DNA of 26,285 nucleotides from a virus (Duplodnaviria > Heunggongvirae > Uroviricota > Caudoviricetes): the IMG/VR virus record IMGVR_UViG_2740892234_000017, positions 1 to 26,285 of that record. The stretch is one strand, 5' to 3'. Of this stretch, positions 1 to 26,285 are shown piece after piece (position 1 is the stretch's first letter; the number at the start of each line of letters is the position of its first letter). The translations under genes and the position numbers were made by a program. Under the pieces are notes generated by a model. The model did not search any database. It was not told the origin of the DNA and was given only the letters and a program-made list of their open reading frames with translations.

Positions 1-369
1 CTGGATGCACTGGAGCAGGCGTTGTGGGCCCGTCGGCCGTCCGGCACAGTCCATCACAGTGATAAAGGTTCTCAGTATGTATCACTGGCCTATACGGAGC
101 GACTAAAAGAAGCAAAACTGCTGGCATCAACAGGGAGTACAGGTGACTCGTATGACAACGCGATGGCGGAGAGCATCAATGGTCTTTACAAAGCGGAGGT
201 AATACACCGTAAGAGCTGGAAAAACCGTGCAGAAGTGGAACTGGCCACACTCACGTGGGTGGACTGGTATAACAATCGACGATTGCTGGGAAGGCTGGGT
301 CATATCCCTCCGGCAGAAGCAGAAAAAGCTTATTATGCTTCCATCAGAAACGATGATCTGGCAGCCTGA
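1..369 (+). CDS. IS3-family transposase OrfB (integrase/DDE catalytic domain), C-terminal fragment truncated by the window edge
   Basis: Open frame from nt 1 (LDALEQALWARRPSGTVHHSDKGSQYVSLAYTERLKEA...DSYDNAMAESINGLYKAEVIHRKSW...). The HSDxGSQY and DSYDNA(M)AES motifs are typical of the IS3-family DDE transposase C-terminus. Confidence 0.85.
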   Translation: MDALEQALWARRPSGTVHHSDKGSQYVSLAYTERLKEAKLLASTGSTGDSYDNAMAESINGLYKAEVIHRKSWKNRAEVELATLTWVDWYNNRRLLGRLGHIPPAEAEKAYYASIRNDDLAA

Positions 370-411
370 GTTCACAGATAAAACACTCTCCAGGAAAACC
401 GGGGCGGTTCA
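1..411 (+). mobile_element. IS3-family insertion sequence, partial right-hand portion (IS629/IS1203/IS3411-like); continues beyond the window start
   Basis: The transposase OrfB C-terminus reads in frame from nt 1. The element ends with ...CTCTCCAGGAAAACCGGGGCGGTTCA at 411, which matches the terminal inverted repeat I recall for IS629-like elements (5'-TGAACCGCCCCGG...). The 3' boundary is from memory of that repeat, not from alignment. Confidence 0.75.
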
Positions 412-530
412 AACCACATGTATGAGTCAGAATCAGCATCTGAATCATTTTTAAATCCAATTTTCGCCCAGTCAGTGTTTCTTTCCCAAATCAGGAAGGC
501 ATCATTGATAAATTTTATGCTGCCTGACAT
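412..530 (-). pseudogene. 5' remnant (about 39 codons) of the gene downstream of tail fibre H, probably a tail-fibre assembly/chaperone gene, truncated by the IS insertion
   Basis: An ATG at 530-528 overlaps the last codons of H in another frame (MSGSIKFINDAFLIWERNTDWAKIGFKNDSDADSDSYMW) and the frame runs straight into the IS terminal repeat at 411. This is the position of G in P2. The translated sequence is not recognisably P2 G. Confidence 0.4.
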
Positions 531-2263
531 GCTTCCGCCTGATAATGCCAGAGCAAGAATATCCGCAGGTGTTGGCTTTCGTGATGTTGTATAAAACTCT
601 GACCAGTCAGCCTCAAATCCATACCCATCACGTGCCGACCTGTAAAAAATCCCCCTGTTTTATAATCCACAAGAAACTGCATTGCCGGACAACTTCCCTC
701 ACCCGTGTAAAAATGCAGCACCATTTTTGATGCTCCGCCATCCTGTGCACAATAAGCACCACTGTCCCAGTTCCATCCTACCGCTTTATTATTTGCAACC
801 GTATTTCCTGTTTTCCCTAATGCAAAAGCCGGTTGCTTATTTTTCGTATTGTAGTCGCGTCGCCAGCCCGGCGCATAATCAGCTCCGTGATTGATATACG
901 TGAATTGCGCACTGGTGGTACCACCACCGCTTGATGTACTCGGAGTGGTCACACGAATGGTCATTGCTGCTTTAACGCCCATAACCTCAATCACGCAACC
1001 TGCAAGATGAATAGTCCCACAGTCAGTATCGGTAATAATTTTGTTATTACCGTATGACCAGGAACACTTGCACATCCAGTAGGGATGATTAAAGGCTCCC
1101 TGAGACTCTAGCCAGTCAATAAACTGCGCGGTTGTCCAGTTTCCGGCTTCAGTGCTCAAAGCGCCGCTATAAGCACGACAGGCACCGATATTTTTCGTGA
1201 AGGTATCCTTTCCCGGAATATCCGCACCGTTCTGATCTTTCTGAAGACGTTTTTCAGCATTGTCATAGGCAGACTTCACTGCTTTTGGCGTTGCCGCGAG
1301 GGTTTCAGAATCACTGTTGGCAGCGCTACTGAGCTGAACAAGACCTTTTCGCGCTGTAGTGGCATCCTGTGCAGTGTATTTCCCGTTAGCAAGGTCATAC
1401 GCTGTCTTAACCGCCTTTGGTGTTGCCGCAAGCGTTTCAGAATCGCTGTTGGTGGCGCTACTGAGCTGGACAAGGCCTTTTCGCGCTGTGGTGGCGTCCT
1501 GTGCGGTATATTTCCCGTTAGCAAGGTCATACGCTGCTTTTACCGCTTTTGGTGTTGCGGCGAGCGTTTCAGACGTGCTGTTAGTCGCACTACTGAGCTG
1601 AACAAGGCCTTTTCGCGCCGTGGTGGCATCCTGCGCAGTATATTTCCCGTTAGCAAGGTCATAGGCGGCCTTTACCGCTTTCGGCGTTGCGGCCAGTGTT
1701 TCAGACGTGCTGTTGGTCGCGCTGCTTAGCTGAGTAAAACCTTTTGCGGTCAGCGAGGCGTCCGGGTGACGTCGTGACTGTTCGTGCTCTGCAATTTTGT
1801 CATCAACGTAATCCTGCGTTGCCATCACCGTTGTGGTGTCAATGGTCAGCTCCACTGAGGCCACACTGCTGACGATGATGACCATGCGGCAGGTCTGCGA
1901 ACGCCCTGAGCCTTCGGCAAGGGCAGGCTTATAACTTTCGGCCATGTTCGCCACGGCAATTAACGTTCCTGCATCATCGTACAGGCCAAGCTCACGCATC
2001 CAGAAACCGCCCACCTCCGGCGGAATAACCAGCTCTGCGATAATATAATTACTGTTTCGTTTGTCCTGGCTGATTTTGTTCAGCGCATGTCGCCAGACTT
2101 CGTGGATAAGCCCGGTCTGTCCGGCATCCGGGACAGGCAATTTACCACCGCCATCCCCGACGGCCATCGTGGTAATGTTGACCTTCCGCCCTCCCGGTGC
2201 GGTTGCCGCTGCCAGCTTTGCTGCACCGGCAGTGGTGATAACGGTTCTGAATTTTGTGCTCAT
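515..2263 (-). CDS. H: Phage tail fibre protein (P2 gpH homologue) with a conserved N-terminal anchor, a 44-aa tandem-repeat shaft and a divergent C-terminal receptor-binding region
   Basis: 582 aa. N-terminus MSTKFRTVITTAGAAKLAAATAPGG...NYIIAELVIPPEVGGFWMRELGLYDDAGTLIAV is the conserved P2 H-type N-terminal domain. It sits immediately downstream of I, as in P2. Confidence 0.9.
   Translation of the reverse strand: MSTKFRTVITTAGAAKLAAATAPGGRKVNITTMAVGDGGGKLPVPDAGQTGLIHEVWRHALNKISQDKRNSNYIIAELVIPPEVGGFWMRELGLYDDAGTLIAVANMAESYKPALAEGSGRSQTCRMVIIVSSVASVELTIDTTTVMATQDYVDDKIAEHEQSRRHPDASLTAKGFTQLSSATNSTSETLAATPKAVKAAYDLANGKYTAQDATTARKGLVQLSSATNSTSETLAATPKAVKAAYDLANGKYTAQDATTARKGLVQLSSATNSDSETLAATPKAVKTAYDLANGKYTAQDATTARKGLVQLSSAANSDSETLAATPKAVKSAYDNAEKRLQKDQNGADIPGKDTFTKNIGACRAYSGALSTEAGNWTTAQFIDWLESQGAFNHPYWMCKCSWSYGNNKIITDTDCGTIHLAGCVIEVMGVKAAMTIRVTTPSTSSGGGTTSAQFTYINHGADYAPGWRRDYNTKNKQPAFALGKTGNTVANNKAVGWNWDSGAYCAQDGGASKMVLHFYTGEGSCPAMQFLVDYKTGGFFTGRHVMGMDLRLTGQSFIQHHESQHLRIFLLWHYQAEACQAA
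1245..1745 (-). repeat. In-frame tandem repeat of about 132 bp (44 aa), roughly 3.8 copies, inside the tail fibre gene
   Basis: Near-identical units recur at 132-nt spacing (for example TATTTCCCGTTAGCAAGGTCATA at about 1379, 1511 and 1643). The protein unit is KGLVQLSSATNSTSETLAATPKAVKAAYDLANGKYTAQDATTAR. Confidence 0.9.
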
Positions 2264-2273
2264 TATTCCTCAC

Positions 2274-2804
2274 TTATCCGGGGTAAACCGTAATTACATC
2301 GCCGTCGTAAGCCACACCACCGGCGAACAGGTAGCCGGGAATGTCCCGGGTAATGTTCAGGCCAATAAGGTGGCGGCTTGCAGGTTTGGCATCGGCAATC
2401 AGCCGTTCCATTTCCTGATACATTGCCTCTGTGATACCGCTTTCCAGTACACCAATATCAAGCCGGAAGGTGCCGGGCGGGTCACTGTTTTCCCACCACT
2501 CCGTCACGTTGATGAGATAGCCGAGCGGCTCCACCACACGCCGGATTGCACCTATCGTGCCCTTATGACAGTGGATGAAATAGGCATCGCGGATAACGGC
2601 GCGTTTTGTCGCTTCCGGCCACTTTTCATCCCACCTGTCGACCGAAAACGCCCACGCCAGCCACGGCAGCAGATTTGCCGGGCAGGTGTCCGGGTTCCAC
2701 AGCTCACGAATACTGACCGGTGTTTTTTCAATTTCCGCACAGGCTTTTGCGGCGGCAACTTCAAGCGGTGATGAGCCGGTCGGCAGCAGTCGCGAATCAC
2801 TCAT
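2274..2804 (-). CDS. I: Baseplate assembly / tail protein (P2 gpI)
   Basis: 176 aa, the same length as P2 gpI. Located between J and H, with a start overlapping the J stop. Confidence 0.9.
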   Translation of the reverse strand: MSDSRLLPTGSSPLEVAAAKACAEIEKTPVSIRELWNPDTCPANLLPWLAWAFSVDRWDEKWPEATKRAVIRDAYFIHCHKGTIGAIRRVVEPLGYLINVTEWWENSDPPGTFRLDIGVLESGITEAMYQEMERLIADAKPASRHLIGLNITRDIPGYLFAGGVAYDGDVITVYPG

Positions 2805-3705
2805 CCGAGCCTCCGGTCACGACGCGGTATTCGGTACAGAAAGACGCCTGCGTATTGTTGAGCACGATGTCGGCCAGCGGTGCAGCCAGTTCGACACGCT
2901 GCACACCTTCAACATGCAAGGCGGCATAAATGGCAGACAGACGGATGTCGCGCCCCAGCCGGTGCTGTGCCGTGATGTATGCTTCCAGTTTTTTCACGGC
3001 GGCCGCGCGGATGGGTTCGCTTTCGGGACCAGGGTAAAGGTAAAGCGTGGCGTTTATCTGGTATTCAACAATGGCGGCAGACTGCACGGTCACGCGGTCG
3101 GCCACCGGTCTGACGTCCTCGCCATTAAGGGCGTTACGCACCACGGCCAGCAGGTCTTCGGATGCGACACCGTTATTTTCACGTGACAGCACAGAGATGG
3201 TGACGCAGGCCGGAGACGGACTGGTGACAGAAATATCGGCGACACGCCCGTCGGCACTGCGACCATGATACTGATAGGCTCCCACCGACCCGGCGACGCT
3301 TAAGCCCTCAAACGCCTGCTGAATACGCAGCCGATAATCGGTGTCAGATTCCATTACTGCCGGTGTCGGCGGGATGGTTGAATCATCTGCCGGGGTGATA
3401 ATCAGGCGTGTGGTGTTGTAATTGGCACCAATCACATCAAGGTCATTACCGGCTGCACAGGCCAGCATCACCGCCCGTGCAGCCTCATTCACACGCTGAC
3501 GCCAGATAAGCTCACGATAAGCATTTTCCTCCAGCAGTTTGACGAGAGGCTCAGATTCCAGTGTCAGGGTACGGGCGACCGCCTCCTGCTGGTCTTCCGG
3601 GTAAAGGGAAATCAGTGTCGCCTTGCGTTCGGCAAGAATGGTTTCAAAGTCCAGCTCCTCGACCACATCCGGTGCGGGTAGCTGGTTCAGGTCGATAATC
3701 GGCAT
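2797..3705 (-). CDS. J: Baseplate assembly protein J (P2 gpJ)
   Basis: 302 aa, the same length as P2 gpJ. W-J-I synteny. Confidence 0.9.
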   Translation of the reverse strand: MPIIDLNQLPAPDVVEELDFETILAERKATLISLYPEDQQEAVARTLTLESEPLVKLLEENAYRELIWRQRVNEAARAVMLACAAGNDLDVIGANYNTTRLIITPADDSTIPPTPAVMESDTDYRLRIQQAFEGLSVAGSVGAYQYHGRSADGRVADISVTSPSPACVTISVLSRENNGVASEDLLAVVRNALNGEDVRPVADRVTVQSAAIVEYQINATLYLYPGPESEPIRAAAVKKLEAYITAQHRLGRDIRLSAIYAALHVEGVQRVELAAPLADIVLNNTQASFCTEYRVVTGGSDE

Positions 3706-3709
3706 GGTT

Positions 3710-4057
3710 TCAACTCACAGGGATGGTTAACGAAAGTGGCTGGCCGGTGTCGTTGTGCTGGCCGGTTAACGTGACCGTCATTCGCCCGTCAAAACTGCGC
3801 GCCGTGGTGACGGATGACAGGGTGACGCGGGGTTCCCATTTCAGCACTGCCATGTAACAGGCGACTTTAATCTGCAACTCAAGCGCCGGGGTCTGCGGCT
3901 GGTCAATCATTGACGCCAGCAACGAGCCGTAATCACGACGCATCACCCGTGAGCCGACCGGTGTGCGCAGGATATCGCCGATACTCTGGCTGATATGCTC
4001 AAGGTCAGTGACAGTCAGGCCATCACTGCGATTCATTCCGAGATAACGCGCTGTCAT
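3710..4057 (-). CDS. W: Baseplate assembly protein W (gp25/GPW family)
   Basis: 115 aa, the same length as P2 gpW. Located between V and J. Confidence 0.9.
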   Translation of the reverse strand: MTARYLGMNRSDGLTVTDLEHISQSIGDILRTPVGSRVMRRDYGSLLASMIDQPQTPALELQIKVACYMAVLKWEPRVTLSSVTTARSFDGRMTVTLTGQHNDTGQPLSLTIPVS

Positions 4058-4689
4058 AGAGGTCCCCCTGTTGTGCCGCCACTGTCGCCGGGGTGTTTAT
4101 GGGTATGCAGTACCTTACCGTTTGATGAGAGTTCACCGCCGGTGTGTTCAATGTTGCCGCGCATCGTCCCGCCCTTCTGCACTTCCAGCGTGCCGGTAAT
4201 CAGCCTGTTGGTGCAGACCACCTCCGGTGTGTCCAGGGTGACGCGGGTTGATGCTTTCACCATGACCACCGGCACCGTGGCAGTAACAGAATCAGAAGCC
4301 GTCACGCTGGCCGTTTTAATTCCGCTTACCGTGAGTGCACTGGTTTCGGGTTCATACTCAATCACCGCCCCGTCAGGGAAACGGATATGCAGGGCATCCG
4401 CCGACGCAGACGGCGCGGGGTTATCGCCGGAATAAATCCCCGGCAGAACAAACGCCGTGTCAAGTTCACCGCCCACGGCCAGAATCAGCACCTGCTCCCC
4501 CACGGAAGGTGCCCACCATGTGCGCGAACGACCGGCACGACAGGTCAGCCACTGAAGCCAGTCGGTGCACATGCCACCGGTCTGCACACGGCAGCGACCG
4601 GCTTTAAGGTTGGTTTCGACGACAAGGCCGGTGCGAATCATGTTGCGCAGTGCGCGCGCGAGTTCCTGGATATTTGCGAGAGTGTTCAT
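4054..4689 (-). CDS. V: Baseplate spike / assembly protein V
   Basis: 211 aa, the same length as P2 gpV. ATGA overlap with W. Confidence 0.9.
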   Translation of the reverse strand: MNTLANIQELARALRNMIRTGLVVETNLKAGRCRVQTGGMCTDWLQWLTCRAGRSRTWWAPSVGEQVLILAVGGELDTAFVLPGIYSGDNPAPSASADALHIRFPDGAVIEYEPETSALTVSGIKTASVTASDSVTATVPVVMVKASTRVTLDTPEVVCTNRLITGTLEVQKGGTMRGNIEHTGGELSSNGKVLHTHKHPGDSGGTTGGPL

Positions 4690-4755
4690 AACGGGAAGGA
4701 TGCCGCCGGGTCATACCGGCGGCAATGTAACGATGAGGTGTCGGGAATGGCACAA

Positions 4756-5208
4756 CTAACGGTCGAGGTGAGCCAGGATAATCTCTTCAATCATCTGCAC
4801 ATCCTCACCGGTAAAGCCGAGCAGAGGACGCGCCGGATAATCAATTTTCTTACCGTCTTTCCGGTTTTCTTCCGACAGACCAAACTGATGCACACTGGCG
4901 ATTTTCGGTGACTTCCCGCCGTAAAACTCCATTGATGCCTGTTCAGGGCTGGCGCGGATATGCAAAAAACGACTGGTGATAAGTTTCGCAAACATTTTTC
5001 GCTTAACACGACCGGTCTTTTTTCTGGCGCTCTGCTGCTGGCGTGGCGCGTAGGGTGTGCCGTCCGGGGCTTTCTGTGCCATCACCCGACGCTGCTGACT
5101 CTGCCGCAGACGTTTCGCCAGTTCGGCACTCAGTCGCCGACGCCCTGACGGTGACAGCGACTCAATCAGTCCGGTCAGCCGGTCTTCAAAACGCTTAAAC
5201 TCATTCAT
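4756..5208 (-). CDS. S: Tail completion / virion morphogenesis protein S
   Basis: 150 aa, the same length as P2 gpS. Basic Arg/Lys/Gln-rich middle region. Position R-S-V. Confidence 0.85.
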   Translation of the reverse strand: MNEFKRFEDRLTGLIESLSPSGRRRLSAELAKRLRQSQQRRVMAQKAPDGTPYAPRQQQSARKKTGRVKRKMFAKLITSRFLHIRASPEQASMEFYGGKSPKIASVHQFGLSEENRKDGKKIDYPARPLLGFTGEDVQMIEEIILAHLDR

Positions 5209-5668
5209 CCCACTTGCTCACCAGTTCGCCATTGATATAAAGCTCCATCGGGCGGGTGACCGGCTCCGGCGGCGTGGGTTCCGGGATATTCTTCACATGC
5301 AGCGCGCCGTCCACCTCACTGACCAGCGTGCGCTCGGTCAGCATCAGGCTGATGCTGATATCAAAGCTGCTGTCATTGTTGATGTCTGCATAAAACGTGA
5401 AGCCCTTTTTCTGGCCTTCGTCAGTGGTCATGATGTCGGGCTGATTTTCCCGCAGCCACGCCAGCACCGGCACGATGAGCAGGTCAAAATCACCGGTAAA
5501 GTCGGTCACAATGACATTGAGCGTGTAACGCTTTTCAAATGACAGCGACGTCGCCAGTGTGGAGGCAATACTCCCGTTATCCACGAATATCCGCAGCATC
5601 TCGGGACTGGTTTTCAGCACCGTGACGGCATCAGTCAGCGCCCTGCGCAGGCTGTCGGGTTTGAGCAT
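5201..5668 (-). CDS. R: Tail completion protein R
   Basis: 155 aa, the same length as P2 gpR. Immediately downstream of the lysis cassette. Confidence 0.85.
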   Translation of the reverse strand: MLKPDSLRRALTDAVTVLKTSPEMLRIFVDNGSIASTLATSLSFEKRYTLNVIVTDFTGDFDLLIVPVLAWLRENQPDIMTTDEGQKKGFTFYADINNDSSFDISISLMLTERTLVSEVDGALHVKNIPEPTPPEPVTRPMELYINGELVSKWDE

Positions 5669-5921
5669 CGTTTTCGTCCTGACAGTGTTTAATCATTTTT
5701 ACCTGGCTGGCACAGCGTGCCAGCGCGTTCTCAAGCTGCCGGATATCGGCACTTAAATCACCGTTCGTCTCCGGGTCACTGCCCGGCATCGGGCAAAGGC
5801 TCACTTTCGGGCAGGCGTTGTGGACAATCACTGGCGTCAGTGCAGGCCGGGCGCTGGTGCAACCGGCGCACAGCATCAGGCAGGTCAGCGCCGTACCAGC
5901 GGCGAAAATCTTCGTTTTCAT
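5631..5921 (-). CDS. lysC: LysC, Rz1-like outer-membrane spanin lipoprotein; overlaps the 3' end of lysB in another frame and the start of R
   Basis: 96 aa, the same length as P2 LysC. Signal peptide with lipobox (MKTKIFAAGTALTCLMLCAGC). Embedded-frame arrangement typical of Rz/Rz1 pairs. Confidence 0.8.
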   Translation of the reverse strand: MKTKIFAAGTALTCLMLCAGCTSARPALTPVIVHNACPKVSLCPMPGSDPETNGDLSADIRQLENALARCASQVKMIKHCQDENDAQTRQPAQGAD

Positions 5922-6201
5922 TCAGTAACCTCGTGATGGTTTTCTCGCGCTGTGCTTCACGCTTCGCGGCGTTTTCCAGTTCCTGACGCAGTGCAACCTG
6001 CGCCAGCTCGTTTTTATCTGCCCTGGTGAGCGCAACATGAAACTGTTTTTTCAGCATGGTGATGGTCATCTGCTGCCCGCTGGCGACATTGTTTGCCCTG
6101 TCCAGCGAGGCGCGCAGGCTGGCGTTTTCATGCTTCGCCAGAAACAGCCCCGCCACCGCCAGTGATAACAACACAACCAGCACAATCATCAGTTTTGACA
6201 T
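5776..6201 (-). CDS. lysB: LysB, Rz-like inner-membrane spanin
   Basis: 141 aa. N-terminal transmembrane segment (LMIVLVVLLSLAVAGLFLA) followed by a charged, probably coiled-coil region. Position matches P2 lysB. Confidence 0.85.
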   Translation of the reverse strand: MSKLMIVLVVLLSLAVAGLFLAKHENASLRASLDRANNVASGQQMTITMLKKQFHVALTRADKNELAQVALRQELENAAKREAQREKTITRLLNENEDFRRWYGADLPDAVRRLHQRPACTDASDCPQRLPESEPLPDAGQ

Positions 6202-6614
6202 GGTTCCCGCCCCTCAAAACGCTGACGGCAGGCCGTACGTATCAGCCGGAAGAACAGCGACGCCACGAGGTAAATCAGCGCAGTAAAAATCCACCCGGCA
6301 GCGACCAGCGAGATAAACGTCGCCACCATCACTACCAGAGCCACTGACCGCCTGCGCCACGGCACCGGCTGCAAAAACAGCGCCGTGACAATCTTCACGG
6401 CCAGCGATTCCGGCGGCAGCTCCCGCCCGTAGCGTTCCAGCACATACTCAGTGGCATACACGCCGACACCACCGGCAACCACACAGATAACCGTCACCAG
6501 AATCGCCCAGGCGGCGACAAAATTGACGGCCACGCTCTGCGGGTAAATCAGGGACAGTGCCAGCATCAGCGCCAGCGACACGTTCAGCATCAGTGAAAGG
6601 GATAATTTCTTCAT
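6189..6614 (-). CDS. lysA: LysA lysis-timing membrane protein
   Basis: 141 aa with several hydrophobic helices. Position K-lysA-lysB as in P2. Confidence 0.85.
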   Translation of the reverse strand: MKKLSLSLMLNVSLALMLALSLIYPQSVAVNFVAAWAILVTVICVVAGGVGVYATEYVLERYGRELPPESLAVKIVTALFLQPVPWRRRSVALVVMVATFISLVAAGWIFTALIYLVASLFFRLIRTACRQRFEGREPCQN

Positions 6615-6628
6615 GGTATTTACTCCGT

Positions 6629-7126
6629 TTAAGCCGGTACGCCGCCGGCGGTACGCCAGACGGTGACCAGTTTTTCCAGTGAATGCTCACGCTGACCGTA
6701 ACCGGCACCCGGCAGGGACGCCCAGATATTGCGACAGCGTGAAATGGCGCGCTCAATGCGTCCCGCCCGGATGTCATCCAGCGCACCGCGTTCGCGGATC
6801 AACTGAATGGCGAGTCTGTCCTGTGACAACGGACTGAAATCCGGCAGGGCAAGCTGTTTGCGGTAATGCGACCAGAACAGGTAAAGCTGCTGATAGCGAC
6901 CGGAGGCCGTGGATTTTTCACCGCGACGGTTAAACACCTTCGCCGGTCGGCCATGCGCGAACGGGTGGTCACTGTAGTCGGTGAAAATTTCCGGCTTCCC
7001 GTCCAGTCCGGTGACTATCACGTCATAGCCCCGGTTTTTCGTCAGCGGATGATTCGCCGTCCCTTCGGACACTGCCAGCATGTCGAGAAAGGCGGCGATA
7101 TTCTGATGCGTGTTAATTACCGGCAT
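6629..7126 (-). CDS. K: Endolysin (P2 gpK)
   Basis: 165 aa, the same length as P2 gpK. Located directly downstream of holin Y. The enzymatic fold (lysozyme/transglycosylase type) is assumed from P2 and was not checked by motif. Confidence 0.9.
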   Translation of the reverse strand: MPVINTHQNIAAFLDMLAVSEGTANHPLTKNRGYDVIVTGLDGKPEIFTDYSDHPFAHGRPAKVFNRRGEKSTASGRYQQLYLFWSHYRKQLALPDFSPLSQDRLAIQLIRERGALDDIRAGRIERAISRCRNIWASLPGAGYGQREHSLEKLVTVWRTAGGVPA

Positions 7127-7407
7127 TACTGTTTCCCCCTGCCCTTAAAGCGGCGCTGAATGGCAATCTCAATCACCTGATAACCGGCGATACCCAGCAT
7201 GGAGCCGATGCCGCACACCGCAGGCAGTGACAGGTCAGGAAACTGCACCAGAACAACACCGGCAACCATCGAGACAAAACCACCGAGCAACATGCGCCCG
7301 ATAAACAGACGCGGGGTGATGGGTTCACCACCGGCAAGCACCTTGCCGACAACAATCAGCACCCCAATCATGAAAAGCGACAGGACGCTTTTTTCTTCTG
7401 CTGTCAT
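7126..7407 (-). CDS. Y: Holin (P2 gpY)
   Basis: 93 aa, the same length as P2 gpY. Hydrophobic helices with a charged C-terminus (RRFKGRGKQ). Confidence 0.9.
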   Translation of the reverse strand: MTAEEKSVLSLFMIGVLIVVGKVLAGGEPITPRLFIGRMLLGGFVSMVAGVVLVQFPDLSLPAVCGIGSMLGIAGYQVIEIAIQRRFKGRGKQ

Positions 7408-7410
7408 GCG

Positions 7411-7614
7411 TTACTCCCACAGATTGACAGTTTCAGCCACGGGCGCGGTCTGAACGTCGGGCAGTTCGACGGCGGTGCCGTGCGGCAGCACCGCACCCAG
7501 TTCAGCCAGTCCCGGATTTGCGACGAGCACGGCCTCGACCACGCCCTCAGTGCGCCCGTAATACCGGACACAGATGGCGTCGAGCGTGTCGCCCTGTAGC
7601 GCAAAGGTCTTCAT
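7411..7614 (-). CDS. X: Tail protein X
   Basis: Start trimmed to the MKTFALQGDTLDAICVRYYGRTEG methionine, giving 67 aa as in P2 gpX. The start overlaps the L stop. Confidence 0.85.
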   Translation of the reverse strand: MKTFALQGDTLDAICVRYYGRTEGVVEAVLVANPGLAELGAVLPHGTAVELPDVQTAPVAETVNLWE

Positions 7615-8123
7615 CAGATTTGACTCACGATGCAGCGCGGCTTGTCCTGGATACGCGCCACTGCCCAGCGCATATCCCGCCACAGCTCATCAATGGTGCT
7701 GTCTATGCTGTCGGCCTTCTTGTCGCCTTTTGCACTGGCATCCACTCCGCGATAACGCTCATAAAGCGACGCGGTCGCCATCGCACACACGGCGCGCTCG
7801 TAGTAAAAAACTTTGATGCTTTCACCGTCGATGTCGTCCGCCGGGACGTCCGCCAGACGCGTAAAACCGGCGGCTATTTTCTGTTCGCGGTACTCGTACA
7901 GCTCCGCATTCGTCTCCGCCATACCTGACTTGATGGCCTCACGCAGACGGGCGGGGGCGACGGTCTGCTCAAGGCGCATACGTTCCCGGACGCGCTTCGG
8001 GTCGATATCGGGAAAAAAGAACGTGTTTTTAATCACCGGCTCGTCGCCTGCCGGTTGCGGGATGACCACCGTACCCTCACCGGACACGGGAGCCTCCTTT
8101 CGCGGAATAATCAGCGTCATCAT
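7614..8123 (-). CDS. L: Head completion / stabilisation protein L
   Basis: Start trimmed to MMTLIIPRKEAPVSGEG, giving 169 aa as in P2 gpL. Confidence 0.85.
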   Translation of the reverse strand: MMTLIIPRKEAPVSGEGTVVIPQPAGDEPVIKNTFFFPDIDPKRVRERMRLEQTVAPARLREAIKSGMAETNAELYEYREQKIAAGFTRLADVPADDIDGESIKVFYYERAVCAMATASLYERYRGVDASAKGDKKADSIDSTIDELWRDMRWAVARIQDKPRCIVSQI

Positions 8124-8222
8124 GACTACCTCTGAAAAGTCGGGCGGTGGACGCCGGTGCAGTGTCAGGTGATTCACCCTCACTGACCGGCGTGCCGCCC
8201 TGGCGCGGGGCGCATTCGGTTG

Positions 8223-8960
8223 TTAACTGGCTTTCTTTTTCGGGCGTCCACGTTTTGCCGGTGTCACGCTCCGGGTCTTACGTGGGGCGCGGGTGGCCGC
8301 TTTGGGCTGCGGCTTCGGTTTCAGCTCCCGCTCCAGTCGTTCAATCTCTTTTTTGACGCCTGCCTGACAGTCGAGCTGTGTCGCACGTTGCAGGTGCGCC
8401 AGCGCCCCTGCGGCATCACCAGCGTCACGCAGAAACAGACCGGTGATTTTGTGCAGCTTTGCGCGCACTTCATCAGGCATGTCTGCCGTGGCGGTAAGTT
8501 CAAGGGTGTCCGTCAGCAGGCGGGTATCCACGGATTCACCGGCAGCGTGAGCGCGCATGGCCGCGAGTGCCACTTCCTCGGTGAACATGTACGGCGGGGT
8601 GCGGCGGTGTTTACCCGGCATGGTCAGACCGTACTTCAGGGCATAACGGGCAATCTCCAGCGCACCGGCAATATCGCCGGTATCCAGACGCCACAGCATG
8701 ACCGTCATCAGAATGTCATCCTGTGCACCTTTGCCCTGCTCCAGCACGCCGTTCACCCACGGCAACCAGAACGGCAGCAGTTCGCGTTTTTTCGCGGCCT
8801 TCAGCTCTTTTGAATAAATCGCTTTCAGTGTGCGCTGGTCTGCGGCGAGCTTAACCAGCATCTGCTCATAGACAGTTGCATGTCGCAGCGGGGCGGCTTC
8901 CCGCTGCGCGGTCATCGCTGCCGAGACCCGCATCATGTGGCGCTGTGCGGGACTCGTCAT
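8223..8960 (-). CDS. M: Terminase endonuclease (small) subunit M
   Basis: 245 aa with a Lys/Arg/Pro-rich C-terminal tail. Position N-M-L. The start overlaps the N stop. Confidence 0.9.
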   Translation of the reverse strand: MTSPAQRHMMRVSAAMTAQREAAPLRHATVYEQMLVKLAADQRTLKAIYSKELKAAKKRELLPFWLPWVNGVLEQGKGAQDDILMTVMLWRLDTGDIAGALEIARYALKYGLTMPGKHRRTPPYMFTEEVALAAMRAHAAGESVDTRLLTDTLELTATADMPDEVRAKLHKITGLFLRDAGDAAGALAHLQRATQLDCQAGVKKEIERLERELKPKPQPKAATRAPRKTRSVTPAKRGRPKKKAS

Positions 8961-8963
8961 CGG

Positions 8964-10037
8964 TTACGCTCCCGGCTCTGCGGTCGCCTTAGCCGGTGTG
9001 GAGAAATCACCGACCTTAATTTTTTCCACCAGACAACCGGCGGCGTAGTCTTCCACCACGTAATCAATGTTCATTGACTCGTAGTTCTCCACGCGGTCGA
9101 GTTTCGGGTTTTCCACAATCACGCGGCGATGGCTGTCATCCATGTAGTAGATGGACAGGTTTTCCAGCTTCGTGATGAGCATCGCATCCGCCGGGAAGTA
9201 CGGGACGCGTACCGCCGGCAGGTTACCGATGCGTTTCTGGCTGATGATGACGTCAGCGGCCAGCATTTCGCTGTTGTCCTGCTCCTTGTTGACGATGGGG
9301 AAATACTTGTCCGCCAGTAGCTGACGTCCCACAATCACCACAAGGTCAGGGTCTTCCTGATACCACGGCTCAATCAGGTTGTTGGTCGCATCCATCACCA
9401 GTGCATCGAGGCTGGCATAATCACCGCCCTTACCCACGCGGATGACCTCAGAGGTCGTGTGACCTTCCTCGTCAGTGACCTTGCTCATCACGCGCGCCGG
9501 GGCTTCATTGCGGTATTTCTGCAGCCAGCCGACCGCCACATCCTGCAGCATCGGATTGCTGCTGCGGTCAGAGGTTTCGGCACGCTTCACGCCGTTAAAA
9601 CCGGCCATGATGAAATCAAGGGACTGGCGTTTGATAATGGCGTTACGGATACGGAGCTGGAAATCCTGATAACGCGCCCACAGGTCAAGCGTTTTGTAGC
9701 GGATATAAAAATCGAAGTTAATCTGGTCGCATTCGTACTTGTTTGACGCCAGCTTCGAGAAGTCCTTCGGCTGACGCTCGGTGCCACCGGCGGTGTCGGT
9801 GGTGCTGGCGATGGAGCCGGTGACACCAATACCAATTTTTTCCCCTTTCATTTCGCTGACCGGCACAATGTTGATGCGGGTCAGAAAGTCAGAGGACTCC
9901 TGCATGGTGTTCATCAGGGTCTGGGTGACCGACGGTTCAACGGTGAATTTTTTCGACACATCACCGGCGTCGATGCCGTTCAGTTCGGCAACACGGGACA
10001 GGTAAGCATTAAATTTAAAGCGGGTTTCCTGGCGCAT
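8964..10037 (-). CDS. N: Major capsid protein N
   Basis: 357 aa, the same length as P2 gpN precursor. O-N-M synteny. Confidence 0.92.
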   Translation of the reverse strand: MRQETRFKFNAYLSRVAELNGIDAGDVSKKFTVEPSVTQTLMNTMQESSDFLTRINIVPVSEMKGEKIGIGVTGSIASTTDTAGGTERQPKDFSKLASNKYECDQINFDFYIRYKTLDLWARYQDFQLRIRNAIIKRQSLDFIMAGFNGVKRAETSDRSSNPMLQDVAVGWLQKYRNEAPARVMSKVTDEEGHTTSEVIRVGKGGDYASLDALVMDATNNLIEPWYQEDPDLVVIVGRQLLADKYFPIVNKEQDNSEMLAADVIISQKRIGNLPAVRVPYFPADAMLITKLENLSIYYMDDSHRRVIVENPKLDRVENYESMNIDYVVEDYAAGCLVEKIKVGDFSTPAKATAEPGA

Positions 10038-10095
10038 AGTTTTTCCTGAAATTAAGGGTTAATCGTGAAGGTTTTCCCGGACTGACTGACACCGG

Positions 10096-10950
10096 TCAGC
10101 AGTTCGTCATCAGGGCGTCACCGCCACCACCGGTGGCCTTGCTGCGGCGCTGCTGGGTCAGACTTTCGGTGTGGTCGAGACTGTTTTTCAGGCGGGTGAA
10201 TGCCTGGCTGGTTTCATCCGCCCTGTCAGTCACCTCCTGCTTAAGTGCGGAAAAGGCGGTTTCCATCTCAGCGAGGCGCTGCTCAGTGGCGCTCAGTTTT
10301 TCCTGCACATGTTCAGCAACAGCGGTCACCGCTTCATGCACGTCATTCAGACGGGCATCATCGCTGGCCTGTTTGCGGCCAAAAATGGACTTCACCTTTT
10401 CGGTCAGGGCGGTGAACACGGTTTCAGGCAGGTCTTCAAATTCCAGCTCAACGGGCGTTGCCACTGAAATCAGGTTTTCAGGGCTTAATTTGAAGCGGTT
10501 CAGGGGGTTGTGTTTTGCCGTGCGGCAGAATTCCAGGTATTCCGTGCCGAGGCTTGCCGGGTCATCGGTGACGGCCAGCCCCACCAGATAACATTTGCCG
10601 GTGTTGGCAAAGTTCGGCTGAATTTCCATTGAGGTGTAGACCTTCTGCGCGGCCTTGTTCATCGCGATAAGGTCATCGGTCGGGGTGATTTTCGCAAACA
10701 GCGCCCATTTGCCTTTCAGCGCCGAATCATCGTCAATCTTTTCGGCCTTCAGTTCGACCACATCGCCATAACGCTTAAAAATACCGTCAGGCAGGATGCC
10801 GCGCAGATGTTCCAGGTTAATGCGGCAACCATAGACTCGCGGGTCAAAGGTTTCGGCCATTTCCTGAATATCCTGCGCACTGATGACACGCCCGTCACAG
10901 GTGTCACCCTCAACGCCGATACGAAAGAATTTTGAGACTTTTTTTGCCAT
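10096..10950 (-). CDS. O: Capsid scaffolding protein O
   Basis: Start trimmed to MAKKVSKFFRIGVEGDTCDGR, giving 284 aa as in P2 gpO. A GGAG-type ribosome-binding site lies upstream. Confidence 0.9.
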   Translation of the reverse strand: MAKKVSKFFRIGVEGDTCDGRVISAQDIQEMAETFDPRVYGCRINLEHLRGILPDGIFKRYGDVVELKAEKIDDDSALKGKWALFAKITPTDDLIAMNKAAQKVYTSMEIQPNFANTGKCYLVGLAVTDDPASLGTEYLEFCRTAKHNPLNRFKLSPENLISVATPVELEFEDLPETVFTALTEKVKSIFGRKQASDDARLNDVHEAVTAVAEHVQEKLSATEQRLAEMETAFSALKQEVTDRADETSQAFTRLKNSLDHTESLTQQRRSKATGGGGDALMTNC

Positions 10951-11123
10951 TGTCAGGAGTCCTGAATAGTGATTAGAGGAGTCACATGTCGGCATCAGTT
11001 TCCCGACGATACGCATCCTCCGCCATCAGTCCCGGATGGCTTATCACTGACACAACAGCACCTTAGCGAATCGCGGGGCGCGACTCAGTAGCCTTGCCGT
11101 GTATTCATCACGGCGAGGTATTC
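10951..11123. promoter_or_regulatory. Divergent late-promoter region between O (leftward) and P (rightward); expected site of the Ogr-activated late promoters
   Basis: A 173-bp intergenic gap between divergently transcribed O and P, as in P2. A manual scan found no perfect TGT-N12-ACA element, so the exact promoter positions are unassigned. Confidence 0.5.
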
Positions 11124-12896
11124 ATGACCATCACCACAGACACCACTCTTTTACACGACCCGCGTCGTCAGGCGGCGCTGCTGTACTGGCAGGGATTTTC
11201 CGTGCCGCAGATTGCCGCCATGTTGCAGATGAAACGCCCGACGGTGCAGAGCTGGAAACAGCGCGACGGCTGGGACAGCGTTGCCCCCATCAGCCGTGTC
11301 GAAATGAGTCTGGAAGCGCGGCTGACCCAGCTCATCATCAAACCGCAGAAAACCGGCGGTGACTTCAAGGAAATTGACCTGCTCGGACGCCAGATTGAAC
11401 GACTGGCACGGGTAAACCGCTACAGTCAGACCGGCAACGAGGCAGACCTTAATCCGAACGTCGCTAACCGCAACAAAGGCGGGCGTCGCAAACCGAAAAA
11501 GAATTTTTTCAGTGACGAGGCCATCGAAAAGCTGGAGCAGATTTTCTTTGAGCAGTCTTTCGACTATCAGTTGCACTGGTATCGCGCCGGGCTTGAGCAC
11601 CGCATCCGCGATATCCTGAAATCCCGCCAGATTGGCGCGACGTTTTATTTTTCCCGCGAGGCGCTGCTGCGCGCCCTGAAAACCGGTCATAACCAGATTT
11701 TTCTGTCGGCCAGTAAAACGCAGGCGTATGTGTTCCGCGAATACATCATCGCCTTTGCCCGGCTGGTTGACGTTGACCTGACCGGTGACCCGATTGTCCT
11801 GGGCAATAACGGCGCAAAACTGATTTTTCTCGGCACCAACTCCAACACCGCACAGAGCCATAACGGCGACCTGTACGTCGACGAGATTTTCTGGATCCCG
11901 AATTTTCAGGTACTGCGTAAGGTGGCATCAGGTATGGCCTCACAGAGCCACCTGCGCTCGACCTATTTCTCCACCCCGTCCACGCTGGCGCACGACGCCT
12001 ACCCATTCTGGTCGGGTGAACTGTTCAACCGGGGACGCGCCAGCGCCGCCGAACGCGTGGAAATCGACGTCAGTCATAACGCCCTTGCCGGGGGGCTTCT
12101 CTGTGCGGACGGCCAGTGGCGGCAGATTGTCACCATTGAGGACGCCCTGAAAGGTGGCTGCACGCTGTTCGACATTGAGCAGCTCAAACGTGAAAACAGC
12201 GCCGACGATTTTAAAAACCTGTTCATGTGTGAATTTGTTGACGACAAGGCGTCGGTGTTCCCGTTCGAGGAGCTGCAACGCTGCATGGTCGACACGCTGG
12301 AAGAATGGGAAGACTATGCGCCGTTTGCCGCGAATCCGTTCGGCTCCCGCCCGGTATGGATTGGTTACGACCCGTCACACCGTGGCGACAGTGCCGGATG
12401 CGTGGTGCTGGCACCGCCGGTGGTGGCCGGTGGCAAATTCAGAATACTTGAGCGTCACCAGTGGAAAGGCATGGACTTTGCCACCCAGGCTGAATCCATC
12501 CGCAAACTCACCGAAAAATACAACGTCGAATACATCGGAATTGATGCCACCGGCCTCGGTGTCGGCGTGTTCCAGCTCGTTCGCTCGTTCTATCCCGCCG
12601 CGCGCGACATCCGCTACACGCCGGAAATGAAAACCGCAATGGTGCTCAAGGCAAAAGACGTTATCCGCCGTGGCTGTCTGGAATATGACGTCAGCGCCAC
12701 CGACATCACCAGCTCGTTTATGGCTATCCGCAAGACCATGACCAGCAGCGGACGCAGCGCCACCTATGAGGCCAGCCGCAGCGAGGAAGCCAGCCACGCC
12801 GACCTCGCCTGGGCGACCATGCACGCCCTGTTAAATGAGCCACTCACCGCCGGTATCAGCACCCCGCTGACATCCACCATTCTGGAGTTTTACTGA
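11124..12896 (+). CDS. P: Terminase ATPase (large) subunit P
   Basis: Start set at the ATG at 11124 (MTITTDTTLLHDPRRQ), which has a GAGG ribosome-binding site; the ORF track begins at an upstream TTG. 590 aa, the same length as P2 gpP. Confidence 0.92.
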   Translation: MTITTDTTLLHDPRRQAALLYWQGFSVPQIAAMLQMKRPTVQSWKQRDGWDSVAPISRVEMSLEARLTQLIIKPQKTGGDFKEIDLLGRQIERLARVNRYSQTGNEADLNPNVANRNKGGRRKPKKNFFSDEAIEKLEQIFFEQSFDYQLHWYRAGLEHRIRDILKSRQIGATFYFSREALLRALKTGHNQIFLSASKTQAYVFREYIIAFARLVDVDLTGDPIVLGNNGAKLIFLGTNSNTAQSHNGDLYVDEIFWIPNFQVLRKVASGMASQSHLRSTYFSTPSTLAHDAYPFWSGELFNRGRASAAERVEIDVSHNALAGGLLCADGQWRQIVTIEDALKGGCTLFDIEQLKRENSADDFKNLFMCEFVDDKASVFPFEELQRCMVDTLEEWEDYAPFAANPFGSRPVWIGYDPSHRGDSAGCVVLAPPVVAGGKFRILERHQWKGMDFATQAESIRKLTEKYNVEYIGIDATGLGVGVFQLVRSFYPAARDIRYTPEMKTAMVLKAKDVIRRGCLEYDVSATDITSSFMAIRKTMTSSGRSATYEASRSEEASHADLAWATMHALLNEPLTAGISTPLTSTILEFY

Positions 12897-13930
12897 TGAG
12901 CAAGAAAAAAGGGAAAACACCGCGACCTGCGGCAAAAACAATGACCGCCAGCGCCCCGAAAATGGAGGCATTCACCTTTGGTGAGCCGGTGCCGGTACTC
13001 GACCGCCGTGACATTCTGGATTACGTCGAATGCATCAGTAACGGCAGATGGTATGAGCCGCCGGTCAGCTTTACCGGTCTGGCAAAAAGTCTGCGTGCTG
13101 CCGTGTATCACAGTTCACCGATTTACGTCAAACGTAATATTCTGGCTTCAACGTTTATCCCGCACCCGTGGCTTTCCCAGCAGGATTTCAGCCGCTTTGT
13201 GCTGGATTTTCTGGTGTTCGGTAATGCGTTTCTGGAAAAGCGTTACAGCACCACCGGTAAGGTCATCAGACTGGAAACCTCACCGGCAAAATATACCCGC
13301 CGTGGCGTGGAGGAGGATGTTTACTGGTGGGTGCCGTCCTTCAACGAGCCGACACCTTTCGCGCCCGGCTCCGTGTTTCACCTGCTGGAGCCGGATATTA
13401 ATCAGGAGCTGTACGGCCTGCCGGAATATCTCAGCGCCCTTAACTCTGCCTGGCTGAATGAATCAGCCACGCTGTTCCGCCGCAAGTATTACGAAAACGG
13501 CGCACATGCCGGATACATCATGTACGTCACCGATGCCGTGCAGGATCGCAACGATATCGAAATGCTTCGCGAAAACATGGTGAAGTCGAAAGGCCGCAAC
13601 AACTTTAAAAATCTGTTTCTCTATGCCCCACAAGGGAAAGCCGACGGCATTAAAATTATCCCGCTCAGTGAAGTGGCGACGAAGGACGATTTTTTTAATA
13701 TCAAAAAAGCCAGTGCCGCAGACCTGCTGGACGCGCACCGCATCCCCTTTCAGTTGATGGGCGGCAAGCCGGAGAACGTCGGGGCGCTGGGTGATATTGA
13801 GAAAGTGGCAAAGGTCTTTGTCCGCAATGAGCTTATCCCGTTACAGGACAGGATTCGGGAAATAAACGGCTGGCTCGGTCAGGAGGTCATCCGCTTTAAA
13901 AACTACTCACTGGACACTGACAACGACTGA
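12896..13930 (+). CDS. Q: Portal protein Q
   Basis: 344 aa, the same length as P2 gpQ. Start overlaps the P stop. Followed by a terminator and the cos site. Confidence 0.92.
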   Translation: MSKKKGKTPRPAAKTMTASAPKMEAFTFGEPVPVLDRRDILDYVECISNGRWYEPPVSFTGLAKSLRAAVYHSSPIYVKRNILASTFIPHPWLSQQDFSRFVLDFLVFGNAFLEKRYSTTGKVIRLETSPAKYTRRGVEEDVYWWVPSFNEPTPFAPGSVFHLLEPDINQELYGLPEYLSALNSAWLNESATLFRRKYYENGAHAGYIMYVTDAVQDRNDIEMLRENMVKSKGRNNFKNLFLYAPQGKADGIKIIPLSEVATKDDFFNIKKASAADLLDAHRIPFQLMGGKPENVGALGDIEKVAKVFVRNELIPLQDRIREINGWLGQEVIRFKNYSLDTDND

Positions 13931-13935
13931 ACATT

Positions 13936-13957
13936 GCCGCCTGCGGGCGGCTTTTTT
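13936..13957 (+). terminator. Rho-independent terminator downstream of Q
   Basis: GCCGCC-TGCG-GGCGGC hairpin followed by TTTTTT. Confidence 0.75.
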
Positions 13958-14099
13958 ACATCCCGTCATCACGCCCTCACACGCTCACCACCGCACAAAA
14001 CACCCCGCAAACACACCAACGCCCCGGTGCACAATCTAAACGCCGTCACGACGCGCTCAGACGCTGAAAAAATAAAATCAGCACCACCGCCAGCGCGCA

Positions 14100-14118
14100 G
14101 TGCTTTCCCCGCCTCGCC
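14100..14118. other. P2-type cos site (19-nt cohesive-end sequence), internal to the prophage
   Basis: GTGCTTTCCCCGCCTCGCC is the reverse complement of the P2 cohesive end as I recall it (GGCGAGGCGGGGAAAGCAC). It lies about 170 bp beyond the Q stop, as in P2. Confidence 0.75.
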
Positions 14119-14359
14119 CGCCCGCTTCATGGGGCGGTTTTAATGCAAACGCATCAGGAAGGGCAGACCTAGTCACATGTAGAATACGATAGCAATAAAA
14201 AAGTCTAATTAGAATGCAAATTGATGCAACTCTATGCCCTCCAAGAACTCCAAACCTGAAAGATTTATGTAAAACATAGTGTTCGTTTCACCAAAATACA
14301 TATAAACTACATTAAAATAGAAATTTGTCTCACCTATAAGCCATTTAGACAACAGATTA

Positions 14360-15523
14360 ATGAGGTTTGTATCACAAATGACCACAAACGAGATACTTTC
14401 GCAGCTTATCAGTCTTGGACTCAAAGGGGATAAAGTTGCTTTTGTTCGGCAGGCTTCGAAACTCGCGCGTTCCTATGATTCTATGGGGCTGCCTGAGCTT
14501 GCTTCAGCCATTAGAGGCAGTATTCAAGATAAAAACACGTTTAACTTGCAGAAAGTATCACGTAGTACATCACCTATTTTTGAACGTCTTGATACATTAC
14601 CTGTAGATAAAGAAACTAAATTTGATTTAGCAGACGTAACTCAACCGTCTTCTGAAATTCAACTCCCATTGTTGAAAGATAGCACTCTGAAAAAAATTAA
14701 AGAATTTTTGACTTTCACTGAACGAGCTAAAGAATTAAAGGATGCCGGTCTTGGCGTGACATCCTCTATGATTTTATATGGGCCACCAGGTTGTGGTAAA
14801 ACCTTGACATCAAAATATATTGCATCCTGTCTAAATTTACCGCTTCTTACTGCAAGATGTGACTCCTTAGTCTCATCATATCTGGGGTCTACTTCTAAAA
14901 ATATCAGGCAGCTATTTGAGTATGCAAGTAAAGCACCATGTGTTTTATTTCTAGATGAACTAGATTCTCTAGCAAAGGCTAGAGATGATCAGCATGAGTT
15001 AGGTGAACTGAAGAGGGTGGTGGTTTCTTTATTGCAAAATATTGACAATCTACCTGAAGAAACAATATTGATTGCTGCAAGTAATCATGAAAATCTTCTA
15101 GATAGCGCAGTTTGGAGGCGCTTTGAGTATAGAATATCTATTGGATTGCCTGATTTTGAAGTCAGAAAACAACTATTTGAACAATATTCAAACATAAAAG
15201 CCACATATGACGATTTTGTTGATGACCTTGCGGAAATATCCTCAGGGCTAAACTGCTCATTTATAGAACAATGCTGCTTAAGATCTGAGCGACATGCTCT
15301 GGTTTACAATAATAAACAAATCGATACCCGATTTTTAGTCGAGGCTATCTTAGAAGCGAAGGGAGTTACATTTGATGAAGAAGATAATTTACTTATAAAG
15401 ATTGTGACCACTCTCAGAGAATACAATCCCAAAAGATTTACAATACGAAAGATAGCAAAAATACTAGGGCTTTCAAATGCTAAAGTGTCAAGGCTAACTA
15501 AGAACTATAGAGAGATATTATGA
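14360..15523 (+). CDS. AAA+ ATPase, candidate IetA-like component of a two-gene ATPase/protease defence system
   Basis: 387 aa. Walker A GPPGCGKT, Walker B VLFLDELD, sensor-1 AASNH, arginine-finger-like AVWRRF. AT-rich codon usage unlike the P2 backbone. An alternative start is the ATG at 14378. The stop overlaps the protease start (ATGA). Confidence 0.85.
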   Translation: MRFVSQMTTNEILSQLISLGLKGDKVAFVRQASKLARSYDSMGLPELASAIRGSIQDKNTFNLQKVSRSTSPIFERLDTLPVDKETKFDLADVTQPSSEIQLPLLKDSTLKKIKEFLTFTERAKELKDAGLGVTSSMILYGPPGCGKTLTSKYIASCLNLPLLTARCDSLVSSYLGSTSKNIRQLFEYASKAPCVLFLDELDSLAKARDDQHELGELKRVVVSLLQNIDNLPEETILIAASNHENLLDSAVWRRFEYRISIGLPDFEVRKQLFEQYSNIKATYDDFVDDLAEISSGLNCSFIEQCCLRSERHALVYNNKQIDTRFLVEAILEAKGVTFDEEDNLLIKIVTTLREYNPKRFTIRKIAKILGLSNAKVSRLTKNYREIL

Positions 15524-17784
15524 GTAACAAAGAAAGACCAATAAAAATAATTGAGGCGACACCTCAAGATTTTACTGAAAAAACATATAATTTCGGAAAG
15601 AAACAACCTATCCGAACAGTAACAACTAGTCTAAAAAATAGACTCAAACAAGAAGTCGATGACGTTAAAAATTTTTTCCAGAGCTCATTTAAAAAATGGC
15701 CCAATATACCGGCGGTGGCTAGAGTTACTCTTCATGAAAAAGCTCTTGCTAAGTCACATCGCCCATCAAGCCTATTAGGTGATAATACATGTCCCGTAAT
15801 AGGCAGTGATAATTTTGGAGAATTACTTATAAGTGTTACTGAAAAAGGGTTAGCACAACTTCGCAAAAAAATTGAAAATAGCACTAATTCTCATAATGGG
15901 ACAGTACATATTGCTGTAATTGAAAAGATCGAACCTTTTAGTCTTAACCATGATGTTATAGATAAAAATAAATCAGATAGTTTTCTTCTGAAACTCTTTG
16001 ACCATAAAGATAGAACAACTAACCGCAGTATCGACAAAGAATTAATGGAATTTGCAGATGAACTAGGAATACAAAAACCCAAAAAGTATGATATCAGTTC
16101 AGATTTGAGTATATATGAAGTAAAAGGGAATGATAACATCGCCCAACTGGCAAGTTTTATTGGCATACGAAAATTAGAACCTATGCCAACATTTGGTCTT
16201 ACTCATACAGTATCGCAATATATTCCTGCTGAAACTCTAGACCTAGATGATTTTCCCTTACCTCAAGAGGATAAACATTATCCACTACTCGGAATTATAG
16301 ATAGCGGAGTCGATCCCAATAACAACATACTTAGGCCATGGATTTGGGATAGTTTAGATTTAGTAAAAGGAGAACACGACTATTCTCATGGGAACATGGT
16401 TGCAAGTTTAGCAATTAATGGAAGATGGTTGAATAACTATGCTGGTTTTCCTCAATGCCAAGCTGAAATTGTTGATGTTGCAGCCTTTCCCAAAGATGGT
16501 ACGCTCAAATTGCCACAATTAATGAAAGCTATCCGAGAGGCTGTGACCACCTATCCAGAAGTACGTGTATGGAACCTGTCATTAGGTTGTCAATCCCCAT
16601 GTTCTGAAGACAGCTTCTCTGAATTGGGGCATTTTTTAAATGCACTTCATGATGAGCATGATTGTCTTTTCGTCGTAGCATCCGGCAACTACATTTATGA
16701 TCCTCAACGAACCTGGCCTCCTCAAGAATTAGGTGGGCATGACAGAATATCAGCCCCCGCAGATTCTGTTCGTTCATTAACTGTTGGCTCAGTTGCCCAT
16801 TTAGAATCGTCTGACTCTGTGGTCAAAAGATTTGAACCTTCATCTTTTTCTAGAAGAGGTCCCGGCCCAGCCTTTATACCCAAACCAGAGATAAATCACT
16901 TTGGAGGTAATTGTGACAGTAAATTAAACTGTGAACATACCGGAATCATAGCTATTGGCGAGGACAATGCTCTTTGCGAAAGTATTGGCACAAGTTTATC
17001 AGCACCGTTAATCTCAAGTTTAGCGGCATCACTGTGGCATGAACTAGATGTTAATGGTTCTATTTCACCATCGCCTGAACGTATCAAGGCACTATTAATT
17101 CATTCTGCGTTAAAAAACTCACCAGCCAAAACGGAGCATTATGCGTTTAATTATCAAGGATTTGGACGCCCAAGCGATCATATAAATGATATTATTGGTT
17201 GCAATAAAAATGAGATTACATTTCTATTTGAAATAGATACCCGAGAAGGTATTGAATTCAGTAGAACGCCATTTGTAATACCACAGTCATTACGTACTGA
17301 GGATGGAAAATTCACAGGTGAAATTATTATGACACTCGTTTATTCTCCACCGCTTGATTATGACTACCCATCTGAATATTGCCGTTCTAATGTGGATGTG
17401 TCATTCGGGACTTACACTTATGATCCAGTTAACGCTAAATGGATACATAGCGGAAAAATTCCACAAATAAAAGAAAAGAGTGAATTATTTGAAAAGGTAC
17501 TGATAGAAAATGGCTTCAAATGGTCTCCAGTCAAAGTTTATAGAAAACAATTTCCGCAAGGTATAAATGGGGAGCAATGGAGACTTAAACTTGATGTTCA
17601 GAGACGAGCAGAGCAAGAGCCTCTATCTTCACCTCAACGTGCTGTATTGGCTATTACGTTAAGATCTCTTGCCAATTCTACTACAGTCTACAACGAAGCC
17701 GAGGTTGAAATAAATAATCTTGGTTGGAAAGAAACTGATATTGTTGTTCGTGAACAACCAAAAATCAGGATTCGTCAAAAATAA
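15520..17784 (+). CDS. Subtilisin-like serine protease (peptidase S8) with N- and C-terminal extension domains, candidate IetS-like component
   Basis: 754 aa. Catalytic triad motifs in canonical order: Asp (GIIDSGVD), His (HGNMVASLA), Ser (GTSLSAPLISS). Translationally coupled to the upstream ATPase. Confidence 0.85.
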   Translation: MSNKERPIKIIEATPQDFTEKTYNFGKKQPIRTVTTSLKNRLKQEVDDVKNFFQSSFKKWPNIPAVARVTLHEKALAKSHRPSSLLGDNTCPVIGSDNFGELLISVTEKGLAQLRKKIENSTNSHNGTVHIAVIEKIEPFSLNHDVIDKNKSDSFLLKLFDHKDRTTNRSIDKELMEFADELGIQKPKKYDISSDLSIYEVKGNDNIAQLASFIGIRKLEPMPTFGLTHTVSQYIPAETLDLDDFPLPQEDKHYPLLGIIDSGVDPNNNILRPWIWDSLDLVKGEHDYSHGNMVASLAINGRWLNNYAGFPQCQAEIVDVAAFPKDGTLKLPQLMKAIREAVTTYPEVRVWNLSLGCQSPCSEDSFSELGHFLNALHDEHDCLFVVASGNYIYDPQRTWPPQELGGHDRISAPADSVRSLTVGSVAHLESSDSVVKRFEPSSFSRRGPGPAFIPKPEINHFGGNCDSKLNCEHTGIIAIGEDNALCESIGTSLSAPLISSLAASLWHELDVNGSISPSPERIKALLIHSALKNSPAKTEHYAFNYQGFGRPSDHINDIIGCNKNEITFLFEIDTREGIEFSRTPFVIPQSLRTEDGKFTGEIIMTLVYSPPLDYDYPSEYCRSNVDVSFGTYTYDPVNAKWIHSGKIPQIKEKSELFEKVLIENGFKWSPVKVYRKQFPQGINGEQWRLKLDVQRRAEQEPLSSPQRAVLAITLRSLANSTTVYNEAEVEINNLGWKETDIVVREQPKIRIRQK

Positions 17785-17789
17785 GCATT

Positions 17790-17814
17790 ATGGTCACCTT
17801 TTATAGGTGACCAT
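17790..17814. terminator. Perfect hairpin between convergent operons, a candidate bidirectional terminator
   Basis: ATGGTCACC-TTTTATA-GGTGACCAT: a 9-bp perfect stem between the protease stop (17784) and the membrane-protein stop (17818). There is no strong U-tract on either strand. Confidence 0.5.
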
Positions 17815-17817
17815 TTA

Positions 17818-18579
17818 CTACACCTTATTATTTTCAACTATTTTATGAATATCCATATCAAACCAAGAAACTTGCGAAATTTCTTTTAGTGGAAAGATGA
17901 TACTAGTATCAGCATCCTCAAGTTCTCTATATTCATTCACCAAGATTACTTTCAATGAATCCTTATCTCTATACCCAGAGATAATAGGATAGATTGAAAC
18001 ATACTGGTTAGGTCCTTCTTTCTCGTTAGGCTCACCTAATGCGTTAACAATTCCTACATATGTCTTTTTATTTTGCAACGTAATAAGTATTGAACGTCTA
18101 TCAACTAACGAATCAAAAAATATTTCATCCATTGGATTATCATTAATAAGCTCTTGCCTCATCCTTAGCATGACAAGATTCTCATAATCAATATTGGCAG
18201 CCTTTACCCCTTGGATATAATTTATAATTTTAGCTCTATATATAACCAAATATCTAGCACCGGCACTCCATATCCAAGCCAAAAATATCGATCCACATGA
18301 AAGTAAAATCATCCATCCTATGATTCTTTCAGTACCATTATCACTAAGTTTGAGATCTAATTGTTCCCGAACCATCGTGACAGGATGGAAGCTCGGACAT
18401 ATCCATTTTATTAAGTAAGCTATAATCAATGTCCATATAAAACACCACAGACCAAAGGCGGCTGACTTCATATATAACAACTGCCCATCATAACGGTGTA
18501 ATCTATAGAAATGATAAGGATGAGTGGTTAATACAATATAACCACTCACAAGTAATGGAATAATTAATAAAGCAAACAT
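17818..18579 (-). CDS. Hypothetical membrane protein with about three N-terminal transmembrane helices and a soluble C-terminal domain
   Basis: 253 aa. Hydrophobic segments at roughly residues 1-18, 39-57 and 87-103. AT-rich. Translationally coupled to the upstream 78-aa gene. No recognisable catalytic motif. Confidence 0.7.
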   Translation of the reverse strand: MFALLIIPLLVSGYIVLTTHPYHFYRLHRYDGQLLYMKSAAFGLWCFIWTLIIAYLIKWICPSFHPVTMVREQLDLKLSDNGTERIIGWMILLSCGSIFLAWIWSAGARYLVIYRAKIINYIQGVKAANIDYENLVMLRMRQELINDNPMDEIFFDSLVDRRSILITLQNKKTYVGIVNALGEPNEKEGPNQYVSIYPIISGYRDKDSLKVILVNEYRELEDADTSIIFPLKEISQVSWFDMDIHKIVENNKV

Positions 18580-18581
18580 TA

Positions 18582-18818
18582 TTAATTCCCTTTAGCCATT
18601 TTTTCTTCTTGCTTTACCTGCTCAGAAACTATTCTTCTTGCTTTAATTTTCATCAATTTTACTGTATCTGAGCTTGCCAAGTCTTCTTTAGACGTGATAA
18701 TCGCGCCTCGACCTACCACCTCAACAGTGTTTGTTCCAGATGCTTCAAGCCTCCTCGCCAGTTCTCTTTCCTTTTCAATGGCAGCTTTACCTATAATACG
18801 TTCAAATATATTCATCAT
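18582..18818 (-). CDS. Hypothetical small protein (78 aa), first gene of a two-gene operon with the membrane protein
   Basis: Strong ribosome-binding site (GGAGG-TTAA-ATG). Charged, probably cytoplasmic. Function not recognised. Confidence 0.65.
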   Translation of the reverse strand: MMNIFERIIGKAAIEKERELARRLEASGTNTVEVVGRGAIITSKEDLASSDTVKLMKIKARRIVSEQVKQEEKMAKGN

Positions 18819-19126
18819 TTAACCTCCACTTGATTGATGCCAAGATAGTAATCACCTCCTCACAATATCTTACCAACCTAACAATTAACAGAACACTGTG
18901 TATAAGTCCAGTATAGTTTAATTAATAAATTAGGCAAATCTATCAAAATGGTATTTTGTTAAAAATTCAGCTAACTCTGAGGTTGGTAAAACAGTCCACC
19001 AGATGTATCGCTAAAGCACTTAGAAACCACTATAACCATCCTAAGTGTACCAGTCAGTCTGTTTGTCTAATCGCATCACTATGCTCGTTATTCTATCCCC
19101 CGCCAATCCTGAGCTGGCTGCGTTCT

Positions 19127-19345
19127 CTATCGTCTGCGTGGTGGCGATGCAGCGCTGGACTGACCGATATAGCTAAGCCATACGTAATTATCCCGGACTA
19201 TTTCGGCACACCCGACTAGCTCATCGGGCGTCAGATTTTCGTTGACCATAATCTGCTGTAGACGGTGAACAATGGCCATCAGCTTGATATTTTTAGTTTT
19301 ATGGTGCGGTATCTCGCCTGGTATTCTGTGCATTATCCAAGCCAC
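19127..19345 (-). CDS. Small hypothetical ORF at the junction of the P2 backbone and the AT-rich cargo; may be a remnant of a displaced gene
   Basis: 72-aa ORF with backbone-like GC content. No recognisable motif. Weakly supported. Confidence 0.25.
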   Translation of the reverse strand: MAWIMHRIPGEIPHHKTKNIKLMAIVHRLQQIMVNENLTPDELVGCAEIVRDNYVWLSYIGQSSAASPPRRR

Positions 19346-19788
19346 CCGTTTTGCGGTGCACGCTCCATCTGTTCATCTGAATAGTTCCATGCTCCATCCG
19401 TGGCAACCATTGCCCCGCCAGACATCCCCGTCTCTGGTTCATACATAACAGCAAGGCCGAGCTGATGCATAATTTCATGATTAATTCTGAATACCAGACC
19501 ACGCTCACTAAGTTCTTTCCAGTTCACAATCTCATATGCGCCTGTATTAAGCAGCTCAATACTTAGCAAGACATAATCTTCCAGCCAATCTGACAGGTCA
19601 GTAACATCTGTTATCCGGGCTTCAACCTTTCGCCCCGTATACACACCCTGCACCCATTCATGCAAAATCAACGTGTCCCCGTGCTCATAATTACGGTCAT
19701 TTTTCCTAAACTCTGCGCGTTTCTTTCCTTCCAGCACAAGGTCGAAATATTTTGCGTGCAGCTTTACCTCGTGAATTTTTGCCATCAT
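19333..19788 (-). CDS. Hypothetical protein with an N-terminal ASCH-like / DUF3850-type domain, downstream of A
   Basis: Start set at the ATG overlapping the A stop (ATGATGG). MAKIHEVKLHAKYFDLVLEGKKRAEFRKNDRNYEHGDTLILHEW resembles the DUF3850/ASCH pattern as I recall it. 151 aa. Confidence 0.6.
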   Translation of the reverse strand: MMAKIHEVKLHAKYFDLVLEGKKRAEFRKNDRNYEHGDTLILHEWVQGVYTGRKVEARITDVTDLSDWLEDYVLLSIELLNTGAYEIVNWKELSERGLVFRINHEIMHQLGLAVMYEPETGMSGGAMVATDGAWNYSDEQMERAPQNGWLG

Positions 19789-22070
19789 GTCCACTCCATT
19801 ACTGTTGAGAATCCCGGCCACTCATCAGCGACCGGATACGTGAATTTTTTCCCGTCATAATTTACGGTTGCCCCACGCGCCAGCGCCTCAATCTCCCATC
19901 GCTGCGGCCTGATACCGTTCTGAGCAAGGTCAACGCGGATACGGGTAATTTGCGTTCGTTCCGACCGGGTCAGTCTGGCCGATGGCGCTATTTCATGTGG
20001 TTTTAACAGGCTTCCGTTTCTCTGCTGACGATTTGGTGTTCTCAGTCCGTGTTTTAATGCACCTCTGAGCGCCCTCACGACCTCTGGCTCATTCCATTCG
20101 ATAACACCGTCATCAACCAGATTAAGCACGGCTGCGGCATGTTCAGAAGGTGTGGGAACCGGTAACGAAGTATCACCACCGGAGAGCTTTCCACAGTTAT
20201 TGACAGGACTCCGAGGCGCGGCGATGCCGCTTTTTAAAGTCAAAGGCTCAACGACCGGAACTTTCGGCACGATGCGCCAGTCCGTCGTTCTGGTGATATG
20301 AATATGACGCGCGCCGAGATGCGGCGCGTAAATGCCGACCACTCTCTCGACTTCTTCCTCGTACTCGTTAACTTCATCCGACGGGCTACGGGCGACCCTG
20401 ACAGTCTGACAATCGCGCGGGACATTTGCCCCGCCCTGCGCGCTGATATACAACGCAAAATCGCCACTGTCTGCGGCGGCGCGTGCAGCCTCCACGCGTT
20501 CGTCAAATTCATCAGCAATGCTGACGCCGCGAGGCAATTTACGTAGCTCACGGTAAGCTCCCATTGTCGGCAGGCCAACCGTTTTAAATTGCGGGATGCG
20601 CCACGTTGACGCCCATGCGGTAACAGCCGCCGCAGTATCTTTCAGCGGTCTGCCGGTATCGTTATCGAGCTGACCATCCAGTGCATAGCCGTCGATATTT
20701 TTTGAAATGTATTTCGCGATATATCCCGCAGCACCGCCCCGGTTAAGGTGTTTTGCCTGAAAACGGTTTCGCGCGGCTCCTCTTTCGTCGCCATCCTCTT
20801 TGAGCGCATAGCGACGCATGATTTCGATAATCTGGTTACGCTGGCGTGGATTACAAAAAAGCATCATATGCCAGTGCGGCGTTCCGTCGTGGTGTGGCTC
20901 GACGACTCGCAAACCGTAGACCTGTAAATCATTATCCTTGAATGCCGTGCGCATCAGGCTCCAGATACGGCAGAGATAACGCTGCGCATCCTTTGGATTA
21001 AATGCCTCATCATTCCAGCCGTGATTAAGCTGGACGGTTTTATTTTCGCCTTTTCCAACCTGACGTGTCGGGTGATACTTTGACGGCGCGGTAAGCGTGA
21101 TAAACATCCCCACATCACCCTCTGAGGCGGCGTAACGCTCAATACCGGCAATGGTGTTCATCAGCTCCATCCGGCGAATTTCAGGATTAGAAATACTGCC
21201 CATCACCTTACTGATAAGGTCGATGCGCTCGCCGGTTTCCCTGTTTTCAAGGTCACACGATTTAAGAAATTCCAGATTTGCCTGGCGGCGCGCACGCACA
21301 TCACGAATGGCATGTTTACTGGCATAAGGTGAACGGTCTTTATTGACCTCCCCGACAGCAATCAGTAACGCCTCATGCCAGCGCATACGCTGGCCTTTAA
21401 GCTGACTAATCCACCACTCATCGTTAAACAGGCGGGCAATGGCAGAATATGCCTGCCTCGTGGTCATCTGTCCTTTACGGTATTTTTTCCAGTAGAGAGG
21501 GGAAATATTGAAAGCACGTGCAGCGCCAGCAACATGACCATACAGATGCGCCTGCGCCTCATCTGTAAACAGCGATTCTTTCTCGCCATGTGCATCAACC
21601 CATGCATCGCAAAGTTCCTCATACATCATGAAAAGCTGCGATGAGATACGGGCGGCAAACTTTTTCAGCTCCTTGTCATTCATCCCCGGCAGACGCGCAT
21701 AATGGTCACGCTCTGCCAGAAACAGCAACGACGCGTCGGTGTTCATTTCATGGCGCTGATTCACGCGCTCAATACGCGGCCATAAACGGCGCTGAAAAGT
21801 GGATGTGAGGAAATAAAACCCGTGCACCGGGCTTTTATTGCGCCGGATGTAGTCATAGCGTGAAGTAAACAGCGAGCGCAAAAAGTAAGGCAGGCGATTA
21901 ATCGTGGATAAAACACCTTGCACCTGACGCATCTCGTCACGTGTAAGGGGTCTTTCGCGCCCGACGGCCTCGCGTGGCGCGTTCCATGCATAAGCACCGG
22001 TAAACGTCTCACCGGTGCCTGCGGCAAATGCTGACGGAGGGACAAAACGCCCGGAGGCTTTAACGGCCAT
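19785..22070 (-). CDS. A: Replication initiation protein A (rolling-circle initiator)
   Basis: Start trimmed to MAVKASGRFVPPSAF, giving 761 aa as in P2 gpA. Contains the VVEPHHDGTPHWHMMLF and GYIAKYISKN regions typical of P2 A-type initiators. Confidence 0.92.
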   Translation of the reverse strand: MAVKASGRFVPPSAFAAGTGETFTGAYAWNAPREAVGRERPLTRDEMRQVQGVLSTINRLPYFLRSLFTSRYDYIRRNKSPVHGFYFLTSTFQRRLWPRIERVNQRHEMNTDASLLFLAERDHYARLPGMNDKELKKFAARISSQLFMMYEELCDAWVDAHGEKESLFTDEAQAHLYGHVAGAARAFNISPLYWKKYRKGQMTTRQAYSAIARLFNDEWWISQLKGQRMRWHEALLIAVGEVNKDRSPYASKHAIRDVRARRQANLEFLKSCDLENRETGERIDLISKVMGSISNPEIRRMELMNTIAGIERYAASEGDVGMFITLTAPSKYHPTRQVGKGENKTVQLNHGWNDEAFNPKDAQRYLCRIWSLMRTAFKDNDLQVYGLRVVEPHHDGTPHWHMMLFCNPRQRNQIIEIMRRYALKEDGDERGAARNRFQAKHLNRGGAAGYIAKYISKNIDGYALDGQLDNDTGRPLKDTAAAVTAWASTWRIPQFKTVGLPTMGAYRELRKLPRGVSIADEFDERVEAARAAADSGDFALYISAQGGANVPRDCQTVRVARSPSDEVNEYEEEVERVVGIYAPHLGARHIHITRTTDWRIVPKVPVVEPLTLKSGIAAPRSPVNNCGKLSGGDTSLPVPTPSEHAAAVLNLVDDGVIEWNEPEVVRALRGALKHGLRTPNRQQRNGSLLKPHEIAPSARLTRSERTQITRIRVDLAQNGIRPQRWEIEALARGATVNYDGKKFTYPVADEWPGFSTVMEWT

Positions 22071-22335
22071 ATGAGCCAAAAGCCTCTGAACAACGCTTGC
22101 TGAGTTGCTCAACCTGCGCGTTTAAATCAGCAAAAGACTTTGCGCTTCCGGTCAGAATATCGTGATGCATCAGGCCGGAAACGAGCTGGCTTAATTTCGG
22201 GTAATAACCAACCACCGCCAACCATTCCTGACCGGCGTTTTTACCGCTTTCAGCTCTCTTTTTCTCGTGGAGAATAAACTGAAAGCTGTCACTGGTAACG
22301 ACATAACGTTCGCCAATTTCAATACGAATACTCAT
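22060..22335 (-). CDS. Small early-operon protein (P2 orf80-83 region)
   Basis: 91 aa. Immediately upstream of A, as in the P2 early operon. Confidence 0.7.
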   Translation of the reverse strand: MSIRIEIGERYVVTSDSFQFILHEKKRAESGKNAGQEWLAVVGYYPKLSQLVSGLMHHDILTGSAKSFADLNAQVEQLSKRCSEAFGSYGR

Positions 22336-22556
22336 GCCGTTCTCCGGTAATGTTTGTTTTTTGCTTCAAAGACTGACTGGCAGGAAACACAACGCGTGGC
22401 TGACGGATAAGCCGCACGACGGGCAGCAGGTATTGGCGCGTCACACTCTTCGCAAACCAGCGCAGAAACACCGCAATGCTTTACCCTTGCCGCGTTAATC
22501 TGGCGCTCCAGTAATTCAGCCTGTTGTTCCTGAATAAAATCTACGTTGTCCGGCAT
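22332..22556 (-). CDS. Small early-operon zinc-finger protein (TraR/DksA-like C4 type)
   Basis: 74 aa with CEEC-X17-CVSC cysteine pairs. Position within the P2 early operon. Confidence 0.7.
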   Translation of the reverse strand: MPDNVDFIQEQQAELLERQINAARVKHCGVSALVCEECDAPIPAARRAAYPSATRCVSCQSVFEAKNKHYRRTA

Positions 22557-22861
22557 TACCAGCTCCTTTTGTCGTTAAGTTTTTTAAATTCATCAGCGCA
22601 ATAGCTGGCAATTTCTGTCGTTAATTTCGTCAGTTCATCCACGGAGGAGATTTGCTTGTGAAATACAGCGCGTTTAACAAGTAAATTGACCACATCAGAC
22701 AGGAGATTTAATTCGTTCTGATAAATCGCGATAACTGACTCAGTTATTTCGCGTTTTTCTTTATCAAGACCAAGTTGAATAAGAGATAAATCGCCATTTT
22801 TCATAACGGCGATTTTTAAGGCGTTATTCAGTAATACAACTGAACGAGAACAGGACATCAA
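22556..22861 (-). CDS. Small early-operon hypothetical protein
   Basis: 101 aa. ATGA-coupled to its neighbours. Confidence 0.65.
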
Positions 22862-23115
22862 AGCACCTCCCCGCGAGACAATCCGATATTGTGAAATTTT
22901 TCCGACTCCTGACTGAGCAGCTCGACTATCTCCACGCGGGATAACTCCGCCTTTGTGATGTGGCGAATCATGGCGTCAAGATGAGAAGAAAAGCGCGTCG
23001 CTGCGTCGGCCTGTGCTTCGGTTCTGGCCTGTTGCAGCAGTAATGCGTATTTACCGCACTGATTTTCAGAAACTGTATGCATGACTTTCTCCAGGCAAAA
23101 AGAAGCCCCGCACAA
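22858..23115 (-). CDS. Small early-operon hypothetical protein
   Basis: 85 aa. Position between B and the next small orf. Confidence 0.65.
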
Positions 23116-23145
23116 TTAAGTGCGTTAAAAACTCTGGTTAATTAC

Positions 23146-23646
23146 TTAATGCAGATATTGCTCTGGTTTTACCGACGTCAGAATTGTCGGTGCATACTCA
23201 AACAGGCTGAATAATTCACGTAATGCACGGAATAAAGCATCACGCCAGTAACATGATTCTTCATTAATTCGCCAGTATGGCTGGTTGAATTCTTTTTCAG
23301 TCAATCCGGCATGCATAAATAAAGTACGACGCTGACTGACTGTTAAAAAACTAATATATGCATACTCACTTGCGCCAACCTGACGGCGTTTTGAGAATGC
23401 CCCACGCAATTCATCAATTGCACATACCAGTCGTTCACGTTCGACATCATTCATTTCTTCAAAACGCATCGTTGCGTGACGCTGTTTTAACTGCGCATGG
23501 AAGCAAACCGTTAGCCGTTCGCGTTCCATCATCTGATTATAATAATCGCATGTCTCCTGCCAGCGAGGGACGGCAAGATGCTTACCAATTATCCGGCGCA
23601 TAGCTGCTGGCTGTTTTTCGACGAGATTAAGCGTCATCACTGTCAT
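23146..23646 (-). CDS. B: Replication protein B (helicase-loader-like)
   Basis: 166 aa, the same length as P2 gpB. Position cox-small orf-B as in P2. Confidence 0.88.
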   Translation of the reverse strand: MTVMTLNLVEKQPAAMRRIIGKHLAVPRWQETCDYYNQMMERERLTVCFHAQLKQRHATMRFEEMNDVERERLVCAIDELRGAFSKRRQVGASEYAYISFLTVSQRRTLFMHAGLTEKEFNQPYWRINEESCYWRDALFRALRELFSLFEYAPTILTSVKPEQYLH

Positions 23647-23837
23647 TTCCAGACCCTCCGGCTTTTCAGAAAGGTCAGAGCCTTTTTTAACGGACTCTGT
23701 TTTTTGGTGCGGATAATGATTCCCTTACGCCCCTTACCGTGGGTGATGTTGAAGTCAATCGCCCTGGGGCTTTCGTTACGCAGTAACTGAGCAATACAAC
23801 GAGGCTCATTCATACGGTTCTCCTTAACGTGGTTCAC
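23643..23837 (-). CDS. Small early-operon hypothetical protein (P2 orf78 position)
   Basis: 64 aa, basic. Between cox and B. Confidence 0.6.
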   Translation of the reverse strand: MNHVKENRMNEPRCIAQLLRNESPRAIDFNITHGKGRKGIIIRTKKQSPLKKALTFLKSRRVWK

Positions 23838-24099
23838 CGAGACCTAACCACATCAACCAGCCGTCACGAATCTCTTTAGGGCGGCTTTCATAAGCCAGTT
23901 TTAGTCCGTTATTCCATGCCGGAAGGTATACCCAATATTCACCTGCACGACCTGAAGCTGATTGTGGATCGGTCATATCAATTACAGGCAGCTTTCCTTT
24001 ATCGATCATCCGACGAACCGCTCCTGTCGATTTTCCTATTAGTTTTGCGAACTCCTGATAAGGAATCGCATCAGTCATGAGTGTTACTTGCTTGCTCAT
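23824..24099 (-). CDS. cox: Cox: excisionase-like directionality factor and repressor of the lysogenic promoter
   Basis: 91 aa, the same length as P2 Cox. Divergent from C. Confidence 0.9.
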   Translation of the reverse strand: MSKQVTLMTDAIPYQEFAKLIGKSTGAVRRMIDKGKLPVIDMTDPQSASGRAGEYWVYLPAWNNGLKLAYESRPKEIRDGWLMWLGLGEPR

Positions 24100-24213
24100 G
24101 TCGTCCTCCAGCCCTCATGAATTGCGTTTAATGCCTTATAATGCCTTTTAGTGCCCACATCCAAGCACTAAACAATCTACATCTAAACTAAATACTATTG
24201 AGATCTAAACACC
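24100..24213. promoter_or_regulatory. Immunity switch region (face-to-face Pe/Pc promoters) with two 8-bp direct-repeat operator half-sites
   Basis: ATCTAAAC occurs as a direct repeat at 24181-24188 and 24203-24210, 22 bp centre to centre, the geometry I recall for P2 repressor C operators. A perfect TATAAT is at 24137-24142. Confidence 0.6.
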
Positions 24214-24513
24214 ATGTCAAACACGATAAGCGAGAAGATAGTCTTAATGCGAAAATCAGAGTATTTGAGCAGACAACAACTTGCTGATTTAACAGGGGTT
24301 CCGTATGGCACGCTGAGTTACTATGAAAGTGGTCGTTCAACACCTCCAACAGATGTCATGATGAACATCCTGCAGACCCCACAATTCACCAAATACACTT
24401 TATGGTTCATGACCAATCAGATCGCTCCTGAGTCCGGGCAAATTGCGCCCGCTCTCGCACACTTTGGGCAAAACGAAACAACGTCGCCCCACTCCGGTCA
24501 AAAGACTGGTTAA
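24214..24513 (+). CDS. C: Immunity repressor C
   Basis: 99 aa, the same length as P2 C. HTH-like segment LSRQQLADLTGVPYGTLSYYESG. Confidence 0.9.
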   Translation: MSNTISEKIVLMRKSEYLSRQQLADLTGVPYGTLSYYESGRSTPPTDVMMNILQTPQFTKYTLWFMTNQIAPESGQIAPALAHFGQNETTSPHSGQKTG

Positions 24514-24628
24514 CAATTCATCGTGAATATATTCATCACAAGTGCCTACTATTGGTGGCTAAATTTCAGCCACCACGAAAAAAGCGATTAGTAGTCGCCA
24601 AAAAACACACCACTCGGAGGGTTTTCTG

Positions 24629-25642
24629 ATGGCAATCAAAAAACTCGATGATGGTCGATATGAAGTGGACATCCGCCCTACTGGACGTAATGGAAAACGC
24701 ATCCGTAGGAAGTTTGATAAGAAAAGCGAAGCTGTCGCTTTCGAGAAATACACGTTGTACAACCACCACAATAAAGAATGGCTATCAAAACCAACAGACA
24801 AGCGACGTCTGTCGGAGCTGACACAGATCTGGTGGGATTTAAAGGGTAAACACGAAGAGCATGGGAAATCTAATCTTGGAAAAATTGAAATCTTCACAAA
24901 AATAACGAATGACCCATGCGCATTTCAAATTACGAAATCGCTTATCAGCCAGTACTGCGCCACCCGAAGAAGTCAGGGTATTAAACCTTCGAGTATCAAT
25001 CGTGATTTAACATGTATTAGCGGCATGTTTACAGCCCTGATTGAAGCGGAGTTATTCTTTGGTGAGCACCCTATCAGAGGGACAAAAAGGCTTAAGGAGG
25101 AAAAACCAGACACAGGCTATCTCACGCAGGAAGAAATTGCCTTACTGCTTGCTGCTCTTGACGGCGACAATAAAAAGATTGCGATTCTTTGCCTGAGTAC
25201 TGGAGCACGTTGGGGAGAAGCAGCTCGTTTGAAAGCAGAAAATATCATCCATAACCGCGTCACGTTTGTTAAAACGAAAACAAACAAACCACGCACCGTC
25301 CCGATCTCAGAGGCTGTTGCCAAAATGATCGCGGATAACAAACGAGGTTTTTTATTCCCTGATGCTGATTACCCTCGCTTCAGACGAACAATGAAAGCAA
25401 TAAAACCGGATTTGCCAATGGGGCAAGCCACACATGCACTAAGGCACAGCTTTGCCACTCATTTCATGATTAATGGAGGAAGTATTATCACGCTACAACG
25501 GATACTAGGTCACACGCGGATTGAGCAAACTATGGTTTACGCTCATTTTGCGCCAGAGTACCTTCAGGACGCCATTTCTCTTAATCCGCTAAGAGGTGGT
25601 ACTGAGGCCGAGAGTGTCCACACAGTGTCCACAGTAGAGTAA
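24629..25642 (+). CDS. int: Tyrosine integrase
   Basis: 337 aa, the same length as P2 Int. C-terminal catalytic region HALRHSFATH...LGHTRIEQTMVYAH (R, H-x-x-R, Y motifs). Located next to the att core. Confidence 0.92.
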   Translation: MAIKKLDDGRYEVDIRPTGRNGKRIRRKFDKKSEAVAFEKYTLYNHHNKEWLSKPTDKRRLSELTQIWWDLKGKHEEHGKSNLGKIEIFTKITNDPCAFQITKSLISQYCATRRSQGIKPSSINRDLTCISGMFTALIEAELFFGEHPIRGTKRLKEEKPDTGYLTQEEIALLLAALDGDNKKIAILCLSTGARWGEAARLKAENIIHNRVTFVKTKTNKPRTVPISEAVAKMIADNKRGFLFPDADYPRFRRTMKAIKPDLPMGQATHALRHSFATHFMINGGSIITLQRILGHTRIEQTMVYAHFAPEYLQDAISLNPLRGGTEAESVHTVSTVE

Positions 25643-25729
25643 CGTTTAAGGGCTTTCAGTGGTAATTTATGCCGCTCAAACCCGCATTGTACCGTTGAAA
25701 GCCCCTACTGGTGACACCCTAAATCTCCC

Positions 25730-25756
25730 TTACACGGGCTTATTTTTTTATGCATA
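25730..25756. other. Attachment core at the int-proximal prophage junction
   Basis: AATCTCCCTTACACGGGCTTATTTTTT is the reverse complement of the P2 27-bp att core as I recall it, and also matches the 3' terminator portion of the host sRNA CyaR that P2 attB (locI) overlaps. It lies 88 bp after the int stop. Confidence 0.75.
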
Positions 25757-25907
25757 AGCCCTATCTCTGGTAACCGTCTTCCATTGACCACATCGATAGA
25801 ATCCTCCTTCATAGCACGATGCCTTTCACTTATCGGCATCGTGCTCCCACAGGTTCCGGCTACGCACAGCCAGAACGCGCATATTTGACGCTTACCAAAA
25901 AATATTC

Positions 25908-26225
25908 TCACTCTCCACATTTGAATGTCAGACGAGCGACGCCATGTAATCCTGCACCTTCTGTCTTCAGGTCAACTATCTGCATTTTTTTGCCCTGAGT
26001 AACACAGAAATGGGCTGCATCATTTTTTACTATATTTTCTGCACCAGATATTCTGCTCCTGGCTAAAGAAGCTTCGGCTTCGGTGTAGTATTGGTTATCG
26101 AGTTTACGCTGAATATTACTTTTATATGCAAGACCAAATTTACCGATACTTGTCTCATCATTATGCACAGCACAACCAGACATAATAAAAATACTAATTA
26201 ATGATATAGCAGCTATCTTTTTCAT
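25908..26225 (-). CDS. Host lipoprotein just outside the prophage (tentatively YegR, from locus context)
   Basis: Start set at MKKIAAISLISIFIMSGC (signal peptide plus lipobox), giving 105 aa, with a GGGGGAAGG ribosome-binding site. The YegR assignment is only from my memory of the K-12 cyaR-ogrK-yegZ-yegR locus. Confidence 0.6.
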   Translation of the reverse strand: MKKIAAISLISIFIMSGCAVHNDETSIGKFGLAYKSNIQRKLDNQYYTEAEASLARSRISGAENIVKNDAAHFCVTQGKKMQIVDLKTEGAGLHGVARLTFKCGE

Positions 26226-26285
26226 CTCACCTTCCCCCATTAAATACCAACGACACTCTCTAGTGTTTAAATATAATAATGGCAT

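Follow-up and report, generated by a model that had tools for sequence, protein, structure and literature searches.

A diverged IetAS operon and a linked gene pair of putative defence or exclusion function in an AT-rich island at the gpA-cos-gpQ hotspot of a P2-like phage

According to Rousset et al. 2022, the gpA-gpQ hotspot of P2-like phages is highly recombinogenic, with 1,650 arrangements recorded in 18,150 loci (PMC9122126). IetAS entered the literature as a toxin-antitoxin system that stabilises plasmids, with IetS as the toxin and IetA as the antitoxin; protease-dependent phage resistance has been reported for IetAS loci other than the one described here, and the anti-phage mechanism is still unresolved (PMC13069673). 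In the IetAS of Gao et al. 2020 (IteA/IteS in NCBIfam, originally a toxin-antitoxin system of the Ti plasmid), a gene for an AAA+ ATPase is followed by an overlapping gene for an S8 protease. The variant ietHAS (Liu-DS4) has acquired a lasting extra gene, and is a precedent for accessories that are essential and modulate toxicity (PMC13069673).

We analysed a window of 26,285 nucleotides, the whole stretch of viral DNA, in which an AT-rich cargo island of 4,966 bp fills the tin/old slot between cos and gene A (Table 1). The sequence at 14100-14118, GTGCTTTCCCCGCCTCGCC, is the reverse complement of the P2 cos sequence GGCGAGGCGGGGAAAGCAC, and 29 bp separate this site from the start of the island. 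A hairpin past Q stands at the same relative position as the tQ annotated in P2. Alignment by blastn mapped the breakpoints: the left flank (10617-14147) is 97% identical to P2 (NC_001895), homology to P2 stops at 14147 and restarts at 19565, with 96.5% identity in the right flank from there on, and homology to the P2-like phage vB_YpM_50 restarts already at 19114, which is the population-level right breakpoint. The original prediction had placed the block from 14119, the first base past cos, to 19130, less than 20 bp from this breakpoint. Between the two right-hand breakpoints lie a 72-aa ORF, common to vB_YpM_50 and Wphi and absent from P2, and part of a DUF3850/ASCH gene that is a longer equivalent of P2 orf91 (the N-terminal 75 residues of P2 Orf91 match 19564-19788 with 96% identity). 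In P2 the corresponding position is occupied by tin and old, neither of which was detectable anywhere in the window by tblastn (best E 0.08 and 0.2), in keeping with the predicted replacement of both genes. The 253-aa family encoded in the island was also considered as a relative of Tin and rejected (hhalign probability 0.2%).

By position, the slot coincides with the cos-proximal hotspot that P2-like phages have between gpA and gpQ, and the view of it as a recognised site of swappable cargo agrees with the hotspot of Rousset et al., which has the same position (Q/cos to A, with old and tin replaced), conserved flanks and highly variable content (PMC9122126). [quoted passage not shown] None of the three hotspot systems validated, besides old-tin and the AC1 system, in the parts of that paper available to us is the present arrangement (PMC9122126).

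The GC content of the island is 0.366, against 0.560 in the left and 0.476 in the right backbone, close to the predicted contrast of about 35% with about 50% or more, and in sliding windows it drops from 0.52-0.62 to 0.32-0.43 across approximately 14250-19100. Third-position GC follows the same pattern, with a GC3 of 0.25-0.32 in the four cargo genes versus 0.54-0.72 in P, Q and A. The whole island was found in 12 of 5,426 complete E. coli genomes, whereas its flanks were matched in 2,160; in other records the same slot carries methylases, ParB, cdt, HEPN and other genes. Position between Q/cos and A, variable content within conserved flanks and deviant composition, by which hotspot cargo is recognised, are thus all found here, and the content has, as predicted, no connection with morphogenesis or replication.

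Table 1. Coordinates of the features in the window, with the evidence for each.
Feature	Position	Strand	Evidence
gpQ portal gene, left conserved hotspot flank	12896..13930	+	Pfam Phage_portal 8e-14
tQ-like intrinsic terminator past Q	13936..13951	+	GC-rich hairpin then T-run
cos site, 19-nt cohesive end	14100..14118	.	sequence read directly; P2 cosL/cosR as comparison
Cargo island, AT-rich	14148..19113	.	blastn breakpoints against P2 and vB_YpM_50
ietA, AAA+ ATPase with probable C-terminal HTH	14360..15523	+	PADLOC IetA (PDLC02196) 9.1e-132; Pfam AAA 1e-31
ietS, S8 subtilase-family protease	15520..17784	+	PADLOC IetS (PDLC02197) 1.1e-273; Pfam Peptidase_S8 7e-24
10-bp-stem hairpin between convergent stop codons	17790..17814	.	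terminator-like scan; sequence read
253-aa membrane protein, uncharacterised family phrog_3630	17818..18579	-	three predicted transmembrane segments and cytoplasmic Sm/Hfq-like beta-barrel
78-aa soluble partner protein	18582..18818	-	phrog_37504 2.8e-53
Non-coding leader of leftward operon	18819..19113	-	putative promoter
72-aa ORF, semi-conserved accessory gene of P2-like phages	19127..19345	-	phrog_11386 6e-38
DUF3850/ASCH + DUF7415 gene, right edge of variable zone	19333..19821	-	Pfam DUF3850 1e-17, DUF7415 1.7e-14
gpA replication initiator, right conserved hotspot flank	19785..22112	-	Pfam Phage_GPA 1.6e-123

The rightward operon is, judged by its protein sequences, a diverged subtype of IetAS, a known anti-phage defence system. 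The PADLOC profiles match IetA over residues 9-382 and IetS over its full length (residues 1-747); the two co-oriented, adjacent genes overlap by 4 nt (15520-15523) and form one operon. Both proteins keep their motifs intact, with a Walker A (GPPGCGKT, residues 141-148) and a Walker B (VLFLDE, 195-200) in IetA, for which RefSeq starts translation at the in-frame ATG at 14378, and the Asp, His and Ser motifs in IetS (DSGV at residue 261, HGNMVA at 290 and GTSLSAP at 490). RefSeq names the two products only 'AAA family ATPase' and 'S8 family peptidase', and their identity to the E. coli IteA and IteS named by NCBIfam is 34-36%. Because the scores fall under the NCBIfam equivalog cut-offs (387 bits versus 510 for IteA and 782 versus 900 for IteS), activity of this IetA and IetS would be an extrapolation from a diverged relative.

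In the leftward operon a gene for a small soluble protein comes before one for an inner-membrane protein, the stop codon of the first lying 2 nt ahead of the start of the second, and the two genes are translationally coupled. The 78-aa protein consists of a helix, a beta-hairpin with a VVGRG motif and a long helix (AF2 model, pLDDT 76, pTM 0.40), and no relatives of it were found in Pfam or the PDB. The C-terminal domain of the 253-aa protein is predicted to be an Sm/Hfq-like barrel facing the cytoplasm: the AF2 model (pLDDT 78) has the N-terminal helix and the five-stranded bent beta-barrel of the Sm fold, and superposes on Sm proteins. At the sequence level the protein gave no hit to Pfam LSM, Hfq or WYL at E<=0.01, and a PDB profile search returned nothing relevant. 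Known Sm/LSm/Hfq and WYL barrels (Hfq 1kq1; DriD, BrxR, CapW) are soluble or fused to an HTH, whereas here the barrel is fused to three transmembrane helices. The three transmembrane segments with an Sm-like beta-domain also raised the possibility of an MscS-like channel, which was rejected for want of any sequence or structural match to MscS. The Rex system of lambda, RexAB, is a two-gene prophage exclusion or abortive-infection module with a membrane component, and offers an analogy, being likewise a prophage-borne gene pair in an accessory slot with one integral membrane partner. There is, however, no sequence or fold relationship between them, and the sizes are reversed, since here the membrane protein is the larger one and bears the cytoplasmic domain. 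Values of dN/dS (0.05-0.08 for the 78-aa protein, 0.02-0.08 for the pair overall) point to purifying selection.

The pair had no match in Pfam, PADLOC or any named protein, and both it and its homologues in SEN5, phiES15 and a Klebsiella phage gave no hit at E<=0.01 in PADLOC-DB v2.0.0, which holds known and candidate systems up to 2023. Rst_2TM_1TM_TIR, the system of the P2-like phage AC1, was rejected, as the window has no TIR gene; the TIR protein beside the pair in the Klebsiella phage belongs to bSEFIR (6.9e-103), a different system made up of one gene. Since PADLOC returned no hit, candidates up to 2023 included, a role of the pair in defence is suggested by guilt by association. Of the prediction that the cargo would be defence-related, then, the part concerning the rightward operon is borne out by the PADLOC assignment to IetAS, and a defence role of the leftward operon is inferred.

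The original prediction treated the two operons as separate units; convergent operons they are (plus strand 14360-17784, minus strand 17818-18818), but comparative evidence makes them one travelling cassette. A lambdoid record (L005) and a P2-like one (L020) have nothing in common but a single block of 4,718 nt, which spans precisely the four genes. The pair is present in each of the 15 E. coli genomes that carry this type of IetAS, in 6 of 6 viral-contig loci with IetS at 60% identity or more and in none of 32 at 43% or less. In the tree of the membrane protein the IetAS-linked copies form one clade, and the sole IetAS-free members are Arsenophonus pseudogenes. Across these genomes and contigs the pair always accompanies this subtype of IetAS, and the four genes behave as one discrete mobile unit of two modules. 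This differs from the IetAS of Gao et al. 2020, the present subtype being diverged and always found with a convergent two-gene membrane module. It also differs from ietHAS, where the extra gene is a SNF2 helicase in the same operon, whereas here a small protein and a membrane/Sm protein form a separate, convergent operon (PMC13069673), and this module is also widespread alone.

One could hypothesise from such linkage that the four genes form one integrated system, with the pair as an accessory that this IetAS subclade cannot do without: IetS could, for example, cleave the small protein and free the membrane/Sm effector, or IetA/IetS toxicity could be modulated by the pair as it is by the helicase IetH in ietHAS. 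The linkage shows no exception within the subclade, arose once and was kept through approximately 45% protein divergence with dS saturated, the block moves between unrelated phage backbones despite the highly recombinogenic hotspot, and IetAS is already known to recruit an essential extra gene (PMC13069673). Nevertheless, we consider integration unlikely, given that each module is also widespread by itself: IetAS is missing from every locus with the pair at 47% identity or less, and of 38 viral loci with IetAS 32 lack the pair. The operons are, besides, convergent, each has its own putative promoter, and a terminator hairpin separates them. Moreover, beside an outgroup IetAS the corresponding convergent position is taken up by an unrelated toxin-antitoxin pair, PanA, which points to a slot that independent modules can fill. 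The hairpin between the stop codons is probably a bidirectional terminator. In the leader of the leftward operon a GGAGG stands 5 nt ahead of the ATG, and weak -35/-10 candidates lie at 18937-18910 and 19057-19029, although the promoter scan was not above chance (19 found versus 18.2 expected); the homology shared between cassettes stops inside this leader, at approximately 18931-18961.

Beyond the cassette, the distribution of the pair marks it, on genomic evidence, as a widespread autonomous module. The family comprises 2,598 cluster representatives of uniform length, and a homologous small VVGRG ORF, overlapping or at a gap of up to approximately 20 nt, precedes the membrane gene in about 42 of 57 intact full-length loci and in every proteobacterial group sampled (Gamma-, Beta- and Alphaproteobacteria); in a few distant loci unrelated small ORFs take its place. 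No conserved third partner was found. The pair occupies accessory slots in several types of temperate phage: the gpA-cos hotspot, where a methylase adjoins it in SEN5 and bSEFIR in Klebsiella phage ST15-OXA48phi14.1; the interval from int to attP in phiES15; the end of the prophage, next to the integrase, in E. coli and Klebsiella; and an immI-like region in one prophage. Outside the enterobacteria it lies mostly among housekeeping genes, and the defence signal around it is weak, at 2 SMODS and 2 AAA_21 in 148 neighbouring proteins.

Two adjacent, co-transcribed and co-inherited small genes are what one expects of a toxin-antitoxin locus, and the 2-nt gap and the 42 or so of 57 loci agree with this. 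The pair could be a plain addiction module of membrane toxin and small antitoxin, serving to stabilise the cassette or prophage and playing no part against phage. The coupled order of small protein then membrane protein, the mobile and patchy occurrence at many unrelated chromosomal sites, and the first description of IetAS itself as a plasmid-stabilising toxin-antitoxin system (PMC13069673) would all fit. On the other hand, searches of Pfam, NCBIfam, PADLOC and the PDB found no similarity to toxin or antitoxin families, and the repeated use of phage accessory slots beside defence genes fits defence at least equally well, which leads us to regard plain addiction as improbable; since defence against phage is a further function of many toxin-antitoxin modules, the two readings overlap. 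A lysogenic-conversion or physiological membrane function outside phage conflict, such as an ion or stress channel or an envelope modifier, could be argued from Pseudomonas, Lautropia, Asticcacaulis and others, where the pair sits amid housekeeping genes (MFS, GGDEF, TonB receptors), and from the P. oryzihabitans group, where a dozen genomes share a near-identical gene geometry of the pair. Yet the enterobacterial copies are almost always prophage-borne and at hotspot positions, no domain for transport or enzymatic activity was detected, and the linkage to a defence system has been kept through long divergence, all of which makes such a function very unlikely.

We favour, with moderate confidence, the reading of the island as horizontally acquired hotspot cargo that unites IetAS and a defence or exclusion pair in one mobile cassette. 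Under this reading the S8 protease IetS would be the toxic effector and the AAA+ ATPase IetA would restrain it, and the pair might be a second defence or superinfection-exclusion device. Its membrane protein could be the effector, the Sm-like domain may serve in ring oligomerisation and/or sense a nucleic-acid or protein cue, and the small protein could act as a stoichiometric regulator, antitoxin-like or as a sensor. A bolder proposal, which we think doubtful, is that the pair founds a new widespread family of anti-phage systems carried by prophages, acting by abortive infection or exclusion, built on a membrane-anchored Sm-like ring and wired to IetAS, for example by IetS acting on the small protein and unleashing the membrane effector; if true, IetAS, with its unresolved mechanism, would gain a defined downstream target. 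The hotspot and IetAS are in themselves ordinary, and it is the locked-in pair that merits attention as a candidate new module of defence or exclusion.

The window has the gene order of a P2-like prophage, with tail and head genes, P, Q and cos followed by an island and then by A, B, cox, C and int. In a sliding window the GC content drops from 0.52-0.62 to 0.32-0.43 between ~14250 and 19100; measured exactly, it is 0.366 in the cargo against 0.560 in the left backbone and 0.476 in the right backbone. GC content at the third codon position likewise falls below that of the backbone, with 0.25-0.32 in the four cargo genes versus 0.54-0.72 in P, Q and A. Homology to P2 (NC_001895) stops at 14147 and restarts at 19565, and homology to other P2-like phages restarts earlier, at 19114. 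The corresponding slot of P2 holds orf91, tin and old; no homologue of Tin or Old could be detected across the whole window, and the conservation of Orf91 in the window is limited to its first 75 residues. The original prediction, of AT-rich cargo at 14119-19130 in place of tin and old, was accurate in coordinates and description, because the cos site (19-nt P2 cohesive-end sequence), the measured GC content, the homology limits and the absence of tin and old all agree with it.

Coordinates of the features discussed (positions in the window unless another locus is named)
Feature	Position	Strand	Remark
cos	14100-14118		19-nt P2 cohesive-end sequence
GC-rich hairpin with T-tract	14118-14137		CCGCCCGCTTCATGGGGCGG TTTT
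AT-rich cargo	14148-19113
Left cargo margin	14148-14270		~120 bp
ietA	14360-15523	+	387 aa (381 aa from RefSeq start 14378)
IetA C-terminus	15280-15523	+	residues ~306-382
ietS	15520-17784	+	754 aa
Membrane-protein gene	17818-18579	-	253 aa
Small partner gene	18582-18818	-	78 aa
Right cargo margin	18961-19113		~150 bp
Segment beyond the cargo	19114-19565
Second GC dip	22250-25250		early/immunity region (B, cox, C, int side)
Distant pair and bSEFIR	3783-6492		L089, Klebsiella phage ST15-OXA48phi14.1 (Gegavirus)
Arsenophonus copies	~7750-8770		L019, L021, L014
IetAS locus with Panacea-domain gene	2336-9383		L097, IMG/VR contig

Rousset et al. 2022 defined the gpA-gpQ interval adjoining cos as a diversity hotspot, in which they counted 1,650 arrangements across 18,150 loci of E. 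coli, with an anti-phage role for many of these arrangements (PMC9122126). Of 5,426 complete genomes of E. coli, 2,160 match the flanks and 12 contain the whole island. DNA identical to ~14150-19110 of the window occurs in E. coli 90-9281 (NZ_CP024243). In other phages the slot is occupied by methylases, ParB, cytolethal distending toxin, HEPN nucleases and other genes. As had been proposed, the island is almost certainly hotspot cargo. Table S5A of the survey holds the same arrangement at least twice, including WP_000066157 (protease) and WP_000457800 (membrane protein), and the portion of its text considered gives no sign of this arrangement having been assayed there (PMC9122126).

Several further observations concern the edges of the cargo and the backbone. 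The GC-rich hairpin and its T-tract start with the final cos base, towards the cargo, inside the 29 bp that retain homology to the right end of P2; they may act as a terminator that insulates the cargo, or belong to the terminase recognition region. Both cargo margins fall outside the four-gene block common to other cassettes, the right one also not being common to Enterobacter and Citrobacter P2-like prophages with the same cassette, and they may have been left behind by previous exchanges of cargo. The segment beyond the cargo, with a 72-aa ORF (phrog_11386) and the DUF7415 C-terminus of the DUF3850/ASCH gene, is common to many P2-like phages (Wphi gp91/gp92, vB_YpM_50) and absent from P2, which has a shorter orf91; it adds to the hotspot a second layer, of semi-variable content. 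The second, milder GC dip (0.42-0.45) matches at 98.5% in some P2-like phages and at <80% in others, and is probably the usual mosaic immunity region. Searches for structured RNAs in the island gave two sub-threshold chance matches only, no convincing direct or inverted repeats were found at the cassette ends, and a consensus scan returned 19 candidate promoters where 18.2 were expected, a chance level at which we therefore claim none.

We identify the rightward operon as IetAS with very high confidence, in agreement with the expectation that the cargo would be defence-related. IetA matches the PADLOC IetA model (9e-132) and Pfam AAA (1e-31), IetS matches the PADLOC IetS model over its full length (1e-273) and Pfam Peptidase_S8 (7e-24), the Walker A and Walker B motifs of IetA and the subtilase Asp, His and Ser of IetS are intact, and the two genes overlap by 4 nt. 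The best NCBIfam matches are the IteA and IteS equivalogs, both scoring below cut-off (387 vs 510 and 782 vs 900), and IetS is ~35% identical to an NCBIfam-named E. coli IteS, so that, judged by sequence, the window carries a diverged IetAS subtype. IetAS was first reported as a toxin-antitoxin pair in which the protease is the toxin and the ATPase the antitoxin; its defence requires protease activity, its anti-phage mechanism is stated as unknown, and ietHAS is a variant with a recruited essential helicase (PMC13069673). Following the literature, the system would work as a toxin-antitoxin-like abortive infection by protease and ATPase. The C-terminus of IetA has a helix-turn-helix look, with a weak sigma-70 region-4-like NCBIfam match (E 0.015), a PHROG match to a terminase-small-subunit HTH and, for the homologue, the label 'AAA/HTH_50' in the Rousset table, all of which hints at a DNA-binding or autoregulatory role of the antitoxin-like ATPase.

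With a published hotspot, a known system and a catalogued arrangement, the island mainly confirms a familiar pattern. What is new here is that the IetAS subtype of the window always travels, as one cassette, with an unstudied and widespread pair of genes encoding a small protein and a membrane/Sm-fold protein. Neither the 78-aa nor the 253-aa product has a Pfam, PADLOC or NCBIfam match; they fall only in PHROG families without an assigned function (phrog_37504 and phrog_3630, respectively), are called 'hypothetical' in every public source checked, and gave no published mention in a literature search. The 253-aa protein has an unusual predicted architecture, in which an Sm/Hfq-like barrel is joined to three transmembrane helices. 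The 78-aa protein is soluble and is modelled as a helix, a beta-hairpin with a conserved VVGRG and a long helix, a model that forms no compact fold (pTM 0.40) and for which Foldseek found no structural relatives (none with E<1). A BFVD search gave weak matches only, to small Sm-like phage proteins.

Two candidate identities were rejected. The 253-aa ORF equals P2 Tin in length, yet hhalign gave a probability of 0.2% and tblastn nothing. An AbrB/MazE-like antitoxin fold, prompted by the VVGRG hairpin of the 78-aa protein, had no Pfam match in 25 diverse members, and the matches of the same protein to 'Pizza' designer-propeller PDB profiles are artefacts, because their scores sum single beta-hairpins at 5-6 bits per repeat.

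The membrane-protein family is large and uniform. One search resolved it into 241 clusters at 90% identity, and an exhaustive search yielded 2,598 representatives at 50% identity, nearly all of them 240-340 aa long and aligning end to end. Immediately upstream of the membrane gene, an ORF of 59-85 aa with a VVGRG-type motif is present in ~42 of the 57 loci with an intact full-length membrane gene (drawn from 56 species-representative and 9 viral loci), often with overlapping stop and start codons, and this partner ranges from the Enterobacterales to Pseudomonas, Lautropia, Asticcacaulis, Novosphingobium and Legionella. In a few distant or truncated loci the small ORF is an unrelated one or is missing. 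Since the partner lies upstream, no conserved third gene was found near the pair, and both genes have a dN/dS of 0.02-0.08 (a range that ietA and ietS share), the pair is a self-contained, selected and mobile two-gene unit, and very probably an autonomous conserved module.

Its locations span the accessory slots of at least five temperate phage types. In enterobacteria the pair occupies the gpA-cos hotspot of two more P2-like genera, in Salmonella SEN5 beside a methylase and in Klebsiella ST15-OXA48phi14.1, where a distant pair (72 aa and 280 aa) is followed by a 69-aa ORF and then by bSEFIR, a single-gene defence system (PADLOC 6.9e-103). It lies between int and attP in Cronobacter phage phiES15, beside the integrase at the prophage end in E. 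coli (a variant on >800 contigs) and Klebsiella, next to Arc and an antirepressor in another prophage, and at the genome ends of two Pseudomonas phages. This placement is circumstantial evidence that fits a gene of benefit to the lysogen, such as one for defence or exclusion. A link to AC1 ('2TM+1TM+TIR') by way of ST15-OXA48phi14.1 was discarded, because the TIR gene of that phage proved to be bSEFIR and PADLOC gave no match to the pair. In the Pseudomonas oryzihabitans group (L032-L040, L042, L055, L057) the pair is found in ~12 genomes with a 1-nt stop/start overlap and near-identical gene geometry, the latter suggesting vertical inheritance at a chromosomal site and not prophage carriage.

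All four genes recur, at 52-59% protein identity, as a diverged copy in E. coli lambdoid Rac-like prophages, between the replication genes and a nin-like region, and a near relative of this copy occupies the gpA-gpQ slot of a Scandinavium P2-like prophage. One block of 4,718 nt at 77% identity is all that these two loci have in common. It spans precisely ietA, ietS and both genes of the pair, together with ~100 nt in front of each operon; the four genes form a single mobile cassette. The pair is present in 6/6 viral loci with an IetS at least 60% identical and in 0/32 at 43% or less, as well as in 15/15 E. coli genomes with the window IetAS type, and the linkage is old, since synonymous divergence is saturated and similar across the four genes. 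In the membrane-protein tree the IetAS-linked copies form a single clade, whose only IetAS-free members are the copies of Arsenophonus endosymbionts, the nearest relatives of the pair that lack IetAS; these have an apparently intact small gene, membrane genes with in-frame stops or frameshifts, and no IetAS remnants beside them, even at E<=1. Because of the in-frame stop codons, they represent gene decay in reduced genomes.

Such linkage could reflect functional coupling, synergy or plain hitch-hiking. Obligatory coupling is at odds with both modules being common alone, and with an outgroup IetAS locus in which the convergent position is taken by a Panacea-domain toxin-antitoxin pair unrelated to the one here, and we consider it unlikely that the pair is functionally wired to IetAS. 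The contig of that outgroup locus (L097, IetS 43% identical) has a GmrSD_C-domain protein upstream of IetAS and a Panacea-domain (PanA) antitoxin with a 120-aa partner convergent to ietS, a small defence island laid out as in the window.

Given the size of its family, its architecture, its slot recurrence and its linkage to IetAS, the pair is a candidate new defence or exclusion system, although we would put its being anti-phage at even chances. We hypothesise that the effector is the membrane protein, whose cytoplasmic Sm-like domain would serve for ring assembly and/or for sensing a nucleic-acid or protein cue, as WYL/Sm domains do elsewhere, and that the small partner, made stoichiometric by translational coupling, would restrain the effector or relay the signal, so that infection would release the effector and lead to membrane compromise or a block of entry. 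The family has ~2,600 clusters at 50% identity and neither Pfam model, name nor literature, and the linkage of the pair to one IetAS subclade has outlasted deep divergence as well as transfer between phage families. The pair is thus a well-defined candidate for a defence or exclusion system not described before, and could give an entry point to the mechanism of IetAS.

Follow-up and report, generated by a model that had tools for sequence, protein, structure and literature searches.

The window, a stretch of 26,285 nucleotides annotated as a P2-like prophage, carries two adjacent genes encoding an AAA+ ATPase and a subtilisin-like S8 protease. The pair is very probably a homologue of IetAS (spelled IteAS by NCBI), a toxin-antitoxin type abortive infection module, carried as cargo in the cos-proximal hotspot between gpQ and gpA of a P2-like prophage integrated beside yegR/yegS in E. 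coli. IetAS as an anti-phage system reportedly goes back to Gao et al. in 2020, and ietA-ietS is said to have been originally a toxin-antitoxin pair of the Agrobacterium Ti plasmid. The system, the hotspot location and the accessions of the pair are already in the literature. Our result amounts to recognising correctly a defence system and a prophage hotspot that were both known, and adds little new biology. The only point that may be new is that this branch of IetAS is constantly accompanied by two uncharacterised genes, here called p78 and p253.

Identification of the pair as ietAS

Two intact open reading frames lie at 14360..15523 and 15520..17784 on the + strand and overlap by ATGA at 15520-15523, in agreement with the preliminary description. 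The ATG at 14360 is a less likely start of ietA than the one at 14378, because the latter is used by RefSeq, is the point where the PADLOC, NCBIfam and PHROG profiles all start, and has a GAGG 11 nt upstream. The features of the pair and its surroundings are listed in Table 1.

Table 1. Features of the ietAS locus and its surroundings, in positions of the window or residues of the protein.
Feature	Position	Strand	Remarks
Portal gene Q	12896-13930
P2-type cos cohesive-end sequence	14100..14118	.	exact string GTGCTTTCCCCGCCTCGCC, the reverse complement of GGCGAGGCGGGGAAAGCAC
Low-GC variable cargo island	14141..19113	.	between portal gene Q and the conserved orf/ASCH/gpA block (from about 19114)
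ietA, AAA+ ATPase, 381 aa	14378..15523	+	RefSeq WP_000210436; alternative ATG upstream at 14360
ietA Walker A	14780-14803	+	GPPGCGKT, aa 135-142 (from 14378 start)
ietA pore-loop-1-like SYLG	14876-14887	+
ietA Walker B	14942-14965	+	VLFLDELD, aa 189-196 (from 14378 start)
ietA sensor 1	15074-15088	+	AASNH, aa 233-237 (from 14378 start)
ietA Arg fingers	15107-15124	+	AVWRRF, aa 244-249 (from 14378 start)
ietA HTH-like tail	15446-15496	+
ietS, cytoplasmic S8 subtilase, 754 aa	15520..17784	+
ietS invariant A-x-A-K-S-H-R-P motif, N-terminal region	15745-15765	+
ietS Asp motif	16297-16314	+	IDSGVD, residues 260-265
ietS His motif	16387-16407	+	HGNMVAS, residues 290-296
ietS oxyanion Asn	16678-16692	+
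ietS Ser motif	16987-17010	+	GTSLSAPL, residues 490-497
IetS N-terminal alpha/beta region	residues 1-245
IetS catalytic domain	residues 255-550
IetS C-terminal beta-sandwich	residues 565-745
Hairpin, 10-bp stem	17790..17814	.	between convergent ietS and p253; terminator-like scan
p253, uncharacterised membrane protein, 253 aa	17818..18579	-	phrog_3630
p78, small soluble protein, 78 aa	18582..18818	-	ORF list; phrog_37504, E 3e-53
Replication endonuclease (gpA)	19785-22112

It had been left undecided whether the pair is a true IetAS homologue or a look-alike with the same architecture. Full-length matches to the PADLOC and NCBIfam profiles decide for the homologue. The PADLOC profile for IetA (PDLC02196) matched with an E value of 9.1e-132 (residues 9-382, profile positions 3-370 of 374), and that for IetS (PDLC02197) with 1.1e-273 (residues 1-747, profile positions 1-747 of 749). 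The NCBIfam models IteA_antiphage (NF042959) and IteS_antiphage (NF042956) also aligned over their full length and were the top NCBIfam matches by a wide margin, yet their scores, 387.3 bits against a cut-off of 510 and 782.4 bits against 900, remain below the equivalog cut-offs. We therefore regard the pair as a divergent clade of the known family. NCBI gives the name "S8 family anti-phage peptidase IteS" to some relatives at 43-44% identity, and the RefSeq names for the pair itself are generic only ("AAA family ATPase" and "S8 family peptidase").

As in IetAS/IteAS, an AAA+ ATPase gene is followed by an adjacent, co-oriented S8 protease gene, the catalytic residues are intact and the pair resides on a mobile element; the clade of the window differs by its sub-equivalog scores and by the conserved, convergent p78-p253 neighbour. 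The order ietA then ietS is constant in all homologous loci examined. The 4-nt ATGA overlap is particular to the lineage of the window, whereas other clade members have intergenic gaps of about 8-36 nt.

The generic RefSeq annotation would also suit an ordinary housekeeping or secreted protease with its chaperone and no link to defence, but we consider this extremely unlikely and rejected it because of the profile scores, the patchy occurrence of the pair and its location in a prophage island. While the profiles specific to IetA and IetS are matched over their whole length, the housekeeping NCBIfam models score far below their cut-offs on IetA (FtsH 96.6 bits vs 600, PAN 103 vs 500, CDC48 92 vs 803 and ClpX 26 vs 359); IetA has the AAA module alone in common with housekeeping AAA+ proteases and unfoldases. 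A closer similarity to such protease/chaperone pairs than to IetAS, considered in the preliminary description, is thus not borne out by the profile scores. Furthermore, the N-terminus of IetS (MSNKERPIKIIEATPQDF...) is without a signal-peptide-like hydrophobic stretch, and the pair, which occurs in few E. coli genomes, sits in a low-GC island in a prophage hotspot.

The P2 hotspot and its cargo

The sequence at 14100..14118 corresponds to the P2 cos site and marks the left edge of the cargo hotspot, and a 5-kb island begins directly after it. The GC content of this island is 36.7% (over 14141-19126), compared with 56.1% to its left and 47.6% to its right. Its flanks match 2157 genomes and 75 P2-like phage records (mostly Peduovirus, Escherichia and Yersinia), whereas the complete island occurs in 12 of 5426 complete E. 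coli genomes. The pair is thus located between Q/cos and gene A, in a segment that is variable among otherwise similar prophages. Rousset et al. 2022 described a defence hotspot at this location, beside cos and flanked by gpQ and gpA in P2-like prophages. Both WP_000210436 and WP_000066157 are listed at the hotspot in Table S5A of that study, and the setting fits a defence role of the pair.

Another AAA + S8 allele, labelled "ietAS", is listed in Table S5B (system 7) of Rousset et al. 2022 with 400 occurrences, and compared with this abundant allele the one in the window is rare. The two share the hotspot, the composition of AAA (+HTH) and Peptidase_S8, the core motifs of IetA and an N-terminal L-[AG]-K-S-x-x-P in IetS, but they are deeply divergent. 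The IetA proteins are 34% identical, and BLASTP aligns only 72 N-terminal residues of the IetS proteins, at about 29% identity, the abundant IetS being represented in the table by a sequence of ~400 aa that ends before the catalytic Ser region. Because of this divergence, functional equivalence of the window pair to the tested IetAS homologues would be an extrapolation. A literature search retrieved no experiments on the IetAS clade of the window.

It is rather unlikely that the main role of the pair is addiction (post-segregational killing), by which its prophage or element would be stabilised, and not phage defence. This reading draws on the first description of IetAS, cited in PMC13069673, as a toxin-antitoxin system that stabilises plasmids, the toxin being the protease and the antitoxin the ATPase. 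Members of the clade adjoin RepB/ParB genes and also occur on a T4SS plasmid, and the P2 hotspot holds non-defence cargo too, such as partition systems (Rousset et al. 2022). However, defence by IetAS homologues has been demonstrated repeatedly (PMC13069673, 10.1101/2022.08.27.505566, 10.1101/2022.08.21.504612), and validated anti-phage systems are over-represented at the cos-proximal hotspot (Rousset et al. 2022). Moreover, defence and addiction are compatible roles.

Neither a convincing promoter nor a convincing operator was recognised upstream of the pair. A sigma-70 scan gave 18 sites against 17.8 expected in shuffled sequence, and the interval from cos to ietA has none on the + strand; a repeat search upstream of ietA returned only weak or short repeats. 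The hairpin between ietS and p253 is likely a bidirectional terminator; the region has an excess of terminator-like sites (10 against 3.0 expected).

The IetA ATPase

The AAA+ motif set announced in the preliminary description was located in full (Table 1), and Pfam assigns the protein to AAA (PF00004, E 1e-31). In an alignment of seven IetA sequences the Walker A Lys, the Walker B Asp-Glu, sensor 1 and the Arg fingers are invariant. In a PDB sequence search the best relatives were VAT, p97, Cdc48 and AFG2 (E 1e-48 to 2e-50), and the nearest proteins of solved structure are protein unfoldases; the matches were generic AAA ATPases and a solved IetA structure was not among them. IetA belongs to the Cdc48/FtsH/PAN clade of AAA+ ATPases, with a single ring. 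The motif S-Y-L-G stands where classic AAA unfoldases have pore loop 1, and S166, S167, L169 and G170 are invariant in the alignment. The pore-loop aromatic is not universal among IetA proteins, being Tyr in the allele of the window and Leu in the abundant P2-hotspot allele.

In the HTH-like tail, also proposed earlier, many HTH families match at one position, but all matches are sub-threshold (HTH_28 E 0.001, HTH_23 0.002, HTH_50 0.014). Overall, IetA is probably an AAA unfoldase of the classic clade that carries an HTH-like tail.

The IetS protease

All three motifs of the subtilase triad were found as first described, and Pfam assigns residues 255-549 to Peptidase_S8 (PF00082, E 7e-24). Across 58 homologues the catalytic residues D261, H290 and S492 do not vary, nor does N390, the oxyanion Asn. 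The flanking regions had been put at about 250 aa each, which holds for the N-terminal one (residues 1-245), whereas the C-terminal one is about 205 aa. A PDB sequence search with IetS gave generic subtilases at E 5e-4 or weaker and no solved IetS structure.

The structure of IetS was predicted with a pLDDT of 90.4. Its best structural matches are ProN-Tk-SP (3afg), KP-43 (1wmd), pro-subtilisin E (3whi) and CspB (4i0w), unprocessed, propeptide-retaining or pro-form subtilases with C-terminal beta-domains, which IetS resembles. The earlier suggestion that the extensions are sensor or substrate-recognition modules is hereby refined, not confirmed, since in the model one resembles a subtilase propeptide that has been kept and the other a beta-sandwich like those of Tk-SP and KP-43. 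Because both regions are retained, IetS resembles a latent zymogen, and we consider it a putative zymogen-like cytoplasmic subtilase in which the S8 domain is preceded by a propeptide-like region and followed by a beta-sandwich. Judging from aligned lengths and the order of secondary structures, the propeptide-like domain may block the active site.

Several of these features may provide handles on the mechanism of IetAS: the predicted zymogen-like IetS with its retained propeptide-like domain, the invariant N-terminal A-x-A-K-S-H-R-P, which survives even in the very distant allele, and the unfoldase partner of Cdc48 type with its HTH-like tail. A further handle is offered by the conserved p78-p253 neighbours, which could be a second system travelling along or a component that is missing so far.

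Proposed mode of action

IetS has been described as the toxin and IetA as the antitoxin; protease activity was required, and the construction of an ietA mutant failed (PMC13069673). A homologue from B. cereus acts by abortive infection and is toxic upon expression of yosG of SPbeta (10.1101/2022.08.27.505566). The ietAS of E. coli ECOR52 has also been tested, and E. coli ietAS was noted as prophage-borne (10.1101/2022.08.21.504612). For the pair of the window, the analysis establishes the family, the intact catalytic motifs, the arrangement of domains and the genomic surroundings. By analogy with these homologues, the pair may share the toxin-antitoxin behaviour, the defence, the need for protease activity, the abortive infection and the triggering by phage. 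The most probable scheme is as follows. In the uninfected cell, ATP-dependent IetA would hold IetS harmless in the role of an antitoxin. This restraint would be broken by a product of the phage or by some consequence of infection, and the freed IetS would cleave cellular and/or phage proteins, so that the infected cell is stopped before progeny is released. Clonal lysogens would be protected, and the prophage along with them. The propeptide acting as a latch, an unfoldase activity of IetA, autoregulation by the HTH-like tail and the extension of any such property to the clade of the window are all conjectural.

IetA could instead be the substrate-delivering unfoldase of a two-component, ATP-dependent protease like ClpX-ClpP or PAN-proteasome, the "antitoxin" effect then arising from IetA limiting what IetS can reach. 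This is rather unlikely. The classic AAA clade, with VAT/p97/Cdc48 as best PDB relatives and PAN and FtsH among the NCBIfam matches, the invariant residues at the pore-loop-1 position and the tight coupling of ietA and ietS through the ATGA overlap are consistent with it. On the other hand, subtilases are not self-compartmentalised, no ring-forming protease was among the top structural matches of IetS, and another IetA clade has Leu in place of the pore-loop aromatic.

The neighbouring p78-p253 genes

The gene for p78 lies 2 nt upstream of that for p253 in the same operon, and homologues of p78 adjoin homologues of p253 in all enterobacterial loci examined. The predicted structure of p253, a model of moderate confidence (pLDDT 80.8, pTM 0.58), has three predicted transmembrane helices and a C-terminal Sm/Hfq-like beta-barrel. 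This barrel resembles Sm/Hfq-like domains, as in Hfq, and WYL ligand-binding domains, as in DriD, BrxR and CapW. Unlike these proteins, p253 would be membrane-anchored by its three predicted helices, and it is without a family match at the sequence level.

The conserved neighbourhood raises the question whether the convergent p78-p253 (17818-18818, - strand) works together with IetAS as a four-gene unit. In such a unit p78-p253 could be a membrane effector, a sensor (through the Sm/WYL-like domain) or a substrate of IetS, or it could signal to IetA. Every examined locus with an IetS of at least 59% identity has p253 and p78 tail to tail with ietS at 40-54 nt, in eight species: E. coli, E. cloacae, E. 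bugandensis, Citrobacter youngae, Scandinavium, Pectobacterium, Yersinia enterocolitica and Providencia rettgeri. The linkage holds in at least four kinds of mobile elements, including P2/186-like prophages, an integrase/RepB-ParB element and chromosomal islands, and the identities of the four proteins co-vary, from 85/91/87/89% down to 57/59/55/54%. The putative three helices and Sm-like barrel of p253, which also resembles defence-associated WYL sensors, would suit such a unit as well.

A four-gene unit nevertheless seems unlikely, the more so because p253 is found without IetAS in many loci: a reverse search returned p78-p253 with no IetAS within 5-7 kb. IetAS clades at 51% identity or less are without p78-p253, and two-gene IetAS of other clades defend alone (PMC13069673, 10.1101/2022.08.27.505566, 10.1101/2022.08.21.504612). 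Furthermore, p78-p253 is transcribed convergently from its own promoter side, with the hairpin between it and ietS. The sample is also small (about 9 independent contexts), and a composite cassette moving as one could explain the linkage. Two independent modules fused in one mobile cassette fit the data equally well. If the four genes did act together, they would offer a first handle on the cleavage target of IetS or on the sensing of infection.

A precedent for IetAS clades recruiting accessory components is ietHAS (Liu-DS4; NAR 2026, PMC13069673), in which a co-oriented SNF2 helicase gene was shown to be required. In both the window and ietHAS an additional, conserved genetic partner accompanies the IetAS core, but the partner here is a convergent pair of genes for a small protein and a membrane protein. 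A variant of the ietHAS type was rejected, as the ORFs of the island do not include a helicase and the pair is bounded by cos and the portal gene upstream and by the convergent p253 downstream.

Solo p78-p253 pairs are located at prophage borders by integrases in E. coli, Atlantibacter, Mangrovibacter and Scandinavium, and also occur in Pseudomonas. We conclude that p78-p253 is a widespread, uncharacterised module at prophage borders, and could plausibly be a new system for exclusion or abortive infection. The family comprises 241 clusters. In E. coli a solo paralogue with 48% identity is very common, and the index of the contig collection points to 1851 blocks for one E. coli paralogue.

Identity of the ATPase-protease pair

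The preliminary description had suggested that an AAA+ ATPase gene and an S8 protease gene might form an IetAS-like anti-phage system, and profile searches decided the question in favour of homology. The ATPase matches the IetA profile PDLC02196 of PADLOC-DB (E 9e-132, profile positions 3-370 of 374) and the protease the IetS profile PDLC02197 (E 1e-273, profile positions 1-747 of 749). In NCBIfam, two curated equivalogs score best, each aligned at full length: ‘anti-phage ATPase IteA’ for the ATPase (387 bits) and ‘S8 family anti-phage peptidase IteS’ for the protease (782 bits). These scores do not reach the strict NCBIfam cut-offs of 510 and 900 bits, which explains why RefSeq names the proteins ‘AAA family ATPase’ (WP_000210436) and ‘S8 family peptidase’ (WP_000066157); the IteS name is borne by relatives at 43-44% identity. 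Among the sequence and genomic marks of IetAS membership, the strict NCBI score is the only one that the pair lacks. From the PADLOC and NCBIfam matches, the pair is by sequence a true IetAS member, of a clade somewhat removed from NCBI’s model sequences. It does not belong to the helicase-containing ietHAS variant, and the NCBIfam housekeeping models FtsH, PAN, Cdc48 and ClpX score far under their own cut-offs. The family identity and architecture of the pair are established here.

Both open reading frames described previously, 14360-15523 (+) and 15520-17784 (+, 754 aa), are present, with the ATGA overlap and all listed motifs (see table). Pfam assigns PF00004 (AAA, E 1e-31) to residues 137-262 of the 387-aa frame scanned from 14360, and PF00082 (Peptidase_S8, E 7e-24) to IetS residues 255-549. 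IetA more probably starts at ATG 14378 (381 aa) than at 14360, because RefSeq annotates the same start, all three family profiles begin there and a GAGG precedes it by 11 nt. In the protease, the C-terminal extension measures about 205 aa instead of 250. As for the HTH-like tail of the ATPase, all matches are sub-threshold, yet about 15 HTH families hit the same residues. Compared with the fetched homologous loci L002, L004, L006 and L021, the ATGA overlap is restricted to the E. coli/Citrobacter/E. bugandensis and Yersinia lineages; the remaining members leave about 8-36 nt between the two genes, and the family as a whole therefore does not share strict translational coupling.

Features of the ietAS region and related loci
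Feature	Position (nt)	Strand	Remark
cos, P2-type cohesive-end sequence	14100-14118		exact, reverse complement; directly before GC drop
ietA	14378-15523	+	381 aa
IetA GPPGCGKT; VLFLDELD; AASNH; AVWRRF			aa 135-142; 189-196; 233-237; 244-249 (from 14378 start)
ATGA overlap	15520-15523		ietA stop/ietS start
ietS	15520-17784	+	754 aa
IetS N-terminal motif	15745-15765		residues 76-82
IetS IDSGVD; HGNMVAS; GTSLSAPL			aa 260-265; 290-296; 490-497
IetS invariant C-terminal stretches	17374-17391; 17512-17529		residues 619-624; 665-670
Hairpin	17790-17814		10-bp stem; between ietS and convergent p253
p253	17818-18579	-	253 aa; second gene of operon, after p78
p78	18582-18818	-	78 aa, soluble; first gene of two-gene operon convergent with ietS
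68-aa ORF and DUF3850/ASCH-like gene	19127-19785	-	between cargo island and gpA
p78-p253 linked to ietAS	17818-18818 (window)		also fetched loci L002, L004, L007-L009, L019-L022
E. cloacae four-gene block and yegS	4795-9278 and 13130-14029		fetched loci L002/L003
Stand-alone p253 homologue	5001-5819 or 7001-7819 in most		fetched loci L010-L013, L023-L026

Prophage setting

The window is an E. coli prophage of P2-like (Peduovirus) type. A copy at 99.8% identity adjoins yegR/yegS in strain SC480, where tail, baseplate, lysis, capsid, terminase, portal, replication endonuclease, cox, repressor and integrase genes are annotated. The ietAS genes lie inside a 5-kb island with a GC content of 36.7%, against 56.1% on its left, which stops before the conserved orf/ASCH/gpA block. 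The island starts right after the P2-type cos; as this stands immediately before the GC drop, the cargo abuts the packaging site, as has also been described for P2/P4 hotspots. Of 5426 complete E. coli genomes, 2157 match the island flanks, as do 75 P2-like phage records. The complete island is present in only 12 of the 5426 genomes (99.3-99.8% identity) and in none of the sequenced phage records searched. In the flank common to P2, Wphi and many prophages, the 68-aa ORF matches phrog_11386, and the DUF3850/ASCH-like protein matches phrog_1812 and, less strongly, phrog_986 (‘RNA-binding protein’).

The island occupies precisely the cos-proximal hotspot for anti-phage systems described between gpQ and gpA (Rousset et al. 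2022, PMC9122126). Table S5A of that study lists WP_000210436 and WP_000066157 at the hotspot with the same hypothetical neighbours, and the curated Table S5B lists 400 occurrences of an AAA + Peptidase_S8 system labelled ‘ietAS (Gao et al, 2020)’. This abundant P2 allele differs strongly from ours, IetA being 34% identical and IetS alignable by BLASTP over only 72 N-terminal residues (29%). The family, its presence in the P2 hotspot and the exact accessions were already public, in annotation resources and a published supplementary table; the preliminary description had correctly called a known system.

A convergent operon linked to ietAS

As far as we found, a conserved four-gene arrangement of ietAS with the convergent operon p78-p253 is undescribed, and it offers a modest new lead. 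The operon had not been flagged previously. Neither product has a Pfam, PADLOC or NCBIfam match; the only matches are PHROGs for which the function is not known (p78, phrog_37504; p253, phrog_3630). The predicted model of p253 (pLDDT 80.8) has three transmembrane helices and a C-terminal Sm/Hfq-like barrel, which also resembles the WYL sensor domains of defence regulators.

In all examined loci whose IetS is at least 59% identical to ours, homologues of p253 and p78 are placed tail to tail with ietS, 40-54 nt from its stop. Such loci come from E. coli, Enterobacter cloacae, E. bugandensis, Citrobacter youngae, Scandinavium, Pectobacterium, Yersinia enterocolitica (a 186/P2-like prophage, same hotspot) and Providencia rettgeri (an integrase/RepB-ParB element). 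The identities of IetA/IetS/p253/p78 move in parallel, from 85/91/87/89% down to 57/59/55/54%, and this co-divergence spans 8 species and at least four kinds of mobile element. In E. cloacae, only a few kb separate the four-gene block from yegS, in whose chromosomal neighbourhood the E. coli P2-like prophage is integrated; no P2 structural genes are visible in the 14-kb locus, and the block may be what is left of a prophage, or else an island that reached this attachment region independently.

The operon is absent beside IetS homologues of at most 51% identity (a metagenome contig, Acinetobacter, a Dongshaea plasmid and one other). Conversely, IetAS is missing beside p253 relatives of at most 48% identity, which typically lie closely downstream of an integrase at a prophage border. 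Stand-alone p78-p253 paralogues (45-48% identity) were found in this position in E. coli, Atlantibacter, Mangrovibacter and Scandinavium, the E. coli form being very common (indexed in 1851 blocks of the contig collection), and Pseudomonas has distant single p253-like genes (25-31%). Most simply, p78-p253 would be an autonomous module of prophage borders, which may itself be an exclusion or abortive-infection system; it would have joined one IetAS lineage in a composite cassette, and the whole cassette would then have spread from element to element. That p78-p253 and IetAS work together functionally appears unlikely. As a family of prophage ‘morons’, the stand-alone paralogues are widespread and wholly uncharacterised, and they are a candidate for a new module of exclusion or abortive infection.

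Architecture and possible mechanism

Among solved structures, IetA is closest in sequence to VAT, p97/Cdc48 and AFG2 (E 1e-48 to 2e-50), all unfoldases of the classic clade. Walker A, Walker B, sensor-1 Asn236 and the Arg247/Arg248 positions are invariant among seven IetA sequences. S166-S167-Y168-L169-G170 occupies the pore loop 1 position of classic AAA proteins, although the abundant P2 allele has Leu in place of Y168.

IetS lacks a hydrophobic signal at its N-terminus and is therefore cytoplasmic. In a confident AlphaFold2 model (pLDDT 90.4, pTM 0.91, built on 58 homologues), two beta-alpha-beta-beta-alpha-beta units follow one another (about 65-139 and 154-221); then come a linker of lower confidence (231-240, pLDDT 60), the S8 domain and, at the C-terminus, a beta-sandwich (565-745). 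The first unit carries the motif A75-x-A77-K78-S79-H80-R81-P82, in which A75, A77, K78, R81 and P82 are invariant and S79 and H80 nearly so among the 58 homologues; the abundant P2 allele, though very distant, still has the K-S-x-x-P core (LGKSYFP). The motif may mark a processing site, be recognised by IetA or act as a latch. E619-Y620-C621 and K667-W668 of the beta-sandwich are invariant in the same set, which suggests a conserved binding surface instead of a passive stabilising domain.

For other homologues, IetS has been described as a toxin and IetA as its antitoxin, the protease active site is required for defence, and an ietA mutant could not be constructed (PMC13069673). IetAS of B. 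cereus acts by abortive infection and is toxic upon expression of SPbeta yosG (10.1101/2022.08.27.505566), and IetAS of E. coli ECOR52 has been tested, E. coli IetAS being noted as prophage-borne (10.1101/2022.08.21.504612). Together with the domain architecture, this literature best supports a model in which IetS would be a latent cytoplasmic subtilase latched by a propeptide and restrained by IetA, an ATP-dependent partner of the unfoldase type; a phage cue would break the restraint, and proteolysis by the released IetS would then abort infection. We infer the propeptide latch, the unfoldase action of IetA and an HTH-mediated autoregulation. A rival mechanism is that IetA delivers substrates to IetS, as in a two-component AAA+ protease. 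At the level of function, ietAS might serve prophage addiction, a role compatible with defence.

What the first reader, a model, noticed from the sequence alone, without database searches (positions are those of the whole stretch)
17818..18818. Convergent two-gene operon of a 78-aa protein and a 253-aa membrane protein with unrecognised function
A small charged protein with a strong ribosome-binding site is translationally coupled to a protein with about three N-terminal transmembrane helices and a roughly 150-aa soluble C-terminal domain. I recognise no motif in either. A small cytoplasmic partner plus a membrane effector, AT-rich and sitting in a defence hotspot next to another candidate system, fits the pattern of abortive-infection or toxin-antitoxin-like modules. 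It could be an uncharacterised defence module or an accessory part of the neighbouring ATPase-protease system.
Basis: inference. Interest (0 to 1): 0.7.

Follow-up and report, generated by a model that had tools for sequence, protein, structure and literature searches.

The report
Prophage membrane Sm-like protein pair
A real, tightly conserved but uncharacterised two-gene unit carried by prophages and other mobile DNA: a tiny cytoplasmic protein plus an inner-membrane protein with an Sm/Hfq-like domain, probably a phage-exclusion device, and in this lineage always inherited with the IetAS defence system.

Summary
Two coupled genes on the minus strand, 78 aa (18582-18818) and 253 aa (17818-18579), lie in the AT-rich defence hotspot of a P2-like E. 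coli prophage. They converge on IetA/IetS (14360-17784), a known defence system.

Neither protein matches Pfam, PADLOC or NCBIfam. Both belong to PHROGs of unknown function.

The pair is cargo of temperate phages (P2 hotspot, integrase-attP slot), integrative islands and IncC plasmids. It usually occurs without IetAS, so it is an autonomous module.

In the clade at or above 55% identity, all four genes co-diverge as one cassette across at least four element types. A second four-gene cassette exists at 27-34% identity.

Best reading (about 0.45): a membrane-acting phage-exclusion module controlled by its small partner. Main rival (about 0.25): an integral part of an extended IetAS variant. No function has been tested, and I found no publication on it.

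The parts
18582..18818 (-). Gene for the 78-aa (77 aa from the second ATG) cytoplasmic partner. The model is helix, beta-hairpin, short helix, long helix, with invariant G36-R37-G38 at the hairpin turn.
   Evidence: ORF. phrog_37504 E 2.8e-53, no Pfam, PADLOC or NCBIfam match. Family of at least 342 proteins, all hypothetical. Invariant GRG. AF2 model with pLDDT 75. No hydrophobic segment.
17818..18579 (-). Gene for the 253-aa inner-membrane protein: TM1 1-22, conserved cytoplasmic loop RLHRYDGQLLYxK, TM2 about 39-60, variable periplasmic loop 61-85, TM3 85-108, helical linker 109-160, and cytoplasmic Sm/Hfq-like beta-barrel 164-240.
18823..18827 (-). Shine-Dalgarno GGAGG of the small gene
   Evidence: Minus-strand sequence caagtGGAGGttaaATGATG.
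18910..18937 (-). Promoter-like site TTGCCT-16-TATACT upstream of the operon. This is a consensus match only.
   Evidence: The number of such sites in the region does not exceed the shuffled expectation, so this is a candidate only.
17790..17814 (.). 10-bp inverted repeat (ATGGTCACCT..AGGTGACCAT) between the two convergent stop codons. It is a probable bidirectional terminator shared with IetS.
14360..15523 (+). IetA, an AAA+ ATPase with a weak C-terminal HTH match. It is the known partner of IetS and is co-inherited with the pair in this clade.
   Evidence: PADLOC IetA 9e-132 and Pfam AAA 1e-31. Co-divergence.
15520..17784 (+). IetS, an S8 subtilase. It overlaps IetA by 4 nt, converges on the pair, and is co-inherited with the pair in this clade.
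   Evidence: PADLOC IetS 1e-273 and Pfam Peptidase_S8. Linkage in 12 of 12 loci with IetS at or above 55% identity.

Best explanation
The two genes form a self-contained, conserved module carried by mobile elements. Translational coupling makes the small cytoplasmic protein together with the membrane protein (shown: gene layout; inferred: coupling). The membrane protein has three transmembrane helices and places an Sm/Hfq-like barrel and a highly conserved loop on the cytoplasmic face. A short, highly variable loop faces the periplasm (shown by model, topology and conservation).

By analogy with Sm/Hfq rings and WYL sensor barrels, I infer that the barrel drives oligomerisation and/or senses a nucleic-acid-type ligand. 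I infer that the small partner docks through its invariant GRG hairpin as an inhibitor or sensor. On phage infection the membrane part would then act at the inner membrane, by ion leak or depolarisation (abortive infection) or by blocking genome entry (superinfection exclusion).

The module works on its own in most lineages. In the lineage of this window it has become a fixed cassette with IetAS, with which it may cooperate.
For: - The pair is conserved, with the same order and a junction of -1 to 24 nt, across Proteobacteria and Turneriella.
- The membrane family is large and uniform, 2,599 clusters of mostly 240-340 aa.
- Invariant residues lie in the cytoplasmic loop and the barrel. The periplasmic loop varies from about 25 to about 90 residues.
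- It is phage and mobile-element cargo. It sits in the P2 hotspot in E. coli, Yersinia and Klebsiella phage ST15-OXA48phi14.1. It lies between int and attP in the induced phage phiES15 and next to int in E. coli and Klebsiella lambdoid prophages. It is also found in a Rac-like prophage, AlpA or integrase islands and IncC plasmids.
- Integrase is the top neighbouring Pfam family.
- Defence genes lie nearby: MmeI-type RM, CBASS, MADS, type IIG RM and SEFIR.
- More than 50 loci lack IetAS.
- Per Rousset et al. 2022 (PMC9122126), transmembrane proteins in known anti-phage systems are believed to be suicide effectors.
Against: - There is no experimental evidence of any kind, and no similarity to any PADLOC model.
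- Oligomerisation, ligand binding and binding of the partner are all inferred. No multimer model could be run.
- Sm sequence motifs are not detected by Pfam.
- In the Pseudomonas luteola/duriflava/asuensis/rhizoryzae group the pair sits in one syntenic chromosomal site without mobile-element marks. This suggests long vertical retention and possibly a physiological role.
- The strict co-inheritance with IetAS in this clade could mean that here it does not act alone.
Confidence: 0.45

Rival explanations
1. In this lineage the pair is an integral component of a four-gene IetAS variant, comparable to the published three-gene ietHAS. The membrane protein or its small partner would be a substrate, regulator or second effector of the IetS protease, and the pair would have little activity without IetAS.
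For: - All four proteins diverge in parallel relative to the window (small/membrane/IetS/IetA % identity): 88/88/90/84, 72/76/78/65, 63/76/77/69, 50/60/63/55, 54/55/59/57 and 53/56/60/56.
- Over the same span the cassette moved between P2-like phages, a Rac-like lambdoid prophage, integrase islands and a site next to cpxAR.
- 12 of 12 evaluable loci with IetS at or above 55% identity carry the pair, and every pair in that clade has IetAS.
- A second cassette with the same convergent layout exists at IetS 34% and membrane protein 27% identity (L196).
- IetAS is known to recruit essential accessory genes such as ietH (PMC13069673).
Against: - The two operons are convergent and separately transcribed.
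- No pair was found at 14 evaluable IetS loci of 40-55% identity, and only 1 at 49 loci below 40%.
- IetAS-only entries occur at P2 hotspots in Rousset Table S5, and PADLOC defines IetAS as two genes.
- Wu et al. list ietAS from ECOR52 among the systems cloned and tested; the gene content of that construct was not checked.
- More than 50 family loci have no IetAS within 8 kb.
- Co-inheritance can also arise if two independent systems are swapped as one block at recombination hotspots.
Confidence: 0.25
2. It is a toxin-antitoxin or addiction module (membrane toxin, small protein antitoxin) that stabilises the mobile element and has no role against phages.
For: - A small gene precedes and is coupled to a larger gene, as in type II TA modules.
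- In decaying endosymbiont genomes (Arsenophonus, Sodalis) the membrane gene is broken while the small gene stays intact.
- No full-length membrane gene lacks an upstream small ORF.
- It is present on conjugative IncC plasmids.
Against: - The small protein shows no DNA-binding domain.
- The module is rare on plasmids, 31 of 72,556 records, where addiction modules are usually common.
- It occupies phage slots typical of lysogen-expressed exclusion genes.
- TA and abortive-infection functions are not mutually exclusive.
- No RNA antitoxin or repeat array was found.
Confidence: 0.12
3. It has a physiological function unrelated to conflict, for example a membrane-tethered Sm/Hfq-like RNA- or ligand-binding protein involved in envelope or stress physiology. 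Phages would carry it as a lysogenic-conversion gene.
For: - It occupies a syntenic chromosomal position in several Pseudomonas species between nitrate-regulation-type genes and an MFS transporter, in 24 of 24 contigs read for P0144.
- The Sm fold is classically RNA-binding.
- Conserved K, Y and R residues lie in the barrel.
Against: - There is no conserved functional neighbour across the 29 non-redundant loci examined.
- In Enterobacterales the distribution is patchy and mobile: 12 and 17 of 5,426 complete E. coli genomes for the two alleles.
- It co-localises with defence genes and integrases.
Confidence: 0.15

Closest known systems
RexAB of phage lambda, and prophage-encoded Abi or exclusion pairs with a membrane effector in general
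   Same: A two-gene unit on a prophage, with one cytoplasmic and one polytopic inner-membrane protein. It sits at positions where lysogen-expressed cargo is found.
   Different: There is no sequence match to any PADLOC model. The size ratio is reversed, with a tiny partner and a larger membrane protein. The membrane protein carries an Sm-like cytoplasmic barrel. Function is untested.
IetAS (IetA AAA+ ATPase and IetS S8 protease) and its variant ietHAS
   Same: It is physically adjacent and strictly co-inherited with the pair in this clade. There is precedent for IetAS acquiring essential accessory genes (PMC13069673).
   Different: The pair is not part of the defined system. It is transcribed convergently and is absent from almost all more distant IetAS loci, and most family members occur without IetAS.
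Sm/LSm/Hfq proteins and WYL sensor domains
   Different: There is no Pfam LSM, Hfq or WYL match. The domain is fused to three transmembrane helices. Ring formation and ligand binding are not shown.
CBASS and Pycsar membrane effectors of the 'TM helices plus small beta-barrel' type (Cap15-like)
   Same: The architecture follows the same logic: N-terminal TM helices and a small C-terminal cytoplasmic barrel that could act as a switch.
   Different: There is no homology. No cyclase is present in the window or in most loci. The partner is a 60-90-aa protein, not a nucleotide signal generator.
Type II toxin-antitoxin modules
   Same: A small upstream gene is tightly coupled to a larger downstream gene. 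In decaying genomes the small gene is kept while the large one is lost.
   Different: There is no recognisable DNA-binding antitoxin fold and no known toxin family. Toxicity is untested.

Membership tests
IetAS defence system | Operon of an IetA AAA+ ATPase and an IetS S8 peptidase | tested here: met
   The neighbouring genes at 14360-17784 match PADLOC IetA at 9e-132 and IetS at 1e-273 over the full length. This applies to the neighbours, not to the pair.
IetAS defence system | The 78-aa and 253-aa proteins are recognised components of the system | tested here: not met
   No PADLOC model matches either protein at E <= 0.1. IetS loci at or below 44% identity lack the pair in 62 of 63 evaluable cases.
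IetAS defence system (extended variant) | Consistent co-inheritance of the extra genes with IetAS | tested here: met
   Within the clade at or above 55% identity, 12 of 12 IetS-centred loci and all pair-centred loci are linked, and the four proteins diverge in parallel. One further cassette exists at 27-34% identity. Functional dependence was not tested.
Sm/LSm/Hfq fold | N-terminal helix plus five-stranded bent antiparallel sheet | tested here: met
Sm/LSm/Hfq fold | Sm1/Sm2 sequence motifs detectable by family profiles | tested here: not met
   No Pfam family matches at E <= 0.1. No PDB sequence relative was found.
Sm/LSm/Hfq fold | Hexameric or heptameric ring and RNA binding | not testable with these tools
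   Only single-chain prediction was available.
MscS-type channels (TM helices plus Sm-like beta domain) | Homology to the MS_channel pore helix and beta domain | tested here: not met
Known anti-phage systems in PADLOC-DB 2.0 (RexAB, Kiwa, Zorya, CBASS effectors, the PD-, PDC- and other candidate models in the library) | Profile match to any component | tested here: not met
   0 families for both proteins at E <= 0.1.
Type II toxin-antitoxin module | Small upstream gene coupled to a larger downstream gene | tested here: met
   2-nt spacer in the window. Gaps of -1 to 24 nt in about 45 loci.
Type II toxin-antitoxin module | Antitoxin with a DNA-binding fold (RHH, HTH or AbrB) | tested here: not met
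   No Pfam match. The weak KH-I hits in 7 of 45 members (best E 0.004) do not fit the model, which is helix, hairpin, helix, helix.
Type II toxin-antitoxin module | Toxicity of the large protein that is neutralised by the small one | not testable with these tools
   This needs expression experiments.

The most novel reading that the evidence does not exclude
The four genes form one protease-gated membrane-effector system. On phage sensing, the IetA-controlled S8 protease IetS would cleave the 78-aa inhibitor or the linker of the 253-aa protein. This would release an Sm-like ring that opens or assembles a pore from its transmembrane helices. The logic parallels protease-activated bacterial gasdermins but uses an unrelated, pre-inserted membrane protein. 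The stand-alone pairs elsewhere would be the ancestral, self-triggered form.
Probability: 0.12. Interest if true: 0.85.

Novelty: new variant of a known kind. Interest (0 to 1): 0.6.

Why it matters
If the pair excludes phages, it would define a new and large defence family: about 2,600 clusters at 50% identity, with no Pfam or PADLOC model. Its effector architecture, three transmembrane helices plus an Sm/Hfq-like barrel with a mini-partner, did not come up in the defence papers I searched.

The strict co-evolution with IetAS offers a concrete handle on two open points. [quoted passage not shown] The other is whether adjacent systems in prophage hotspots are independent or functionally wired.

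The family also adds a membrane-anchored branch to the Sm-like fold.

Tried and rejected
- **KH domain for the small protein.** Weak Pfam KH-I hits in 7 of 45 members. Rejected because the motif is G-x-G rather than GxxG and the AF2 model is helix, hairpin, helix, helix.
- **AbrB/SpoVT-like antitoxin.** The GR..I.P-like motif recalled this from memory. No Pfam match in any member.
- **TfoX/Sxy.** One source gives this name to the 82-aa E. coli homologue. No profile supports it.
- **NCBIfam STM3941.** E 0.018, 15 bits against a cut-off of 40. Treated as noise.
- **RNA antitoxin or type III repeat array.** No Rfam match above noise and no tandem array.
- **Natural fusion of the small and large proteins.** The longer family members only have a longer TM2-TM3 loop.
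- **Solved-structure sequence relatives.** None found.
- **BFVD viral fold search.** Only weak matches (best E 3.3e-3), a few of them to proteins annotated as Sm-like.
- **Literature.** No paper holds WP_000457799, WP_000981007 or the PHROG ids. They are not in the supplements of the DefensePredictor paper. Brenes and Laub 2025 is not held. The afdb50 fold library was unavailable.

Full report
**1. The observation**

The window is a P2-like prophage of E. coli. It runs through tail, lysis, capsid, terminase and portal genes, then an AT-rich island, then DUF3850, the replication gene gpA, cox/C and the integrase, and ends at yegR.

- The small gene has GGAGG 4 nt before its first ATG and 7 nt before its second.
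- Its TAA stop is followed by two bases and then the ATG of the large gene.
- A promoter-like site lies at 18937-18910. It is only a consensus match.
- A 10-bp inverted repeat at 17790-17814 lies between this operon's stop and the stop of the converging gene.
- No Rfam family or tandem array is present in 17600-19400.

The converging genes are IetA (14360-15523) and IetS (15520-17784). Both give full-length PADLOC matches, 9e-132 and 1e-273. They form a known two-gene defence system.

**2. What the proteins are**

Neither protein matches Pfam, PADLOC or NCBIfam. Both fall into PHROGs of unknown function, phrog_3630 and phrog_37504.

*The 253-aa protein.* It has three hydrophobic segments: 1-22, about 39-60 and 85-108. 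The charge distribution is +3/-1 in loop 1, +3/-4 in loop 2 and +4/0 just after TM3. This gives an N-out/C-in topology, so loop 1 and the C-terminal 145 residues are cytoplasmic.

An AlphaFold2 model built on 41 homologues (pLDDT 79) shows the three long helices, two linker helices and a helix-plus-bent-sheet domain at 149-239. That domain matches Sm, LSm and Hfq proteins:
- Foldseek against PDB gives best E 2.5e-3, with TM-scores normalised to the target of 0.6-0.7.
- MscS is not among the top matches.

The invariant residues cluster in four places:
- TM1 (P8, S12, G13);
- the cytoplasmic loop RLHRYDGQLLYxK;
- the barrel (K172, Y174, G176, P184, E186, S195, P198, S201, G202, R204);
- S238-W239-F240.

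The periplasmic TM2-TM3 loop is the variable part. It has about 25 residues here and about 90 in longer relatives.

*The 78-aa protein.* It has no hydrophobic segment. Its model (pLDDT 75) is a helix, a beta-hairpin at 33-41, a short helix and a long C-terminal helix. The only invariant residues in 45 diverse homologues are G36-R37-G38, at the hairpin turn of the VVGRG motif.

**3. The pair is a conserved module**

A profile search of 1.84 billion representative proteins found 2,599 clusters at 50% identity with E <= 1e-3, and 1,272 with E <= 1e-10. Nearly all of the best 150 listed are 240-340 aa and match over the full length.

A scan of one genome per species returned 57 loci. They come from Enterobacterales, Pseudomonas, Shewanella, Legionella, Alcanivorax, beta- and alpha-proteobacteria and Turneriella. 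Acidobacteria and Flavobacterium give matches to the C-terminal domain only.

In nearly all full-length loci a 59-94-aa ORF lies directly upstream on the same strand, with a gap of -1 to 24 nt. These ORFs are homologous to each other, and their family has at least 342 members. No full-length membrane gene lacks an upstream small ORF. In decaying Arsenophonus and Sodalis genomes the membrane gene is broken while the small gene is intact.

**4. Where it lives**
- The exact cassette is in 12 of 5,426 complete E. coli genomes; in the one inspected (L001) it lies at the P2 hotspot.
- A 47%-identical allele, found in 17 complete E. coli genomes, sits right after the integrase at the end of lambdoid prophages. 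The Klebsiella version is placed similarly.
- In the induced Cronobacter phage phiES15 the pair lies between int and attP.
- A very divergent pair occupies the same P2 hotspot in Klebsiella phage ST15-OXA48phi14.1, next to a SEFIR protein.
- Other copies are in AlpA or integrase islands. One lies in a Pseudoalteromonas islet with an MmeI-type RM system, an integrase and an HD protein. Others are on IncC plasmids.
- Among 274 neighbouring proteins from 29 non-redundant loci, the commonest Pfam family is phage integrase (9 proteins). No other gene is consistently linked.
- PADLOC finds IetAS, CBASS cyclase with TRIP13, MADS, type IIG RM and others among these neighbours.
- As a counter-example, the pair occupies one syntenic chromosomal site without mobile-element marks in Pseudomonas luteola, duriflava, asuensis and rhizoryzae.

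**5. Relation to IetAS**

More than 50 family loci have no IetAS within 8 kb. The module is therefore autonomous.

In the clade at or above 55% identity to the window protein, every locus has the same convergent four-gene layout. It appears in these contexts:
- P2-like phages of E. coli, Enterobacter, Citrobacter, Scandinavium and Yersinia;
- a Rac-like lambdoid prophage of E. coli;
- integrase islands of Salmonella, Citrobacter and Providencia;
- a site next to cpxAR in Pectobacterium.

The four proteins diverge in parallel relative to the window:

| Locus | Small | Membrane | IetS | IetA |
|---|---|---|---|---|
| L002 (Enterobacter, P2-like) | 88% | 88% | 90% | 84% |
| L088 (Pectobacterium) | 72% | 76% | 78% | 65% |
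| L090 (Providencia) | 63% | 76% | 77% | 69% |
| L092 (Yersinia, P2-like) | 50% | 60% | 63% | 55% |
| L005 (Scandinavium) | 54% | 55% | 59% | 57% |
| L094 (E. coli, Rac-like prophage) | 53% | 56% | 60% | 56% |

In L005 the P2 backbone gene gpA stays at 79% identity, so the cassette has been swapped independently of the backbone.

Starting from IetS gives the same picture:

| IetS identity to the window | Evaluable loci | Loci with the pair |
|---|---|---|
| 55% or more | 12 | 12 |
| 40-55% | 14 | 0 |
| below 40% | 49 | 1 |

Some of these loci are duplicates of the same contig.

The single exception is L196, a viral contig. It carries IetA, IetS (34% identity), a 294-aa family member (27% identity over residues 4-220) and a 69-aa upstream ORF, all in the same layout. 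The 69-aa ORF shows no BLAST similarity to the 78-aa protein.

The association is therefore either ancient with many losses or has arisen twice. Either way it argues for more than chance adjacency, although block transfer of two independent systems is not excluded.

From the literature:
- IetAS is described as a TA-like pair with the protease as toxin. Its anti-phage mechanism is unknown, and a variant with an essential extra helicase (ietHAS) exists (PMC13069673).
- Wu et al. list ietAS from ECOR52 among the systems cloned and tested. I did not check what that construct contains.
- Rousset et al. 2022 list this very cassette in a supplementary table. The entry reads AAA/HTH_50 + DUF3850/ASCH + three hypotheticals + Peptidase_S8, and includes WP_000457800 and WP_000066157. 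I found no sign that it was tested. IetAS-only entries also appear in that table.

**6. Mechanism**

*Shown:* the gene layout, the fold, the topology, the conservation pattern, the mobility and the linkage to IetAS.

*Inferred:* the cytoplasmic Sm-like barrel oligomerises and/or senses a ligand, the small partner regulates it through the GRG hairpin, and the output is an inner-membrane effect that excludes phages. The variable periplasmic loop fits a surface that meets changing phage components, but this is speculative.

I give the phage-exclusion reading 0.45. The rivals are:
- an integral part of an IetAS variant, 0.25;
- a pure addiction module, 0.12;
- a physiological function unrelated to conflict, 0.15.

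**7. Novelty**

I found no publication, model or name for either protein. The kind of system, a mobile two-gene unit with a membrane effector, is familiar. The components and the hard-wired IetAS cassette did not appear in any source I could search. I therefore rate it as a new variant of a known kind, with interest 0.6.

Noticed in passing
window 14360-17784: The 'candidate ATPase-protease system' is the known IetAS. IetA and IetS overlap by 4 nt, and IetA has weak C-terminal HTH matches (Pfam HTH_28 and HTH_24, E about 0.02-0.03).
   Followed up: yes
window 19127-19345 and 19333-19821: Between gpA and the pair lie a DUF3850/ASCH-type gene and an ORF of about 68-72 aa, annotated as hypothetical in L001. 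Rousset's table lists DUF3850/ASCH in many P2 hotspot entries. Its role was not examined.
   Followed up: no
L196:2392-6779 (IMGVR_UViG_2937525446_000001): A deeply diverged IetA-IetS cassette (IetS 34% identity) is followed by a convergent 294-aa family member (27% identity) and a 69-aa ORF. The four-gene layout is the same as in the window.
   Followed up: partly
L097:3283-5992 (Klebsiella phage ST15-OXA48phi14.1): At the same P2 hotspot a very divergent pair (72 aa plus 280 aa, 21.5% identity, overlapping ATGA) is followed by a 69-aa ORF and a SEFIR-domain protein. This may be another composite cassette.
   Followed up: no
L016, L019, L043, L073-L077 (Pseudomonas luteola/oryzihabitans group): The pair sits in one syntenic chromosomal site, with an ANTAR response regulator and a GGDEF protein upstream and an MFS transporter downstream. 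No integrase is nearby. It appears vertically inherited.
   Followed up: partly
L087:1570-6801 (Pseudoalteromonas sp. CR1): Here the pair is preceded by an integrase, a 670-aa double-AAA ATPase and an SDH-type serine protease. This is a second, unrelated ATPase-plus-protease neighbour and may be coincidence.
   Followed up: no
L067-L072:9285-9962; L082-L086:6886-7344; L099:777-1271: In the Klebsiella, Serratia and Pseudomonas-phage subfamilies an unannotated ORF of 150-225 aa follows the membrane gene on the same strand. It could be a third component in those lineages.
   Followed up: no
L004, L006, L039, L042, L050, L051, L055 (Arsenophonus, Sodalis, Phlomobacter): Endosymbiont copies have frameshifted membrane genes. 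In L004, L006 and L039 the small gene is still intact.
   Followed up: partly
L202:2872-5789 (IncC plasmid pSTY1-2010K-1587): Salmonella IncC conjugative plasmids carry a 33%-identical pair directly after a 547-aa AAA family ATPase and next to a mer operon.
   Followed up: no
window 14000-19100: The whole hotspot insert is an AT-rich island (GC 0.34-0.41) in a prophage of 0.52-0.60 GC. This is consistent with cargo acquired from elsewhere.
   Followed up: yes
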